Source of the DNA: Psilocybe cubensis
Taxonomy: Eukaryota
Assembly: GCA_017499595.2 (NCBI GenBank)
Contig: CM038999.1
Coordinates: forward strand, 4,278,001-4,331,851
Length of the DNA stretch: 53,851 nucleotides
Reading direction: 5' to 3'
A program made the translations under genes and the position numbers. A model generated the notes under the pieces. The model did no database searches, was not told where the DNA came from, and was given only the letters and a program-made list of their open reading frames with translations. Below, in pieces: positions 1 to 53,851 of this stretch; positions within the stretch are counted from its first letter, which is position 1, and each line of letters starts with the position of its first letter.

Positions 1-1390
1 AGAGTGACATTGTACTGATCAAAAATGCGGTCGCAGTGATCCAAAAAGTTCTTGACGTCGACGTAAGATCCAGTGAATTTTGGAGCAGCACTAGATTTAG
101 GAACGAGCATATCGACAGGAGTACGTTGGATGATGGTAGTAGCCATAGTGGGAGTAGAGGATGGAAGCGGATTGCCAGAATCAGTCATAGCGTAAACCAG
201 TTACAGAGTCAGAAAGTGTTGCCTAGAATTGTTGCCTAAAGTTGCCTAGAGAATAGACCAGCGAAGTGAAATAACCTGTAAAGAAAAAGAGTCGAAATGG
301 ATGGAATGGAAGTGATAAAGTGGTAGATTGCTGTGTTCCTAATACAAAATCCTAATTAACCCTCCCTCGCGGTGGGCTCCAGATGAAGATCGAAGTTTGT
401 GATTGGTTATAAACTATATGTAATCCAACAAACACAAACTCCAGGGAAAGAGTGGTCCAGACTGGATAGAACGAAACCTTCTCCTAAGTTTCTTAAGGGA
501 GGACGCTGCCTAGGATTTAAGTAGATTAGGATGGTGTGGATTGTGAAGGGTAACGAAAGCGAAATAGTAAGAAGAGGATAACCGGGTCGTCTGGGTACGA
601 TAGTAAATAAGCCTTCCGAAAATGGGATGGAACCGTGGAATTGGATGGCGGGTGTATATGGAAAGCGTGAAGAAGATGCGTAGATTGCGTATGAGAAATC
701 AATAAATGTGAATCTTAGAGGGGTTGTCTGAAGTGAGTGGGGAACGTTCCAAGGGGAGATGAGGAGATGACTAGGAGTTGGGATGTCGTTGAATGGCTGA
801 ATCTTGATAAGCGGATGGTAAAGGCGAAAGTGTCCTTAAATTGACAATCTTTCTGATGCTTGGAATGAAGCTATACGTTGCGGGAGTATCAACTGAATCA
901 AGGGTGAAAGACTAAGTCTGTCTCGAATGAAATCACTCCAGATGAGTTGACGGAGGGAAAGAATGTCTTGAATACACTCCTAACGGCAATGGTTGGAAGG
1001 TGTAGAAGGAGTAGGAGCGGTGACGGATTGAACGGAGGAGGGAAAGTAGGGAAGTACTGGATGTCTGGATAGAAGTTGGATATTCAACGCTGAGAAGAAG
1101 AGGCGTTGGATGAGAAGGATGACTGGTCTCGGATGAAATCCTCTCTTAATGGAAAGCGAGATGACTTCGGATGAATGGAAGTAAACTTGGTTTCGACGGA
1201 GGGTGGAACTGATGACTGAAATAGACTTGGGTTTGGGCTTGGCTTGAACTTGAACTTGGAATTGAAATGAATCAATGTGGATTGACTTGAAATTGACTTG
1301 ACTTGGATGAAAATTGACTTGCTTTGAAGAAAGTGGGGACTGGGTGTAACTTTCCTGTCATTTCGTGTAATTCTACTACAGCTTTTATAC
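1..1390 (-). pseudogene. Possible degenerate gene or retroelement remnant
   Basis: Strong strand-compositional bias, Pro/Ser-rich short minus-strand ORF pieces and a TATAAAAG on the minus strand near 1381-1389; no recognisable domain. Confidence 0.2.
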
Positions 1391-1456
1391 TAAAAGCTAC
1401 GTGAACAAAATACCAATCTGAGCTACTGAAAACCGAGTCATATACTGTACAAAGTG

Positions 1457-1490
1457 TTAGGGTTTAGGGTTTAGGGTTTAGGGTTTAGGG
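1457..1490 (+). repeat. Interstitial (TTTAGGG)n tract priming PLE unit 1 (former chromosome end)
   Basis: ttagggtttagggtttagggtttagggtttaggg joined directly to the PLE 3' terminus GGGGGGGAGCGAGC. Confidence 0.9.
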
Positions 1491-1558
1491 GGGGAGCGAG
1501 CACCGAGCGAAGCGAGGTGCGAGCGACTAGTTTAAACTGGGAGTTAAAATGGAAAGAA

Positions 1559-1621
1559 GCCAGAGGGCTGTTGATTGATATCAGCAGCCAGCCCTTTCGT
1601 CTTTATAGACTCTTCAGTGGC
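1559..1621 (-). ncRNA. Type I hammerhead ribozyme in pLTR (unit 1); predicted cleavage between 1563 and 1562
   Basis: Minus strand reads GCCA-CUGAAGA-GUCU(AUAA)AGAC-GAAA-GGGCUG...CAGCCC-UC/UGGC: full core plus stems I, II and III. Confidence 0.9.
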
Positions 1622-2141
1622 TATTCTTAGAAGGAATGTTCTGGAACATCCGATGACAGCGCGTGAAGTGATGCTGCGCAGCTGTCATGTATCTTACCGA
1701 CTATCATAAATCTGTCAATGTTTATTGTCAAGTTAGACAAGTTTCTGATGAACAGAGTGTCACGGGTCAATGTGGCACATGGTAACCTGTCAAAAGTGGA
1801 TCCAACACTTTTGTTCTTTGACATCGTGGGTTATTGACTGTGATGTGAATCACATGGATATAGAGTACTCTTGTTACGTGGCTCCGAGTAACCGCGACAT
1901 GGGAATATTCACATGTCTAGAGTATAAATAGCTTACCTGGGTCCTTACCTAACAATCAATTGATTGATTGTTGTGAATCTTAATTGGACAGTTCATGATC
2001 CGGTCCATCAAAAATGTTTCCACGGTACTAAGGAACTTTTCCCGAGGTACTAAGTAACTTTTCCCATGTACTAAATTAGATCCGGCCCTTCACAATCACA
2101 TGCCGTTCGGAAGTTCACACGCCTACCTTACTTCCTACTAA

Positions 2142-2219
2142 GGTTAGACTTAGTTAGCTTAGGGTTGGGGTTAGGTTAGGGCTTAGGGTTTAGGGTTTAG
2201 GGTTTAGGTTTAGGTTTAG
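2142..2219 (+). repeat. Element-encoded degenerate telomeric tract within the PLE 3' UTR (present in every sufficiently long unit)
   Basis: ggttagacttagttagcttagggttggggttaggttagggcttagggtttagggtttagggtttaggtttaggtttag at the same position in each copy. Confidence 0.9.
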
Positions 2220-2331
2220 CTATTCAATCCAATGTGTTGCTTGTAAGTAGATGTTTGTTACTTTATAGCAAGGAATACTTACGGTTAGGGTTTTTTTCTA
2301 ATGCTTTACGCCTTACACGCTAGTATTCTTT

Positions 2332-5300
2332 TCATCGGTTGTAAGATTTGGATATTCTGCCGAATTCTGGATGTTCCCTCTCTTGTGAGATTGAACGTCT
2401 ATGAAGTATTATCTCGTTATCACTTTCGATACTTATCTGTTCAGCAGCTTCAACTAGAGCAGAATGATAAGTTTCATTAACGTTTTGAGTTTCGGGAACA
2501 ACACCACCTTTTTCAGCGATGTCTTCATCTAGTTTACGAAATACTGTTTTCTTCCAAACATTTGCAAGGTCGAAAAGATTAGTATTGCGTTTTCGCGATA
2601 CTATCCAACGACTTCCGAGTAGTCCTATCTTCCTCAAATCCGGTACGAACTCAGTTTCTCCGTCCACGAGGATCTGTGTGAACAGCTCCGGGCGAACATC
2701 ATCGAGGTCGTGAACGTAATTTGGATCTGGTTTGATAAGGGGTCTGGACGAGTCTGCACTATACAGACCTTTCTCGGCATGTTCATACCATGCCGACCAG
2801 TACTCGGTAACAGTTTTTCCAAGTTCAGCAGCTGAAAACCAATTCCATACCTGATCAAACCTGGTTTTAAGTACAAGAATGGATTCGTCGTGCTCTGCGA
2901 CTCGTAAAGCGAATCGCTTTTCCCAACGTTCTTGTATATTCTTCTTACACCAAGACATGACTAGGTTTTCGGGATAACCGCGCATCAAATAGAGAGCGTT
3001 AAGGTCTCTAATTGCTCCGATGTAGATTTCCTTGGTACTACATAGCACGGCTAACCTGGATAACTCTCCAATGTATACGCCACGTTTGACGTCCAAAGGA
3101 TGATGTGATACCCATGGAACTCGTTCTCGGTTGTTTCCTGTCTTGACAAATGGCTTCCAATGAAGTTTTCCAGACTCCTTGAATATGAAAGCATCGAGAA
3201 ATTGACATCCCGACGAGGAAACAGCCCATTTGATAACACAACCATCGAACTTTATTGTTTCTTTAATTAAATTAAGTGCAAGTGCTTCGGACTCGGCGTA
3301 AACAATTGCGAAACAATCGTCGATGTACCTTCCATAGAAGGCCACGTTTGGGTGGTCTAAGATTTTTGACTTTATTTCAAAATGGGCTCCAAAGAGGTTA
3401 GCAAGGTCGGGAGAATCCGCGACGCCCATTGCGAGGCCATTTTTTTGTCTAAAATATCTAGACCCATGTTGTGTTATCAATTGCGTATTGCCAATCTCGA
3501 TAGCACGTTTAAAGATGCCCAATTTAACCAAGTTATTCTCTAACGAATTTGGATTAATATGAGCTAATGCAGTGTTTTCTTCCGAAGCGTTGAGTAACCA
3601 TTCCTCGTACATACTACAAACGATTTCGATGCACAAGTCCAACGGAATATTGGGATAGAAAGCAACTACATCTCCAGTGACAAAATACCATTGTCTTTTG
3701 GAGTCTATACGCAATTGGCTTAATCTCGTAAAGAGATCCTTCGTTCCGTGTATGATTGAAGGAGTCGATTTAATAATCGGCTTAAGCTCTTTTGATACGA
3801 ACTTGGCTGCAGGATTAAATACTACAGAGTGACACGGAATTATGGGCCTAAATCCAGTAGGTTTTTTATGGATTTTAGGTATACCATGAAATTGAGGATA
3901 CTTGAACGATGATCCGTCTTCCGGTACATTTGATAGAAAAAATCGAGACAACCCAAGTTCAAATAGAAACAGATGTTCATCTTCGACAGTACGTGCGAGC
4001 GTTTGCATCTGAATCATTTTGCTCTTCATAACTTCTTGAGCAACTTCGAATTCTAACTCTTCGTAGTTGCGTTCATCTTCAAGAAGATTGAGCTCATTCC
4101 TTATTATCCAGTCGCGTTCAGACACCGCGAGGCCAAGATTCTTATCTGTCATCGTAATAACATAGTTGTTATCGATAAGAAACTTACGGATCTTGTCCCT
4201 TTTAGGAGAGAACGCGTGCTTTCGCATCTCCGTGAGGGCTTCTTCCGGGATACTTGCGATCGTGCGTTGCACGTACCGACGTCCCATTGAAAGGCCAAGT
4301 TCCATATATTGCGGTAATACAGGAGGTTTTTCTTTTTTCTTAGAACTTACTCCATAATCTGGATCAAAAGGTTTATTCATGCCTTCCTTAAACAAAAAAT
4401 AGATACGCCATCTTATTCTTCGTTGAAAATCATTCCATGCTTGCATGATCAGACTTTTAGAAGGCAGTGTGAAAAACATATAATTAAGTCCGAGCGACAA
4501 ATCATTTGCTATATCTACAGGGACCACCACACCAGGACTACAATGTACACTACTACGATACTGGCCAGCCAACAAGAATGAGATCGGCGTATGTAAGTGT
4601 ACGAAAGAAACCGCGTCTGTTTTAGTCATGGTGAGTATATCGTCAGGAATAGAGTTGGGGAAGGCGGGTCTCACCGACGTAAATGATGCTACAGTAGACC
4701 GCGCGTCTAGGCTCTTGCCTTTCCCTTTCCCTTTGGATCGTTGTTCTTGACGGGAGCTCTCCCCTTCCCTTTCTTCTTGTTGTCGACCTTGTTGGAAGCC
4801 TTGGTTTGAGGCTTGCGTTGTGAAGGCGTCGACGACGACTTGGGTTTCGAAGGGCCAGCTTTCCTGGCCTGAGGTTGAGGAGCCTTGGACGAATTCTGGC
4901 CAGACAAAGTCTGGGTAATTAGAGTAATAATTAGTGTCCAGAATTATGGGTGAAGGGTTACGAAAACTTGCCTTCTTGCCCACAGATCCAAGGTTGAGCT
5001 TTTTGAGACGTGCATTCAAGCCCTTATCAATAAGGGATTGAATCGACGGACCTGGTTTGGTCGCGTCGGCCATCTCGACATCGGCTGTTGCCGCAGTCGT
5101 CCGCTTTTTCTCAATCTTAATTGCCAAGGCGCGGTGGCGCATGTTGACAATTTGTTTGATATGAGAAAAGATCGCCGGCAGTATAGTTTGCAGCGCACTG
5201 CATTCGGCTTTCTTTTGCGGAGACACTACCCACTCTGCTATACGTCGGACTCCCTTGTTGTCTGTAGAGAAAACAGGGAGCTTGTAGCTGGATTTGCGGT

Positions 5301-5675
5301 CATCGTAAGTTGCCTTAACGATGAGGGCAGCAGCTTCGTAGCAAGAGTTGAGCGCGCATTTATCATCCCAAAAGGCCAGCTCGTCCTTTTTCGCCTGAAT
5401 GGCGCCGTCGTTAATCGCCTTTTGGAAGACGTCACGAGCGGTAGAGAACGTAGTGGAGACTCGAAGAGCCTCCGCTGACCCGGCATCCGCGAATTCCTTC
5501 GTGAGTTGGAACTCGGGCGCCTTCACCTTAAGGCGATTGGGCGTGTTGCCTGCGCTAACGGCAGATTCAAGGCGCTCGAGGCTAGCCTTGACTGTTTCTC
5601 TCTTATCGCACCACGATGCGAGGTTGAGAAGAAACTCCCTGAGGGCAGCACGATAGTCAAAAAAGACGCAGTCTA
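2332..5675 (-). CDS. PLE reverse transcriptase ORF, 5'-truncated (about the first 60 codons missing; ORF track starts at GTG 5526)
   Basis: PLE RT motifs TDKN, GIPKIHK..FRPII, GDVVAFYPNI, QKNGLAMG..SPDLANLF, YGRYIDDCF, FLD, SHHP, RGYP; no GIY-YIG domain. Confidence 0.9.
4911..4971 (-). other. 61-nt GC-AG spliceosomal intron inside the PLE ORF (unit 1)
   Basis: AAG/GCAAGT...CTAAT...CCCAG/ACT; removal shifts into a conserved Lys-rich frame ending at stop 4707. Confidence 0.75.
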
Positions 5676-5689
5676 GGGTTTAGGGTTTA

Positions 5690-6345
5690 GGGTGGGAGCG
5701 AGCACCGAGCGAAGCGAGGTGCGAGCGACTAGTTTAAACTGTGAGTTAAATGGAAAGTAGCCAGAGGGCTGTTGGGGGGTACCAACAACCAGCCCTTTCG
5801 TCTTTATAGACTCTTCAGTGGCTATTCTTAGAAGGAATGTTCTAGACATCCGATGACAGCGCGTGAAGTGATGCTGCGCAGCTGTCATGTATCTTACCGA
5901 CTATCACAAATCTGTCAATGTTTATTGTCAAGTTAGACAGGTCTCTGATGAACAGAGTGTCACGGGTCAATGTGGCACATGGTAACCTGTCAAAAGTGGA
6001 TCCAACACTTTTGTTCTTTGACATCGTGGATTATTGACTGTGATGTGAATCACATGGATATAAATTACTCTGGTTACGTGGCTCCGAGTAACCGCGACAT
6101 GGGAATATTCACATGTCTAGAGTATAAATAGCTTACCTGGGTCCTTACCTAACAATCAAACAATAGAATGATTGATTGTTGTGAATCTTAATTGGACAGT
6201 TCATGATCCGGTCCATCAAAAATGTTTCCACGGTACTAAGGAACTTTTCCCGAAGTACTAAGTAACTTTTCCCATGTACTAAATTAGATCCGGCCCTTCA
6301 CAATCACATGCCGTTCGGAAGTTCACACGCCTACCTTACTTCCTA
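5690..6345 (-). mobile_element. PLE unit 2, pLTR-only fragment with hammerhead at 5760-5822, joined to unrelated DNA without telomeric repeats
   Basis: Near-identical to 1488-2137; ends at CTTACTTCCTA|AGCTTATTC. Confidence 0.9.
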
Positions 6346-6516
6346 AGCTTATTCACCCCCAAAGGGGGGGCCTTCGTTGCATTGGGCCTCCTGTTCAGAA
6401 TTCCGGAAATCTGATGCCAGATTCGGATTCCTCGACCTCAAAAACCCCCAAATACACTTTCAAAATATTTTATTTTGTACATACGGAGGTGCTACATAAT
6501 TAAACATGTAATTTAT

Positions 6517-6759
6517 GGAGGCCGGCCTCCAAATTGATGGAGGCCACTGGAGGCCGGCCTCCAAATTGATGGAGGTCACTGGAGGCCGGCCTCCGTCTAA
6601 AAATATTTTTTGACAGGCACTGGAGGCCGGCCTCCGTCTAAAAATATTTTTTGACAGGCACTGGAGGCCGGCCTCCGTCTAAAAATAAATGCGTCGAGGC
6701 CACCTGAGGCCGGCCTCGATTTGTACGCGCGTCGTACGCACGAGTGGAGGCCGGCCTCC
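6517..6759. repeat. Array of 14-bp palindromes GGAGGCCGGCCTCC in 32-41 bp tandem units
   Basis: Palindrome at 6517, 6549, 6581, 6622, 6663 and 6746, with a 12-bp core at 6706. Confidence 0.9.
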
Positions 6760-8194
6760 CGCCTGTCTCCTGACGCCTGCGCTCGCCGTCCCAACACTTG
6801 CGCTCGCCGCCTGCCCGCCGCCTGCGCTCGCCGTCCCGACACTCGCACTCGCCGCTGCGTGTCGTTGCGCCGCCACCTCCGGGCCGCTGCTGCCACCGCC
6901 GCCTCCACTCGCCACAACATTGTTTGTCCTTGCTGTTGTCAAGGACATTCAAACTCCGAACCATGCAAAAAAGACCTCTCGTGTCAATTGTGCGCTTCAG
7001 CCGCCGCTGCCGCTGCCGCCTCCCCCACCCCGCCGCCAACGATTTGAGCCCTAAACCCGCGCCCCGCAACACGGCATCTCCGCCTCGGGCTGTCTTCTTT
7101 TGAAACATGCTCATTCCATCACAGTGCACTCGCAACCCACTCCCGCCGTGTTGCTCTCGTCCACGGCTTCTATTGCAATCACACTCCCCCCTTCCTTCTC
7201 ACGTCTCCCTCACATCCTCCTCCCCTCCTTGCTTGTCCTTCCGTCCCTCTCTGCACCAACGTAGGCACCCACAACACGTGTCTGCTTTCTGGGTGTCGAA
7301 ACGGTTGGGCCTCTCCATCTATGTGTCAATCAGCAGGTTGTCCGTCGTTGTCTGGAACAATGGCAAGGGAAGTGAGGTGTGGGGTGAAAGGAATTGCGAC
7401 GGGAGGGTGTTGTGGATGGGTGAAAGGCAGGGCAACGGGAGAGTGTTGTGTAATGGCACTCACCACTTTCTTCTTGTGTCTTCCTCACATCTTCATTTAC
7501 ACCTCCCCTCGCTCGTCTATCTGTCCATCTCTAAACCAATGCAAGCACCCGCTAAAGCGCGTCCGCTTTCTGAATGTCAAAACAGCTGATACATGCGACA
7601 AGACAGTGTCGGTTGCTGTCTGGCATGACGGCAAGGGCTGTAGGGTGTGAGATGAAAGGCAGAGCGACGGGAGGGTGCTGTAAATGACAGCGACGATGGG
7701 TTCCTCAGGTGAGTTAATCATTCGGGTTGTATTGCAATAACACTCACAAATGTCCTAACAACCTCTTCATCCACACCTTCTCTCACCCGCCTGTCCCATC
7801 CCTTTCTCTTTCTCTCTGCTCGGCACCTTGCAATGCTGTTTCTGCCTGACAGCCTCGGAACGCCTGGTACATATAAGGCAACCAAAAGGGGTCAGCGTTG
7901 ACAGGGTCTGCGATACCAAGAAGCAGCATACCTTCAAATGTCCGCGGCACAGTCCAAGAATACCATTTTGGGTGCAGAAATGACGAGTCCAAGTGTCGTC
8001 AGCCTACCCTGCATATGCAGCAGTTGGAAGGGACTGTCAAAGTGCGTCAATAATCAGACATGATGCTACTACATACCGTTGCTTACTTACTAGATCTTCA
8101 ACCTGTCCAGCACATTCCAGATTACTAACCAGCGCGCATTAGGAATCGACTTGCGATGTGATCTGGGACAGAAAAGTTGAGGGGATACATTATC

Positions 8195-8780
8195 AAGGTG
8201 AGTCAGTCATTTCTTTGTTGGTTGCTGCCGTTAACTCACTGGGTCGGTTCATCCTATGCAGCACGTCCCAGGTCTGCTGCGATCATGTTGCATATCCCTT
8301 CCTAGTCTCACCACCGCGTTGGGGTCTGCGATACCGACATGCAGCGTGTTCTAGAGCATCGGGCGTATAATACTTCAGGAGAGGAGGTGTGCTATTGAAT
8401 TCGGTCAGTTATTAGGATAATGACATGACTGCTTACTGTCGTTGATGACTTACTGTGTCCCACTTAACCTATGCAGCAGGTTCCTGGTCTCCGCATGTAT
8501 TGCAAATTACAGCTAGTCTTGCCACGGTGTTGAGGTCTGCGGGGCTGACATTCAACATGTTCCGGGGCGTCGGGCGGATAATTCTATAGCAGAGGGGGTG
8601 CGCTATCAAGGTGGGTCCATTATCAGCATCATGGTGTGGCTTCTTACCGTCATCAACTCACCGCATCCCATTCAACCTATGCTGTGGCAGGTTAGTACAC
8701 ATGTATCAGGCTTTGAAAAATGAACTCACGATGGCGTTGCGCTCTGTGGGCCCGACGTTGAGCATGGTCATGGGACAGTC
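8195..8780. repeat. Diverged ~190-200 bp tandem triplication
   Basis: Recurring CCTATGC..., CTAGTCT..CCAC.G.GTTG.GGTCTGCG and CGGGCG.ATAAT...AGAGG.GGTG.GCTAT blocks. Confidence 0.6.
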
Positions 8781-9175
8781 TGCAAAGGTGCGTCGTCAAC
8801 GTTCTGTGTGTTGCTTATACTCTGGCCTGACTCACCGTCATACCTGTGACCTGTACACAATTGAGGGCGCGTCAGACTCTGCTCAGCATCGGGTGGAATT
8901 AACTCACCATCGCATTCATGAAAACACCACCGTCGTTAAAGAAAAAGGTCCACGAGGAAAGGGCGGAGAGAAAAAGAGGGAACACGTTGTGTGCTTAGTG
9001 GACTTCCCTGCTGTTGTACTCGTGGTCCTGAACAGGACCGGGAGCGCGTCAGAAGCTATTCAGCATCGAGGGGATGCGACTCACCATTGCGTCAAGGTCC
9101 TCCCACCATGCTGCCGCCGTCGTCGATGAAGGAAGAGGATTTGAGAGCAAAGAGAAGAAGAGGGAATGAAGGAAT

Positions 9176-9288
9176 GAAGGATGCCAGCAAAGTGCGTGCC
9201 CCGTATATACCCGTGTGGTTCTAGTACTAGTGTTACTAGTACGCCCGTTACATGTCGTAAGTAGCCGAATATACAGATTTTTTTCTGC
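9176..9288 (-). promoter_or_regulatory. Dispersed duplicated promoter-like module (paralogues at 18756-18871 and, more diverged, 11593-11686)
   Basis: Shared GCAA.GTGCGTG.CC..TATATACCCG...GTGTTACTAGTACG...GTTACATGTCGTAAGT..CCGAATATACAGATTTTTTTCTG; TATA-like GGTATATA on the minus strand, upstream of GTGAGT-rich sequence. Confidence 0.45.
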
Positions 9289-11105
9289 CTCGCTTGTTTG
9301 TCTCGATTTTGTTATGCGCCTGTTGGGCCGATTGTGTGTTTGTGTTGAATCTACATTTCTGAACGCATTGTACTTTCCATTTGCATGATATTGTGTTTGA
9401 AGATTGACTGGAATAAACCCAGCTTTGAGACGTGCATGTTGCATCCTTCAGTCTTCGTGGGCTAACAACACTCAACAGAAGCATTTAATGCATACACACA
9501 AGTATACAGAACAACAAGATACAGATATTTATCGTACAAGCTATGATTAAAGCATGTAATTCATTGTATACGCCTTGATAATCAAAATAGCCCAAAGCGC
9601 GGATATCAAAATCTCAACGTATCTCAATCAATCTCTCCAAATTTTACGATTATTTTTCACTTGGGAACTCGTACGTACTGAGAAACATACACCTAAAACA
9701 CCCAGTTAACGAAATAGACGCAGAAATCGCGTTCTAGCACTCCCGGTGTGCAAACAATTGTCCTGGAGTTCACCCAGAGAATCCATCTTCTGAGCAGCAA
9801 CAAATGAATGCCGCTGCTTCAGCTAGTCGATCTGCCGTTATGGATAGCCAAGGGTTCTCGAGCTAGTGTCGTGTCGGAGCCAAAGTTGAAGAATGCGATT
9901 GAAATGGGGTGGAATGCTGATTTGGGAGAGGAGGAGCGGATCCGGTTAGATGGGGATTGAGTAGGCTGTTGGAAATGTTCAGCTGGGATGGTGGTTTAGA
10001 GGGGTGTGGTAGGGGTTTGCTGACGTCTATATCAGCTGAGTACAGGTATGTGATCTCTGTTTACAGTGTTATTGGTGTTGTACACAAAGATGCGCATTTT
10101 CGGCGCTTAATTGATGTTTACATTCAATGCAATGTTGTATATCACATTCCGGGCACAGTAAATCTCAAAGACATACGGACATTTTAGGTAACAATTTCAC
10201 TCCAATTAGGGGCGGCTTTACATTGAAATAGACGTATACTAGGTAAAAACCTTATTTGAATAATGAGGGCATGACTCCCCACGACAGAACGCGACTAGAA
10301 CAAAATTTCCGACCTACCAAGCATTACTCCGGGCTTAATCGGCAGACTTACATGACCACCAACGTACTCTGAAGCTCCTTTTTCCGGGAAAGACGCGGAA
10401 ACGAGGGTCTTTTTTACTTCTTTTTAGCTTTATGCTTTACTCTATTTGCACGCATGATTCTCTATCTCTTGATTTTGGTTCTTTTTCCCTTATCTCTTTT
10501 TATTATGCTCTTACATACACTTGTACATGATGCACCACATTTATTGCATTGGTTTTCTAGACTTATTGAATGTGGTTGCTGTTCACCAAATGAAACGAGT
10601 CTGCCGTGTCCAATTGCTGCTTACCCTCGCAGCAGTCAGTCTCTTCTCGCGTTTTCACAACGCGCCGTCCCGTGTTGCCCACGTATTCCATCTCCTTTCT
10701 AATGTCCTTCACGTCGCAAACACGCACGCCCACTCGTTTCCACCCAGTCATCGTCGTATCCCACAACAACATTGTTTGCAGGCACTCACCACCTCTTACC
10801 TCGTCTTGCGCCGTGCTGCAGTTGCAGAGGCCAGCCATATGTCTCCTTGCAGCCTGGCTCGTTGTTCCAGCCAACCCTTTCAGCGCTCAGTCCCAGTCCT
10901 GTCTTCAAGACACGTCGTAATACAGCAAGGTGGGTTAGCTCGTAACCTCCGACAGTCTTCACGTCAACGCCCCCTCCTCATCAACCTACAGTTGCTGCGA
11001 AACGACAAGGACACCGTCAGCGACCTTGTTTTCGTATGACAAATCTCTCAGCATCCCTCATCAGCACCTCACGTCGCATCCATGTACACTGTCAGTAGCC
11101 GTCGC

Positions 11106-11545
11106 TCACCTTTTTGGATCAACATGAGATGGGAATTCAAGTCTTGAGTGTCACATCGTGTCTGGTGTGTCTCTCAGTATGTCCAAGCGTCATCAGCGGC
11201 TCACTCACCGTGCATTCTCCAGCTACACTCGCATCGACGGGCCTGTGTTGTGCTCTGTCAGTACCCGTCCTTGAGCAGAAACACCCAGCTCACCTTTTTG
11301 GATCAACACACCGGCCGTTACATGAGATAGGAATGCAAGTACAGGGGACAACTCAGTTCTAAGAGAAGAAGGCGGTGAGTACAGTTACACACATTGTTTG
11401 TATGCTTGGCCTCACTCACCGTGCATTCTCCAGCTACACTCGCATAGACGGGACTGTGGTGTGCACTGTCAGTATCCGTCCTTGACCAGAAACACCGACT
11501 CACCTTTTTGGCCCACACCGTCCGTGGCATGAGATGGGAGCACAA
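11106..11545. repeat. Local diverged tandem duplication
   Basis: CTCACTCACCGTGCATTCTCCAGCTACACTCGCAT...CTCACCTTTTTGG repeated at about 11200 and 11411. Confidence 0.75.
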
Positions 11546-12018
11546 GTCGTAAGAGAGGAGAGGAGAAAAGGCGGTGAGTGGATGATGGAAACAAGCAAGG
11601 TTAGTACCCTTTATATACCTTCTGGGTGTTACGTACAATAGCCGCACTCTACCACCCGACATCCGAAAATACATCCTTTTTTCTGTTTTGCTAGTCCCGA
11701 TTCGCAATTTGCAACCGTTATGCAACTGCGGCAAACCCTCCGTCTGCACGAATGTTGAGATTTGAACAGTGCAGGTTTCGATGGTTCTACTTTTGTTTGG
11801 TGTTGACCAGCATCGAGATTGTGACTCTTGAAGTAAGCACGTCTCGTCAAGTCTTCTGAAATGGTGGTCAATAGCATGACATCACGGACTGCATTTGCAT
11901 TAAAGTATGCGCTCCGTCTGTATAGTTGCATTCAATGCACATATTCACAGTCAATACACATTCAAGTATTTAGTGTCATCTATCTACTATCCATATTCAC
12001 ATTCACGAACATACAATT

Positions 12019-12221
12019 AACACAATGTAACACCTACACCACAAAGCACATATTAGCCTTGGTTAGGGTTGGTGATGACCACAAAAATACAGATTAGGAT
12101 GGTTTAGGGTTTAGGTTTTAGGGTTGGTTGGGATTTGATAATACCATAAAAGCACAGATTAGGCTGGTTAGGGTTGGTAAATACAATTATATATGTAGCA
12201 GGTTAGGGTTGGTGTGTATGT
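12019..12221 (+). repeat. ~200-bp dispersed module with degenerate TTAGGG/TTAGGGTTGG repeats, copy 1
   Basis: TACACCACAAAGCACATATTAGC..TGGTTAGGGTT...GACCACAAAAATACA.ATTAGGATGGTTTAGGG shared with copies at 19943 and 23652. Confidence 0.85.
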
Positions 12222-15200
12222 ACCAATGTATCCACAATTTTTGACATGTCCGACTTTCCTCAACACCGCAGAACTTAATTTTCACATTCAATCAAGTACT
12301 ATAAATACTATTCTATCTATTCAGTGCTTCAAACTTACCACAGAATGTTGCAGACATTGAAAAAAGAAAGAAGCAGGATAAGCAGTAATGATCACTCACA
12401 AGCAGCGAAATAACCACAGAATCCAGCAAGCGGGTAAAAGCAGGTGAGAAAGGTATGCAGATGCGCTGCGCCCCAGGACTCTGGCGCTGTGCATGGGCAT
12501 CCCTCGGCCAGCACCCTGTCCCACAAAACCTCTTTGTTGTTCATGTCGTACCCCGAAATTTCGCTACATATCAAGTACCCGCAGCCCCGCATCGTCCACA
12601 TATACACCGCTGCCATGTATTGCCTTCCAATAGCTAGCAGCCGTCTTCAATTAACTTCAGGGTGCGTATAGACCCCCGTTCTCCCCGACACTCTCTTCTG
12701 CTGTTGCGTGGCGGGCAAAGTATTTACCAACACCATGAATCTATGCATCACTCACCTGCCAGCCTTTCACCATTTTCAAGGCCCAGTCACTATACCCACT
12801 GTATCTGTTCAATCAAGAACAACGCGAAAGGAAGAGCGAGATATCTTGCTGGCAACTAACTGCGTTGATTTCATACATGCAAATCACCCTCACGCGTCTT
12901 AACACACCTTGAGTGAATCCCTCTCTTCCACTTCCGCGCCCTCATTTCAATCTTCCACCCCTTGTTCTACACCACTCTCAGTGAAACTCCAAAGCGTTCT
13001 CGAAAAGCAAAAGCTGCAAGACACACGAGAGGCAGATCGGTTGGATGTTGGATGGTGGATCAGGCACTGCTGTAGAAAAAGAGGAAGGGGATGACGCAAG
13101 TGGGCGAGTGCACACACTCAGAGGAACACGCACACATAGATACAGGCTAATGTCCCCCATGTTCAATTGGGACCTGTCCCATCGTCTCTCCAAGTTCTGC
13201 ATATCGCGAATATAGGTCCCAGATACAGCGACAAGACGAGATTGCGCATGGACTTTCGAAAACAAGCGTTTAAATGGTGATTAGTGATACCACTATGAGG
13301 GGTGAGGCCTCGAGGGCCCAATGGGAGCCATTGTAGCACCTGCACTTCAAGAATTTAAAGATTCGTGCTGTGTCCATCGCAGACAAAGAGTCGTTGTCCT
13401 CGTTTTATCTATACATACTCAGAATCCCCAGCACACAGTGCCTCGTGAAACACACAACTCGACACCCGCGGCGATGTGGCACGTACTTTGAATCACTCAA
13501 ACTCGAATATCGCTCTTTATTTATCTATCGCTACACCTTGATTCTTTGCCTCCATCACCCTAAGTTTACTGGTACGTCCCCACCTGTGTCATGAGCAAAT
13601 ATGATGGCTGATTTTTGAGCAGCAGCTCTCGTTAGGGCAATGGCTGCATTTGCCCAGTTCTAATCAGAGCACAAGCCGCCGAGTCATTCTCTTTCAGCGC
13701 ATAGTGGCAGCCCAGGAAATAACCATAAGTTATATATGATCAATACTGAAAACACTTTCAGGCATCCGTCTACGAGTTTCAAGAGCCGAAGAATCAAAAT
13801 ATAAGTCGCTTAGAGTGCGACGTTGTATGCGATACCTGCTTTTCCCAGAAAGGCGGTGCGAATCTGGGAGAAAGCCTGCATTTCGAAAGACTGCACAGTG
13901 TGGATGGTAAGTCTGCAAAGTGATATCGGCTCCACGCCTCTCCCTCTTCCCTCACTATCTTTTAGGTCAACTACTCCCCCTCTTCAAGAAATACTAGGTG
14001 TGCCCGCGTTCTCATTATGATTGAAGCATACTCATGAACCTTGTACTCAATACAGCCACGGAGCCTTGAGTTCAACGTCCAGCAGAGGCTTGTCGCCGTT
14101 GACGTGATTGTGCGCGTATTTCTCGTGTGCCCTGTTTCAAGCAGACGCGCAGGGATACAACTGCACTGAGGTCATATTTCCAAGGTCTGTGTACTCTCTC
14201 TTCATCACTTGCTAAAGTAATCACCACCTTGTTAGGATGGCATGCCCCAGGAGATTGAGATTCACTGCAATGACGCGACATTTGGTGAGCATTGTCACCT
14301 TCTCATTTATACTTTGCTGGAATGAGATACTTGCTATATTTTAGTGAGTACCTTACATCCCAAGATTGACCGTTCAACCGTGTTTATAGGTATTTATCTA
14401 GTTGTGGGAACAATAGCGGGCGATGAGATTGACATGCGGGGGTGAGTATTTGTTCCATTACTTCCGAATCCGATACTACATCTCTTCGTCTATTTAACCG
14501 TGTGGGTAAGTCTTCCACTTTCAAAGTGATGTAATAATATCTAACTGCCGCGCCAAAATATCCAGATCTCCGTGTCCCCCATTTTTGGAGCATATATGAG
14601 AGCTGTGCATCCTTTTATTCCTTCTGAATTGACCATTGCTCCTGGGATAGACAAAAGGCGCTTAACAATGTCAAGATGACCTCGATAAAAAGCAGAGCAA
14701 TTGTGTGAGTGGAGGTGTTTGGTGTACGCGCGTGTGCGTCAGCCCATTGAGTTTCTTCTACAACACCTACTCCGACTCCCACGCACCCACTCTGCTGCAT
14801 TAATGTTATCGATACTCATTGCAACGTTCACACTCACCATCCATGGCCTCGCTTGGCTCCACAACTCCGGAACCTCCCCTTTTCATCTGGTTATCTGTAC
14901 TCTCTGACAACGAGTGGTGAGTGACCCATTTGTACTCCTTATAACGAGTATCGCGCACTCTTACTTTTCACTTTTACCCCATATAGTGCCGTTACCCGAG
15001 AACACAGGCAATACGAGCGGAACATGGAGAGCGTCAATACGAACACAAGGTCGACCTGGCAGCGGAGAATTCGGCGTCGACTTACCTCGACGTAAATGGA
15101 CTTTGGCATCGACTACCTGTATGCGGGTGTATGCGTTGGGTGGTGGGTATGTACCAGGTGTGATATTTTTCGCATTGGAAATCTCAGCATCAGCGTGAGT

Positions 15201-17044
15201 GTAAGTGAGGAAGCGGATGCGGATATGGATATGGATGTCTGCAGGTTGGATATGTTTGAAGAGGGTTTAATTGGGCGAGCGTGTTTGTAGTCCTCCATTG
15301 TATCCCTTTCCATACTCTCCAACCCCACTTTACCAAGATTCACGTTCAATTCTGCCTTGCACAGATGCTGTATCACCAGAGACACTATTTATTGGTATTG
15401 TACTCCTTTGCTTCCCGCTCGATGCCAATGAAAACAAGGACAGTATCAAGTGGACAATACCACACGTAAGCGTACAATGAGACTAACGGGCCTGGACACG
15501 TCTCGGTCTCTTGTGCAATTTGGCGTCGATGGCATGTGCGCCGGTGTGGACGTGTATGTGCTCAAGGAAGGTCGGGGGTGCAGCATTGGCGTAGGTGCAG
15601 GTGTAGGAGGGACGAGGGATGATTTTGAAGGAGTGTATCTGTATGTTGTGCGTGAGTGAGTGCAACAATATCTATTCTTCTTTTTCTGCGATCCTCTGTG
15701 CTCGTTAAACGTGCTCTCCAGTTCGTGCTGTCGTTTATCCATCCTCCGTCCCATAATCGTTCTCCTTGTGGCAGTTTTGACCAATCCCTCGTTCATTTAT
15801 CTTTCTAAACTATTATCGAGATCGTGTCTATTCATATGAAATATGCAGCCTTAGACTTGCTTTTAGGCATCGTCTGCTTTTTTCTTCACACACACACGGC
15901 ACACACTCTTCATGTATTTCTCGTCTCCTCTTGACTTGTCGTCTCCAGCCATCGGATGGTGCATGATTAAGATTGTTTGTAAACGCGACGGGAGCAAAAA
16001 GGGAGAAGTTAGAGGATGTGGTGTCGGCATTCTCCCTGTACTGACAGCTCTGTACCCAATGTCAACGTGTATTGATACCTGGGGGTTGTAATGAAGACAG
16101 ATGGGTGTGGTTCTGGTAAGCAGGCTGTCTTACAGCCTTTTAGACATGTTTGGGCGGGGATGTGTGGAACACGCGTCGGCCGACTGTGTTCAACGCGACA
16201 TCAGTCGTGTATGCTGACAACCATAGTGAATAGAGCGTTAATATGATATTGGCAGGGTCGCTCACCATTAGCAGGCCCTTCCATGTTCTCCAAACATGTC
16301 GTTCTTGAGGCGGCACAACGTGCGGGGGTGCGGGGATGGATGGTGGTGCGGACACCCTCCGAGAAACAGGTCATTTGCGAGCTGGGATGGATGGAGGATG
16401 TGTCGGTGGGCCGTGTTCAACGCGAGATGAGGCATTCAGGCTGGACACGTCGGTGAGTACGGTGTAAAAACGAGATTGACAGGGTTGCTAACCTTCTCAA
16501 GGGCCTTCAACGACATTGACCTTCCATGCAAAGTATCATCCAAAGGGGGCGGCGCGTCGAACACAATGTGAGTGAGTATGAAAATGGCTTCAGAATGTCG
16601 TTACTGACCTCTTTAAAGCACCTGCAACACGGTTTGTGGATTCGTTGAGCATCGTCGAGGCTGATAGAGCACTGGTGAGTAGTGATGTGTTCAACAAACA
16701 ATGACGCGGACGCCCCACCGTCCATTCCAGCTCGAAACGATGCCCTCGCCTGACGTTGAAGGACCCTCCATGAGCGGTTCCGCATGCCATCCCCCTCGAA
16801 ACGACGCGCTGTAGACGGGCCTGCAAAGTGTTAGTGTCCTTCACAGCCTCTTTTTGACAGTGTACTCACCAGACTCAACACATCCGCATCCAGAAAATGG
16901 GTTGAACACGCGTTTCTGACACGCTCGTCAAGACTAAACGGTGTGCATCCCACCTCAAAAACGATGCGTTTGCGTGACGTTGAGGGTTCTTGTTGAATTG
17001 AACACGCTTTGCTGACTCGACAACGACGCGCTTGAATATTGTTG

Positions 17045-17625
17045 AGGGCCCTTGTCAAGGTTAGTTTTGCTGACAGCCTCCATCTGATGCTGCACTCACC
17101 ATACCCAACTCGTACATGCCTAGCAAGTCGCATCAACCACGTTTCGCCGACTCGTCTCGACATGTGTCCCGCCTCCCAAAGTGAAGTCGTCGCCGCCCTT
17201 GCCGCTTCGAAACGCTGCTCCATTGAGGTCTCTTTTCAAGGTTGGTGACCCCGTAAACCTCTTTTTACTGACATATTCACCAGCGTGGCCAGCTTGTTCA
17301 TGGCCAGCTAGTCACAATGAGCAGATCCATGTGTAGGGCTCCTGTCAAGGTTAGTGTCGTTGACAGCCTCTATCTAATGCTGTACTCACCATACCCAACT
17401 TGTACATGCCTAGCGAGTTGTATTGCTGACTCGTCTCCGCACATGTAGGTGTGTCCCGTGTAGTGGCGTGCTCGTCTTGCAAAAGAACCCGTCGCTGTGC
17501 TTCCCGCTTCGAAAACGCCACGCCGGTGAGATCTCTTCTCAAGGTTAGAGACCCCGACAACCTCTTTTTGCTGCCCTACTCACCAGCATATCCAGCTTAT
17601 TCATGCTTAGCTAGTCACACTGAGC
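17045..17625. repeat. Diverged ~295-bp tandem duplication
   Basis: GTCAAGGTTAGT...TGACAGCCTC.ATCT.ATGCTG.ACTCACCATACCCAACT.GTACATGCCTAGC at about 17053 and 17344. Confidence 0.8.
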
Positions 17626-19942
17626 TTGAACAAACTCTAAACCCTTCCAGCATCCTTCAATCCCCCGCTATTTCCCTCATCTCACTGTTACCAGCCAATC
17701 GCACCTCGGGTTCCAGACGGCGGCGCTGCGAGTGAGAGCTTGCAATCTGGGACAGCAGTGAGTAAGACTCTTACTATTTTCTGCTCACTTACCATCGTTT
17801 GCCATACTAGTAGAGGGCGGGGTGCGAGCTCTGGCAAGAAAACACAACCCCAACGTCGTACACGATGTGCCTCGTTGGGAATGTCCTGCCAAGGTGCGTC
17901 AGCACAGTTAAACGCTGTGCTGACTTCTTACCTGACATTCCATCTTTCAGGTTGACGACAACGACAACTGCGCGCGGGGCCACGGGAGCAGGGTGACAAA
18001 CTGCGGGTACATACAAGTTACCTATGCAGTTGGCATTATATCGTTACTCACGTTTTGCCTCTTTTCAAAGTGTATGCATCGGCGTTCTGGAGTTGCGGGG
18101 TACGACCACTGCTGAATACTCTAGGTCAGTCATTGGAACAATACATCATACCCTGCTGCTCACCGTTCTTTTACCATTTCCAGTGACTTCAAATCGCCAA
18201 CGTTGGCCTCGTGTTAGGAGATGAGGGAAACTTGAAGTACCCAACATCAAGTGGGCGACGCTCCTAGCATTATGTGAGTGACCCTCTTAATTCTCTATAC
18301 TTTAATTACCATCACTTGTTCCCTAGCAGCAAGAGTTCCCGCCATATCTGTGTACACAACAGGCTGCGAAGAGTCGTTCACTGGCAAAGTGCGTCAGCAC
18401 TGTAGGTATACGTCGTCATGTTTCTGCTTACCGTTTTCTTCTCGGTGCCACCGTATCCGAATTCTGTGCATACAATTAAATACTGTGTAGCATGAATGGC
18501 GACAAACACTCACTATCGCATTGCGCTGCCGACGAAAGAGGCTGAGGCTAATGGGTTGGAATTGTGCAACGATGGGCGGCGAGTCAGTACCAGGGTGTCG
18601 TTTAGGGCATGCCGCTCACCATCCTCACAACTGTTCCGTCGAGCACACCGTTAGCACCGTCGTTGACAGCACATCTTACCGTCTCGATGCAGTCACTGCC
18701 ATACGAGGCTTGAAAGGGCGAGGGGAGAGAGGCTGAGAAGACAAGGGGATGGGGTGAAGGATACCAGCAAGGTGCGTGTCCTTTATATACCCGTCAGGGT
18801 TCTAGTATGAGTGTTACTAGTACGTCTGTTACATGTCGTAAGTCAACCGAATATACAGATTTTTTTTTCTGTTGCTTGTTGGTGTATATTCGCGTTACGT
18901 GAGGTGTGATCGGTGTATTGAGATTGTGAGTTGGGTGTTGGGTGGGTTGGACTTTGGAATAATTGTGCTTTGAAGTTGGTGCCGTACAGATAGTCTTTAA
19001 TGAATGAATCACATTGCGATTTCGCGTCTAATTTATGAAAGTAGTTACCAACGTGAAACGAAATTTCTCCAATAGAACTGCATTCCAACATTTGATAAAT
19101 AATTGCAATGTGACAAGGCTCAAAGCAATTATTAAATAGTCGATCCCTTCACAGGCCCACGCAAACGTGTTGTCTGACACCTAGAGGTCAGTAGTCCAGT
19201 ACAGACATGTCTTGTTGCTCACCTTGACACACAAACACCACGTCAACACATAAAAGCCCCTCAACACACACACAGGGAGGAGGTTCGTGAGTGTGAGGTT
19301 GTGGAGTTGACGGTTCGTTGATGAGCTATGGGACTGTAGACATACTTTACAGTGTACTCTGCACTATGTATGGTATGTGAGGTGTGTTTATAGAGTGCTA
19401 GAATCGATGTGTATTGCTAATTTACAGAATTTGTGAAGCGGGGTGCTTGGGCGCTTAACATTTGTTCCCTGAAATATTGCCCATTCTTTTCTTTATTTGA
19501 ATTCTTCATCAGGTACACACAGTGTATATTACTTAGATAGTCGCTATCTACCTTCACGGTGATTCCAGGGTATCAAAAACGCTTATTTTTGTGTTTAAAA
19601 CTCTCCTAAGATGCCATGGATGTATTTTTGATTATCTCAATTTTGCGTCGCCATATGACTTACAAACCGACTTGGCCTGGGATATACTACATTAGACTGT
19701 ATGAAAAATACCCTGAAATGTCGAAAAAGTGCGAAATGGCTTGGGAACGGCTTCCATATAGGTATGTTTGTCAGCGGATTCATATTGGTTGCTCAGTTCC
19801 GTGAGCTTCCAACTCTTGTTACCGACCAATCTGAGCAATCTAGACTAGCCTATTCCTGGAAGCGAGGTAAATGAGACGATTTAAAAGCGGAGTAATGATG
19901 AATTAGGGCATAAGGAGAGCGTTCGCACCCCGGTTGACATAC

Positions 19943-20150
19943 CATGTTTAACCATACACCACAAAGCACATATTAGCGCTGGTTAGGGTTTATGGTTTAG
20001 GGTTGGTGGTGACCACAAAAATACATATTAGGATGGTTTAGGGTTTAGCATTAGGGTTGGTTGGGATTTGATATACCACAAAAGCACAAATTAGTCCGGT
20101 TAGGGTTGGTTAGGGTTGGTTAGGGTTGGTAATTACAATTAAATATTTAG
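19943..20150 (+). repeat. ~200-bp telomere-like dispersed module, copy 2
   Basis: Same module as 12019-12221. Confidence 0.85.
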
Positions 20151-20719
20151 CTGCACAATGTTGTTTACCCAGTACGTTCAAGTTAAAATACTTCCCTGCG
20201 GACCTCGCTCAACTCTGTACTATCCGCCACCATCTTCATGTCACCCGCTGAGATCTCGCCACCGAGCACAGGTGCTGTCTTACCCTTCTCACCCACTATT
20301 GGTGTCCCGTCATACGTTTCATTGACCTCAAGGTCGTCCTCTTGGACGTCAGTTATATGTGTTCGCATAAGCAAACTTGAAAATGGTCAGACGAGACAAG
20401 ATGCAGTAACAAGGATAAGTTGTTAGTCCGCAACACGGAGCACGGTAGCTTGCCTGCACTGAATGGTTGGCAAATATTGGGGGCTAGTCACAACGGCTGG
20501 AAGAGGAGAGAAGTATGAGTCAGAGTATGTTGCTACACCTGGCGTCAGACAATAACAGTGAGCCTGTTTTTATCTTGGGACTTACAAAAGAAATTACCCT
20601 GGCTGGATCCAAAGGAATCTTATGTCGCACGGCAGGAACACAACACAGCATCGGGTCCAATGTAGTCCAATCGAATAAAACGCCGCGAGGCTAAGTAAGC
20701 AAACCAGCACAAGCGCGTC

Positions 20720-22030
20720 CAGCAACTCACCTTGACACCCACACAGACCCTTTGACATGATGACGACCTCAGCCGTGATCGCTGGTGAGGATGTGGCGCT
20801 GTCATTGGTGAGTCCCAGACATAACAATGTCACGGAAAAACACGCTCACTCACCTCTTCCCGACGCGTCTCTTCCAGTCAGCGGCATTTCAAAGGTCATC
20901 GTGTTGTCTGACGCCCACTGGAGGTAGGTAATTGTGCACATACATGTCCAGCTACTCACCTTGACACACAGATGCCGCCACGTCGACACAAACACCCACC
21001 GTCGAACCACACAGGCCTCTCAAGACAACAACCTCGCCTCTCACCAACCACACTCACTGGTGAAGATGCGCCGTGGCGCTGTTATTGGTGAGTCCAAGTC
21101 ATAATGAAAGGAACATGCTTGCTGACTCACCTCATCCCAACGCGTTTCTTCCAGCCAGCCACCCATCAAATATCAGGTCATCGTGTTGTCTGGTGCCCAA
21201 AGGTAAGTAGTCCAGCACAGACGTTTTCGGCTACTCACCTTGACACATAGACGCCACGTCGACACATCCAAGCCCCTCGACGCACACCAGATCCCTCAAA
21301 ACGACGACCACGACTATCACGACGCGGCGCCGTTGTCGGTGAGTCCCAATCATAATGAAAAGACAAGAAATGGCCCACTCACCTCATCCCAGCGCGTTTC
21401 TTCCAGCCAGCCACCCATCAAATATCAGGTCACCGTGTCGTCTGGTGCCCAAAGGTGAGTGATTGTGCACAGACTTGTCCAGCTACTCACCTTGACACAC
21501 AGACGCCATGTAGAGACATAAAAAACCACCCTCGACGCACCCAAGACCCCTTGATACAACGACCTCAAATCCCTGGTGAAGATGCACTGAGAGGTGAGTA
21601 GCCCAGCACAGACACGTCTAGTTACTTACCTTGACACACAGATGCCACGTTGACGCAACAGCAGCCTCGCCGACCACAAGACTCCTTGACACAACGACCT
21701 CGACACTCACCAACCCGCTCTTGCTGGTGAATATGCGCCGTGGCGCTGCTATTGGTGAGTGCAAGTCACGATAAATGGAACACGGTCACTGACTCACCTC
21801 ATCCCAACGCGTTTCTTCCAGCTAGCGGCGTCTTGAATGCCAGGTCAACGTGTTGTCTGACACCTAGAGGTGAGTAATCCAGCACAGACATGTCCGACGC
21901 ACACAAGACCCCTTGAAACAACAACCTTGATTATCACTGACCCGCGTTCGAAAGCCGTCATTGGTGAGTCCCAGCCACCATAAAACAGACATGCTCACTG
22001 ACTTACCTCATCCCAACGCGTGTCTTGAAG
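20720..22030. repeat. Diverged ~250-280 bp tandem repeat rich in GGTGAGT/ACTCACC motifs (related piece at ~19165-19270)
   Basis: CTCACCTC.TCCC..CGCGT.TCTT at about 20849, 21127, 21378 and 21793 (variant at ~22002); CTCACCTTGACAC repeated. Confidence 0.75.
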
Positions 22031-23651
22031 CCCATTGTCATTTTACTGAACCACCACACCCTTGACGTGGCCTCCAGCCCATCGTTATCGTCTGTTGGCA
22101 TGTTACAGAGGGGGAGTGTTTGTTCTGTGTATTTGGCTCTGACAATCTGACATGTTCACAGGTCGCCATCGTCGACGGTGGAGTGGAAATAACTGCGAAT
22201 CACGATGTAGAAAGACACATGCAACTACTCACCAAGAGGGGCAGCAGCCCACCATCCCATTCTGCTCAACCCCGCTTCCCTTTGTCCACCATGAGATTGC
22301 GCCCACCCTACACAATTACAGCCACCACTGACGGGTTCTTGACGACGACACGGAGTATGGACGACGAGCGCAGCGTGGTATTGAGTGTGAAGGGTCCCAG
22401 GATGTCATTGAATGGAAGGGTGTAGCGCACTATTGAGGGTGGAATGAAACTAGGTAGGCTGTGAGTAACGATGTAGACGGATGTATGACTACTCACTGTG
22501 TGTATGATCGAGGACTCCCCTGCGTTCTCGAGCACGACTGTCCTGCGATTGGAATTGAATGGAGCCGCGTTTCAGGCGAGGAGGAGCGAGTATGGATGGA
22601 ATGGGAGTGTTTGGAAAAGATTGAAATGGTCGAGAGGTCTTGACAGGGAAAGAAAGCAAAAGCGCAATACAGGTGAGTATGCTATCACTTTCAAAGTCCT
22701 GTTTTACAGTGTTAACATGTTTGTTTCTAACTGCGTATTGTGCTTCAATGCAGGCACTTAATCTGATTTGAGGCATTTACTTTGAATCGCGCACTCGGGT
22801 TCGATTTTTGGACCTCTATACATTCAAACATAGTGTGCTGACCACAATACAGGGGATACCAAGCACTTGAAAGTGACATATTCCAGGGAAACACATCAAT
22901 TTGAGAGTGAGGGCATAGATTGTGCATCCACGCTAACAGCACACACCAAGCGCAAACTTTCACACTGTCAACCACCCATCCGAGCCTAGAAGAACAGTAT
23001 CTCCACCCGTATAATGTATCCAGCTACCCAAGACACCTGGGAAACACGCAGAATTGCGTATAATGTATGTATTCGTTCTGGAGCATCATCCCAGTGTGTC
23101 CTTTGTTTCATTCTGCAATTTTTTTTTCAAAGTTTCTAGGTGGTAACGTCATGTTAGCCGAGCCGAGTAGGTATGGATTAGTGCGTGACGTGTCTATAAT
23201 GACAGAAAACGTTGGAAATAGGTTGAAAACGGGAATCGGGGGAGCAGGAGGATGTGCACGTACATGATATTAATTTTTGAAATTTCTTCTCGAGTAACTT
23301 GATTGGGCTGAGCTTTTCGAGTATAGGGGTGTACTATGGCATGTCAAGGCGAGTAATCAGTGCTCTGTATGTCTTTGTATCAGATTCTGATGTGTTAATT
23401 CAATCATGAGTCTCTCCGGGCGCTAAACATTTTTTGCTGTCTCAAATTTCTCCAGGTTTCACACAGGTCCATTGGTACATAGTATACCATCCGATGAGCA
23501 CCATAAAGTCTGTCAAAACACGCATATCTGCACAAAACGGCCACTTGTAGGAGCCCTATGTAATGTCATATACTGGGCAGTTGCCCACATAAATTCCGCC
23601 TGCCTGATTCAAACCAGCGACATTACTAATTCATCACCATACAATTATAAC

Positions 23652-23880
23652 AACACAATGTAACACCTACACCACAAAGCACATATTAGCCTTGGTTAGG
23701 GTTAGGGATTAGGGTTGGTAATGACCACAAAAATACAGATTAGGATGGTTTAGGGTTTAGGTTTTAGGGTTGGTTGGGATTTGATAATACCATAAAAGCA
23801 CGGATTAGGCTGGTTAGGGCTGGTTAGGGTTGGTAAATACAATTATATATGTAGCAGCTTAGGGTTGGTATGTATGTAGC
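23652..23880 (+). repeat. ~200-bp telomere-like dispersed module, copy 3
   Basis: Same module as 12019-12221, closest to copy 1. Confidence 0.85.
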
Positions 23881-25315
23881 CAATAATGTTGAGTATCATC
23901 CCCTAAACAATATCCCGTTTGATTTCAAACTTCCCCATCCCATACCCAACCTTATCTGCAGGCACCTGTATGTCTCTGAACGGGCGCTCACGTTGTTGCT
24001 CCTGGCGCTGGCAATATACATCTCCTACATCAACAGCCAGCTTCTTTCCGCAGCACGGTGACCTCGTCATAATTCCTCTATCCTCCTCCTCTGCCATCGG
24101 ATCGTTTCCTTGCATGTCGAATTGTCACTGGTTGAAGTGGTAGAAGCGGTATCTTAATAGACTTGGGATGTGGCGGGGTTGTATTGGATTAAGTAACAAT
24201 GCAGAGACGTCAATGAGGCGGTGGTGGAGTTAAAAGTGCAGGTAGACACTGTCTCGTAACGCGCTGCTGTACAAAAGATTAGCGTGACGCCCCATACTCC
24301 CCATGCGTCGACCAGATGCTTTCCAATTACAAACGTAATTCTCCCTTATGTTTCCGCTGAATCTTATACACTTTTTCAGGATGTAAAGGCGAAATGTGAT
24401 CATAGGGACAGCGCCAGGGGAAGAATCAGGTGCGCACCATGAATCATAGATCTCAGATATACAACTTACACTCATGCGTCTTATCATTCCTTGTACAGAC
24501 TCCCCCTCGAGGACCTCCACGACCTTGTCAGTAATGGATCAGCAAAGTCACAGATGGGACATACCTTCGTTTAACCTCGCAATGGCGCACCGCGGACGTC
24601 CAAAAATCGAATCACAATCTGCAAAGAATCGTCAGCATCGTGTAAAAAAAGAAGAGCAAGACAAGAACTTACTGAACGGTGTGGCTCAAGGTCAAGAGTG
24701 GCGACCGTGCACACCAACAATGGTTGTTTGGCACAGCCAAACACACAATAGGGGCATGGCGGCGGATGGACAGACATACTGAAAGCATGGGGCATAACAA
24801 TCTGCTGCTGCACATTCAAAACGAGTCAGCTCGATAAATCCCAATAATTCTCAAACAAATTCAATTCAAACTCGACGATATGCACGGAGACTCGACCCAT
24901 ATCCCTCTGGTATGTGCTTTGTTTGTTGACTGCATCCCCTCATCCCCTCTCCGCTGTCCCATCCTCTCCCCTCCTGTCCTTTGAACTGCTACAGCGCAAC
25001 AGAATCCCGAGTCCTCGCTTTCCACCCTCAATTTGATGTCGCGGCTCAGCTCCTTGTATGGTGCGCAGTGGAATGCACGATGGATGGGTGAGTCGGGCAG
25101 GGTTGCATTCGACAGCGCGCTGACGGTGTGTTTTACAGGTTCGGACGCGTCGGTGAGCCTTCCACAGTCTTTTCTCGACGTCGACGCTAATTTGAACACG
25201 CCAGCGCCGCCCGCATGATTCCAGTTGTACACGGTGAGTGGTGACTACAGCTCAAGGAAACACTGACTGCACATCTTGACAGAGTCCCTCCCCGCATCTA
25301 TCAGCAGTTGTGTAC

Positions 25316-25360
25316 GGGTTTAGGGTTTAGGGTTTAGGGTTTAGGGTTTAGGGTTTAGGG
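25316..25360 (+). repeat. Proximal TTTAGGG tract starting the terminal PLE array
   Basis: About 6 TTTAGGG units between unique DNA and the PLE 3' terminus. Confidence 0.93.
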
Positions 25361-28300
25361 GGGGAGCGAGCACCGAGCGAAGCGAGGTGCGAGCGACTAT
25401 TTAAACTGTGAGTTAAAATGAAAGAAGGCCAGAGGGCTGTTGGGGGATCCCAACAACCAGCCCTTTCGTCTTTATAGACTCTTCAGTGGCTATTCTTAGA
25501 AGGAATGTTCTAGACATCCGATGACAGCGCGTGAAGTGATGCTGCGCAGCTGTCATGTATCTTACCGACTATCACAAATCTGTCAATGTTTATTGTCAAG
25601 TTAGACAGGTCTCTGATGAACAGAGTGTCACGGGTCGATGTGGCACATGGTAACCTGTCAAAAGTGGATCCAACACTTTTGTTCTTTGACATTGTGGGTT
25701 ATTGACTGTGATGTGAATCACATGGATATAGATTACTCTGGTTACGTGGCTCCGAGTAACCGCGACATGGGAATATTCACATGTCTAGAGTATAAATAGC
25801 TTACCTGGGTCCTTACCTAACAATCAAACAATAGAATGATTGATTGTTGTGAATCTTAATTGGACAGTTCATGATCCGGTCCATCAAAAATGTTTCCACG
25901 GTACTAAGGAACTTTTCCCGAAGTACTAAGTAACTTTTCCCATGTACTAAATTAGATCCGGCCCTTCACAATCACATGCCGTTCGGAAGTTCACACGCCT
26001 ACCTTACTTCCTACTAAGGTTAGACTTAGTTAGCTTAGGGTTGGGGTTAGGTTAGGGTTTAGGGTTTAGGGTTTAGGGTTTAGGTTTAGCTATTTAATCC
26101 AATGTGTTGCTTGTAAGTAGATGTTTGTTACTTTATAGCAAGGAATACTTACGGTTAGGGTTTTTTTCTAATGCTTTACGCCTTACGCGCTAGTATTCTT
26201 TTCATCGGTTGTAAGATTTGGATATTCTGCCGAATTCTGGATGTTCCCTCTCTTGTGAGATTGAACGTCTATGAAGTATTATCTCGTTATCACTTTCGAT
26301 ACTTATCTGTTCAGCAGCTTCAACTAGAGCAGAATGATAAGTTTCATTAACGTTTTGAGTTTCGGGAACAACACCACCTTTTTCAGCGATGTTTTCATCC
26401 AGTTTACGAAAGACTGTTTTCTTCCACACATTTGCAAGGTCGAAAAGATTAGTATTGCGCTTTCGCGATACTATCCAACGACTTCCGAGTAGTCCTATCT
26501 TCCTCAAATCCGGTACGAACTCAGTTTCTCCGTCCACGAGGATCTGTGTGAACAGCTCCGGGCGAACATCATCGAGGTCGTGAACGTAATTTGGATCTGG
26601 TTTGATAAGGGGTCTGGACGAGTCTGCACTATACAGACCTTTCTCGGCATGTTCATACCATGCCGACCAGTACTCGGTAACAGTCTTTCCAAGTTCAGCA
26701 GCTGAAAACCAATTCCATACCTGATCAAATCTGGTTTTAAGTACAAGAATGGATTCGTCGTGCTCTGCGACTCGTAAAGCGAATCGCTTTTCCCAACGTT
26801 CTTGTATATTCTTCTTACACCAAGACATGACTAGGTTTTCGGGATAACCGCGCATCAAATAGAGAGCGTTAAGGTCTCTAATTGCTCCGATGTAGATTTC
26901 CTTGGTACTACATAGCACGGCTAACCTGGATAACTCTCCAATGTAGACGCCACGTTTGACGTCCAAAGGATGATGTGATACCCATGGAACTCGTTCTCGG
27001 TTGTTTCCTGTCTTGACAAATGGCTTCCAATGAAGTTTTCCAGACTCCTTGAATATGAAAGCATCGAGAAATTGACATCCCGACGAGGAAACAGCCCATT
27101 CGATAACACAACCATCGAACTTTATTGTTTCTTTAATAAGATTAAGTGCAAGTGCTTCGGACTCGGCGTAAACAATTGCGAAACAATCGTCGATGTACCT
27201 TCCATAGAAGGCCACGTTTGGGTGGTCTAAGATTTTTGACTTTATTTCAAAATGGGCTCCAAAGAGGTTAGCAAGGTCCGGAGAATCCGCGACACCCATT
27301 GCGAGGCCATTTTTTTGTCTAAAATATCTAGACCCATGTTGTGTTATCAATTGCGTATTGCCAATCTCGATAGCACGTTTAAAGATGCCCAATTTAACCA
27401 AGTTATTCTCTAACGAATTTGGATTAATATGGGCTAATGCAGTGTTTTCTTCCGAAGCGTTGAGTAACCATTCCTCGTACATATTACAAACGATTTCGAT
27501 GCACAAGTCCAACGGAATATTGGGATAGAAAGCAACTACATCCCCGGTGACAAAATACCATTGTCGTTTGGGGTCTATACGCAATTGGCTTAATCTCGTA
27601 AAGAGATCCTTCGTTCCGTGAATGATTGAAGGAGTCGATTTAATAATCGGCTTAAGCTCTTTTGATACAAACTTGGCTGCAGGATTAAATACTACAGAGT
27701 GACACGGAATTATGGGCCTAAATCCAGTAGGTTTTTTGTGGATTTTAGGTATACCATGAAATTGAGGATACTTGAACGATGATCCGTCTTCCGGTACATT
27801 CGATAGAAAGAATCGAGACAACCCAAGTTCAAATAGAAACAGATGTTCATCTTCGACGGTACGTGCAAGAGTTTGCATCTGGATCATTTTGCTCTTCATT
27901 ACTTCTTGCGCAACTTCGAATTCTAGCTCTTCGTAATTACGTTCATCTTCAAGAAGATTGAGCTCATTCCTTAATATCCAGTCGCGTTCAGACACCGCGA
28001 GGCCAAGATTCTTATCTGTCATCGTAATAACATAGTTGTTATCGATAAGAAACTTTTGGATCTTGTCCCTTTTAGGAGAGAACGCGTGCTTTCGCATCTC
28101 CTTGAGGGCTTCTTCCGGGATACTTGCGATCGTTTTAATAACGTACCGACGTCCCATTGAAAGGCCAAGTTCCATAAATTGCGGTAATACAGGAGGTTTT
28201 TCTTTTTTCTTAGAACTTACTCCATAATCTGGATCAAAAGGTTTATTCATGCCTTCTTTAAACAAAAAATAGATACGCCATCTTATTCTTCGTTGAAAAT

Positions 28301-28475
28301 CATTCCATGCTTGCATGATCAGACTTTGAGAAGGCAGTGTGAAAAACATATAATTTAAACCGAGAGATAAGTCGTTTGCTACATCAACCGGAACTACAAC
28401 ACCAGGACTACAATGTACACTAGATCTATACTGGCCAGCCAATAAGAAAGAAATTGGGGTATTGAGGTGTACAAA
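25358..28475 (-). mobile_element. PLE unit 3, 5'-truncated; hammerhead at 25428-25490
   Basis: pLTR plus RT portion, capped by TTTAGGG at 28476-28528. Confidence 0.93.
26202..28475 (-). pseudogene. 5'-truncated PLE RT ORF (RT domain intact)
   Basis: 746-aa ORF near-identical to the C-terminal part of the full ORF. Confidence 0.88.
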
Positions 28476-28525
28476 GGGTTTAGGGTTTAGGGTTTAGGGT
28501 TTAGGGTTTAGGGTTTTAGGGTTTA

Positions 28526-31042
28526 GGGGGGGAGCGAGCACCGAGCGAAGCGAGGTGCGAGCGACTATTTAAACTGTGAGTTAAAATGAAAGAAGGCCAG
28601 AGGGCTGTTGGGGGATCCCAACAACCAGCCCTTTCGTCTTTATAGACTCTTCAGTGGCTATTCTTAGAAGGAATGTTCTAGACATCCGATGACAGCGCGT
28701 GAAGTGATGCTGCGCAGCTGTCATGTATCTTACCGACTATCACAAATCTGTCAATGTTTATTGTCAAGTTAGACAGGTCTCTGATGAACAGAGTGTCACG
28801 GGTCGATGTGGCACATGGTAACCTGTCAAAAGTGGATCCAACACTTTTGTTCTTTGACATTGTGGGTTATTGACTGTGATGTGAATCACATGGATATAGA
28901 TTACTCTGGTTACGTGGCTCCGAGTAACCGCGACATGGGAATATTCACATGTCTAGAGTATAAATAGCTTACCTGGGTCCTTACCTAACAATCAAACAAT
29001 AGAATGATTGATTGTTGTGAATCTTAATTGGACAGTTCATGATCCGGTCCATCAAAAATGTTTCCACGGTACTAAGGAACTTTTCCCGAAGTACTAAGTA
29101 ACTTTTCCCATGTACTAAATTAGATCCGGCCCTTCACAATCACATGCCGTTCGGAAGTTCACACGCCTACCTTACTTCCTACTAAGGTTAGACTTAGTTA
29201 GCTTAGGGTTGGGGTTAGGTTAGGGTTTAGGGTTTAGGGTTTAGGGTTTAGGTTTAGCTATTTAATCCAATGTGTTGCTTGTAAGTAGATGTTTGTTACT
29301 TTATAGCAAGGAATACTTACGGTTAGGGTTTTTTTCTAATGCTTTACGCCTTACGCGCTAGTATTCTTTTCATCGGTTGTAAGATTTGGATATTCTGCCG
29401 AATTCTGGATGTTCCCTCTCTTGTGAGATTGAACGTCTATGAAGTATTATCTCGTTATCACTTTCGATACTTATCTGTTCAGCAGCTTCAACTAGAGCAG
29501 AATGATAAGTTTCATTAACGTTTTGAGTTTCGGGAACAACACCACCTTTTTCAGCGATGTTTTCATCCAGTTTACGAAAGACTGTTTTCTTCCACACATT
29601 TGCAAGGTCGAAAAGATTAGTATTGCGCTTTCGCGATACTATCCAACGACTTCCGAGTAGTCCTATCTTCCTCAAATCCGGTACGAACTCAGTTTCTCCG
29701 TCCACGAGGATCTGTGTGAACAGCTCCGGGCGAACATCATCGAGGTCGTGAACGTAATTTGGATCTGGTTTGATAAGGGGTCTGGACGAGTCTGCACTAT
29801 ACAGACCTTTCTCGGCATGTTCATACCATGCCGACCAGTACTCGGTAACAGTCTTTCCAAGTTCAGCAGCTGAAAACCAATTCCATACCTGATCAAATCT
29901 GGTTTTAAGTACAAGAATGGATTCGTCGTGCTCTGCGACTCGTAAAGCGAATCGCTTTTCCCAACGTTCTTGTATATTCTTCTTACACCAAGACATGACT
30001 AGGTTTTCGGGATAACCGCGCATCAAATAGAGAGCGTTAAGGTCTCTAATTGCTCCGATGTAGATTTCCTTGGTACTACATAGCACGGCTAACCTGGATA
30101 ACTCTCCAATGTAGACGCCACGTTTGACGTCCAAAGGATGATGTGATACCCATGGAACTCGTTCTCGGTTGTTTCCTGTCTTGACAAATGGCTTCCAATG
30201 AAGTTTTCCAGACTCCTTGAATATGAAAGCATCGAGAAATTGACATCCCGACGAGGAAACAGCCCATTCGATAACACAACCATCGAACTTTATTGTTTCT
30301 TTAATAAGATTAAGTGCAAGTGCTTCGGACTCGGCGTAAACAATTGCGAAACAATCGTCGATGTACCTTCCATAGAAGGCCACGTTTGGGTGGTCTAAGA
30401 TTTTTGACTTTATTTCAAAATGGGCTCCAAAGAGGTTAGCAAGGTCCGGAGAATCCGCGACGCCCATTGCGAGGCCATTTTTTTGTCTAAAATATCTAGA
30501 CCCATGTTGTGTTATCAATTGCGTATTGCCAATCTCGATAGCACGTTTAAAGATGCCCAATTTAACCAAGTTATTCTCTAACGAATTTGGATTAATATGG
30601 GCTAATGCAGTGTTTTCTTCCGAAGCGTTGAGTAACCATTCCTCGTACATATTACAAACGATTTCGATGCACAAGTCCAACGGAATATTGGGATAGAAAG
30701 CAACTACATCCCCGGTGACAAAATACCATTGTCGTTTGGGGTCTATACGCAATTGGCTTAATCTCGTAAAGAGATCCTTCGTTCCGTGAATGATTGAAGG
30801 AGTCGATTTAATAATCGGCTTAAGCTCTTTTGATACAAACTTGGCTGCAGGATTAAATACTACAGAGTGACACGGAATTATGGGCCTAAATCCAGTAGGT
30901 TTTTTGTGGATTTTAGGTATACCATGAAATTGAGGATACTTGAACGATGATCCGTCTTCCGGTACATTCGATAGAAAGAATCGAGACAACCCAAGTTCAA
31001 ATAGAAACAGATGTTCATCTTCGACGGTACGTGCAAGAGTTT
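28526..31042 (-). mobile_element. PLE unit 4, 5'-truncated; hammerhead at 28596-28658
   Basis: pLTR plus ORF fragment, capped by telomeric repeats at 31041-31074. Confidence 0.93.
29370..31042 (-). pseudogene. 5'-truncated PLE RT ORF
   Basis: 539-aa ORF containing RT motifs including YIDD. Confidence 0.88.
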
Positions 31043-31071
31043 TGGGTTTAGGGTTTAGGGTTTAGGGTTTA

Positions 31072-32513
31072 GGGGGGGAGCGAGCACCGAGCGAAGCGAG
31101 GTGCGAGCGACTAGTTTAAACTGTGAGTTTGAAATAGAAAGAAGGCCAGAGGGCTGTTTGGGGGTACAAACGGCCAGCCCTTTCGTCTTTATAGACTCTT
31201 CAGTGGCTATTCTTAGAAGGAATGTTCTGGAACATCCGATGACAGCGCGTGAAGTGATGCTGCGCAGCTGTCATGTATCTTACCGACTATCACAAATCTG
31301 TCAATGTTTATTGTCAAGTTAGACAGGTCTCTGATGAACAGAGTGTCACGGGTCAATGTGGCACATGGTAACCTGTCAAAAGTGGATCCAACACTTTTGT
31401 TCTTTGACATCGTGGGTTATTGACTGTGATGTGAATCACATGGATATAGATTACTCTGGTTACGTGGCTCCGAGTAACCGCGACATGGGAATATTCACAT
31501 GTCTAGAGTATAAATAGCTTACCTGGGTCCTTACCTAACAATCAAAAAATAGAATGATTGATTGTTGTGAATCTTAATTGGACAATTCATGATCCGGTCC
31601 ATCAAAAATGTTTCCACGGTACTAAGGAACTTTTCCCGAAGTACTAAGTAACTTTTCCCATGTACTAAATTAGATCCGGCCCTTCACAATCACATGCCGT
31701 TCGGAAGTTCACACGCCTACCTTACTTCCTACTAAGGTTAGACTTAGTTAGCTTAGGGTTGGGGTTAGGTTAGGGCTTAGGGTTTAGGGTTTAGGGTTTA
31801 GGTTTAGGTTTAGCTATTCAATCCAATGTGTTGCTTGTAAGTAGATGTTTGTTACTTTATAGCAATGAATACTTACGGTTAGGGTTTTTTTCTAATGCTT
31901 TACGCCTTAAGCGCTAGTATTCTTTTCATCGGTTGTAAGATTTGGATATTCTGCCGAATTCTGGATGTTCCCTCTCTTGTGAGATTGAACGTCTATGAAG
32001 TATTATCTCGTTATCGCTTTCGATACTTATCTGTTCAGCAGCTTCAACTAGAGCAGAATGATAAGTTTCATTAACGTTTTGAGTTTCGGGAACAACACCA
32101 CCTTTTTCGGCAATGTCTTCATCCAGTTTACGAAAAACTGTTTTCTTCCACACATTTGCAAGGTCGAAAAGATTAGTATTGCGCTTTCGCGATACTATCC
32201 AACGACTTCCGAGTAGTCCTATCTTCCTCAAATCCGGTACGAACTCAGTTTCTCCGTCCACGAGGATCTGTGTGAACAGCTCCGGGCGAACATCATCGAG
32301 GTCGTGAACGTAATTTGGATCTGGTTTGATAAGGGGTCTGGACGAGTCTGCACTATACAGACCTTTCTCGGCATGTTCATACCATGCCGACCAGTACTCG
32401 GTAACAGTTTTTCCAAGTTCAGCAGCTGAAAACCAATTCCATACCTGATCAAACCTGGTTTTAAGTACAAGAATGGATTCGTCGTGCTCTGCGACTCGTA
32501 AAGCAAATCGCTT
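31072..32513 (-). mobile_element. PLE unit 5, heavily 5'-truncated (ORF tail 31926-32513); hammerhead at 31145-31207
   Basis: pLTR plus C-terminal ORF tail, capped by TTTAGGG at 32512-32573. Confidence 0.92.
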
Positions 32514-32570
32514 AGGGTTTAGGGTTTAGGGTTTAGGGTTTAGGGTTTAGGGTTTAGGGTTTAGGGTTTA

Positions 32571-34290
32571 GGGGGGGAGCGAGCACCGAGCGAAGCGAGG
32601 TGCGAGCGACTAGTTTAAACTGTGAGTTTGAAATAGAAAGAAGGCCAGAGGGCTGTTGGGGGATCCCAACAACCAGCCCTTTCGTCTTTATAGACTCTTC
32701 AGTGGCTATTCTTTAGAAGGAATGTTCTAGACATCCGATGACAGCGCGTGAAGTGATGCTGCGCAGCTGTCATGTATCTTACCGACTATCACAAATCTGT
32801 CAATGTTTATTGTCAAGTTAGACAGGTCTCTGATGAACAGAGTGTCACGGGTCGATGTGGCACATGGTAACCTGTCAAAAGTGGATCCAACACTTTTGTT
32901 CTTTGACATCGTGGGTTATTGACTGTGATGTGAATCACATGGATATAGATTACTCTGGTTACGTGGCTCCGAGTAACCGCGACATGGGAATATTCACATG
33001 TCTAGAGTATAAATAGCTTACCTGGGTCCTTACCTAACAATCAAACAATAGAATGATTGATTGTTGTGAATCTTAATTGGACAGTTCATGATCCGGTCCA
33101 TCAAAAATGTTTCCACGGTACTAAGGAACTTTTCCCGAAGTACTAAGTAACTTTTCCCATGTACTAAATTAGATCCGGCCCTTCACAATCACATGCCGTT
33201 CGGAAGTTCACACGCCTACCTTACTTCCTACTAAGGTTAGACTTAGTTAGCTTAGGGTTGGGGTTAGGTTAGGGTTTAGGGTTTAGGGTTTAGGGTTTAG
33301 GTTTAGCTATTTAATCCAAAGTGTTGCTTGTAAGTAGATGTTTGTTACTTTATAGCAAGGAATACTTACGGTTAGGGTTTTTTTCTAATGCTTTACGCCT
33401 TACGCGCTAGTATTCTTTTCATCGGTTGTAAGATTTGGATATTCTGCCGAATTCTGGATGTTCCCTCTCTTGTGAGATTGAACGTCTATGAAGTATTATC
33501 TCGTTATCACTTTCGATACTTATCTGTTCAGCAGCTTCAACTAGAGCAGAATGATAAGTTTCATTAACGTTTTGAGTTTCGGGAACAACACCACCTTTTT
33601 CAGCGATGTTTTCATCCAGTTTACGAAAGACTGTTTTCTTCCACACATTTGCAAGGTCGAAAAGATTAGTATTGCGCTTTCGCGATACTATCCAACGACT
33701 TCCGAGTAGTCCTATCTTCCTCAAATCCGGTACGAACTCAGTTTCTCCGTCCACGAGGATCTGTGTGAACAGCTCCGGGCGAACATCATCGAGGTCGTGA
33801 ACGTAATTTGGATCTGGTTTGATAAGGGGTCTGGACGAGTCTGCACTATACAGACCTTTCTCGGCATGTTCATACCATGCCGACCAGTACTCGGTAACAG
33901 TCTTTCCAAGTTCAGCAGCTGAAAACCAATTCCATACCTGATCAAATCTGGTTTTAAGTACAAGAATGGATTCATCGTGCTCTGCGACTCGTAAAGCGAA
34001 TCGCTTTTCCCAACGTTCTTGTATATTCTTCTTACACCAAGACATGACTAGGTTTTCGGGATAACCGCGCATCAAATAGAGAGCGTTAAGGTCTCTAATT
34101 GCTCCGATGTAGATTTCCTTGGTACTACATAGCACGGCTAACCTGGATAACTCTCCAATGTAGACGCCACGTTTGACGTCCAAAGGATGATGTGATACCC
34201 ATGGAACTCGTTCTCGGTTGTTTCCTGTCTTGACAAATGGCTTCCAATGAAGTTTTCCAGACTCCTTGAATATGAAAGCATCGAGAAATT
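32571..34290 (-). mobile_element. PLE unit 6, 5'-truncated (ORF tail 33419-34290); hammerhead at 32644-32706
   Basis: pLTR plus ORF tail, followed by a short irregular telomeric tract. Confidence 0.92.
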
Positions 34291-35152
34291 TTAGGGTTAG
34301 GGGTTTAGGGGGGGAGCGAGCACCGAGCGAAGCGAGGTGCGAGCGACTAGTTTAAACTGGGAGTTAAAATGGAAAGAAGCCAGAGGGCTGTTGGGGGATC
34401 CCAACAACCAGCCCTTTCGTCTTTATAGACTCTTCAGTGGCTATTCTTAGAAGGAATGTTCTAGACATCCGATGACAGCGCGTGAAGTGATGCTGCGCAG
34501 CTGTCATGTATCTTACCGACTATCACAAATCTGTCAATGTTTATTGTCAAGTTAGACAGGTCTCTGATGAACAGAGTGCCACGGGTCGATGTGGCACATG
34601 GTAACCTGTCAAAAGTGGATCCAACACTTTTGTTCTTTGACATCGTGGGTTATTGACTGTGATGTGAATCACATGGATATAGATTACTCTGGTTACGTGG
34701 CTCCGAGTAACCGCGACATGGGAATATTCACATGTCTAGAGTATAAATAGCTTACCTGGGTCCTTACCTAACAATCAAACAATAGAATGATTGATTGTTG
34801 TGAATCTTAATTGGACAGTTCATGATCCGGTCCATCAAAAATGTTTCCACGGTACTAAGGAACTTTTCCCGAAGTACTAAGTAACTTTTCCCATGTACTA
34901 AATTAGATCCGGCCCTTCACAATCACATGCCGTTCGGAAGTTCACACGCCTACCTTACTTCCTACTAAGGTTAGACTTAGTTAGCTTAGGGTTGGGGTTA
35001 GGTTAGGGTTTAGGGTTTAGGGTTTAGGGTTTAGGTTTAGCTATTTAATCCAAAGTGTTGCTTGTAAGTAGATGTTTGTTACTTTATAGCAAGGGATACT
35101 TACGGTTAGGGTTTTTTTCTAATGCTTTACGCCTTACGCGCTAGTATTCTTT

Positions 35153-38100
35153 TCATCGGTTGTAAGATTTGGATATTCTGCCGAATTCTGGATGTTCCCT
35201 CTCTTGTGAGGTTGAACGTCTATGAAGTATTATCTCGTTATCACTTTCGATACTTATCTGTTCAGCAGCTTCAACTAGAGCAGAATGATAAGTTTCATTA
35301 ACGTTTTGAGTTTCGGGAACAACACCACCTTTTTCAGCGATGTTTTCATCCAGTTTACGAAAGACTGTTTTCTTCCACACATTTGCAAGGTCGAAAAGAT
35401 TAGTATTGCGCTTTCGCGATACTATCCAACGACTTCCGAGTAGTCCTATCTTCCTCAAATCCGGTACGAACTCAGTTTCTCCGTCCACGAGGATCTGTGT
35501 GAACAGCTCCGGGCGAACATCATCGAGGTCGTGAACGTAATTTGGATTTGGTTTGATAAGGGGTCTGGACGAGTCTGCACTATACAGACCTTTCTCGGCA
35601 TGTTCATACCATGCCGACCAGTACTCGGTAACAGTCTTTCCAAGTTCAGCAGCTGAAAACCAATTCCATACCTGATCAAATCTGGTTTTAAGTACAAGAA
35701 TGGATTCGTCGTGCTCTGCGACTCGTAAAGCGAATCGCTTTTCCCAACGTTCTTGTATATTCTTCTTACACCAAGACATGACTAGGTTTTCGGGATAACC
35801 GCGCATCAAATAGAGAGCGTTAAGGTCTCTAATTGCTCCGATGTAGATTTCCTTGGTACTACATAGTACGGCTAACCTGGATAACTCTCCAATGTAGACG
35901 CCACGTTTGACGTCCAAAGGATGATGTGATACCCATGGAACTCGTTCTCGGTTGTTTCCTGTCTTGACAAATGGCTTCCAATGAAGTTTTCCAGACTCCT
36001 TGAATATGAAAGCATCGAGAAATTGACATCCCGACGAGGAAACAGCCCATTCGATAACACAACCATCGAACTTTATTGTTTCTTTAATAAGATTAAGTGC
36101 AAGTGCTTCGGACTCGGCGTAAACAATTGCGAAACAATCGTCGATGTACCTTCCATAGAAGGCCACGTTTGGGTGGTCTAAGATTTTTGACTTTATTTCA
36201 AAATGGGCTCCAAAGAGGTTAGCAAGGTCCGGAGAATCCGCGACGCCCATTGCGAGGCCATTTTTTTGTCTAAAATATCTAGACCCATGTTGTGTTATCA
36301 ATTGCGTATTGCCAATCTCGATAGCACGTTTAAAGATGCCCAATTTAACCAAGTTATTCTCTAACGAATTTGGATTAATATGGGCTAATGCAGTGTTTTC
36401 TTCCGAAGCGTTGAGTAACCATTCCTCGTACATATTACAAACGATTTCGATGCACAAGTCCAACGGAATATTGGGATAGAAAGCAACTACATCCCCGGTG
36501 ACAAAATACCATTGTCGTTTGGGGTCTATACGCAATTGGCTTAATCTCGTAAAGAGATCCTTCGTTCCGTGAATGATTGAAGGAGTCGATTTAATAATCG
36601 GCTTAAGCTCTTTTGATACAAACTTGGCTGCAGGATTAAATACTACAGAGTGACACGGAATTATGGGCCTAAATCCAGTAGGTTTTTTGTGGATTTTAGG
36701 TATACCATGAAATTGAGGATACTTGAACGATGATCCGTCTTCCGGTACATTTGATAGAAAAAATCGAGACAACCCAAGTTCAAATAGAAACAGATGTTCA
36801 TCTTCGACAGTACGTGCGAGCGTTTGCATCTGAATCATTTTGCTCTTCATAACTTCTTGAGCAACTTCGAATTCTAACTCTTCGTAGTTGCGTTCATCTT
36901 CAAGAAGATTGAGCTCATTCCTTATTATCCAGTCGCGTTCAGACACCGCGAGGCCAAGATTCTTATCTGTCATCGTAATAACATAGTTGTTATCGATAAG
37001 AAACTTACGGATCTTGTCCCTTTTAGGAGAGAACGCGTGCTTTCGCATCTCCGTGAGGGCTTCTTCCGGGATACTTGCGATCGTGCGTTGCACGTACCGA
37101 CGTCCCATCGAAAGGCCAAGTTCCATATATTGCGGTAATACAGGAGGTTTTTCTTTTTTCTTAGAACTTACTCCATAATCTGGATCAAAAGGTTTATTCA
37201 TGCCTTCTTTAAACAAAAAATAGATACGCCATCTTATTCTTCGTTGAAAATCATTCCATGCTTGCATGATCAGACTTTGAGAAGGCAGTGTGAAAAACAT
37301 ATAATTTAAACCGAGAGATAAGTCGTTTGCTACATCAACCGGAACTACAACACCAGGACTACAATGTACACTAGATCTATACTGGCCAGCCAATAAGAAA
37401 GAAATTGGGGTATTGAGGTGTACAAATGAAACTGCGTCTGTTTTAGTCATGGTGAGTATATCGTCAGGAATAGAGTTGGGGAAAGCGGGTCTTACCGACG
37501 TAAAAGGTACTACATTAGACCGCGCGTTTAGGCTCTTGCCTTTCCCTTTCCCTTTGGATTGTTGTTCTTGACGGGAGCTCTCCCCTTCCCTTTCTTCTTG
37601 TTGTCGACCTTGTTGGAAGCCTTGGTTTGAGGCTTGCGTTGCGAAGGCGTCGACGACGACTTGGGTTTCGAAGGGCCAGTTTTCTTGGCCTGAGGTTGAG
37701 GAGCCTTGGACGAACTCTGGCCAGACGAAGTCTGGGTAATTAGAATAATAATTAGTATCCAAAGTTATGGGTGAAGGGTTACGAAAACCTGCCTTCTTGC
37801 CCACATATCCAAGGTTGAGCTTCTTAAGACGTGCATTCAAGCCCTTATCAATAAGGGATTGAATCGACGGACCTGGTTTGGTCGCGTCGGCCATCTCGAC
37901 ATCGGCTGTAGCCGCGGTCGACCGCTTTTTCTCAATCTTAATTGCCAAAGCGCGGTGGCGCAATTTGACAATTTGTTTGATATGAGAAAAGATAGCCGGC
38001 AGTATAGTTTGCAGCGCACTGCACTCGGCTTTCTTTTGCGGCGACGTTACCCACTCTGCTATGCGACGAACTCCCTTGTTGTCTGTAGAGAAAACGGGGA

Positions 38101-38686
38101 GCTTATAGCTGGACTTGCGGTCTTCGTAAGTTGTCTTAACGATGACCGCAGCAGCTTCATAGCAAGAAGCGAGTGCGCATTTATCCTCCCAAAAGGCCAG
38201 TTCGTCCTTTTTCGCCTGAATGGCGCCGTCGTTAATCGCCTTTTGGAAGACGTCACGAGCGGTGGAGAACGTAGTAGAGACTCGAAGAGCCTCCGCTGAC
38301 CCGGCATCCGCGAATTCCTTCGTGAGTTGGAACTCGGGAGCCTTCACCTTAAGGCGATTGGGGGTGCTGCCTGCGCTAACGGCAAGTTCAAGGCGCTCAA
38401 GGCTAGCCCTGACTGTTTCCCTCTTGTCGCACCACGATGCGAGGTTGAGGAGAAACTCCCTAAGGGCAGCGCGATAGTCAAAAAAGACGCAGTCTATTAT
38501 TTGATCAACGGAGCGGCACTCAGCTATTTTCTTGATGACCACAGTGGCCAGCTCGTCGATGAGAGCGTTTTGGCGGCCTGCTTCATCGTTGACGCCGAAG
38601 ACGGTGTTGTTGACGACGGCCTGGGTGAGTGCGTCCAGGGAGGGGGACATGGCACGAGAGAAAGCAGCAGAATATTGGGATGACAT
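35153..38686 (-). CDS. Full-length EN-less PLE reverse transcriptase (1177 aa, N-terminal ORF1-like region plus RT)
   Basis: ATG start; RT motifs GDVVAFYPNI / GLAMG / YIDD / FLD; SHHP and RGYP C-terminal motifs; no GIY-YIG. Confidence 0.95.
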   Translation of the reverse strand: MSSQYSAAFSRAMSPSLDALTQAVVNNTVFGVNDEAGRQNALIDELATVVIKKIAECRSVDQIIDCVFFDYRAALREFLLNLASWCDKRETVRASLERLELAVSAGSTPNRLKVKAPEFQLTKEFADAGSAEALRVSTTFSTARDVFQKAINDGAIQAKKDELAFWEDKCALASCYEAAAVIVKTTYEDRKSSYKLPVFSTDNKGVRRIAEWVTSPQKKAECSALQTILPAIFSHIKQIVKLRHRALAIKIEKKRSTAATADVEMADATKPGPSIQSLIDKGLNARLKKLNLGYVGKKAGFRNPSPITLDTNYYSNYPDFVWPEFVQGSSTSGQENWPFETQVVVDAFATQASNQGFQQGRQQEEREGESSRQEQQSKGKGKGKSLNARSNVVPFTSVRPAFPNSIPDDILTMTKTDAVSFVHLNTPISFLLAGQYRSSVHCSPGVVVPVDVANDLSLGLNYMFFTLPSQSLIMQAWNDFQRRIRWRIYFLFKEGMNKPFDPDYGVSSKKKEKPPVLPQYMELGLSMGRRYVQRTIASIPEEALTEMRKHAFSPKRDKIRKFLIDNNYVITMTDKNLGLAVSERDWIIRNELNLLEDERNYEELEFEVAQEVMKSKMIQMQTLARTVEDEHLFLFELGLSRFFLSNVPEDGSSFKYPQFHGIPKIHKKPTGFRPIIPCHSVVFNPAAKFVSKELKPIIKSTPSIIHGTKDLFTRLSQLRIDPKRQWYFVTGDVVAFYPNIPLDLCIEIVCNMYEEWLLNASEENTALAHINPNSLENNLVKLGIFKRAIEIGNTQLITQHGSRYFRQKNGLAMGVADSPDLANLFGAHFEIKSKILDHPNVAFYGRYIDDCFAIVYAESEALALNLIKETIKFDGCVIEWAVSSSGCQFLDAFIFKESGKLHWKPFVKTGNNRERVPWVSHHPLDVKRGVYIGELSRLAVLCSTKEIYIGAIRDLNALYLMRGYPENLVMSWCKKNIQERWEKRFALRVAEHDESILVLKTRFDQVWNWFSAAELGKTVTEYWSAWYEHAEKGLYSADSSRPLIKPNPNYVHDLDDVRPELFTQILVDGETEFVPDLRKIGLLGSRWIVSRKRNTNLFDLANVWKKTVFRKLDENIAEKGGVVPETQNVNETYHSALVEAAEQISIESDNEIILHRRSTSQEREHPEFGRISKSYNR
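37528..38686 (-). CDS. Predicted spliced ORF1 isoform (exons 38686-37793 and 37731-37528; ~365 aa with basic C-terminal tail)
   Basis: GC-AG intron at 37732-37792; stop is TAA here and TAG in the other copies. Confidence 0.6.
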
Positions 38687-38798
38687 AGTGGCTGATGGGT
38701 GATAGCAAAGTCGTTGGGTTTAGGGGGGGAGCGAGCACCGAGCGAAGCGAGGTGCGAGCGACTAGTTTAAACTGGGAGTTAAAATGGAAAGAAGCCAG

Positions 38799-38948
38799 CG
38801 GCTCGTGATTTTTTACGGGCGTGGACCAGTGCAAGCAATGGGCGCTACCGTACAGGCAAACGATCACTACATACCGCTCATGACAAAAGAGCAGGCTATT
38901 GCCTATTAAGTCCTTTACCAAGGGACACTCTCATGCCATTGGACATGG
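38799..38948 (-). ncRNA. 3'-terminal 150 nt of the group I intron, at the hammerhead insertion site; truncated and telomere-capped
   Basis: Matches 50050-50199; junction GAAGCCAG|CGGCTCGTG. Confidence 0.9.
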
Positions 38949-38967
38949 TTTTAGGGTTTAGGGTTTA

Positions 38968-41900
38968 GGGGGGGAGCGAGCACCGAGCGAAGCGAGGTGC
39001 GAGCGACTTGTTTAAACTGTGAGTTAAATGGAAAGAAGGCCAGAGGGCTGTTGATTGTTATCAGCAGCCAGCCCTTTCGTCTTTATAGACTCTTCAGTGG
39101 CTATTCTTAGAAGGAATGTTCTGGAACATCCGATGACAGCGCGTGAAGTGATGCTGCGCAGCTGTCATGTATCTTACCGACTATCACAAATCTGTCAATG
39201 TTTATTGTCAAGTTAGACAGATCTCTGATGAACAGAGTGTCACGGGTCGATGTGGCACATGGTAACCTGTCAAAAGTGGATCCAACACTTTTGTTCTTTG
39301 ACATCGTGGGTTATTGACTGTGATGTGAATCACATGGATATAAAATACTCTGGTTACGTGGCTCCGAGTAACCGTGACATGGGAATATTCTCATGTCAAG
39401 AGTATAAATAGCTTACCTGGGTCCTTACCTAACAATCAATTGATTGATTGTTGTGAATCTTAATTGGACAGTTCATGATCCGGTCCATCAAAAATGTTTC
39501 CACGGTACTAAGGAACTTTTCCCGAGGTACTAAGTAACTTTTCCCATGTACTAAATTAGATCCGGCCCTTCACAATCACATGCCTTTCGGAAGTTCACAC
39601 GCCTACCTTACTTCCTACTAAGGTTAGACTTAGTTAGCTTAGGGTTGGGGTTAGGTTAGGGCTTAGGGTTTAGGGTTTAGGGTTTAGGTTTAGGTTTAGC
39701 TATTTAATCCAATGTGTTGCTTGTAAGTAGATGTTTGTTACTTTGTAGCAAGGAATACTTACGGTTAGGGTTTTTTTCTAATGCTTTACGCCTTACGCGC
39801 TAGTATTCTTTTCATCGGTTGTAAGATTTGGATATTCTGCCGAATTCTGGATGTTCCCTCTCTTGTGAGATTGAACGTCTATGAAGTATTATCTCGTTAT
39901 CACTTTCGATACTTATCTGTTCAGCAGCTTCAACTAAAGCAGAATGATAAGTTTCATTAACGTTTTGAGTTTCGGGAACAACACCACCTTTTTCAGCGAT
40001 GTCTTCATCCAGTTTACGAAAGACTGTTTTCTTCCACACATTTGTAAGGTCGAAAAGATTAGTATTGCGTTTTCGCGATACTATCCAACGACTTCCGAGT
40101 AGTCCTATCTTCCTCAAATCCGGTACGAACTCAGTTTCTCCGTCCACGAGGATCTGTGTGAACAGCTCCGGGCGAACATCATCGAGGTCGTGAACGTAAT
40201 TTGGATCTGGTTTGATAAGGGGTCTGGACGAGTCTGCACTATACAAACCTTTCTCGGCATGTTCATACCATGCCGACCAGTACTCGGTAACAGTTTTTCC
40301 AAGTTCAGCAGCTGAAAACCAATTCCATACCTGATCAAATCTGGTTTTAAGTACAAGAATGGATTCGTCGTGCTCTGCGACTCGTAAAGCGAATCGCTTT
40401 TCCCAACGTTCTTGTATATTCTTCTTACACCAAGACATGACTAGGTTTTCGGGATAACCGCGCATCAAATAGAGAGCGTTAAGGTCTCTAATTGCTCCGA
40501 TGTAGATTTCCTTGGTACTACATAGCACGGCTAACCTGGATAACTCTCCAATGTAGACGCCACGTTTGACGTCCAAAGGATGATGTGATACCCATGGAAC
40601 TCGTTCTCGGTTGTTTCCTGTCTTGACAAATGGCTTCCAATGAAGTTTTCCAGACTCCTTGAATATGAAAGCATCGAGAAATTGACATCCCGACGAGGAA
40701 ACAGCCCATTCGATAACACAACCATCGAACTTTATTGTTTCTTTAATAAGATTAAGTGCAAGTGCTTCGGACTCGGCGTAAACAATTGCGAAACAATCGT
40801 CGATGTACCTTCCATAGAAGGCCACGTTTGGGTGGTCTAAGATTTTTGACTTTATTTCAAAATGGGCTCCAAAGAGGTTAGCAAGGTCCGGAGAATCCGC
40901 GACGCCCATTGCGAGGCCATTTTTTTGTCTAAAATATCTAGACCCATGTTGTGTTATCAATTGCGTATTGCCAATCTCGATAGCACGTTTAAAGATGCCC
41001 AATTTAACCAAGTTATTCTCTAACGAATTTGGATTAATATGGGCTAATGCAGTGTTTTCTTCCGAAGCGTTGAGTAACCATTCCTCGTACATATTACAAA
41101 CGATTTCGATGCACAAGTCCAACGGAATATTGGGATAGAAAGCAACTACATCCCCGGTGACAAAATACCATTGTCGTTTGGGGTCTATACGCAATTGGCT
41201 TAATCTCGTAAAGAGATCCTTCGTTCCGTGAATGATTGAAGGAGTCGATTTAATAATCGGCTTAAGCTCTTTTGATACAAACTTGGCTGCAGGATTAAAT
41301 ACTACAGAGTGACACGGAATTATGGGTCTAAATCCAGTAGGTTTTTTGTGGATTTTAGGTATACCATGAAATTGAGGATACTTGAACGATGATCCGTCTT
41401 CCGGTACATTCGATAGAAAGAATCGAGACAACCCAAGTTCAAATAGAAACAGATGTTCATCTTCGACGGTACGTGCAAGAGTTTGCATCTGGATCATTTT
41501 GCTCTTCATTACTTCTTGCGCAACTTCGAATTCTAACTCTTCATAGTTACGTTCATCTTCAAGAAGATTGAGCTCATTCCTTAATATCCAGTCGCGTTCA
41601 GACACCGCGAGGCCAAGATTCTTATCTGTCATCGTAATAACATAGTTGTTATCGATAAGAAACTTACGGATCTTGTCCCTTTTAGGAGAGAACGCGTGCT
41701 TTCGCATCTCCGTAAGGGCTTCTTCCGGGATACTTGCGATCGTGCGTTGCACGTACCGACGTCCCATCGAAAGGCCAAGTTCCATGTATTGCGGTAATAC
41801 TGGAGGTTTCTCTTTCTTTTTTGAGCTTACTCCGTAATCTGGATCAAAAGGTTTGTTCATGCCTTCCTTAAACAAAAAATAGATACGCCATCTTATTCTT

Positions 41901-44071
41901 CGTTGAAAATCATTCCATGCTTGCATGATCAGACTTTGAGAAGGCAGAGTAAAAAACATATAATTGAGTCCGAGTGACAAATCATTTGCTATATCTACAG
42001 GGACCACCACACCAGGACTACAGTGTACACTACTACGATACTGGCCAGCCAACAAGAATGAGATCGGCGTATGTAAGTGTACAAAAGAAACTGCGTCTGT
42101 TTTAGTCATGGTGAGTATATCGTCAGGAATAGAGTTGGGGAAGGCGGGTCTTACCGACGTAAAAGGTACTACATTAGACCGCGCGTCTAGGCTCTTGCCT
42201 TTCCCTTTCCCTTTGGATCGTTCTTGACGGGAGCTCTCCCCTTCCCTTTCTTCTTGTTGTCGACCTTGTTGGAAGCCTTGGTTTGGGGCTTCTTCTGCGA
42301 AGGCGTCGACGAGGGTTTGAATTTCGAAGGGCCAGCTTTCTTGGCCTGAGGTTGAGGAGCCTTGGACGAATTCTGGCCAGACAAAGTCTGGGTAATTAGA
42401 ATAGTAATTAGTATCCAGAATTATGGGTGAAGGGTTACGAGAACTTGCCTTCTTGCCCACAGATCCAAGGTTGAGCTTCTTGAGACGTGCATTCAAGCCC
42501 TTATCAATAAGGGATTGAATCGATGGACCTGGTTTGGTCGCATCGGCCATCTCGACATCGGCTGTTGCCGCAGTCGACCGCTTTTTCTCAATCTTGATTG
42601 CCAAAGCGCGGTGGCGCAAGTTGACAATCTGTTTGATATGAGAGAAGATGGCTGGCAAAATGGTTTGCAATGCGCTGCATTCAGCCTTCTTCTGCGGTGA
42701 CACTACCCAATCTGTTATTCGACGAACTCCCTTGTTGTCTGTAGAGAAAACGGGGAGCTTATAGCTGGATTTGCGATCATCGTAAGTTGTCTTAACGATG
42801 AGGGCAGCAGCTTCATAACAGTTATTGAGTGCGCATTTATCATCCCAAAAGGCCAGTTCGTCCTTTTTCGCCTGAATGGCGCCGTCGTTGATTGCCTTTT
42901 GGAAGACATCACGAGCGGTGGAGAACGTAGAGGAAACTCGAAGAGCTTCCGCTGACCCGGCATCCGCGAATTCCTTCGTAAGTTGGAACTCGGGAGCCTT
43001 CACCCGAAGGCGATTGGGGGTGTTGCCTGCGCTAACGGCAAGTTCAAGGCGCTCGAGGCTAGCCTTGACTGTTTCCCTCTTATCGCACCACGATGCGAGG
43101 TTGAGGAGAAACTCCCTAAGGGCAGCACGATAGTCAAAAAAGACGCAGTCTACAATCTGGTCAATGGAGCGGCACTCAGCTATTTTCTTGATGACGACAG
43201 TGGCCAACTCGTCGATGAGGGCGTTGTGGCGGCCAGCTTCGTCGTTGACGCCAAAAACTGTGTTGTTGACGACAGCCTGGGTGAGTGCGTCCAGGGTGGG
43301 GGACATGGCACGAGAGAAGGCAGCAGAGTAAGTGGAAGACATAGTAGCTGTTGGGTAATAGCAAAGTCGTTGGGTTTAGGGGGGGAGCGAGCACCGAGCG
43401 AAGCGAGGTGCGAGCGACTTGTTTAAACTGTGAGTTAAATGGAAAGAAGGCCAGAGGGCTGTTGATTGTTATCAGCAGCCAGCCCTTTCGTCTTTATAGA
43501 CTCTTCAGTGGCTATTCTTAGAAGGAATGTTCTGGAACATCCGATGACAGCGCGTGAAGTGATGCTGCGCAGCTGTCATGTATCTTACCGACTATCACAA
43601 ATCTGTCAATGTTTATTGTCAAGTTAGACAGATCTCTGATGAACAGAGTGTCACGGGTCGATGTGGCACATGGTAACCTGTCAAAAGTGGATCCAACACT
43701 TTTGTTCTTTGACATCGTGGGTTATTGACTGTGATGTGAATCACATGGATATAAAATACTCTGGTTACGTGGCTCCGAGTAACCGTGACATGGGAATATT
43801 CTCATGTCAAGAGTATAAATAGCTTACCTGGGTCCTTACCTAACAATCAATTGATTGATTGTTGTGAATCTTAATTGGACAGTTCATGATCCGGTCCATC
43901 AAAAATGTTTCCACGGTACTAAGGAACTTTTCCCGAGGTACTAAGTAACTTTTCCCATGTACTAAATTAGATCCGGCCCTTCACAATCACATGCCGTTCG
44001 GAAGTTCACACGCCTACCTTACTTCCTACTAAGGTTAGACTTAGTTAGCTTAGGGTTGGGGTTAGGTTAGG
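38968..44071 (-). mobile_element. PLE unit 8, full-length with a second upstream pLTR (43372-44071); hammerheads at 39039-39101 and 43450-43512
   Basis: Both pLTRs share private variants (GACTTGTTT, TTGATTGTTATC, GATCTCTG, TAAAATACTC, CCGTGAC, TCTCATGTCAAG). Confidence 0.95.
39812..43342 (-). CDS. Full-length EN-less PLE reverse transcriptase (1176 aa); GC-AG intron at 42388-42448
   Basis: Same motifs as 35153-38686. Confidence 0.95.
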   Translation of the reverse strand: MSSTYSAAFSRAMSPTLDALTQAVVNNTVFGVNDEAGRHNALIDELATVVIKKIAECRSIDQIVDCVFFDYRAALREFLLNLASWCDKRETVKASLERLELAVSAGNTPNRLRVKAPEFQLTKEFADAGSAEALRVSSTFSTARDVFQKAINDGAIQAKKDELAFWDDKCALNNCYEAAALIVKTTYDDRKSSYKLPVFSTDNKGVRRITDWVVSPQKKAECSALQTILPAIFSHIKQIVNLRHRALAIKIEKKRSTAATADVEMADATKPGPSIQSLIDKGLNARLKKLNLGSVGKKASSRNPSPIILDTNYYSNYPDFVWPEFVQGSSTSGQESWPFEIQTLVDAFAEEAPNQGFQQGRQQEEREGESSRQERSKGKGKGKSLDARSNVVPFTSVRPAFPNSIPDDILTMTKTDAVSFVHLHTPISFLLAGQYRSSVHCSPGVVVPVDIANDLSLGLNYMFFTLPSQSLIMQAWNDFQRRIRWRIYFLFKEGMNKPFDPDYGVSSKKKEKPPVLPQYMELGLSMGRRYVQRTIASIPEEALTEMRKHAFSPKRDKIRKFLIDNNYVITMTDKNLGLAVSERDWILRNELNLLEDERNYEELEFEVAQEVMKSKMIQMQTLARTVEDEHLFLFELGLSRFFLSNVPEDGSSFKYPQFHGIPKIHKKPTGFRPIIPCHSVVFNPAAKFVSKELKPIIKSTPSIIHGTKDLFTRLSQLRIDPKRQWYFVTGDVVAFYPNIPLDLCIEIVCNMYEEWLLNASEENTALAHINPNSLENNLVKLGIFKRAIEIGNTQLITQHGSRYFRQKNGLAMGVADSPDLANLFGAHFEIKSKILDHPNVAFYGRYIDDCFAIVYAESEALALNLIKETIKFDGCVIEWAVSSSGCQFLDAFIFKESGKLHWKPFVKTGNNRERVPWVSHHPLDVKRGVYIGELSRLAVLCSTKEIYIGAIRDLNALYLMRGYPENLVMSWCKKNIQERWEKRFALRVAEHDESILVLKTRFDQVWNWFSAAELGKTVTEYWSAWYEHAEKGLYSADSSRPLIKPDPNYVHDLDDVRPELFTQILVDGETEFVPDLRKIGLLGSRWIVSRKRNTNLFDLTNVWKKTVFRKLDEDIAEKGGVVPETQNVNETYHSALVEAAEQISIESDNEIILHRRSISQEREHPEFGRISKSYNR

Positions 44072-44097
44072 GTTTAGGGTTTAGGGTTTAGGGTTTA

Positions 44098-45365
44098 GGG
44101 GGGGAGCGAGCACCGAGCGAAGCGAGGTGCGAGCGACTAGTTTAAACTGTGAGTTTGAAATAGAAAGAAGGCCAGAGGGCTGTTGGGGGATCCCAACAAC
44201 CAGCCCTTTCGTCTTTATAGACTCTTCAGTGGCTATTCTTAGAAGGAATGTTCTAGACATCCGATGACAGCGCGTGAAGTGATGCTGCGCAGCTGTCATG
44301 TATCTTACCGACTATCACAAATCTGTCAATGTTTATTGTCAAGTTAGACAGGTCTCTGATGAACAGAGTGTCACGGGTCGATGTGGCACATGGTAACCTG
44401 TCAAAAGTGGATCCAACACTTTTGTTCTTTGACATCGTGGGTTATTGACTGTGATGTGAATCACATGGATATAGATTACTCTGGTTACGTGGCTCCGAGT
44501 AACCGCGACATGGGAATATTCACATGTCTAGAGTATAAATAGCTTACCTGGGTCCTTACCTAACAATCAAACAATAGAATGATTGATTGTTGTGAATCTT
44601 AATTGGACAGTTCATGATCCGGTCCATCAAAAATGTTTCCACGGTACTAAGGAACTTTTCCCGAAGTACTAAGTAACTTTTCCCATGTACTAAATTAGAT
44701 CCGGCCCTTCACAATCACATGCCGTTCGGAAGTTCACACGCCTACCTTACTTCCTACTAAGGTTAGACTTAGTTAGCTTAGGGTTGGGGTTAGGTTAGGG
44801 TTTAGGGTTTAGGGTTTAGGGTTTAGGTTTAGCTATTTAATCCAAAGTGTTGCTTGTAAGTAGATGTTTGTTACTTTATAGCAAGGAATACTTACGGTTA
44901 GGGTTTTTTTCTAATGCTTTACGCCTTACGCGCTAGTATTCTTTTCATCGGTTGTAAGATTTGGATATTCTGCCGAATTCTGGATGTTCCCTCTCTTGTG
45001 AGATTGAACGTCTATGAAGTATTATCTCGTTATCACTTTCGATACTTATCTGTTCAGCAGCTTCAACTAGAGCAGAATGATAAGTTTCATTAACGTTTTG
45101 AGTTTCGGGAACAACACCACCTTTTTCAGCAATGTTTTCATCCAGTTTACGAAAGACTGTTTTCTTCCACACATTTGCAAGGTCGAAAAGATTAGTATTG
45201 CGCTTTCGCGATACTATCCAACGACTTCCGAGTAGTCCTATCTTCCTCAAATCCGGTACGAACTCAGTTTCTCCGTCCACGAGGATCTGTGTGAACAGCT
45301 CCGGGCGAACATCATCGAGGTCGTGAACGTAATTTGGATCTGGTTTGATAAGGGGTCTGGACGAG
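44098..45365 (-). mobile_element. PLE unit 9, 5'-truncated (ORF tail 44945-45365); hammerhead at 44171-44233
   Basis: pLTR plus ORF tail; only GGGTTA separates it from the next unit. Confidence 0.92.
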
Positions 45366-45370
45366 GGTTA

Positions 45371-45507
45371 GGGGGGGAGCGAGCACCGAGCGAAGCGAGG
45401 TGCGAGCGACTAGTTTAAACTGTGAGTTTGAAATAGAAAGAAGGCCAGAGGGCTGTTGGGGGATCCCAACAACCAGCCCTTTCGTCTTTATAGACTCTTC
45501 AGTGGCT
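45371..45507 (-). mobile_element. PLE unit 10, 137-bp stub: terminus plus hammerhead only (45444-45506)
   Basis: Ends at TTCAGTGGCT, followed by TTTAGGG repeats. Confidence 0.9.
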
Positions 45508-46401
45508 TAGGGTTTAGGGTTTTAGGGTTTAGGGTTTAGGGTTTAGGGTTTAGGGGGGGAGCGAGCACCGAGCGAAGCGAGGTGCGAGCGACTAGTTTAA
45601 ACTGTGAGTTTGAAATAGAAAGAAGGCCAGAGGGCTGTTGGGGGATCCCAACAACCAGCCCTTTCGTCTTTATAGACTCTTCAGTGGCTATTCTTAGAAG
45701 GAATGTTCTAGACATCCGATGACAGCGCGTGAAGTGATGCTGCGCAGCTGTCATGTATCTTACCGACTATCACAAATCTGTCAATGTTTATTGTCAAGTT
45801 AGACAGGTCTCTGATGAACAGAGTGTCACGGGTCGATGTGGCACATGGTAACCTGTCAAAAGTGGATCCAACACTTTTGTTCTTTGACATCGTGGGTTAT
45901 TGACTGTGATGTGAATCACATGGATATAGATTACTCTGGTTACGTGGCTCCGAGTAACCGCGACATGGGAATATTCACATGTCTAGAGTATAAATAGCTT
46001 ACCTGGGTCCTTACCTAACAATCAAACAATAGAATGATTGATTGTTGTGAATCTTAATTGGACAGTTCATGATCCGGTCCATCAAAAATGTTTCCACGGT
46101 ACTAAGGAACTTTTCCCGAAGTACTAAGTAACTTTTCCCATGTACTAAATTAGATCCGGCCCTTCACAATCACATGCCGTTCGGAAGTTCACACGCCTAC
46201 CTTACTTCCTACTAAGGTTAGACTTAGTTAGCTTAGGGTTGGGGTTAGGTTAGGGTTTAGGGTTTAGGGTTTAGGGTTTAGGTTTAGCTATTTAATCCAA
46301 AGTGTTGCTTGTAAGTAGATGTTTGTTACTTTATAGCAAGGAATACTTACGGTTAGGGTTTTTTTTCCCAATGCTTTACGCCTTACGCGCTAGTATTCTT
46401 T

Positions 46402-49400
46402 TCATCGGTTGTAAGATTTGGATATTCTGCCGAATTCTGGATGTTCCCTCTCTTGTGAGATTGAACGTCTATGAAGTATTATCTCGTTATCACTTTCGAT
46501 ACTTATCTGTTCAGCAGCTTCAACTAGAGCAGAATGATAAGTTTCATTAACGTTTTGAGTTTCGGGAACAACACCACCTTTTTCAGCGATGTTTTCATCC
46601 AGTTTACGAAAGACTGTTTTCTTCCACACATTTGCAAGGTCGAAAAGATTAGTATTGCGCTTTCGCGATACTATCCAACGACTTCCGAGTAGTCCTATCT
46701 TCCTCAAATCCGGTACGAACTCAGTTTCTCCGTCCACGAGGATCTGTGTGAACAGCTCCGGGCGAACATCATCGAGGTCGTGAACGTAATTTGGATCTGG
46801 TTTGATAAGGGGTCTGGACGAGTCTGCACTATACAGACCTTTCTCGGCATGTTCATACCATGCCGACCAGTACTCGGTAACAGTCTTTCCAAGTTCAGCA
46901 GCTGAAAACCAATTCCATACCTGATCAAATCTGGTTTTAAGTACAAGAATGGATTCGTCGTGCTCTGCGACTCGTAAAGCGAATCGCTTTTCCCAACGTT
47001 CTTGTATATTCTTCTTACACCAAGACATGACTAGGTTTTCGGGATAACCGCGCATCAAATAGAGAGCGTTAAGGTCTCTAATTGCTCCGATGTAGATTTC
47101 CTTGGTACTACATAGCACGGCTAACCTGGATAACTCTCCAATGTAGACGCCACGTTTGACGTCCAAAGGATGATGTGATACCCATGGAACTCGTTCTCGG
47201 TTGTTTCCTGTCTTGACAAATGGCTTCCAATGAAGTTTTCCAGACTCCTTGAATATGAAAGCATCGAGAAATTGACATCCCGACGAGGAAACAGCCCATT
47301 CGATAACACAACCATCGAACTTTATTGTTTCTTTAATAAGATTAAGTGCAAGTGCTTCGGACTCGGCGTAAACAATTGCGAAACAATCGTCGATGTACCT
47401 TCCATAGAAGGCCACGTTTGGGTGGTCTAAGATTTTTGACTTTATTTCAAAATGGGCTCCAAAGAGGTTAGCAAGGTCCGGAGAATCCGCGACGCCCATT
47501 GCGAGGCCATTTTTTTGTCTAAAATATCTAGACCCATGTTGTGTTATCAATTGCGTATTGCCAATCTCGATAGCACGTTTAAAGATGCCCAATTTAACCA
47601 AGTTATTCTCTAACGAATTTGGATTAATATGGGCTAATGCAGTGTTCTCTTCCGAAGCGTTGAGTAACCATTCCTCGTACATATTACAAACGATTTCGAT
47701 GCACAAGTCCAACGGAATATTGGGATAGAAAGCAACTACATCCCCGGTGACAAAATACCATTGTCGTTTGGGGTCTATACGCAATTGGCTTAATCTCGTA
47801 AAGAGATCCTTCGTTCCGTGAATGATTGAAGGAGTCGATTTAATAATCGGCTTAAGCTCTTTTGATACAAACTTGGCTGCAGGATTAAATACTACAGAGT
47901 GACACGGAATTATGGGCCTAAATCCAGTAGGTTTCTTGTGGATTTTAGGTATACCATGAAATTGAGGATACTTGAACGATGATCCGTCTTCCGGTACATT
48001 CGATAGAAAGAATCGAGACAACCCAAGTTCAAATAGAAACAGATGTTCATCTTCGACGGTACGTGCGAGAGTTTGCATCTGAATCATTTTGCTCTTCATA
48101 ACTTCTTGCGCAACTTCGAATTCTAACTCTTCGTAGTTGCGTTCATCTTCAAGAAGATTGAGCTCATTCCTTAATATCCAGTCGCGTTCAGACACCGCGA
48201 GGCCAAGATTCTTATCTGTCATCGTAATAACATAGTTGTTATCGAAAAGAAACTTTTGGATCTTGTCTCTTTTAGGAGAGAACGCGTGCTTTCGCATCTC
48301 TTTAAGGGCTTCTTCCGGGATACTTGCGATCGTTTTAATAACGTACCGACGTCCCATTGAAAGGCCAAGTTCCATAAATTGCGGTAACATTGGAGGTTTC
48401 TCTTTCTTTTTAGAGCTTACTCCATAGTCTGGATCGAAAGGTTTATTCATGCCTTCTTTAAACAAAAAATAGATACGCCATCTTATTCTTCGTTGAAAAT
48501 CATTCCATGCTTGCATGATCAGATTTTTAGAAGGCAGTGTAAAAAACATATAATTGAGTCCAAGAGATAAATCATTTGCTACATCAACAGGGACCGAAAC
48601 ACCAGGACTACAGTGTACACTAGATCTATACTGGCCAGCCAATAAGAATGAAATCGGGGTATTGAGGTGTACAAAAGAAACTGCGTCTGTTTTAGTCATG
48701 GTGAGTATATCGTCAGGAATAGAGTTGGGGAAGGCGGGTCTCACCGACGTAAATGATGCTACAGTAGACCGCGCGTCTAGGCTCTTGCCTTTCCCTTTCC
48801 CTTTGGATCGTTGTTCTTGACGGGAGCTCTCCCCTTCCCTTTCTTCTTGTTGTCGACCTTGTTGGAAGCCTTGGTTTGAGGCTTCCTCTGCGAAGGCGTC
48901 GACGACGACTTGGGTTTCGAAGGGCCAGCTTTCCTGGCCTGAGGTTGAGGAGCCTTGGACGAATTCTGGCCAGACAAAGTCTGGGTAATTAGAGTAATAA
49001 TTAGTGTCCAGAATTATGGGTGAAGGGTTACGAAAACTTGCCTTCTTGCCCACAGATCCAAGGTTGAGCTTTTTGAGACGTGCATTCAAGCCCTTATCAA
49101 TAAGGGATTGAATCGATGGACCTGGTTTGGTCGCATCGGCCATCTCGACATCGGCTGTTGCCGCAGTCGTCCGCTTTTTCTCAATCTTAATTGCCAAGGC
49201 GCGGTGGCGCATGTTGACAATCTGTTTGATATGAGAAAAGATCGCCGGCAGTATAGTTTGCAGCGCACTGCATTCGGCTTTCTTTTGCGGAGACACTACC
49301 CACTCTGCTATACGTCGAACTCCCTTGTTGTCTGTAGAGAAAACAGGGAGCTTGTAGCTGGATTTGCGATCATCGTAAGTTGCCTTAACGATGAGGGCAG

Positions 49401-49935
49401 CAGCTTCGTAGCAAGAGTTGAGCGCGCATTTATCATCCCAAAAAGCCAGCTCGTCCTTTTTCGCCTGAACGGCGCCGTCGTTAATTGCCTTTTGGAAGGC
49501 ATCACGAGCGGAAGAGAACGTAGTGGAGACTCGAAGAGCCTCCGCTGACCCGGCATCCGCGAATTCCTTCGTAAGTTGGAACTCGGGTGCCTTCACCTTA
49601 AGGCGATTGGGCGTGTTGCCTGCGCTAACGGCAGATTCAAGGCGCTCGAGGCTAGCCTTGACTGTTTCCCTCTTGTCGCACCACGATGCGAGGTTGAGGA
49701 GAAACTCCCTGAGGGCAGCACGATAGTCAAAAAAGACGCAGTCTATGACTTGGTCAACGGAGCGGCACTCAGCTATTTTTTTGATGACCACAGTGGCCAG
49801 CTCGTCGATAAGAGCGTTATGGCGGCCTGCTTCATCGTTGACGCCGAAGACAGTGTTGTTGACGACGGCCTGGGTGAGTGCGTCCAGGGTAGGGGACATG
49901 GCACGAGAGAATGCAGCAGAGTATTGGGATGACAT
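46402..49935 (-). CDS. Full-length EN-less PLE reverse transcriptase (1177 aa); GC-AG intron at 48981-49041, in-frame GT-AG intron at 46524-46577
   Basis: Same motifs as 35153-38686. Confidence 0.95.
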   Translation of the reverse strand: MSSQYSAAFSRAMSPTLDALTQAVVNNTVFGVNDEAGRHNALIDELATVVIKKIAECRSVDQVIDCVFFDYRAALREFLLNLASWCDKRETVKASLERLESAVSAGNTPNRLKVKAPEFQLTKEFADAGSAEALRVSTTFSSARDAFQKAINDGAVQAKKDELAFWDDKCALNSCYEAAALIVKATYDDRKSSYKLPVFSTDNKGVRRIAEWVVSPQKKAECSALQTILPAIFSHIKQIVNMRHRALAIKIEKKRTTAATADVEMADATKPGPSIQSLIDKGLNARLKKLNLGSVGKKASFRNPSPIILDTNYYSNYPDFVWPEFVQGSSTSGQESWPFETQVVVDAFAEEASNQGFQQGRQQEEREGESSRQEQRSKGKGKGKSLDARSTVASFTSVRPAFPNSIPDDILTMTKTDAVSFVHLNTPISFLLAGQYRSSVHCSPGVSVPVDVANDLSLGLNYMFFTLPSKNLIMQAWNDFQRRIRWRIYFLFKEGMNKPFDPDYGVSSKKKEKPPMLPQFMELGLSMGRRYVIKTIASIPEEALKEMRKHAFSPKRDKIQKFLFDNNYVITMTDKNLGLAVSERDWILRNELNLLEDERNYEELEFEVAQEVMKSKMIQMQTLARTVEDEHLFLFELGLSRFFLSNVPEDGSSFKYPQFHGIPKIHKKPTGFRPIIPCHSVVFNPAAKFVSKELKPIIKSTPSIIHGTKDLFTRLSQLRIDPKRQWYFVTGDVVAFYPNIPLDLCIEIVCNMYEEWLLNASEENTALAHINPNSLENNLVKLGIFKRAIEIGNTQLITQHGSRYFRQKNGLAMGVADSPDLANLFGAHFEIKSKILDHPNVAFYGRYIDDCFAIVYAESEALALNLIKETIKFDGCVIEWAVSSSGCQFLDAFIFKESGKLHWKPFVKTGNNRERVPWVSHHPLDVKRGVYIGELSRLAVLCSTKEIYIGAIRDLNALYLMRGYPENLVMSWCKKNIQERWEKRFALRVAEHDESILVLKTRFDQVWNWFSAAELGKTVTEYWSAWYEHAEKGLYSADSSRPLIKPDPNYVHDLDDVRPELFTQILVDGETEFVPDLRKIGLLGSRWIVSRKRNTNLFDLANVWKKTVFRKLDENIAEKGGVVPETQNVNETYHSALVEAAEQISIESDNEIILHRRSISQEREHPEFGRISKSYNR
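48777..49935 (-). CDS. Predicted spliced ORF1 isoform (exons 49935-49042 and 48980-48777; 365 aa ending ...KKKGKGRAPVKNNDPKGKGKARA*)
   Basis: 894-nt exon 1 plus 204-nt exon 2, in frame after removal of the 61-nt GC-AG intron. Confidence 0.6.
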
Positions 49936-50044
49936 GGTAACTGATGGGTGATAGCAAAGTCGTTGGGTTTAGGGGGGGAGCGAGCACCGAGCGAAGCGAG
50001 GTGCGAGCGACTAGTTTAAACTGTGAGTTTGAAATAGAAAGAAG

Positions 50045-51036
50045 GCCAGCGGCTCGTGATTTTTTACGGGCGTGGACCAGTGCAAGCAATGGGCGCTACC
50101 GTACAGGCAAACGATCACTACATACCGCTCATGACAAAAGAGCAGGCTATTGCCTATTAAGTCCTTTACCAAGGGACACTCTCATGCCATTGGACATGGC
50201 AGGCTAATACCCTTTAAGCCCTTTACCAAGGGGCGCCACATCAGCCATTACAGCCACAGGTTCATTTCCGGCGACGAACTATTTGTCCATCCTTGTGTTA
50301 ACTCCCTTTACTAAGGGGAGGCCGGGTCACCCGCGTTTTAAGCGGTTCTGGACTTCGGGCCGTCCTCGTAAGCAGCGAGGCGCGGTTTAGATACCAGATG
50401 TGGGTTTCCCCACTCCCAAGACTATATCTTAAGATCCGAAGACCCCACTACCACCTAGTCGTTGAACGCTTCCGTCGGCGTGACCGTTACGGATTCGCTG
50501 CTGATTATCCATTCCAGCTTTCGCTGAATCTTGGGGATTGTTACCATACCCGGTCGCCACCGGTGCCTAGGCTGTTTCCAGCGGTCGGCGGTACCCACAA
50601 GCTTTAGGACGTCCCAGCAATTCGGTAGTGTCGCCGGCTGCAACCGACTTGCCAGGAGCGTATCCAGCAGAGCTGGTCCTGACAACCCCCAGTGTACTCT
50701 CACCTGATGTCCATACCCATTGAAGAACTGCGCGCCCTCGAATTACAAAGTCATCATAGCTGGATATCCCCGCAGCTAGACTAAAACGAGTTTGTATGAC
50801 CTCCGTAACCCAACATAGAAGGCGTGAGCGAGTGAAAGAAAAAGGGCCCCGCTTGCCGTGAGGCAGCCAACATGTCGATGAAACGTCCCCGAGTCAAGGG
50901 CAAGATCAGTGACGAAAGGGCTCCCGGATGAGTTGGGAAGGCACAAGCGGCAGGAGTTTGGGAGAGGACGAGTACTTGAGGGCTGTTGGGGGATCCCAAC
51001 AACCAGCCCTTTCGTCTTTATAGACTCTTCAGTGGC
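50045..51036 (-). ncRNA. Hammerhead ribozyme split by the group I intron (halves 51036-50979 and 50049-50045)
   Basis: Removing 50050-50978 restores exactly GCCAG|AGGGCTG as in intact copies. Confidence 0.88.
50050..50978 (-). ncRNA. Group I intron (IC1-like), 929 nt, no homing endonuclease, inserted in the hammerhead core
   Basis: 5' exon ends in U and intron ends in G; IGS GGGGUUGU 50682-50689; P AAUUGCUGGGA 50612-50622; Q AAUCAGCAGC 50497-50506; R GUUCAACGACUAG 50455-50467; S AAGAUAUAGUC 50420-50430; P3 CACUACC/GGUAGUG; P8 UUCG and P9 GAAA loops. Confidence 0.93.
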
Positions 51037-51702
51037 TATTCTTAGAAGGAATGTTCTAGACATCCGATGACAGCGCGTGAAGTGATGCTGCGCAGCTGTC
51101 ATGTATCTTACCGACTATCACAAATCTGTCAATGTTTATTGTCAAGTTAGACAGGTCTCTGATGAACAGAGTGTCACGGGTCGATGTGGCACATGGTAAC
51201 CTGTCAAAAGTGGATCCAACACTTTTGTTCTTTGACATCGTGGGTTATTGACTGTGATGTGAATCACATGGATATAGATTACTCTGGTTACGTGGCTCCG
51301 AGTAACCGCGACATGGGAATATTCACATGTCTAGAGTATAAATAGCTTACCTGGGTCCTTACCTAACAATCAAACAATAGAATGATTGATTGTTGTGAAT
51401 CTTAATTGGACAGTTCATGATCCGGTCCATCAAAAATGTTTCCACGGTACTAAGGAACTTTTCCCGAAGTACTAAGTAACTTTTCCCATGTACTAAATTA
51501 GATCCGGCCCTTCACAATCACATGCCGTTCGGAAGTTCACACGCCTACCTTACTTCCTACTAAGGTTAGACTTAGTTAGCTTAGGGTTGGGGTTAGGTTA
51601 GGGTTTAGGGTTTAGGGTTTAGGGTTTAGGTTTAGCTATTTAATCCAAAGTGTTGCTTGTAAGTAGATGTTTGTTACTTTATAGCAAGGAATACTTACGG
51701 TT

Positions 51703-52631
51703 CGGCTCGTGATTTTTTACGGGCGTGGACCAGTGCAAGCAATGGGCGCTACCGTACAGGCAAACGATCACTACATACCGCTCATGACAAAAGAGCAGGC
51801 TATTGCCTATTAAGTCCTTTACCAAGGGACACTCTCATGCCATTGGACATGGCAGGCTAATACCCTTTAAGCCCTTTACCAAGGGGCGCCACATCAGCCA
51901 TTACAGCCACAGGTTCATTTCCGGCGACGAACTATTTGTCCATCCTTGTGTTAACTCCCTTTACTAAGGGGAGGCCGGGTCACCCGCGTTTTAAGCGGTT
52001 CTGGACTTCGGGCCGTCCTCGTAAGCAGCGAGGCGCGGTTTAGATACCAGATGTGGGTTTCCCCACTCCCAAGACTATATCTTAAGATCCGAAGACCCCA
52101 CTACCACCTAGTCGTTGAACGCTTCCGTCGGCGTGACCGTTACGGATTCGCTGCTGATTATCCATTCCAGCTTTCGCTGAATCTTGGGGATTGTTACCAT
52201 ACCCGGTCGCCACCGGTGCCTAGGCTGTTTCCAGCGGTCGGCGGTACCCACAAGCTTTAGGACGTCCCAGCAATTCGGTAGTGTCGCCGGCTGCAACCGA
52301 CTTGCCAGGAGCGTATCCAGCAGAGCTGGTCCTGACAACCCCCAGTGTACTCTCACCTGATGTCCATACCCATTGAAGAACTGCGCGCCCTCGAATTACA
52401 AAGTCATCATAGCTGGATATCCCCGCAGCTAGACTAAAACGAGTTTGTATGACCTCCGTAACCCAACATAGAAGGCGTGAGCGAGTGAAAGAAAAAGGGC
52501 CCCGCTTGCCGTGAGGCAGCCAACATGTCGATGAAACGTCCCCGAGTCAAGGGCAAGATCAGTGACGAAAGGGCTCCCGGATGAGTTGGGAAGGCACAAG
52601 CGGCAGGAGTTTGGGAGAGGACGAGTACTTG
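51703..52631 (-). ncRNA. Second full copy of the 929-nt group I intron, inserted at AAAACCCU|AACCG in the 3' UTR
   Basis: Appears identical to 50050-50978 (offset 1653); removal restores TTACGGTT|AGGGTTTTTT with no target duplication. Confidence 0.93.
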
Positions 52632-52865
52632 AGGGTTTTTTTTCCAATGCTTTACGCCTTACGCGCTAGTATTCTTTTCATCGGTTGTAAGATTTGGATA
52701 TTCTGCCGAATTCTGGATGTTCCCTCTCTTGTGAGATTGAACGTCTATGAAGTATTATCTCGTTATCACTTTCGATACTTATCTGTTCAGCAGCTTCAAC
52801 TTTTTCAGCGATGTTTAGGGTTTAGGGTTTAGGGTTTAGGGTTTAGGGTTTAGGGTTTAGGTTTA

Positions 52866-53654
52866 GGGGGGGAGCGAGCACCGAGCGAAGCGAGGTGCGA
52901 GCGACTAGTTTAAACTGGGAGTTAAATGGAAAGTAGCCAGAGGGCTGTTGGGGGATCCCAACAACCAGCCCTTTCGTCTTTATAGACTCTTCAGTGGCTA
53001 TTCTTAGAAGGAATGTTCTAGACATCCGATGACAGCGCGTGAAGTGATGCTGCGCAGCTGTCATGTATCTTACCGACTATCACAAATCTGTCAATGTTTA
53101 TTGTCAAGTTAGACAGGTCTCTGATGAACAGAGTGTCACGGGTCGATGTGGCACATGGTAACCTGTCAAAAGTGGATCCAACACTTTTGTTCTTTGACAT
53201 CGTGGGTTATTGACTGTGATGTGAATCACATGGATATAGATTACTCTGGTTACGTGGCTCCGAGTAACCGCGACATGGGAATATTCACATGTCTAGAGTA
53301 TAAATAGCTTACCTGGGTCCTTACCTAACAATCAAACAATAGAATGATTGATTGTTGTGAATCTTAATTGGACAGTTCATGATCCGGTCCATCAAAAATG
53401 TTTCCACGGTACTAAGGAACTTTTCCCGAAGTACTAAGTAACTTTTCCCATGTACTAAATTAGATCCGGCCCTTCACAATCACATGCCGTTCGGAAGTTC
53501 ACACGCCTACCTTACTTCCTACTAAGGTTAGACTTAGTTAGCTTAGGGTTGGGGTTAGGTTAGGGTTTAGGGTTTAGGGTTTAGGGTTTAGGTTTAGCTA
53601 TTTAATCCAAAGTGTTGCTTGTAAGTAGATGTTTGTTACTTTATAGCAAGGAAT
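52866..53654 (-). mobile_element. PLE unit 12, pLTR-only, most distal; hammerhead at 52936-52998
   Basis: pLTR truncated at GCAAGGAAT and capped by the terminal telomere. Confidence 0.93.
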
Positions 53655-53851
53655 TTTAGGGTTTAGGGTTTAGGGTTTTAGGGTTTAGGGTTTAGGGTTT
53701 AGGGTTTAGGGTTTAGGGTTTAGGGTTTAGGGTTTAGGGTTTAGGGTTTAGGGTTTAGGGTTTAGGGTTTAGGGTTTAGGGTTTAGGGTTTAGGGTTTAG
53801 GGTTTAGGGTTTAGGGTTTAGGGTTTAGGGTTTAGGGTTTAGGGTTTAGGG
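53655..53851 (+). repeat. Terminal telomeric tract (TTTAGGG)n, G-strand on +, chromosome end
   Basis: About 28 near-perfect TTTAGGG units run to the end of the window, with a few TTTTAGGG/TTTAGGGG variants. Confidence 0.97.

Follow-up and report, generated by a model that had tools for sequence, protein, structure and literature searches.

Longer-than-unit copies with matched ends and group I introns in a telomeric Penelope-like array of Psilocybe cubensis

How do the tandem 'pseudo-LTR' (pLTR) copies of Penelope-like retroelements originate? In a passage of PMC8557442 the transposition cycle of these elements is described as 'still undefined', and in a passage of PMC7761336 the role of their hammerhead ribozymes is called 'a mystery'. 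A stretch of 53,851 nucleotides from Psilocybe cubensis (contig CM038999.1, positions 4,278,001 to 4,331,851; hereafter the window) addresses the question of origin, because several of its units carry markers that allow their ends to be compared. The initial annotation of this stretch had noted matched ends in units 7, 8 and 11 and had explained them by hammerhead-cut monomers that circularise, with the reverse transcriptase (RT) going round more than once. Here, we report the anatomy of these units, their comparison with 80 environmental contigs carrying relatives, and the templates from which they may have been copied.

The array, its element and its hammerhead

The window is a chromosome end and terminates in 28 TTTAGGG repeats. 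It comprises 12 head-to-tail units, mostly 5'-truncated and coding on the minus strand, with their 3' ends joined to telomere repeats. All 12 share the same start base after a TTTAGGG tract, and the point at which each is cut off at its 5' end varies. The units are young and intact, and carry lineage markers. Adjacent units are often siblings, with units 3 and 4 differing at 0 of 799 pLTR positions (1/2517 overall) and units 9 and 11 at 0 of 802 (3/1269 overall). The units change lineage along their length, and this mosaic structure means that template switching or recombination occurs in the Penelope-like family of the window.

The organisation of the element is best followed in unit 8, where positions 38968-44071 form one element copy that exceeds one unit. 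Its features are as follows (window positions).

38949..38967, plus strand: TTTAGGG repeats onto which unit 8 was primed
38968..39042, minus strand: R segment, downstream copy, 75 nt from the priming site (RNA ...GCUCCCCCCC/UAAACCC) to the hammerhead cleavage site
39038..39122, minus strand: type I hammerhead (motif parse; sub-threshold Rfam matches)
39637..39699, minus strand: telomere-like tract within the pLTR, present in the RNA as reverse-complement repeats
39812..43375, minus strand: single ORF of 1187 aa, with RT motifs DVVAFYPNIP, GLAMG and YIDD and no endonuclease domain
43372..43385, minus strand: priming-site copy inside the unit (plus-strand GGGTTTAGGGGGGG), joining the ORF 5' region to the second R without a seam
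43379..44072, minus strand: upstream (second) pLTR, with an intact hammerhead at ~43449-43533 and no intron

RT motifs A, B and C are readable in the 1187-aa ORF, which has no GIY-YIG endonuclease, and no other sense-strand frame of the unit had a match. The ORF proteins are 99% identical to Psilocybe cubensis proteins, one of which is named 'Reverse transcriptase domain-containing protein' and has a precomputed PF00078 assignment. Neither the RT ORF nor a 99% identical protein was assigned a family in Pfam scans, and searches of PDB sequences, by the protein or by a 22-sequence profile, yielded no usable match. The RT assignment therefore rests on the motifs and on the PF00078 of the near-identical proteins.

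The element is an endonuclease-less Penelope-like element of the Coprina type, a label that is based on host, architecture and the literature description rather than on a tree. As described in parts of PMC8557442 and PMC6431247, Coprina-type elements occupy the same telomeric location in head-to-tail, 5'-truncated arrays with short telomere repeats between copies, and have the same single RT ORF without an endonuclease and a 3' hammerhead beside a short reverse-complement telomere tract. In the window and in the relatives, the hammerhead motif likewise adjoins reverse-complement telomere repeats in the 3' region, and the element itself shows no essential difference from these descriptions. What is new relative to them is the haplotype evidence of re-copied ends and the presence of group I introns in the pLTR.

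The hammerhead is assembled from helix I (GCCA/UGGC), the core CUGAAGA, helix II (GUCU-AUAA-AGAC), GAAA and a long helix III (GGGCUG...CAGCCC), with U16.1 at 39044, C17 at 39043 and a predicted cut between 39043 and 39042. Rfam gave no hammerhead match in the window at the gathering threshold; the matches below threshold reached 23 and 19.5 bits, where the gathering scores are 56.3 and 48.5. Among the relatives, three-helix parses were found in 36 of 80 loci (41 sense, 0 antisense), helix II is paired in 24 of 25 distinct segments, and 29 of 37 distinct hammerhead instances have CCCTAA 41-75 nt past the cut. At the motif level the hammerhead is real, and its self-cleavage is predicted from sequence. 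With one such motif per 4411-nt unit, cleavage would yield monomers, at least as far as the motif goes. The hammerhead site is read through seamlessly in all 12 downstream copies and in the upstream copy of unit 8 (13/13). Exact ends at this site are absent from the window (0 of 12 units), and so there is no direct sign here of 5'-end trimming by the ribozyme.

Matched ends in units 7, 8 and 11

We compared the two ends of unit 8 with each other and with the rest of the array. Positions 38968-39688 recur at 43379-44099, at an offset of 4411 nt and with 99.72% identity over 721 nt, while other copies match the unit 8 pLTR at about 95-96%. In a 15-row pLTR alignment, the unit 8 pair differs at 2 of 721 positions, and the unit 8 pLTR differs from every other copy at 21-38. 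The two differences are T at 39585 versus G at 43996, and C at 39662 versus T at 44073, the latter in the telomere-like tract at the extreme end. At least 21 variants are common to both unit 8 pLTRs and absent from all other copies; the two ends therefore trace to one template segment, younger than the lineage split, and on this sequence evidence they are not two independently evolving repeats. The initial annotation had counted a repeat of about 700 nt with at least 6 private variants and one mismatch, which was right and conservative, and its expectation that pLTRs would be more alike within than between units holds for unit 8 within the window. The upstream pLTR stops inside its own telomere-like tract, and unit 9 was primed there.

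The 75-nt R segment is identical at both ends of units 7, 8 and 11 (0 differences in each). If upstream copies are taken as random draws from the 12 downstream copies, the chance of three matched pairs is (2/12)(1/12)(5/12) = 0.006. The ends had been annotated as carrying the same private haplotype of about 80 nt in all three units. Their identity is upheld, at a length of 75 nt, and the haplotype is private in unit 8 only: that of unit 7 also occurs in unit 1, and that of unit 11 in units 5, 6, 9 and 10.

Repeated ends are also present among the environmental relatives. In 32 of the 80 contigs, a direct repeat of 60 nt or longer has its copies separated by more than 1.5 kb, and in 20 the opening 40 nt are found again close to the end of the contig, with periods of 4.07-6.6 kb. 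Pairs of pLTRs within a contig are not always matched (82.9% in L078, 89.6% in L010 and 95.8% in L021).

A group I intron at the hammerhead cleavage site

Units 7 and 11 run past the hammerhead cleavage site into a 929-nt group I intron, and are laid out as follows.

34308..38948, minus strand: unit 7, a full unit, second R, intron tail and telomere repeats
about 45553..52812, minus strand: unit 11, a full unit, R, intron, pLTR body, intron and ORF 3' end
50050..50978, minus strand: site A copy of the group I intron (Rfam RF00028), which separates U16.1 from C17 in the upstream hammerhead
51703..52631, minus strand: site B copy of the intron, 45 nt past the ORF stop (929/929 identical)

Unit 7 has an intact 1188-aa frame (35153..38719), a second 75-nt R copy at 38723-38798 and only the last 150 nt of the intron (38799-38948). 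In unit 11, an intact 1188-aa frame (46402..49968) is followed by R (49972-50049), the full intron (50050-50978), 725 nt of pLTR (50979-51702), the second, 100% identical intron (51703-52631) and 170 nt of ORF 3' end (52632-52801), all colinear for ~7.26 kb. The pLTR pair of this unit shows 0 differences in 802.

The intron is found in the upstream copy only, at one site in unit 7 and at two (A and B) in unit 11. This asymmetry had been entered in the initial annotation as a caveat; it is borne out, and for both units it is the main result. Site A is occupied in two of three upstream copies and in 0 of 12 downstream copies (Fisher p about 0.03), being precisely intron-free in all 12 and in the upstream copy of unit 8, and at site B the intron is missing from 9 of 9 downstream copies. 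Given that unit 11 is colinear, with introns only upstream and pLTRs that match at 802 of 802 positions, a linear multi-unit template with matched pLTRs must have existed, and matched ends could thus be inherited without a circle in that generation.

Both copies of the intron match RF00028 over the full-length model with 70.9 bits (E 4.7e-16; gathering score 50). The insertion at site A lies one base 5' of the hammerhead cleavage site, between the exons ...ACAGCCCU and CUGGCC..., and the intron begins with C and ends with G. At site B the exons are ...AAAACCCU and AACCGU..., so that both sites read ...CCCU/C...G/, with U before the intron and G at its end. In the minimum free energy fold, ACAGCCCU and the intron start pair with ...GAGUAC..GGGGGUUGU as a long-range P1. 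A guide match of at least 7/8, wobble allowed, occurs at 69 of 4396 positions of the unit RNA, making this pairing supportive and not unique. Compensatory change is seen in 34 of 69 predicted pairs when four related inserts are included, and the two longest sense frames in the intron gave no homing-endonuclease match. The intron bases that follow the insertion point (AAGU...) cannot pair with the GCCA of helix I. Separately, the window contains a 12-nt complement between the intron and the hammerhead core that 0 of 300 shuffles reach and that is absent from L078, L031 and L033.

In 3 of the 80 relatives, homologous introns are found immediately on the 3' side of the hammerhead. Only L078 has RF00028 matches above the gathering threshold (two, with 76.5 and 72.8 bits), and the loci of the 79 other relatives gave 0 group I matches at that threshold; L031 and L033 score below it, with 34.2 and 31.6 bits. 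We found no convincing guide sequence for intron 1 of L078.

The intron core in the window (AAUUGC.GGGA, GUAUGGUAA, GUUCA.AGACUA, AAGAUAUAGUC) resembles that of the Tetrahymena IC1 intron. Nuclear rDNA group I introns (IC1, for example Tetrahymena L1925; PMC3679873) have the same core, a U before the 5' splice site paired to a guide G, the same terminal G, precise absence from sister copies and no homing endonuclease ORF. The window intron differs from them in lying in a telomeric retrotransposon, at two unrelated sites of one RNA, and in the distance of about 270 nt from its 5' splice site to the guide sequence. Nuclear group I introns are stated to be 'exclusively found within functional rRNA genes' (PMC3679873); the host here is the pLTR and 3' UTR of a retroelement. 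A search of titles and abstracts found no published group I intron in Penelope-like elements, and earlier mention may exist in Arkhipova et al. 2017 or Gladyshev and Arkhipova 2007.

Templates of the longer-than-unit copies

Our preferred reading, to which we give a probability of about one half, is that units 7, 8 and 11 are each one cDNA made at the chromosome end from a linear, longer-than-unit transcript. The G-rich telomere end would pair with the CCCUAAACCC tract, which the element RNA carries 75 nt beyond the hammerhead cleavage site on its 3' side, and we infer that the RT would start internally, inside an uncleaved 3' pLTR, and run toward the RNA 5' end. The templates would derive from source copies that already had an upstream pLTR (partial tandems, the normal Penelope-like layout), and where the upstream hammerhead stayed uncut the cDNA would exceed one unit. 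In units 7 and 11 the intron, being placed between U16.1 and C17, would remove the 3' strand of helix I and so probably block cutting; in unit 8 the upstream hammerhead is intact and would have been left uncut, or religated. The two pLTRs of one lineage would be re-derived from each other now and then, perhaps through cDNA transfer between the R/priming-site repeats or through a circle in an earlier generation, and then be inherited linearly. Linear inheritance alone cannot create the 21 or more variants shared by the unit 8 ends, and so a re-copying step of one kind or another is needed.

Published descriptions are consistent with several of these steps. For another Penelope-like element, a model in part of PMC11167929 has internal RT initiation on multi-copy mRNA templates, and pLTR-forming partial tandems are presented in a passage of PMC8557442 as the norm for the class. 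According to part of PMC4209133, fungal Penelope-like hammerheads are active in vitro in monomeric form. This counts against the preferred reading, which has to account for a 3' hammerhead left uncut in each template; religation into a circle would do so. The R segment invites comparison, in manner of working only, with retroviral R-mediated minus-strand transfer, in which an RNA with R at both ends lets the growing cDNA pass from the one at its 5' end to the one at its 3' end, so that the two ends come out alike. Unlike retroviruses, the window element has no tRNA primer and no LTR formation, no RNase H domain was seen in it, and transfer is a step that we would postulate.

The circular alternative holds that hammerhead-cut 4.4-kb monomers are ligated and that an RT primed by the telomere tract circles more than once. 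It has the merit that one segment yields both ends in every cycle, as the seamless 4411-nt period of unit 8 and its pLTR counts (2 within, 21-38 between units) would have it, and that the hammerhead-site junction is precise in all 13 copies. The priming tract also lies 3' of the cut, by 75 nt in the window and by 41-75 nt in most instances among the relatives, and copying a full monomer would need rejoined ends. The idea is not new, having been published for Penelope-like elements by Cervera and De la Pena in 2014 (in part of PMC4209133), for the same longer-than-unit copies with a hammerhead per repeat. In that part it stands as a proposal, without sequence evidence of the present kind; of the three long units in the window, unit 8 is compatible with it and units 7 and 11 are not. 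Circular RNAs have been demonstrated for retrozymes (in part of PMC4918200), and these elements (plant LTR and animal non-LTR, as described in parts of PMC4918200, PMC7761336 and bioRxiv 10.64898/2026.07.22.740005) likewise have hammerhead-bounded units, for which rolling-circle copying by a borrowed Penelope-like RT has been proposed. Retrozymes, at 0.2-1 kb, are small elements that neither code for protein nor replicate autonomously, and their circles have been observed, whereas the window element is 4.4 kb, coding and autonomous, and is known from DNA. Two passes over one circle would leave both copies in an identical state. Unit 8 agrees with this, with no intron in either copy, but units 7 and 11 do not: their introns stand only in the upstream copy, and a monomeric circle therefore cannot yield them. 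Unit 11, moreover, has matched ends on a linear template, and DNA cannot tell a circle from an uncut tandem transcript. What stands of the rolling-RT scenario of the initial annotation is the origin of both unit 8 ends in one template segment, with units 7 and 11 excluded by the intron asymmetry, and we consider a circle unlikely. Judged on its sequence, unit 8 fits a circle, a linear uncleaved transcript of a pLTR-flanked source and strand transfer at the R/priming site equally well, and also fits a DNA-level fusion of sibling neighbours.

Such a fusion would join sibling additions through their R/priming-site repeats by recombination or slippage, with loss of the telomere repeats between them, or gene conversion would act instead. 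Neighbours are indeed often siblings (units 3/4 and 9/11), and the mosaic units indicate recombination, but the full-length intermediate that this route requires, with a hammerhead-cut 5' end beside telomere repeats, is seen in 0 of 12 units; the junction of cut site and telomere repeats was found nowhere in the window or in the 80 relatives, which offered nothing informative on it. We regard this route as improbable. End-to-end jumps by R2-type enzymes usually leave extra bases. If the RT, on reaching the cut 5' end of a monomer RNA, jumped to the cut 3' end of that RNA or of a sibling, the product would have the topology expected from a circle although none had been closed, and so would fit unit 8; the lineage mosaics show that template switching or recombination happens in the family. 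The cleavage-site junction is nevertheless exact in 13 of 13 copies, with no bases added or lost, and such a jump would produce no intron asymmetry at that site, as an RNA ending in intron plus C would need the disrupted hammerhead to cleave; we regard it as very improbable. Collapse or mis-joining of near-identical repeats in the assembly could in principle create an extra pLTR and an intron-pLTR-intron block, and stretches of 100% identity do exist (the 933-nt repeat 50050-50982 = 51703-52635, and the pLTRs of units 9 and 11). Against this, both pLTR copies within unit 8 carry its lineage variants, which the window contains at no other place, the intron junctions follow group I rules at two different sites (a preceding U and a terminal G), and like structures recur in independent environmental contigs, so that an artefact is hardly credible.

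The window shows that both ends of a copy are re-derived from one template and that at least some templates were linear and longer than a unit. The intron result outweighs the matched ends in importance. We tentatively propose that an IC1-like group I lineage lives in fungal telomere-attaching Penelope-like retroelements, entering their RNA by reverse splicing, being fixed in the genome by the element RT and acting as a hammerhead switch. In the window, sites A and B have only a 5'-exon match to the guide in common, ACAGCCCU and AAAACCCU. As a switch, the unspliced intron would block self-cleavage and provide longer-than-unit templates with an upstream pLTR, and splicing would restore the ribozyme.

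For the full reverse-splicing route, including reverse transcription and integration, experimental evidence 'is still lacking' (PMC3679873). The RNA of a retroelement is routinely reverse-transcribed and is thus a place to catch this route in action, and here the intron stands at two sites in 100% identical copies and has relatives in other element lineages. A ribozyme nested in a ribozyme is, in addition, an easily testable regulatory arrangement. If the proposal is true, nuclear group I introns would here be described outside rDNA for the first time, and the array would be a natural record of the full path from reverse splicing through reverse transcription to integration.

Organisation of the array and its hammerhead

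At the end of the plus strand stand 28 copies of TTTAGGG (53655-53851), which also occurs in short tracts across the window. The repeat at the terminus is the plant-type unit and not TTAGGG, and environmental relatives of the element carry CCCTAA or CCCTAAA tracts. Self-comparison of the flagged region gave one element in 12 copies (units 1-12), all of which share a start base directly after a telomere tract and are truncated at a distance that varies per unit. The array has the layout described for Athena and Coprina elements (PMC8557442 and PMC6431247): a telomere tract, then the element's 3′ end in antisense, with 5′ truncation of variable extent. According to the same sources, a short reverse-complement telomere tract adjoining the hammerhead is the pairing partner of the G-rich overhang in those elements, and the element's enzyme lengthens the chromosome end.

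Features of the array
1488, 5690, 25358, 28526, 31072, 32571: starts of units 1-6
34308 (unit 7), 38968 (unit 8), 44098, 45371, 45553 (unit 11), 52866: starts of units 7-12
39812..43375, minus strand: single ORF of 1187 aa with reverse transcriptase motifs
39122..39038, minus strand: type I hammerhead, from motif reading of the sequence

The proteins closest to the ORF are 99% identical and come from Psilocybe cubensis, where their contigs are 2.3 and 4.2 Mb long. They have a precomputed PF00078 assignment, and one bears the name of a reverse transcriptase domain protein. Our own Pfam and PDB searches with the ORF or a 99% identical protein returned no match. Near-identical siblings are common among neighbouring units, with units 3 and 4 differing at 1/2517 positions (25358-31042) and units 9 and 11 at 3/1269 (44098-50049). 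The full-length units are mosaics of lineages, with variability highest in the 5′ half of the ORF, and recombination or template switching is therefore active. Unit 2 is cut at unit coordinate ~650, and between it and the telomere tract starting unit 3 lie ~19 kb of mostly unique, non-retroelement DNA (6346-25315), possibly host DNA that became trapped between telomeric elements.

The hammerhead comprises helix I (GCCA/UGGC), CUGAAGA, helix II (GUCU-AUAA-AGAC), GAAA and a long helix III (GGGCUG...CAGCCC), followed by U16.1 (39044) and C17 (39043), with the cut predicted between 39043 and 39042. Rfam hammerhead matches scored 23 and 19.5 bits, below the gathering thresholds of 56.3 and 48.5. 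The long helix III is shared with fungal Penelope-like elements, as reported by Cervera and De la Pena (PMC4209133). Across 80 environmental contigs carrying relatives of the reverse transcriptase, a three-helix parse, whose filter did not use helix II, found 41 sense instances in 36 loci and none antisense; helix II was paired in 24 of 25 distinct versions, through six different pair combinations. In the window, 75 nt separate the cut site from a telomere-complementary tract (RNA CCCCCCCUAAACCC) on its 3′ side, and in 29/37 distinct hammerhead instances of the relatives this distance is 41-75 nt, so that a hammerhead-cut monomer would carry the priming site near its 5′ end.

Matched ends of units 7, 8 and 11

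Three full units (7, 8 and 11) run past one unit length and carry pseudo-LTR (pLTR) sequence a second time, upstream, at the RNA 5′ side. As the initial annotation observed, the 75-nt segment between the priming site and the hammerhead cut site (R; 38968..39042 in the downstream copy of unit 8) is identical at both ends of each, for which the random pairing probability is 0.006. Its description of these haplotypes as private holds for unit 8 only, because that of unit 7 is also found in unit 1 and that of unit 11 in units 5, 6, 9 and 10.

In unit 8, 38968-39688 recurs at 43379-44099 (offset 4411 nt, 99.72% identity). The repeat of about 700 nt seen earlier is thus 721 nt long, with at least 21 variants shared only by its two copies, and it contains two mismatches rather than one, of which one falls right at the end, inside the telomere-like tract (all pLTR copies aligned). 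Both differ from every remaining copy at 21-38 positions, so the expectation that pLTRs are more alike within than between units was confirmed here inside the window. Unit 11 has 0/802 differences within the unit, but also 0 against unit 9 and 1 against unit 6. Since pLTRs each inherited from the corresponding source repeat would drift apart, the variants peculiar to unit 8 mean that its copies come from one segment, after the lineages split, and therefore that some re-copying step exists. At 44031-44101, the upstream copy of unit 8 stops within the telomere-like tract that it carries internally, and four repeats on unit 9 starts; such a tract may be a landing pad for the next addition.

A group I intron and the template of the long units

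On the minus strand, two matches to group I introns exceed the Rfam gathering score (70.9 bits, E 4.7e-16; 50398-50694 and 52051-52347), and comparison with intron-free copies delimits the introns as inserts of exactly 929 nt.

Introns of the window
50050-50978, minus strand: intron at site A, between ...ACAGCCCU and CUGGCC..., between hammerhead U16.1 and C17, one base 5′ of the cut
51703-52631, minus strand: intron at site B, between ...AAAACCCU and AACCGU..., 45 nt past the ORF stop
38799-38948, minus strand: 150-nt intron 3′ fragment of unit 7, site A, directly before a telomere tract

The site A and B copies, both within unit 11, are identical (929/929), and each is preceded by U and has G as its last base. 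In the minimum-energy fold, GAGUAC..GGGGGUUGU, ~280 nt into the intron, pairs with the end of the 5′ exon plus the initial intron bases, giving a long-range P1 with a U-G wobble at the splice site. This guide pairs at 8/8 positions at site A and 7/8 at site B; with wobbles allowed, 69 of 4396 positions in the unit RNA are as good (nine of them 8/8), so the match is supportive but not unique. The sites have nothing in common on their 3′ side, which is consistent with reverse splicing, where the guide recognises its target in RNA, rather than with a homing endonuclease; the intron yielded no endonuclease-like frame. A perfect 12-nt complement joins the intron 5′ region (AGCCCUUUCGUC; intron nt 57-68, 50911-50922) and the hammerhead core (GACGAAAGGGCU; ~51007-51018), ~25 nt 5′ of site A. 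In 300 shuffles no complement of 12 nt arose, and three intron-bearing relatives (L078, L031 and L033) lack the one seen here.

Unit 11 spans ~7.26 kb, in which a full unit is followed by R, an intron, the pLTR body, a second intron and 170 nt of the ORF 3′ end. Units 7 and 11, which belong to different lineages (157/4495 positions differ), both run on into the intron, so that neither stops at the hammerhead site. The caveat that the intron is confined to their upstream copies was borne out by copy comparison: unit 11 has it at both sites upstream and at neither downstream, and unit 7 upstream only. At site A it is present in 2/3 upstream and 0/12 downstream copies (Fisher p ~0.03, our own arithmetic), and at site B in 0/9 downstream copies.

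The proposal that cut monomers circularise and are copied more than once fits unit 8, with its 2/721 differences. A monomeric circle copied twice gives one state on both passes, so units 7 and 11 did not come from one; their templates were linear and longer than a unit, or two different RNAs. A template switch exactly at the hammerhead site is unlikely, because the RNA involved would have to end in intron plus C, cut by a hammerhead with intron sequence in place of its helix I partner. The intron would disable the upstream hammerhead, leaving the transcript untrimmed there and units 7 and 11 long; one possibility for the asymmetry is that priming requires a spliced, correctly folded 3′ pLTR.

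Candidates for the re-copying step include the ligated circle, as proposed in PMC4209133, and a shift of the nascent cDNA from one R/priming-site repeat to the other on a linear RNA with terminal redundancy. The linear multi-unit template of unit 11 already had identical pLTRs, so matched ends can be transmitted without a circle. End-to-end jumps between cut monomers usually add bases, and against their frequent use the cut site is read through with no base gained or lost in 13/13 copies (12 units and the second copy of unit 8). Fusion of sibling neighbours at the DNA level draws on such neighbours being common (units 3/4 and 9/11) and on the active recombination or template switching; however, the intermediate it requires, a unit ending at the cut site beside telomere repeats, was found in none of the window's 12 units, and the 80 relatives held nothing informative on it.

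Environmental relatives and the intron as a new component

Direct repeats of at least 60 nt, >1.5 kb apart, occur in 32/80 contigs, and in 20/80 the opening 40 nt of the contig reappear close to its end (periods 4.07-6.6 kb), so seamless closure of the unit cycle is a family trait; in such assemblies tandem DNA is indistinguishable from circular or multimeric RNA. Among repeats exceeding assembler overlap, identity was 98.6% over 493 nt in L022, 89.6% in L010 and 82.9% in L078; L021 reached 95.8% across 1126 nt, compared with 89-90% for neighbouring fragments. End matching is not universal among the relatives.

Introns and inserts of relatives
L078, 7231-8076, sense: intron 1, 13 nt 3′ of the hammerhead cut, missing from the downstream pLTR copy
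L078, about 8300-8770, sense: second intron, group I by Rfam
L031, 445-1546, sense: insert beginning ~5 nt 3′ of the cut site, against intron-free relative L023
L033, 751-1826, sense: insert beginning ~50 nt 3′ of the cut site, against L023

At 76.5 and 72.8 bits, both L078 introns exceed the Rfam threshold, L031 and L033 give weaker group I matches (34.2 and 31.6 bits), and the 79 loci other than L078 have no match at gathering. All four are homologous to the window intron by nhmmer (E 8.5e-49 to 0.0026), which found no match in the other 77 loci. Three distant relatives thus carry such introns or intron-like inserts immediately 3′ of the hammerhead, always in sense orientation and at differing exact positions. 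An alignment of five intron cores shows compensatory change in 34/69 predicted pairs. L078 intron 1 shares 65% identity with the window intron across 593 nt, and their host reverse transcriptases are ~31% identical in protein.

Among the titles and abstracts found in the literature, none described group I introns in Penelope-like elements. A review (PMC3679873) places nuclear group I introns exclusively in functional rRNA genes, and of evidence that follows reverse splicing all the way through reverse transcription and integration it says that this 'is still lacking'. The element, telomeric arrays, hammerhead and longer-than-unit copies are known Penelope-like features, which the haplotype argument extends in a useful if modest way; what was unexpected is the intron.

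Follow-up and report, generated by a model that had tools for sequence, protein, structure and literature searches.

The window analysed here, a stretch of 53,851 nucleotides from Psilocybe cubensis (assembly GCA_017499595.2, contig CM038999.1, positions 4,278,001 to 4,331,851), terminates in a (TTTAGGG)28 chromosome end, at which a reverse-transcriptase element without an endonuclease is arrayed (Table 1). Three copies of this element are of full length. The excised reverse transcriptase segment of its protein (residues 640-900) scores 30.1 bits with RVT_1 against a cut-off of 29.6, and RVT_1 is otherwise matched only by two truncated ORFs; Pfam searches with whole ORFs gave no family for the 1177-aa protein, a second full-length copy or three relatives. 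Three ORF segments scanned to E 1 yielded nothing besides RVT_1, and no endonuclease family such as GIY-YIG. The protein shares 98-99% identity with proteins of Psilocybe cubensis, its nearest Atlas clusters belong to Basidiomycota and Rotifera and are associated with PF26215 and PF28514, and a PDB sequence search recovered no relative at E up to 1. The 3' ends of the element lie in reverse-complement telomeric repeats, an orientation that suits priming on G-overhangs, and both the orientation and the telomere-complementary 3' repeats match those described for Athena and Coprina in passages of PMC8557442. By its domain and array features, the host would thus classify as an endonuclease-deficient Penelope-like element of the Athena/Coprina type. 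An Rfam scan of the window detected no rRNA families, and in the block without elements (6.4-25.3 kb) ten ORFs gave no Pfam family.

In full-length element 3, the terminal repeat on the upstream side is interrupted by a 929-nt insert, whose ends were placed by self-BLAST at exactly 50050 and 50978. The first-pass annotation of this DNA, made from its letters alone, had read the insert as an ORF-less group I intron on the minus strand, lying within a telomeric Penelope-like retroelement, and every hallmark that it listed is found in the sequence; the RVT_1 match, the arrays and the alignments support a telomeric reverse-transcriptase element that lacks an endonuclease as the host. The covariance model that it had proposed as a check, the Rfam group I intron model RF00028, gives 70.9 bits for 50398-50694(-), where the gathering score is 50 (E 4.7e-16), and in two copies the match exceeds the gathering score and covers the model at full length (positions 1-253 of 253). 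P, Q, R and S fall within conserved positions of this alignment. The core helices P3, P4, P6, P7 and P8 are all present in the model alignment and the sequence, from which we read by hand a P3 of 7 bp (CACUACC/GGUAGUG), a P4 of 6 bp (UGCUGG/UCAGCA), a P7 (GACUA/UAGUC) with the guanosine-binding G-C pair, a P8 of 5 bp with a UUCG loop and a P9 with a GAAA loop; a P5abc-type extension, P2 and P2.1 are visible by hand reading only.

The borders read CCCU^C...GCCG^C: a U stands at position -1 of the 5' splice site, and the intron terminates in G. As had been claimed, the internal guide GGGGUUGU (50689-50682) pairs at 8/8 positions with the exon ACAGCCCU (50986-50979), with U.G at the splice site, and P1 is extended by CA + GUACUC against GAGUAC + UG. 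This long-range P1 was recovered by an unconstrained fold of 941 nt, and inspection by eye revealed no P10 pairing. The absence of an ORF likewise held: the longest stop-to-stop frame touching the intron has 112 aa, none of ten frames has a Pfam match below E 0.1, and there is no endonuclease remnant. No further ribozymes were found in the intron at E up to 1, save a chance-level sRNA match. The 350-nt 3' tail folds no better than shuffles (z -0.70), and the G+C content is 54% in the intron versus 44.8% in the element. The insert is an ORF-less group I intron, complete in structure, and its architecture appears to be of the nuclear-rDNA type and IC1-like.

Table 1. Coordinates of the intron copies, the host element and associated features in the window
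Feature	Positions	Strand	Basis
Copy A of the group I intron (929 nt) at site 1, within the element 3 upstream terminal repeat	50050..50978	-	RF00028; exact insert versus 13 empty copies
Copy A catalytic core, P2-P9	50398..50694	-	70.9 bits versus gathering 50; 1.6e-17 on short stretch
Guide GGGGUUGU (50689-50682) and 3' strand of P1 extension (50699-50690)	50682..50699	-	Sequence; paired in minimum-energy fold of 941 nt
P1-loop insertion, ~270 nt, no ORF, no family match	50700..50969	-	ORF, fold and Pfam scans
Tail of ~350 nt, P9 to terminal G, with internal 34-nt repeat (85%)	50050..50397	-	Shuffle test, self-comparison
Hammerhead 5' part: helix I AGCCA, CUGAAGAG, helix II, GAAA, helix III, U16.1	50979..51037	-	Sequence, alignment
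Hammerhead 3' part: C17 and helix I UGGCC; first 3' exon bases	50044..50049	-	Sequence, alignment
Uninterrupted hammerhead example, site 1 empty	25427..25511	-	RAGATH-1 25.3 bits, E 0.094, below gathering
Upstream terminal repeat between introns A and B; 724/724 identical to intron-less downstream repeat 45631-46354	50979..51702	-	Alignment
Intron copy B, site 2 (3' UTR, 48 nt past stop codon position), 929/929 identical to A	51703..52631	-	Model match, alignment
Copy B 5' flank: element ORF end and 3' UTR start, ending AAAAAAAACCCT	52632..52812	-	Alignment to element
Intron copy C, reduced to the final 150 nt, matching A at 150/150 positions and sharing its 3' junction, G^CTGGC	38799..38948	-	Alignment
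Telomeric repeats (CCCTAAA-type) adjoining truncated copy C	38949..38970	-	Sequence
Element 3 downstream terminal repeat, both intron sites empty	45546..46354	-	Alignment
Element 3 ORF, intact, 1177 aa; reverse transcriptase, endonuclease domain not detected	46402..49935	-	Domain scans
Terminal (TTTAGGG)28 array, chromosome end	53655..53851	+	Sequence

Searches for relatives returned little beyond the core. The exact 22-mer of P7-P3' has no match in metagenome contigs; the general R...S pattern occurs at no fewer than 120 metagenome loci, and among these listed matches there is no close relative of the intron, likeness being limited to 33-56 nt of the core. With no close relative found among them, an origin in rDNA is put forward here only as a possibility. 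The literature searched contained no prior description of a group I intron in such a retroelement, and telomeres, introns and retrotransposons go unmentioned in the draft-genome paper of P. cubensis.

Site 1, where copy A resides, coincides with a type I hammerhead. In 13 uninterrupted copies the hammerhead core is complete (CUGANGA, GAAA, a UH triplet, helix I open), its parts being CUGAAGAG, a GUC/GAC helix II, GAAA, GGGCUG/CAGCCC, UC and UGGCC/AGCCA. The matches to the corresponding Rfam models lie below threshold, at 25.3 bits against a gathering score of 56.3 for RAGATH-1 (E 0.094) and at 19.5 against 48.5 for Hammerhead_3. The distal part of helix III varies in sequence yet stays paired in the three haplotypes folded, and in all three the active hammerhead fold differs from the minimum-energy fold. 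A related Penelope-like hammerhead from another fungus, Serpula lacrymans, was cleaved in vitro according to part of PMC4209133. In the RAGATH-1 alignment of an intron-less copy, the junction falls after the U and before the C in ...GCCCUC^UGGCC; this alignment and the 13 empty copies uphold the earlier reading that the intron lies between U16.1 and C17, a single bond away from the cleavage site, and since a C follows both junctions the insert may equally be placed exactly at the cleavage bond. With the core split in this manner, the hammerhead can form only after splicing. The last 8 nt of its 5' part are at the same time the P1 partner of the intron, and when 72 nt of 5' exon are included the minimum-energy fold has the exon in the helix III hairpin and lacks P1. 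Folding thus predicts that helix III can sequester the 5' exon away from P1.

The insert is absent from 13 of the 15 copies of site 1, which read ...CAGCCCT^CTGGC..., and site 2 is empty in 9 of its 10 copies. Both sites are flanked by retroelement repeat and not by an rRNA gene, and insertion at both was clean, with neither target duplication nor deletion. Copies A and B have identical ends, and their two sites share only CCCT. Both of these full copies lie in a single upstream repeat, that of element 3; the first-pass annotation had missed copy B (51703-52631) and the fact that A and B share one repeat. The 5' flank of copy B is the start of a 5'-truncated unit preceded by telomeric repeats (52813-52868): 52632-52801 is identical to the element's own 46355-46525 in 170/171 aligned columns, and 52802-52812 is unaligned. 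We considered whether copy B could be a cDNA of free intron RNA, template-switched to a polyadenylated mRNA, and rejected this because the flank is the element's own sequence and the A-run belongs to the empty site. At 38798/38799 the same junction had also been reported; the 3' junction there is real, but copy C, located in the upstream repeat of full-length element 1, retains only the last 150 nt of the intron and not the full insert. It ends inside the intron at telomeric repeats, which is the signature of an incomplete cDNA and supports the earlier proposal that the intron is copied by reverse transcription along with the element. All three copies in the window lie in one telomeric array.

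Within each of the three full-length elements, the upstream and downstream repeats are matched almost without exception (85/85, 83/83, 83/83; 724/724; 643/645). In elements 1 and 3 the intron occupies the upstream repeat only, and the twin repeats of element 3 are identical over 809 nt, differing by the exact intron alone. Elements 1 and 3 have themselves diverged, with ORFs 96.1% identical and 3' exons agreeing in 80/85 columns, and the intron part that they share is identical at 150/150 positions. This identity, together with that of the twin repeats, indicates that the intron was gained or lost at exact splice sites very recently, in two lineages.

The guide pairs with site 1 at 8/8 and with site 2 at 7/8 positions. 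As it is G/U-rich, with wobbles counted it reaches 8/8 pairing at 9 and 7/8 at 63 of the 1139 U-ending 8-mers of the 4419-nt element RNA, and pair counts alone are therefore weak. When the same 1139 8-mers, 19 of which end in CCCU, were ranked by duplex energy with the guide, site 1 came first (-11.0 kcal/mol) and site 2 came 23rd (-7.8 kcal/mol), tied with other sites that include four telomere-like repeats, intron-free here.

Independent read sets contain the intron under four organism labels. Raw DNA reads of the set X17 span the whole intron, at a depth of ~105 as against ~1400 for the repeat (~1/13), and 194 reads skip exactly 929 nt. Several intron SNPs occur in X17 at 30-70%, which implies at least two intron haplotypes; SNP density shows no clear difference between core and periphery, and a variant at 50434 in P8 turns G.U into G-C. 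Nine reads with seven different starts carry a head-to-tail junction that joins the 3' end of the intron to its 5' end. The intron recurs in X9 (organism C) at 99-100% identity, and in X10 (organism D) a 574-nt contig bridges its 3' junction. Intron words are absent from the runs labelled 'RNA?', a label that is a guess, and one such run, X19, has a single intron-less contig and no intron, which is uninformative on splicing either way. As some empty copies have flanks that are 100% identical, their transcripts would look the same as spliced RNA.

Taken together, we consider it probable that the intron reverse-splices into the RNA of the retroelement and that the element's reverse transcriptase fixes it in DNA. 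The process would comprise the following steps: 1) The element RNA would be transcribed with the intron inside. 2) The intron, presumably still catalytically active in vivo, could excise itself from this RNA. 3) The excised intron, led only by its 8-nt guide, would be inserted by reverse splicing into element RNA after ...CCCU, at site 1 in the 3' strand of hammerhead helix III or at site 2 in the 3' UTR. 4) The element's reverse transcriptase, primed on telomeric G-overhangs, would copy the intron-bearing RNA at the chromosome end. The retroelement would thereby supply reverse transcription and integration, two steps for which group I introns have no means of their own. Once established, a site-1 copy could also have spread by DNA recombination between arrays.

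A more far-reaching version, which we offer tentatively and regard as somewhat unlikely, would be a retro-mobile group I intron that is excised in linear or circular form, reverse-splices into any retroelement or telomeric C-strand RNA ending in CCCU, is inserted at chromosome ends by a telomerase-related reverse transcriptase, and through its splicing controls the formation of the hammerhead at the main site. If this were true, the head-to-tail junction would be the DNA copy of a circle or of a double reverse-splicing event.

The placement of site 1 raises the alternative that the intron is a working switch, in which regulated splicing assembles the hammerhead and cleavage selects template RNAs, the whole forming one adaptive system. 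A split one bond from the scissile phosphate, leaving no hammerhead before splicing, is what such a switch would have, as is the competition of helix III and P1 for the same 8 nt; the intron is also confined to upstream repeats (two of the three full-length elements versus none of the 12 other site-1 copies) and has been kept under the four organism labels. The confinement, however, is simply what would be expected if 5'-truncated daughters lose the upstream repeat. The element does not depend on the intron, given the 13 of 15 copies without it and the depth of ~1:13 in X17, and in full-length element 2, which in other respects resembles elements 1 and 3, the upstream hammerhead is intact. Moreover, site 2 is unrelated to the hammerhead, which itself scores below the Rfam thresholds and has an active fold that is not the minimum-energy one in any of the three haplotypes. 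According to passages of PMC11167929 and PMC7761336, hammerhead cleavage is dispensable for the in vitro insertion of another Penelope-like element, and its role is called a mystery. We therefore hold a dedicated switch to be unlikely.

Still less likely, in our estimate, is an inactive relic that entered once, no longer splices, and owes its present distribution to passive copying and array recombination. The runs examined hold no RNA sign of splicing, the 5' exon is predicted to be sequestered, the peripheral inserts are long and unstructured, and unspliced intron-bearing RNA evidently served as a template, all of which such a relic would accommodate. It would, however, have no way of arriving, with its ends exact, at another site with a guide-complementary CCCU, nor does it account for 809-nt identical twin repeats that differ by the exact intron only. 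The core retains every conserved element and a full-length model match, the P8 variant at 50434 exchanges G.U for G-C, and the head-to-tail junction requires an RNA-level or very precise event. Mobility at the DNA level, by a homing endonuclease acting in trans or by ectopic recombination, and an assembly chimera are highly improbable: homing at the level of DNA is indeed known for nuclear group I introns that carry homing endonuclease genes, and repeat arrays are hard to assemble, but the intron has no endonuclease gene or remnant, its sites share 4 bp as against the 15-20 bp that nuclear homing endonucleases need (both points on homing from passages of PMC3679873), raw-read cover from another study is even, and a contig of another organism label bridges the junction.

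Passages of PMC3679873 and PMC9223047 state that nuclear group I introns are known only from rRNA genes, and that nobody has yet traced their spread by reverse splicing as far as reverse transcription and integration into the genome. The locus described here lies outside rDNA and carries, in ordinary genome sequence, the products that the reverse-splicing route predicts, namely one intron at two guide-matched sites, twins differing by the exact intron and a telomeric cDNA stop. An old hypothesis is thereby made directly testable in a culturable fungus. The arrangement, with a self-splicing ribozyme inside a self-cleaving one, is also rarely seen, and the telomerase-related Penelope-like elements, for whose own hammerheads no role is yet known, gain a passenger.

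The closest parallels to the intron itself are the nuclear rDNA introns of the IC1 subgroup, which are common in fungal rDNA, and its core would be of the Tetrahymena Tth.L1925 type (IC1). It shares with them the P3-P9 core, R and S, the P7 GACUA/UAGUC, the L9 GAAA, the 5' U.G and the terminal G, and, by hand reading, probably also a P5 extension with GAAA loops and P2/P2.1. Unlike them, it lies outside rDNA, at ~1/13 of repeat depth, and has ~270 nt in the P1 loop and a 350-nt 3' tail. Like Athena and Coprina, the host has one reverse transcriptase ORF that lacks an endonuclease, is arrayed head to tail at the chromosome end, and has its sense strand on the C-rich strand, with 3' ends that lie in telomeric repeats in reverse complement; its terminal repeat contains a type I hammerhead whose helix III is large, and its copies are truncated to varying extents at the 5' end (described in parts of PMC8557442 and PMC4209133); in the literature searched, no group I intron is reported in any of these elements. 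Spliceosomal introns retained in Penelope-like elements, as described in part of PMC4209133, provide a precedent for reverse-transcribed intron-bearing RNA of such elements, but unlike the present intron they are neither self-splicing nor mobile on their own. Two ribozymes nested in one transcript are also seen in the twin-ribozyme introns of Didymium (Dir.S956-1) and Naegleria (passages of PMC3679873); there the small ribozyme lies inside the intron and serves an endonuclease mRNA, whereas here the intron lies inside the self-cleaving ribozyme of another element. With the reverse-splicing model (Woodson, Cech, Roman; Birgisdottir and Johansen) our system has in common the U-ending guide pairing, the exact ends and the freedom from an endonuclease, and full-length intron circles may also integrate, according to part of PMC3679873. 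What sets it apart is that the RNA serving as host is at the same time a template for retrotransposition, whereby the steps of reverse transcription and integration would come free. Mobile group II introns likewise combine a reverse-splicing ribozyme with subsequent copying by a reverse transcriptase; they encode their own reverse transcriptase and splice into DNA, whereas this ORF-less group I ribozyme presumably enters RNA and borrows the reverse transcriptase of its host element.

The first-pass annotation, made from the sequence alone, described the insert in the terminal repeat as an ORF-less group I intron that splits a hammerhead motif. The Rfam group I intron model bears this out, with a full-length match of 70.9 bits against a gathering threshold of 50 and an identical match in a second copy (see table). 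The core helices, read from the sequence and the model alignment, comprise P3 (CACUACC/GGUAGUG), P4 (UGCUGG/UCAGCA) and P7 (GACUA/UAGUC), accompanied by P2 and P2.1, P6 with an extension, P8 closed by UUCG, P9 closed by GAAA, and a P5 extension of several helices that has two GAAA loops. The limits of the insert come from self-comparison of the window: 13 of its 15 copies of this location (site 1) read ...CAGCCCT/CTGGC... uninterrupted, one carries the complete intron (copy A) and one has the 3' junction only (copy C). As originally listed, a U precedes the first base, the last base is G, the guide GGGGUUGU pairs at 8/8 positions with the exon ACAGCCCU, and P1 continues into the intron through two more pairs and a 6-bp extension, enclosing ~270 nt. 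When 941 nt are folded without constraints, this long-range P1 reappears (-345.8 vs -329.8 kcal/mol for shuffles, z -2.8, 0/20 shuffles as good). Neither in the insert of the P1 loop nor in the 3' tail did checks of frames, Pfam families and folding detect an ORF, a family or clear structure. Searches of metagenome contigs found no relatives of the intron among the matches listed; hence, an origin from rDNA is argued from architecture and composition (54% G+C vs 44.8% in the element).

Features of the window and their positions
Feature	Positions	Remarks
Intron copy A	50050-50978 (-)	site 1; Rfam match 50398-50694 (-)
Intron copy B	51703-52631 (-)	site 2; Rfam match 52051-52347 (-)
Intron copy C	38799-38948 (-)	site 1
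Segments of intron 3' tail	50142-50232	same in copies B, C; two 34-nt segments 85% alike, each with CCCUUGGUAAAGG hairpin; third similar hairpin at about 50325
Intact ORFs of full-length units	35153-38686 (-)	1177 aa
	39812-43342 (-)	1176 aa
	46402-49935 (-)	1177 aa
Fourth, nearly full-length copy	1454-5675	ORF 1064 aa; 5' truncation at equivalent of 49745; proximal to 19-kb block
Internal telomere-like run	46252-46273 and equivalents, e.g. 51598-51635, 26052-26089	holds UAAACCCU units
Internal telomeric runs in array	e.g. 52813-52868, 45507-45555	
Terminal array (TTTAGGG)28	53655-53851 (+)	window end
145-bp unit	45365-45507	starts exactly at hammerhead motif's 5' edge (GCCACTGAAGAG), right after telomeric repeats
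19-kb block	6400-25300	no element sequence; between two element arrays
Perfect 32- and 41-bp tandem repeats	6516-6687	with GGCCGGCC palindromes
Short internal (GGTTAGGGTT)3	20098-20130	

The uninterrupted site-1 copies read AGCCA-CUGAAGAG-GUC(UAUAAA)GAC-GAAA-GGGCUG...CAGCCC-U-C-UGGCC, and their alignment upholds the original placement of copy A between U16.1 and C17 of the hammerhead motif; since a C follows both junctions, the insertion point may equally be written at the cleavage bond itself. The Rfam hammerhead alignment has the correct core but falls below threshold (RAGATH-1 25.3 vs 56.3 bits, E 0.094; Hammerhead_3 19.5 vs 48.5). The distal part of helix III varies in sequence among three haplotypes with its pairing kept, and in 3/3 haplotypes the minimum-energy fold is an alternative that pairs the 5' strand of helix I with the start of helix III.

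Overlooked in the first-pass annotation was a second complete intron, copy B, identical to copy A at 929/929 positions and with the same ends, inserted without target duplication in the 3' UTR of the element, 48 nt after the stop codon position (site 2). Its upstream flank is the element's own sequence (52632-52801 against 46355-46525, 170/171 aligned columns), ending in AAAAAAAACCCT, and downstream the element resumes at its next base, AACCGTAAGT...; in nine other copies the sequence runs straight through as ...AAAAAAACCCT/AACCGTAAGT.... Flanks distinct from those of site 1, continuous element sequence and nine empty copies together establish that copy B entered a second site cleanly. Both complete introns share a single upstream repeat, that of element 3 (52812 to 49965), which is one of three full-length units.

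The two sites have only CCCT in common. Among the 1139 U-ending 8-mers of the 4419-nt element RNA, site 1 ranks first by duplex energy with the guide (-11.0 kcal/mol) and site 2 ranks 23rd (-7.8 kcal/mol, 7/8 pairs); only 19 of the 1139 end in CCCU. The guide is G/U-rich, and with wobble counted 9 sites pair at 8/8 and 63 at 7/8 positions. Four telomere-like UAAACCCU sites equal site 2 in energy and carry no intron in the window. Each terminal repeat contains an internal run of ~5.6 telomere-like units (ACCCTAA, sense strand), ~620 nt upstream of the hammerhead.

The junction at 38798/38799, originally equated with that of copy A, proved to be a genuine 3' junction, leading to the same 3' exon, but the intron is reduced there to its last 150 nt (150/150 identical to copy A). 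Directly before them lie CCCTAAACCCTAAACCCTAAAA and the next unit's 3' end, which is how a cDNA stopped within the intron and then capped would look. The terminal repeats offer a further comparison. In 3/3 full-length elements the two terminal repeats, upstream and downstream, are identical over the 3' exon segment (85/85, 83/83 and 83/83), with 724/724 and 643/645 matches over a longer part, and all three share the junction to the 5' UTR (CCCTAAACCC-AACGAC). Across elements, this segment agrees between elements 1 and 3 at 80/85 aligned columns, and against the ORF of element 3 that of element 1 shows 96.1% identity and that of element 2 shows 95.7%. Elements 1 and 3 have the intron in the upstream repeat and none in the downstream repeat; element 2 has none in either. 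To judge from these alignments, otherwise identical repeats in two diverged lineages differ by exactly the intron, itself undiverged. Be it a gain (by reverse splicing) or a loss (by splicing before reverse transcription), the change matched the splice sites to the base, and the twin-repeat pattern is the main, indirect argument that the ribozyme was active recently. The intron occupies upstream repeats of 2/3 full-length elements vs 0/12 other site-1 copies (34290-52812); loss of the upstream repeat in truncated daughters would account for this simply, and we do not count the pattern as evidence of function.

Independent reads extend these observations. Two studies (organism labels A and B) contribute seven runs that contain 0.95-0.99 of the intron's sampled words, and two of the seven may be the source of the window; two further studies (labels B, C and D) contribute three runs with 0.52-0.61. 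The region 49985-51590 was compared with four runs. In X17, raw DNA reads of another study (label B), depth with both orientations summed is even across the intron at ~105, against ~1400 in the flanking repeat (~1:13). A gap of exactly 929 nt occurs in 194 reads, and in several hundred more the site is empty next to other haplotypes of the 3' exon. Within the intron, nine positions vary at roughly 30-70%, which implies at least two intron haplotypes. In nine X17 DNA reads, which have seven different starts, the last base of the intron is joined head-to-tail to its first (~50977/50978 to 50049). Absent from the window and seen in X17 only, this junction could have come from reverse splicing into a site already occupied, giving a tandem pair, or could be copied from a full-length intron circle. 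The read set X10 (label D) gave a 574-nt contig spanning the 3' junction (50007-50567; 8 differences, 1 gap), and X9 (label C) gave contigs at 50099-50303, 50323-50473 and 50485-50895 with 99-100% identity. A core variant at 50434 changes a G.U of P8 to G-C. Three others (50418, 50455, 50613) fall in joining segments, and in two of these three the change is towards the Rfam consensus, numbers too small for a claim of constraint. If the genome measures ~46-50 Mb, the X17 depth would mean, on a rough estimate, about three copies of the intron, well below what residence in rDNA would give. A related agaric has 50.6 Mb (PMC11433599). Among the RNA runs checked none contained the intron; spliced RNA looks the same as transcripts of empty copies.

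The chromosome end carries a 7-base repeat and not TTAGGG, which a telomere-to-telomere study gives for Agrocybe chaxingu, a related agaric (PMC11433599). Proximal to it lie head-to-tail units of one retroelement, with the C-rich minus strand as sense strand; beyond the full-length units these are 5'-truncated at various points, separated by short telomeric repeat runs, and end in ...CTCCCCCCCTAAACCC followed by telomeric repeats. Given the fourth, nearly full-length copy, the element array is not restricted to the extreme chromosome end. Ten ORFs (116-200 aa) of the 19-kb block matched no Pfam family. Proteins named Psilocybe cubensis share 98-99% identity with the element ORF, and many proteins on short contigs share ~60%; the Atlas clusters closest to this ORF are from Basidiomycota and Rotifera, a lead only. 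The RT segment of the ORF matches Pfam RVT_1 (30.1 vs 29.6 bits cut-off), and Pfam scans of the ORF found no endonuclease and no other family. The whole 1177-aa ORF (46402-49935), a second full-length copy and three relatives match zero Pfam families, RVT_1 being matched by the excised RT segment and two shortened ORFs.

The most economical account has four steps: 1) the element RNA would be transcribed with the intron inside; 2) the intron would excise; 3) the free intron RNA would reverse-splice after a guide-complementary ...CCCU of element RNA; 4) the element's reverse transcriptase, primed on telomeric overhangs, would fix the product. Steps 2 and 3 are drawn from the boundaries, site sequences and twin repeats; copy C and the unit structure support step 4 and with it the earlier proposal of propagation by this enzyme. 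At site 1 the consequence would be mutual interference, with the hammerhead formed only in spliced RNA. In the fold predicted with 72 nt of 5' exon, ACAGCC is held in a helix III hairpin at the expense of P1; with 12 nt P1 forms. In such models helix III competes with P1 for the 5' exon, resembling Tetrahymena pre-rRNA, whose splicing is slowed by an alternative 5'-exon hairpin. This predicted competition would explain how unspliced RNA is available as template. The first-pass annotation went further and had splicing gate hammerhead cleavage; we consider this idea, by which the cell or the element might use the interference as a switch, unlikely, and the gating role is unproven. For another Penelope-like element in vitro, multi-copy, unprocessed RNA served as template and hammerhead mutants inserted normally (PMC11167929), and spliceosomal introns are described as retained in such elements (PMC4209133).

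The original observation is thus confirmed and extended, the nature of the insert and its propagation by the reverse transcriptase being supported. Two reviews confine nuclear group I introns to rDNA (PMC3679873, PMC9223047), and one of them describes the full reverse-splicing pathway as without evidence (PMC3679873). The full-text literature searched, which takes in a minority of subscription journals, described no group I intron from a retroelement, nor any in a nucleus outside rDNA. The hammerhead motif has the form, type I with a large helix III and a short helix II, of those in fungal Penelope-like elements; for one of these, cleavage in vitro is reported (PMC4209133). In its features, the host element can be likened to the endonuclease-deficient Athena/Coprina Penelope-like elements, with which it shares orientation, 3' reverse-complement telomeric repeats and a terminal-repeat hammerhead (PMC8557442; PMC4209133). 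Group I intron and Penelope-like element are each known in kind; their association appears unprecedented.

Follow-up and report, generated by a model that had tools for sequence, protein, structure and literature searches.

A group I intron in the hammerhead of a telomere-attached Penelope-like retroelement carries two L1 segments antisense to its 5′ exon

Close to the 3′ end of a Penelope-like retroelement, a hammerhead is interrupted by a group I intron whose enlarged L1 contains two segments that are perfectly antisense to the hammerhead sequence of the intron's own 5′ exon. The window analyzed is a stretch of 53,851 nt from Psilocybe cubensis (contig CM038999.1), and all feature coordinates given here are window positions read on the minus strand. 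Judged from the sequence, the complementarity represents a real, non-random intron-exon pairing and is unlikely to be due to chance. Tentatively, we read the pairing as a lineage-specific clamp between intron and exon that could serve as an accessory anchor or guide; any influence that such a clamp may have on mobility, splicing or the hammerhead is our inference.

The host is a Coprina-type, endonuclease-less Penelope-like retroelement (PLE) attached to the telomere at the chromosome end. Its ORF of 1177 aa has the reverse transcriptase (RT) motifs and TDKNLG, and the RT shares 98-99% identity with proteins of Psilocybe cubensis. A Pfam scan of this ORF returned no families at E 0.01; relatives of the element carry PF00078, PF28514 and PF26215. 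In the passages cited here, Athena/Coprina PLEs are telomere-attached and have a hammerhead at the 3′ end (PMC8557442, PMC6431247, PMC4209133). By its sequence the element in the window would belong with them: the RT ORF lacks a GIY-YIG domain, the location is terminal, the RT strand carries a type I hammerhead whose helix III is long, reverse-complement telomeric repeats adjoin it downstream, and 5′-truncated, head-to-tail copies are capped by telomere repeats. The element array terminates in (TTTAGGG)n.

From its sequence, the hammerhead is type I, of the PLE type, and is a predicted ribozyme. Its 5′ part forms the end of the 5′ exon (50979..51037) and runs through the stem I 5′ strand AGCCA (51037-51033), the core CUGAAGA (51032-51026), stem II (GUC, loop UAUAAA, GAC; 51025-51014), the core GAAA (51013-51010), the stem III 5′ strand GGGCU (51009-51005) with the bulge GGUU next, upper stem III GUUGGG (51000-50995) with the loop AUCC next, and the stem III 3′ strand CCCAAC (50990-50985) and AGCCC (50984-50980), to U16.1 (50979), the last base of the 5′ exon. 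The 3′ exon begins at 50044..50049 with C17 (50049) and the stem I 3′ strand UGGCC and has the sequence of the intronless copies; an ~80-nt tail and then (CCCUAAA)n follow, which is the 3′ end of the element. This is the order CUGAAGA / GUC-GAC / GAAA / stem III / U-C| / AGCCA-UGGC(U/C) of the PLE type I core. Rfam gathering scores for hammerheads were not reached (RAGATH-1, 25.3 bits against 56.3; Hammerhead_3/HH3, 19.5 bits against 48.5), but the alignments below these scores nonetheless show the complete architecture. A motif scan of 80 related loci found 49 hammerhead instances in 40 of them, all on the RT-sense strand and with differing stem sequences, and a PLE hammerhead of Serpula lacrymans cleaves in vitro according to the cited passage of PMC4209133. 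A plus-strand hammerhead near 50880-50940 was ruled out by reading, as this stretch has no CUGANGA.

The window contains 14 copies of the hammerhead core, 13 of which are uninterrupted (...AACAGCCCUC|UGGC...), and only one of the 14 full hammerheads bears an intron, placed exactly between U16.1 and C17. Comparison with the 13 intronless hammerheads fixes the boundaries of this intron, which is 929 nt long (50050..50978), starts with CAAGUACUC and ends with CACGAGCCG, with omega-G at 50050 and the 5′ splice site at 50979|50978. Excising 50978-50050 restores AACAGCCCU-CUGGCC as in the intronless copies; the intron 3′ end reads GAGCCG|CUGGCC, and the joined exons, AACAGCCCUCUGGCC, match the intronless hammerheads. 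The intron scores 70.9 bits against Rfam RF00028 (gathering 50; E 4.7e-16) over 50694-50398 and model positions 1-253, and a second, ectopic intron copy matches RF00028 with the same score, E value and model positions. On this evidence it is a group I intron, IC1-like and mobile, whose splicing is predicted. It has no long ORF, and a homing-endonuclease ORF in L1 was ruled out, the longest stop-to-stop frame overlapping the intron being just 112 aa. In the Drosophila virilis Penelope hammerhead, a spliceosomal intron ends at helix I (cited passage of PMC4209133), whereas the hammerhead intron in the window is group I. Our literature search found no report of a group I intron in a PLE hammerhead or in any PLE.

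The internal guide sequence (IGS), GGGGGUUGU (50682..50690), lies 288-296 nt downstream of the 5′ splice site, with the enlarged L1 between them, and forms P1 with ACAGCCCU|C. P1 has a U-G pair at the splice site, and its substrate ACAGCCCU is part of the stem III 3′ strand. The helix is extended by 6 bp between GAGUAC (50694..50699) and intron GUACUC (50975-50970); the extension is present in the cofold structure, which has an energy of -23.8 kcal/mol for P1 plus extension. An initial annotation of this DNA had described a group I intron within a hammerhead, with an enlarged L1, an IGS about 290 nt away and ACAGCCCU as the P1 substrate in stem III. This anatomy is borne out, the last point both by reading and by the cofold.

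The first antisense block, the 12-mer AGCCCUUUCGUC (50922 to 50911; intron nt 57-68), is perfectly complementary to GACGAAAGGGCU (51016 to 51005), which consists of stem II GAC, the core GAAA and the stem III strand GGGCU. The second, the 7-mer UCCCAAC (50938 to 50932; intron nt 41-47), is complementary to GUUGGGA (51000 to 50994), the 5′ strand of upper stem III and the first loop base. The 12-bp and 7-bp helices are colinear with an internal loop of 4 x 9 nt between them, and together the blocks are antisense to 19 nt of a 23-nt exon stretch that begins with the 3′ strand of stem II, includes the GAAA core and ends at the top of the 5′ strand of stem III. Both are perfect and the sequence around them is unrelated, unlike a decayed long palindrome. 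Since the order is exon block, P1 5′ strand (50986-50979), L1 block and IGS, the pairing forms a pseudoknot with P1. The sequences and positions of both blocks and their targets, the perfect 12 bp and the colinearity of the 7-mer had all been noted in the initial annotation, and each held on the minus strand. All 14 hammerheads in the window retain the 12-mer target unchanged together with ACAGCCCU|C, and they are therefore potential targets. The GUUGGGA version occurs in 9 of the 14; the remaining copies differ in upper stem III.

How often would such a match arise by chance? When the 929-nt intron was dinucleotide-shuffled, a perfect Watson-Crick run of at least 12 nt with the 75-nt hammerhead exon appeared in 13 of 2000 shuffles; when L1 alone was shuffled, a run of 12 nt appeared in 5 of 2000. 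Given the 12-mer, a colinear run of at least 7 in the adjoining 26 x 30 nt was obtained in 666 of 20000 shuffles, and the joint chance probability of the 12-mer and a colinear 7-mer in L1 is about 8e-5 to 1e-4. The best local (windowed) duplex energy, -34.9, was equaled in 7 of 93 shuffles, and elsewhere two unrelated places of the 54-kb window each match 12 nt of the intron exactly. The 12-mer is therefore remarkable for its location and its second block, and not alone. Windowed duplexes were used instead of the full-sequence duplex energy, which was uninformative as a chance test (338 of 500 shuffles were as good).

When 5′ exon and intron are folded together, the 12-bp helix is predicted with base-pair probabilities of 0.95-1.0 in all four contexts (201 to 1251 nt), its last pair with 0.63-0.65. 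The helix is worth ~7.4 kcal/mol (-157.3 versus -149.9 with the 12-mer blocked). The 7-bp helix has probability 0 in unconstrained folds; with the P1 strands reserved, upper stem III pairs with L1 just upstream of the 12-mer, the 7-mer helix being read from the dot-bracket. RNAfold cannot treat the pseudoknot, and the P1 term of our state model (-23.8) was therefore entered by hand. With the clamp present, the model places the P1-formed state at about -155.7 and the P1-unformed state at -157.3 kcal/mol; with the clamp absent, the values are -148.0 and -149.9 kcal/mol. The clamp would stabilize both states about equally, by ~7.5 kcal/mol, and the change that it causes in the P1 balance, ~0.3 kcal/mol, includes the hand-added P1 term.

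These energies bear on the initial proposal that the 12-mer is an "opener," which strips the 5′ strand from stem III, thereby frees ACAGCCCU for the IGS and inactivates the hammerhead. The models do not support that the 12-mer alone frees ACAGCCCU: both P1 states are lowered alike, and GGUUGUUGGG finds a new partner in CCCAACAGCC, giving a stem III hairpin in shifted register with -17.0 kcal/mol, compared with -17.3 kcal/mol for the native one. The shifted hairpin recaptures ACAGCC, so that the strand stays paired at equal stability. On the modeled energies, an opener role at the splice site is unproven. Whether the 12-mer also inactivates the hammerhead is largely moot: with the intron in place, U16.1 and C17 are already 929 nt apart.

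The window holds further copies of the intron. A second copy (51703..52631) is 100% identical (933/933), has the same 12-mer at 52575-52564, and is inserted precisely at an ectopic site, GAAAAAAACCCU|AACCGUAAG, ~730 nt upstream within the same element. Nine intronless copies of this site were found, and removal of the intron restores the uninterrupted sequence. The site has no hammerhead; its 5′ exon also ends in CCCU|, the IGS pairs with this exon, and P1 is present in the minimum free energy (MFE) structure. The ectopic copy thus inserted with the IGS alone, and the clamp is therefore dispensable for insertion. Of a third copy, the last 150 nt remain (38799..38948; 150/150 identical) at the 5′ end of a 5′-truncated element with a telomere-repeat cap. 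Across organism labels, intron identity is at least 97%, and a contig under a different organism label (run X11) has the 12-mer and 7-mer unchanged. The contigs of four DNA runs, none of which spans 50948-50977, showed no variant of the 12-mer or of its target; the two runs with divergent alleles, X8 and X10, have no cover from 50896 and 50884, respectively, up to 50977, a gap that takes in the 12-mer. The X10 L1 allele has 13 differences in 50683-50835.

Related introns were found in 4 of 80 metagenomic relatives, and these are without the L1 segment described here. They reach 31.6-39.6 bits against Rfam at the E-value threshold; at the gathering threshold, 20 of the 80 loci gave no match, the remaining 60 being screened by blastn and nhmmer only. 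A metagenome scan with a 22-nt P7/P3 pattern of the intron returned no matches, and nhmmer with L1 alone found nothing in the 80 loci at E <=10. The introns of loci L049 and L063 have no counterpart of the 5′ part of L1, and none of the 80 loci has the antisense 12-mer on its RT-sense strand. Sequence comparison thus indicates that the first ~150 nt of the enlarged L1 are specific to this intron lineage. The exon-L1 test was applied to L049, the only homologous intron with clear boundaries, and left out L063, whose 5′ splice site could not be fixed. L049 has no comparable pairing; the best run there, of 8 nt, is equaled in 371 of 2000 shuffles, and P1 forms in the MFE without help. Covariation that would speak for the initially suggested adaptation of the intron to its site was not seen: no variant turned up, and among the 80 related loci we found no homologue with the same L1 segment and a different hammerhead.

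In the clamp scheme, which we tentatively prefer, transcription reaches the L1 blocks 41-68 nt past the splice site and ~220 nt ahead of the IGS. Because they precede the IGS, we propose that the 12-mer can nucleate on the unpaired GAAA and on stem II, which is weak with its 3 bp, and would clamp the 5′ half of the hammerhead. It would thereby prevent this half from adopting its native fold, act as an accessory exon-binding site, and tether the 5′ exon to the intron across both splicing steps. The 7-mer would capture the upper stem III strand only once the IGS has captured ACAGCCCU. In reverse splicing, the two blocks and the IGS could let the free intron recognize ~27 nt of other hammerhead copies; in the excised intron, the center of the 12-mer, CUUUC, is predicted to be mostly unpaired (P(paired) 0.06-0.38). 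As a separate point, a 12-bp clamp could slow the release of the ligated exons, a possible cost.

Several known systems resemble this arrangement in part. In the Tetrahymena pre-rRNA group I intron, the 5′ exon hairpin P(-1) holds the P1 substrate strand and competes with P1, and the sequence that relieves P(-1) is exon (rRNA) sequence; pairing of such a third sequence with the opposite strand of the hairpin would favor P1. Hammerhead stem III (-17.3 kcal/mol) similarly contains ACAGCCC and competes with P1, but here the relieving sequence lies within the intron, in L1, and the shift in hairpin register cancels the predicted relief. In group II introns, EBS1 and EBS2 pair with IBS1 and IBS2 of the 5′ exon, both for splicing and for target choice in reverse splicing, and a reverse transcriptase then copies the inserted intron. 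The L1 blocks resemble this system in that two separate intron segments face two adjacent 5′ exon segments; they differ in that the ribozyme is of another class, the RT belongs to the host retroelement and not to the intron, and the pairing is predicted. In engineered trans-splicing group I ribozymes, as covered in the cited parts of PMC6155759, an extended guide sequence (EGS) pairs with substrate on the 3′ side of the splice site in a duplex that is nested and coaxial with P1, and EGS duplexes of only 8 bp can suffice. Like these, the L1 segment is an antisense block 5′ of the IGS that would add affinity beyond a P1 of 6-9 bp across an internal loop. Unlike them, the L1 blocks belong to a cis-splicing intron, lie ~220 nt from the IGS and pair with the exon 5′ of the P1 strand, forming a pseudoknot. 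The initial description of the 12-mer as a natural extended guide sequence is therefore a poor fit in the engineered sense, since the topology differs.

There are at least three other explanations for the blocks. Nearly as likely as a clamp is that they are a neutral relic: an inverted copy of 23 nt of hammerhead sequence (GACGAAAGGGCU-GGUU-GUUGGGA) would have entered L1, e.g., through a template switch while the retroelement was reverse-transcribed or its second strand was made, and the spacer AACC would later have become UCAUCCGGG. The helix may then form, yet it would be unselected and have no useful role. One duplication and one indel account for everything: L1 50938-50911 agrees with the reverse-complemented exon 23-mer at 19 of 19 paired positions and differs in one replaced spacer, and PLEs are known for inverted, truncated copies beside repeats (cited passage of PMC8557442). 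The 100% identity of the intron copies, and at least 97% across organism labels, would leave little time for decay, so that perfect blocks need no selection. The state model, in which P1 gains nothing, and L049, which manages without the pairing, are also consistent with a relic. However, the arms do not extend towards each other, and neither the 55 nt between them nor the outer flanks show inverted similarity, which is unusual for a fold-back; in addition, the mismatch falls exactly on the internal loop and leaves both helices perfect, and what the blocks cover is precisely the strand in competition with P1.

Improbable, in our judgment, is that the unspliced or excised intron silences the hammerhead, sequestering its GAAA core and stem II in cis or in trans until the intron leaves. 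The hammerhead catalytic core requires G12-A15.1, which are among the paired bases; the target does not vary among the 14 copies; and the spliced hammerhead cofolded with a 41-nt L1 segment reaches -48.8 kcal/mol, compared with -30.9 for the hammerhead alone. Cleavage in vitro by a related fungal PLE hammerhead means that there may be an activity to control (cited passage of PMC4209133). In cis, however, a silencer would be redundant before splicing because the intron already splits the hammerhead; stoichiometric inhibition in trans seems weak because only 1 of 14 full hammerheads bears the intron; and an advantage to intron or element is not evident. Least probable of all is that the intron, which is GC-rich, matches a hammerhead stem rich in G and C by chance and that the match was noticed only on close inspection of the region, for although the whole-intron shuffles, the local duplex energies and the two other 12-mer matches give it some room, the joint probability of about 8e-5 and the position of the pairing, on the strand opposite the P1 substrate and <70 nt from the splice site, argue against it.

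Reverse splicing followed by reverse transcription is a long-standing proposal for the spread of group I introns. We regard it as unlikely, at present, that the L1 blocks are a natural second guide that, with the IGS, directs free intron RNA into the hammerhead of the telomeric element, where the element's RT would fix the insertion. The setting itself is an intron in a telomere-attached retrotransposon rather than in rDNA, and with two identical copies at CCCU| sites, a retrotransposed 5′-truncated copy and relatives in 4 of 80 loci, reverse splicing and reverse transcription could be observed here in a natural system. If the clamp is functional, this would be a natural group I intron that recognizes its exon by more than P1/P10, and one ribozyme would bear antisense to the catalytic core of another. 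If the second-guide reading is true, the intron would represent a family of nuclear group I introns outside rDNA that homes at the RNA level, with antisense tailored to its host ribozyme.

The plus strand of the window closes with (TTTAGGG)n, a telomere repeat type of plants, which occupies 53660-53851, recurs internally (for example, 52802-52848) and now and then reads TTTTAGGG. Head-to-tail copies of an element of ~4.6 kb, sense on the minus strand and 5'-truncated to varying extent, fill ~30 kb at the end of the window and ~6 kb at its start. Every copy ends 3' in ...GCUCGCUCCCCCCC(UAAACCC)n, and the truncated 5' ends adjoin telomere repeats. The 1177-aa protein encoded by the element carries reverse-transcriptase (RT) motifs and a TDKNLG motif, has hundreds of metagenome relatives and, over residues 520-1000, is 98-99% identical to Psilocybe cubensis proteins, so that a plant-like repeat type stands against an RT matching a basidiomycete. 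A Pfam scan of this protein found no family at E 0.01; PF00078, PF28514 and PF26215 are precomputed domains on its relatives. The element matches the endonuclease-less Athena/Coprina Penelope-like elements (PLEs), which, according to the relevant parts of PMC8557442 and PMC6431247, attach to telomeric G-overhangs via reverse-complement telomeric repeats beside a 3'-terminal hammerhead.

Each element carries, some 85 nt before the telomeric repeats, AGCCA-CUGAAGA-GUC-UAUAAA-GAC-GAAA-GGGCU...AGCCC-U-C|UGGC(C/U), accepted as a hammerhead of known PLE type. The window contains 14 copies, 13 of them uninterrupted. An Rfam alignment spans the whole architecture at sub-threshold scores (RAGATH-1 hammerhead, 25.3 bits; Hammerhead_3, 19.5), and scanning 80 related metagenomic loci for the motif found 49 three-stem hammerheads in 40 loci, all 49 on the RT-sense strand and differing in stem sequence. 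Hammerheads of fungal Athena/Coprina-type elements are described in part of PMC4209133 as type I with a long helix III. Upper stem III varies among the other copies in the window; the copy at 31176 has GUUUG/CAAAC there and, by reading of the sequence, pairing would persist. One element copy (45475-45520, minus strand) is truncated precisely at the 5' strand of stem I (GCCACUGAAGAG...), immediately downstream of telomere repeats.

Rfam matches to group I introns lie at 50694-50398 (minus strand) and, identically, at 52347-52051 (70.9 bits; gathering threshold 50). Comparison with intronless copies gave the joints ...AACAGCCCU|CAAGUACUC...CACGAGCCG|CUGGCCUUC..., which fix the first intron at 50978-50050 (929 nt), exactly between U16.1 and C17 of the hammerhead. 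The intron is preceded by U, ends in G and lacks a long ORF. Its internal guide sequence (IGS), GGGGGUUGU (50690-50682, minus strand), pairs with ACAGCCCU|C as P1, which is lengthened by GUACUC/GAGUAC on the same strand. The anatomy proposed in the initial annotation, including an IGS ~290 nt from the 5' splice site, is thus borne out by the Rfam match, the boundaries and the IGS position. A second copy (52631-51703, minus strand), identical across 933 aligned nt, lies ~730 nt upstream in the same element as a precise insertion into a non-hammerhead site, GAAAAAAACCCU|AACCGUAAG, that is uninterrupted in nine other copies; its P1 is present in the minimum free energy (MFE) structure from RNAfold. 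The two insertion sites have only CCCU| in common with the IGS target, a pattern to be expected if the intron was reverse-spliced and then reverse-transcribed. A third element copy (38799-38948, minus strand) is 5'-truncated within the last 150 nt of the intron and capped by telomere repeats. Therefore, unspliced, intron-bearing RNA (or DNA) has been propagated.

The annotation also reported that L1 of the intron is antisense to the 5' half of the hammerhead in two blocks, and all four sequences are in place: a 12-mer (50922-50911) against the stem II 3' strand, GAAA core and lower stem III 5' strand (51016-51005), and a 7-mer (50938-50932) against the 5' strand of upper stem III and one base of the loop (51000-50994). 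The two helices are colinear, with an internal loop of 4 x 9 nt between them. L1 also repeats the last six exon nucleotides, AGCCCU (50917-50922, minus strand), possibly a cryptic 5' splice site or IGS decoy, and a second motif, GCCCUUU, lies 75 nt deeper (50841-50847, minus strand). A weak Rfam match of L1 (50829-50908, minus strand; 21.6 bits, E 0.23) to the bacterial sRNA family suhB/mmgR, a hairpin plus U-rich run, is most likely chance.

In predicted folds of 201, 406, 461 and 1251 nt, the 12-bp helix has a probability of 0.95-1.0, and blocking it costs 7.4 kcal/mol; it very probably forms. The 7-bp helix has a probability of 0 in these folds. Stem III (50979-51010, minus strand) has two near-isoenergetic registers, the native one at -17.3 kcal/mol (GGGCU/AGCCC plus GUUGGG/CCCAAC) and a shifted one at -17.0 kcal/mol in which the "bulge" GGUU enters the helix, GGUUGUUGGG being paired with CCCAACAGCC; the folds adopt the latter, and ACAGCC therefore remains paired. 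Because P1 and the two blocks together form a pseudoknot, the comparison of states kept the P1 strands reserved in the fold, and the cofold energy of P1 was added manually. The resulting rough energies are about -155.7 with P1 on and -157.3 with P1 off, or -148.0 and -149.9 with the 12-mer blocked; in this model, the pairing stabilizes P1-on and P1-off alike. Only when the P1 strands are reserved does the constrained fold join upper stem III to L1 beside the 12-mer, which we read as the 7-mer helix. Thus, the observation and the predicted 12-bp helix stand and the annotation's interpretation is supported in part, while the proposal that the 12-mer frees ACAGCCCU to dock on the IGS is unsupported. 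Joint action of the two blocks and the IGS would fit these figures. The 12-mer centre is predicted to be unpaired in the free intron, as is GAAA in the folded hammerhead, which would allow nucleation.

P(-1) and P1 compete in Tetrahymena pre-rRNA, and group II introns bind their exons in two parts; by analogy, these would be the nearest concepts. The label "natural extended guide sequence" does not fit, since the L1 pairing lies 5' of the P1 strand and is knotted with P1, whereas the engineered version, as presented in part of PMC6155759, forms its duplex 3' of the splice site, nested with P1.

We tentatively favor the two blocks as an anchor or guide, at somewhat less than an even chance, the adaptive opening of the splice site being one of several live readings. 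Nearly as likely is a neutral relic, a small inverted hammerhead copy in L1: a 28-mer of L1 is the reverse complement of an exon 23-mer except for the spacer (AACC versus UCAUCCGGG), a single small inverted copy and one indel would be enough, and inverted structures are a common tendency of PLEs in the portion of PMC8557442 concerned. However, there is no inverted similarity in the 55 nt between the arms or in the outer flanks, and mismatch is confined to the internal loop. Silencing of the hammerhead by the intron is unlikely. Pure chance is more improbable still: although the G- and C-rich exon lets 7 of 93 shuffles equal the observed local duplex energy, and the intron has two further exact 12-mer matches at unrelated places in the window, a perfect run of at least 12 arose in 13 of 2000 whole-intron and 5 of 2000 L1 shuffles, and a colinear run of at least 7 in adjacent segments, given the 12-mer, in 666 of 20000 (joint probability ~8e-5). 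We conclude that the two-block pairing is non-random; the shuffle tests do not separate selection from a copying event.

Parts of the stretch are present in 17 public sequencing runs from eight studies, four of which were compared, all as DNA contigs. An X11 contig over 50746-50947 differs only at 50865, which leaves both blocks unchanged in that run; X10 and X8 are without cover there. X8 has intronless joints that skip 929 nt. X10 has two L1 alleles at 50683-50835, one with 3 differences and one with 13 differences and 2 gaps (a 2-nt deletion) in 153 nt, against 8 in 561 nt of core and 3' domain. Distal L1 (50742-50805) is the intron's most variable part among the public runs.

A DNA pattern from the intron had zero matches in the metagenome collection. 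Homologous introns occur in four of the 80 RT-related loci, always on the RT strand and between hammerhead and ORF: L049 (444-1514; Rfam 34.2 bits), L063 (~957-1321; 31.6 bits), L068 (1-~655; 39.6 bits; the contig begins within the intron) and L079 (~1040-1380), which, like the third P. cubensis element copy, is 5'-truncated inside the intron, here within its 3' domain. The L049 intron, preceded by UUAACU 4 nt past the hammerhead cleavage site, has the IGS GGUUAA and an L1 of ~154 nt; L1 enlargement is thus a trait of the family. The L063 intron lies ~65 nt further on relative to the hammerhead. The initial ~150 nt of L1 in P. cubensis, where both blocks lie, lack a counterpart in L049 and in L063, and none of the 80 loci has the antisense 12-mer on its RT-sense strand. 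Between exon and L1 of L049, the longest run is 8 nt, matched in 371 of 2000 shuffles, and its MFE fold contains P1 and no exon-L1 helix. Therefore, the pairing is lineage-specific, and a relative that sits beside the strong stem, not inside it, does not need it. A literature search of main texts found no report of a group I intron in a PLE or hammerhead. That homologous introns occur in four of 80 metagenomic Coprina-like elements, in each case close to hammerhead and tail, suggests that this intron family has long been associated with these retroelements, away from rDNA.

Follow-up and report, generated by a model that had tools for sequence, protein, structure and literature searches.

Group I introns of nuclear genomes are described as confined to ribosomal DNA (PMC3679873, PMC8395846, PMC9223047). 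Reverse splicing of group I ribozymes into RNA, including that by full-length circles, is known in vitro, in yeast and in E. coli, and by the account given in PMC3679873 the complete pathway from reverse splicing through reverse transcription to integration has never been shown, the experimental evidence for the reverse transcription and integration steps of rDNA introns being described there as 'still lacking'. For fungal rDNA, ectopic spread by reverse splicing has been explained by pairing of the intron guide with the exon, as argued from trees in PMC1299323. A second body of work concerns the endonuclease-less Penelope-like elements, which PMC8557442 describes as telomeric, with a telomere complement at the 3′ end, an adjacent hammerhead ribozyme, 5′ truncation and partial tandem arrangements. 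Such elements keep introns after retrotransposition, and those described in that source are spliceosomal. In the literature searched we found no report of group I introns in Penelope-like elements, in telomeric retroelements or in Psilocybe.

The DNA described here, referred to as the window, is the whole 53,851-nt stretch of Psilocybe cubensis contig CM038999.1 from position 4,278,001 to 4,331,851. It contains a group I intron of the same ribozyme class as Tetrahymena Tth.L1925 and Didymium Dir.S956-1, in which the P1 helix between guide and exon decides the site. Unlike the nuclear rDNA introns, it resides in a telomeric retrotransposon, so that the host RNA is itself a template for a reverse transcriptase (RT). 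The host resembles the Athena and Coprina elements of PMC8557442 in being attached to telomeres, in its hammerhead, in its 5′ truncations and in its pLTR tandems, but the intron that it retains is a group I intron, whereas those of Athena and Coprina elements as described there are spliceosomal.

The last 53 kb of the window is occupied by an array of 15 head-to-tail copies, all in the same orientation, of a single 4409-nt unit whose sense strand is the minus strand. Each copy begins on the plus strand at the same base (GGGGAGCGAGC...) following a short TTTAGGG run, and the copies differ in length; three are full-length (34311-38715, 38971-43371 and 45556-49964). A common 3′ end placed after telomere repeats, combined with variable 5′ truncation, is the signature of end-primed reverse transcription, and the host is propagated in this manner at the chromosome end. 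The components at the distal end of the array are as follows.

45556..49964, minus strand: element copy 13, full-length at 4409 nt, with both intron sites empty
46402-49935, minus strand: RT open reading frame of copy 13, 1177 aa, with YIDD
49975..52813, minus strand: element copy 14, 5′-truncated at about unit position 982 and carrying both introns
53655..53851, plus strand: terminal (TTTAGGG)n array, more than 25 repeats at the window end

Copy 14 adjoins copy 13 on its upstream side in the sense direction, the pLTR position, and when its introns are removed it is 98.7-99.9% identical to copy 13. A CCAATGC variant at about 52640-52647 sets copy 14 apart. The same (TTTAGGG)n telomere repeat is given for a related agaric, Stropharia rugosoannulata, in PMC8874372.

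Penelope-like RTs are marked by a DK-x motif upstream of the RT core, and those of the endonuclease-less type have no GIY-YIG domain. The 1177-aa protein contains TDKN and YIDD motifs, and its nearest named relatives are Psilocybe cubensis proteins with 98-99% identity. Searches of the full 1177-aa reading frames against Pfam returned no family and no match to GIY-YIG; RVT_1 scored 26-27 bits on truncated copies, below its 29.6-bit cut-off. A PDB profile search with the RT alignment matched nothing, and the Atlas look-alikes, which serve as a lead only, are RT clusters of Basidiomycota and Rotifera. The host is probably an endonuclease-less Penelope-like element, the family of its protein being placed by the telomeric, hammerhead and tandem features rather than by comparison with reference proteins. 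The features that it has in common with Athena and Coprina are its chromosome-end location, the telomere complement at its 3′ end, the adjacent hammerhead and the 5′-truncated head-to-tail copies.

The junctions within the array are of two types. All three full-length copies are followed by an identical 10-nt spacer of the GGTTTAGGG type (38716-38725, 43372-43381 and 49965-49974), and the other junctions consist of 1-60 nt of telomere repeat. The constant spacer points to end-to-end jumps between templates, the RNA jumped onto having a 3′ tail of exactly C7UAAACCC. Each spacer joins a full-length copy to a truncated copy lying upstream of it in the sense direction (38726-38948, 43382-44099 and 49975-52813), an arrangement of truncated copy, spacer and full copy that is the partial-tandem (pLTR) form typical of Penelope-like elements; the flank haplotype of each pLTR copy is also that of the main copy in its unit. 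Interstitial telomere repeats reach as far in as 1463-1490, and the roughly 19 kb between element arrays (6346-25360) contains only short open reading frames under the bacterial code.

Two full-length group I cores are recognized on the minus strand by the Rfam model RF00028, with a score of 70.9 bits (gathering score 50; E 4.7e-16) and an alignment spanning the full model from 1 to 253. They belong to two intron copies that are identical at 929 of 929 nt, and there is in addition a remnant of a third.

51703..52631, minus strand: intron copy at site 2, 929 nt, sense CAAGUA...GAGCCG, with flanks ...AAAAAACCCU and AACCGUAAG...
50050..50978, minus strand: intron copy at site 1, the home site, with flanks ...CAACAGCCCU and CUGGCC...
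38799..38948, minus strand: third intron copy, at site 1, in which nt 780-929 remain and are 100% identical (BLAST against the window)

The boundaries of the inserted unit can be read from uninterrupted sites in the same window. Site 2 in its unfilled form (ACGGTT|AGGGTTTT on the plus strand) occurs at nine places and unfilled site 1 (GGCCAG|AGGGCTG, plus strand) at 13, so that the inserted unit is exactly CAAGUA...GAGCCG and both insertions are exact. At both, a U precedes the intron, the intron ends in the terminal omega-G, and target-site duplication is absent; the insertion at site 2 brought no site-1 exon sequence along with it. Site 1 lies 75 nt from the 3′ end of the unit and is occupied in two of the 15 copies. 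Occupation of site 2, which is 47 nt past the stop codon and 799 nt from the 3′ end, is confined to one of the ten element copies long enough to include it. Both full introns are found in copy 14, which implies that a single reverse-transcribed RNA carried the two of them. The third copy is broken inside the intron at nt 780 and continues as (TTTAGGG)3 at 38950; such a telomere-capped break indicates that unspliced, intron-bearing RNA is reverse-transcribed. For two haplotypes, the same site-1 flank haplotype is present both filled and empty within a unit, from which it follows that exact gain or loss has happened more than once. A simple segmental duplication of the site-1 copy was considered and rejected, as the flanks of the two sites differ from the first base on both sides. 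Also rejected was a NUMT or other mitochondrial origin, the intron having 57% G+C, a nuclear-type core and exact boundaries inside the element.

These observations agree with a sequence-only reading of the locus, which had described a group I intron with an identical second copy, with exact ends lacking target-site duplication or co-conversion, inserted on the sense strand within the RNA of a Penelope-like element; each of these statements is upheld by the Rfam score, the sequence identity, the boundaries and the empty sites. Its further proposal of spread without a homing endonuclease finds support in the intron itself, which has no homing endonuclease reading frame: the longest frames overlapping it measure 69-82 aa, and none matches a Pfam family at E<=0.1. 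The sequence-only reading had overlooked the hammerhead core at the home site, the truncated third copy, the location of both full introns in one retro-copied unit, the homologous intron of a distant element family, and the large distance between guide and 5′ splice site.

The catalytic core and the peripheral parts of the intron are arranged as follows.

52051..52347, minus strand: catalytic core P2-P9 of the site-2 copy, intron nt 285-581, from the Rfam alignment
50398-50694, minus strand: catalytic core of the site-1 copy, from Rfam
51703..52050, minus strand: 348-nt extension past P9, intron nt 582-929
51854-51892 and 51794-51832, minus strand: two copies of a conserved 39-nt two-hairpin motif within the post-P9 extension
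52335..52344, minus strand: internal guide sequence, intron nt 288-297, UG GGGGUU GU
52345..52629, minus strand: arm of about 280 nt in the P1 loop, intron nt 3-287, with no open reading frame of note
52632..52637, minus strand: site-2 5′ exon hexamer AACCCU (AGGGTT on the plus strand), pairing with GGGGUU

The core elements are P3 (CACUACC/GGUAGUG), P7 with the guanosine site (GACUA/UAGUC), J8/7 (AAGAUAUAGUC) and a P9 with a GAAA loop, accompanied by a GAAA-looped insertion of about 100 nt at P5, a pair of hairpins ahead of P3 and the long P9 extension. Subgroup IC1, the nuclear type, is defined by P2/P2.1, an extended P5abc and P9 extensions, and the core with its long GAAA-looped P5 insertion looks IC1-like. 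The minimum free energy of the whole intron is not unusual (z -1.39). The intron is presumably capable of self-splicing; the signs of this are indirect, namely a core poor in polymorphism and flank haplotypes that occur both filled and empty.

Scanning the intron for the best partner of the 5′ exon, with Watson-Crick and G.U pairs permitted, gives the same top position, G290, for both sites. The guide lies in the context ...CUGGGGGUUGU, read as ...ACACUG-G-GGGUUGUC, directly 5′ of P2, and the same nucleotides (290-297) serve both 5′ exons. The predicted P1 has eight exon pairs plus two intron pairs at site 1 and six exon pairs plus two intron pairs at site 2, and at both sites the U before the splice site pairs with G290. 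The same P1 is formed in the minimum free energy fold, where it is extended into the arm of about 280 nt; it is because of this arm that the guide lies some 290 nt from the 5′ splice site. The two sites have in common only CCCU and the purines that pair with the guide, and there is no homology on the 3′ side. The sequence RRCCCU is found at ten positions in the 4409-nt sense unit (three in the open reading frame, site 2, five in a telomere-like stretch, and site 1), so that a match at a random position has p ~0.002.

Pairing with the guide does not by itself account for which sites are filled. In the window, seven of the ten guide matches have no intron in any copy (eight of the ten in the reference copy, in which site 2 is empty). 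The five internal telomere-like AACCCU sites have the highest predicted accessibility (probability unpaired 0.43-0.76) and are always empty, and the corresponding values are 0.08 for site 2 and about 0 for site 1, which is buried in stem III of the hammerhead. Since accessible guide matches are left empty, guide pairing together with accessibility does not predict the choice of site. The sequence-only reading was correct that AACCCU pairs with the guide GGGGUU, this being the intron's best partner with six exon pairs, and that complementarity to the guide is all that the two sites have in common. It erred in calling the second site telomere-like, for site 2 is a fixed part of the element 3′ UTR and not telomere, and its suggestion that telomeric-repeat RNA could be a target is not supported: among 105 sense-strand AACCCTAAA sites not one is occupied, nor is any of the five internal AACCCU sites.

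The home site lies within a second ribozyme. Located 75 nt from the 3′ end of the unit is a predicted type I hammerhead of the form AGCCA CUGAAGA GUCUAUAAAGAC GAAA, stem III, UC^UGGCU, and the parts that concern the intron are these.

52935..52999, minus strand: intact hammerhead in the last element copy, site 1 empty, from core motifs, covariation and Rfam
50979..51037, minus strand: 5′ part of the hammerhead split by the site-1 intron, from core motifs and covariation
50044-50049, minus strand: hammerhead C17 and the 3′ strand of stem I, on the far side of the site-1 intron

The Rfam match (RAGATH-1-HHR, in a single copy only) scores 29.1 bits against a gathering score of 56.3, and as this is below threshold the assignment is built on motifs and covariation. 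The core motifs CUGANGA, GAAA and UH are present in 13 of the 13 intact copies in the window and in relatives; stem I covaries (AGCCA/UGGCU, AGCUA/UAGCU, AGCAA/UUGCU and ACUUG/CAAGU), as does stem II. The segment 50979..51037 holds the 5′ strand of stem I, CUGAAGA, stem II, GAAA and stem III up to U16.1. Site 1 therefore falls between U16.1 and C17, 1 nt before the predicted cleavage position.

Relatives of the element were sought in metagenome contigs scanned with the protein alignment, which gave 30 loci, and an intron in the same type of location is found in a distant family with 28-32% RT identity to ours. One locus of this family, L027, has a full group I intron scoring 57 bits; in another, L024, the contig ends within the intron (39.6 bits, E 3.8e-07); and a third, L026, has an empty site at 5291|5292 that defines the L027 intron as 1139 nt long, at 452-1590. 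The L027 boundaries are CAAGUU|CAAAC...GCUUG|UUCAU, again with a U before the intron and a G at its end, and lie 6 nt past the hammerhead cleavage position of that family. Comparison of the L027 and window intron cores shows compensatory changes in 18 of 60 predicted pairs. The L027 guide AGUUUGA aligns with GGGGGUU of the window intron and forms 7 bp with its own exon, the apparent splice-site pair being U-A in place of U.G, or else the site is displaced by 1 nt within the U-run. In L024, L026 and L027 the intron lies upstream of the open reading frame, beside the hammerhead, and L026 also includes a copy truncated within the intron, like the third copy in the window, and so again shows reverse transcription through an intron. 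The fold energy of the L027 5′ region has a z of +1.23. With a homologous intron present in a distant family, the link between this intron lineage and the hammerhead region of such elements must be old or recurrent.

The raw DNA reads analysed are those of two runs (X17 and X18) labelled as another species. Intron depth in these is about 0.15 and 0.08 of that of flanking element sequence, and among the loose ends listed at intron termini the flanks are those of site 1. Site 2 is empty in 392 and 486 reads, a filled site-2 junction is not detectable in the two runs with the other species label, and the filled junction for this reason rests on the present assembly. Run X17 contains nine DNA reads, with seven start positions, in which the omega-G is joined directly to intron nt 1; run X18 has no such head-to-tail junction. 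Since the guide reads only the 5′ exon, reverse splicing of a second intron at a site already filled would give an exact junction of this type, and it indicates either tandem introns or copied full-length circles, which a DNA endonuclease route does not predict. The reads also bear on constraint: 27 of 28 listed polymorphic positions spare the 297-nt core (Fisher p 0.0003; counting one diverged cluster once, 0.004), the sole core variant among those listed converts a P8 G.U pair to G-C, and it is the P1-loop arm (nt 3-287) that holds most of the variation among related strains. The location of the variants mostly outside the core suggests selection on the catalytic core. The single 205-nt contig from RNA run X13 is intronless; as empty copies would yield an identical transcript, the contig is no evidence that the intron is expressed or spliced.

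The best reading of the site-2 copy, and probably the correct one, is reverse splicing followed by reverse transcription by the retroelement. The resident would be a 929-nt nuclear-type group I intron, lacking an endonuclease gene, in the 3′ UTR of a telomere-attached element, with its home site in the hammerhead core between U16.1 and C17. Free intron RNA, either linear or as a full-length circle, would pair GGGGUU with AACCCU in another element RNA and reverse-splice after the U at site 2, and the element's own RT would then copy the doubly-introned, unspliced RNA onto the chromosome end, yielding copy 14. The two parts of this proposal, which the sequence-only reading had also made, differ in standing: reverse transcription of the host and of intron-bearing RNA is shown by the array, and we infer the reverse-splicing step itself from the footprint at site 2. 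Support for the mechanism is limited to a single ectopic insertion event, and copy 14 could be descended from an older doubly-introned master, in which case the insertion might have happened at another time or place. The more general proposition has, we judge, an even chance of being right; it holds that the intron spreads free of an endonuclease by reverse-splicing into element RNA, that a telomerase-like RT writes the copies into chromosome ends, and that the window has caught a fresh event.

Other processes could produce a second intron copy, and three of them, template switching, DNA-level insertion and an assembly artefact, are even jointly an unlikely source of the copy at site 2. An RT that at site 2 switched to a free intron RNA as template, read it from one end to the other and then returned to the element RNA would draw on a habit that Penelope-like elements have, as they make partial tandems, and the fixed 10-nt spacer after all three full-length copies fits end-to-end jumps. 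Exit and return at adjacent nucleotides without loss or gain is nonetheless improbable, and such jumps predict neither the U at -1 nor the 6-bp guide match. An excised linear group I intron carries an added guanosine, and its copying would be expected to leave an extra base; the 5′ junction here has no such base, which speaks against the copying of such a molecule and, by extension, is not something that template switching predicts. We regard this route as quite unlikely. Still more doubtful is insertion at the DNA level, whether by an endonuclease encoded in trans or by break repair at site 2 from intron DNA or cDNA. Homing is the established route of group I mobility (PMC3679873), but the intron has no endonuclease frame, the two sites match over only 4-6 nt whereas nuclear His-Cys enzymes are stated in the same source to need 15-20 bp, and the site-2 insertion has neither homology on its 3′ side for repair nor a co-converted flank. 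That the copy was created by mis-joining of repeats is scarcely credible: the region is highly repetitive and the filled junction is unconfirmed in the two raw-read runs, yet a mis-join would not hit U| and G| exactly with both flanks continuing perfectly, nor would it hit one of the ten guide-matching positions in 4409 nt.

A further possibility concerns the function of the intron at its home site, where in the pLTR hammerhead it might block self-cleavage until it is spliced, the site-2 copy being a by-product of this working module. The hammerhead core is interrupted by the intron 1 nt away from the predicted point of cleavage; site-1 introns are found in two of three copies in the pLTR position versus none of 12 other copies (p ~0.03); the introns of L024, L026 and L027 have a corresponding position; and the 39-nt motif is 92% conserved across the two intron lineages. 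Set against these are the 13 of 15 copies in the window that have no intron and the closer metagenome relatives (L001-L023), among which a group I intron scored in none of the 23, although the numbers are small. As a full account of the locus we think this rather unlikely. A hammerhead-switch role is however compatible with reverse splicing and reverse transcription, as an addition to that explanation and not as a replacement for it.

If reverse splicing followed by reverse transcription is correct, this would be the first case in which the whole RNA-level pathway of group I mobility has been caught in nature, and a precise copy at a second, guide-matching site is the genomic footprint long predicted for RNA-level intron spread. 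Since the RNA of the intron's host is naturally reverse-transcribed and added to the genome, the missing steps of the pathway come free. The window offers an identical donor and recipient, empty alleles and an RT stop within the intron, and with these there is a homologous intron in a distant family; the events reconstructed from trees in PMC1299323, by contrast, are old, whereas donor and recipient are here identical and 725 nt apart with empty alleles alongside. An old hypothesis thereby becomes open to simple experiments, as the fungus can be cultured. The two selfish elements would moreover form an alliance of a new kind, one ribozyme (group I) being lodged inside another (the hammerhead), which might serve as a ribozyme-within-ribozyme switch in the processing of the element.

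Group II introns, which insert into DNA, bring a reverse transcriptase of their own. The scheme proposed here resembles group II retrohoming in its reverse-splicing ribozyme, its copying by an RT and its targeting by base pairing, and differs in that a group I intron with no coding content would enter RNA and rely on the enzyme of its host element.

Several observations on the relatives are recorded here. The 39-nt motif has the form GYCC-CUUGGUAAA-GGRC, linker, RGGY-ANUA-GCCU, and is present in L027 (731-769 and 1519-1557), L024 (609-647) and L026 (1308-1346); the cores of the two intron lineages are far more diverged than the motif, one stem pair of which covaries from C-G to U-A. No Rfam family scored at the motif, which might be a protein-binding or tertiary-contact module. 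L026 has a similar sequence of about 30 nt (AAT..AATGAAGATCA.CTCTCAGTTATC) on both flanks of the element (~990-1027 and 5392-5420) and no telomere repeats, and its family may insert at an internal repeated target. The 3′ ends of L004-L019 carry complements of the CCCTAA type and that of the window element CCCTAAA; the 3′ tail of the element tracks the telomere repeat of its host.
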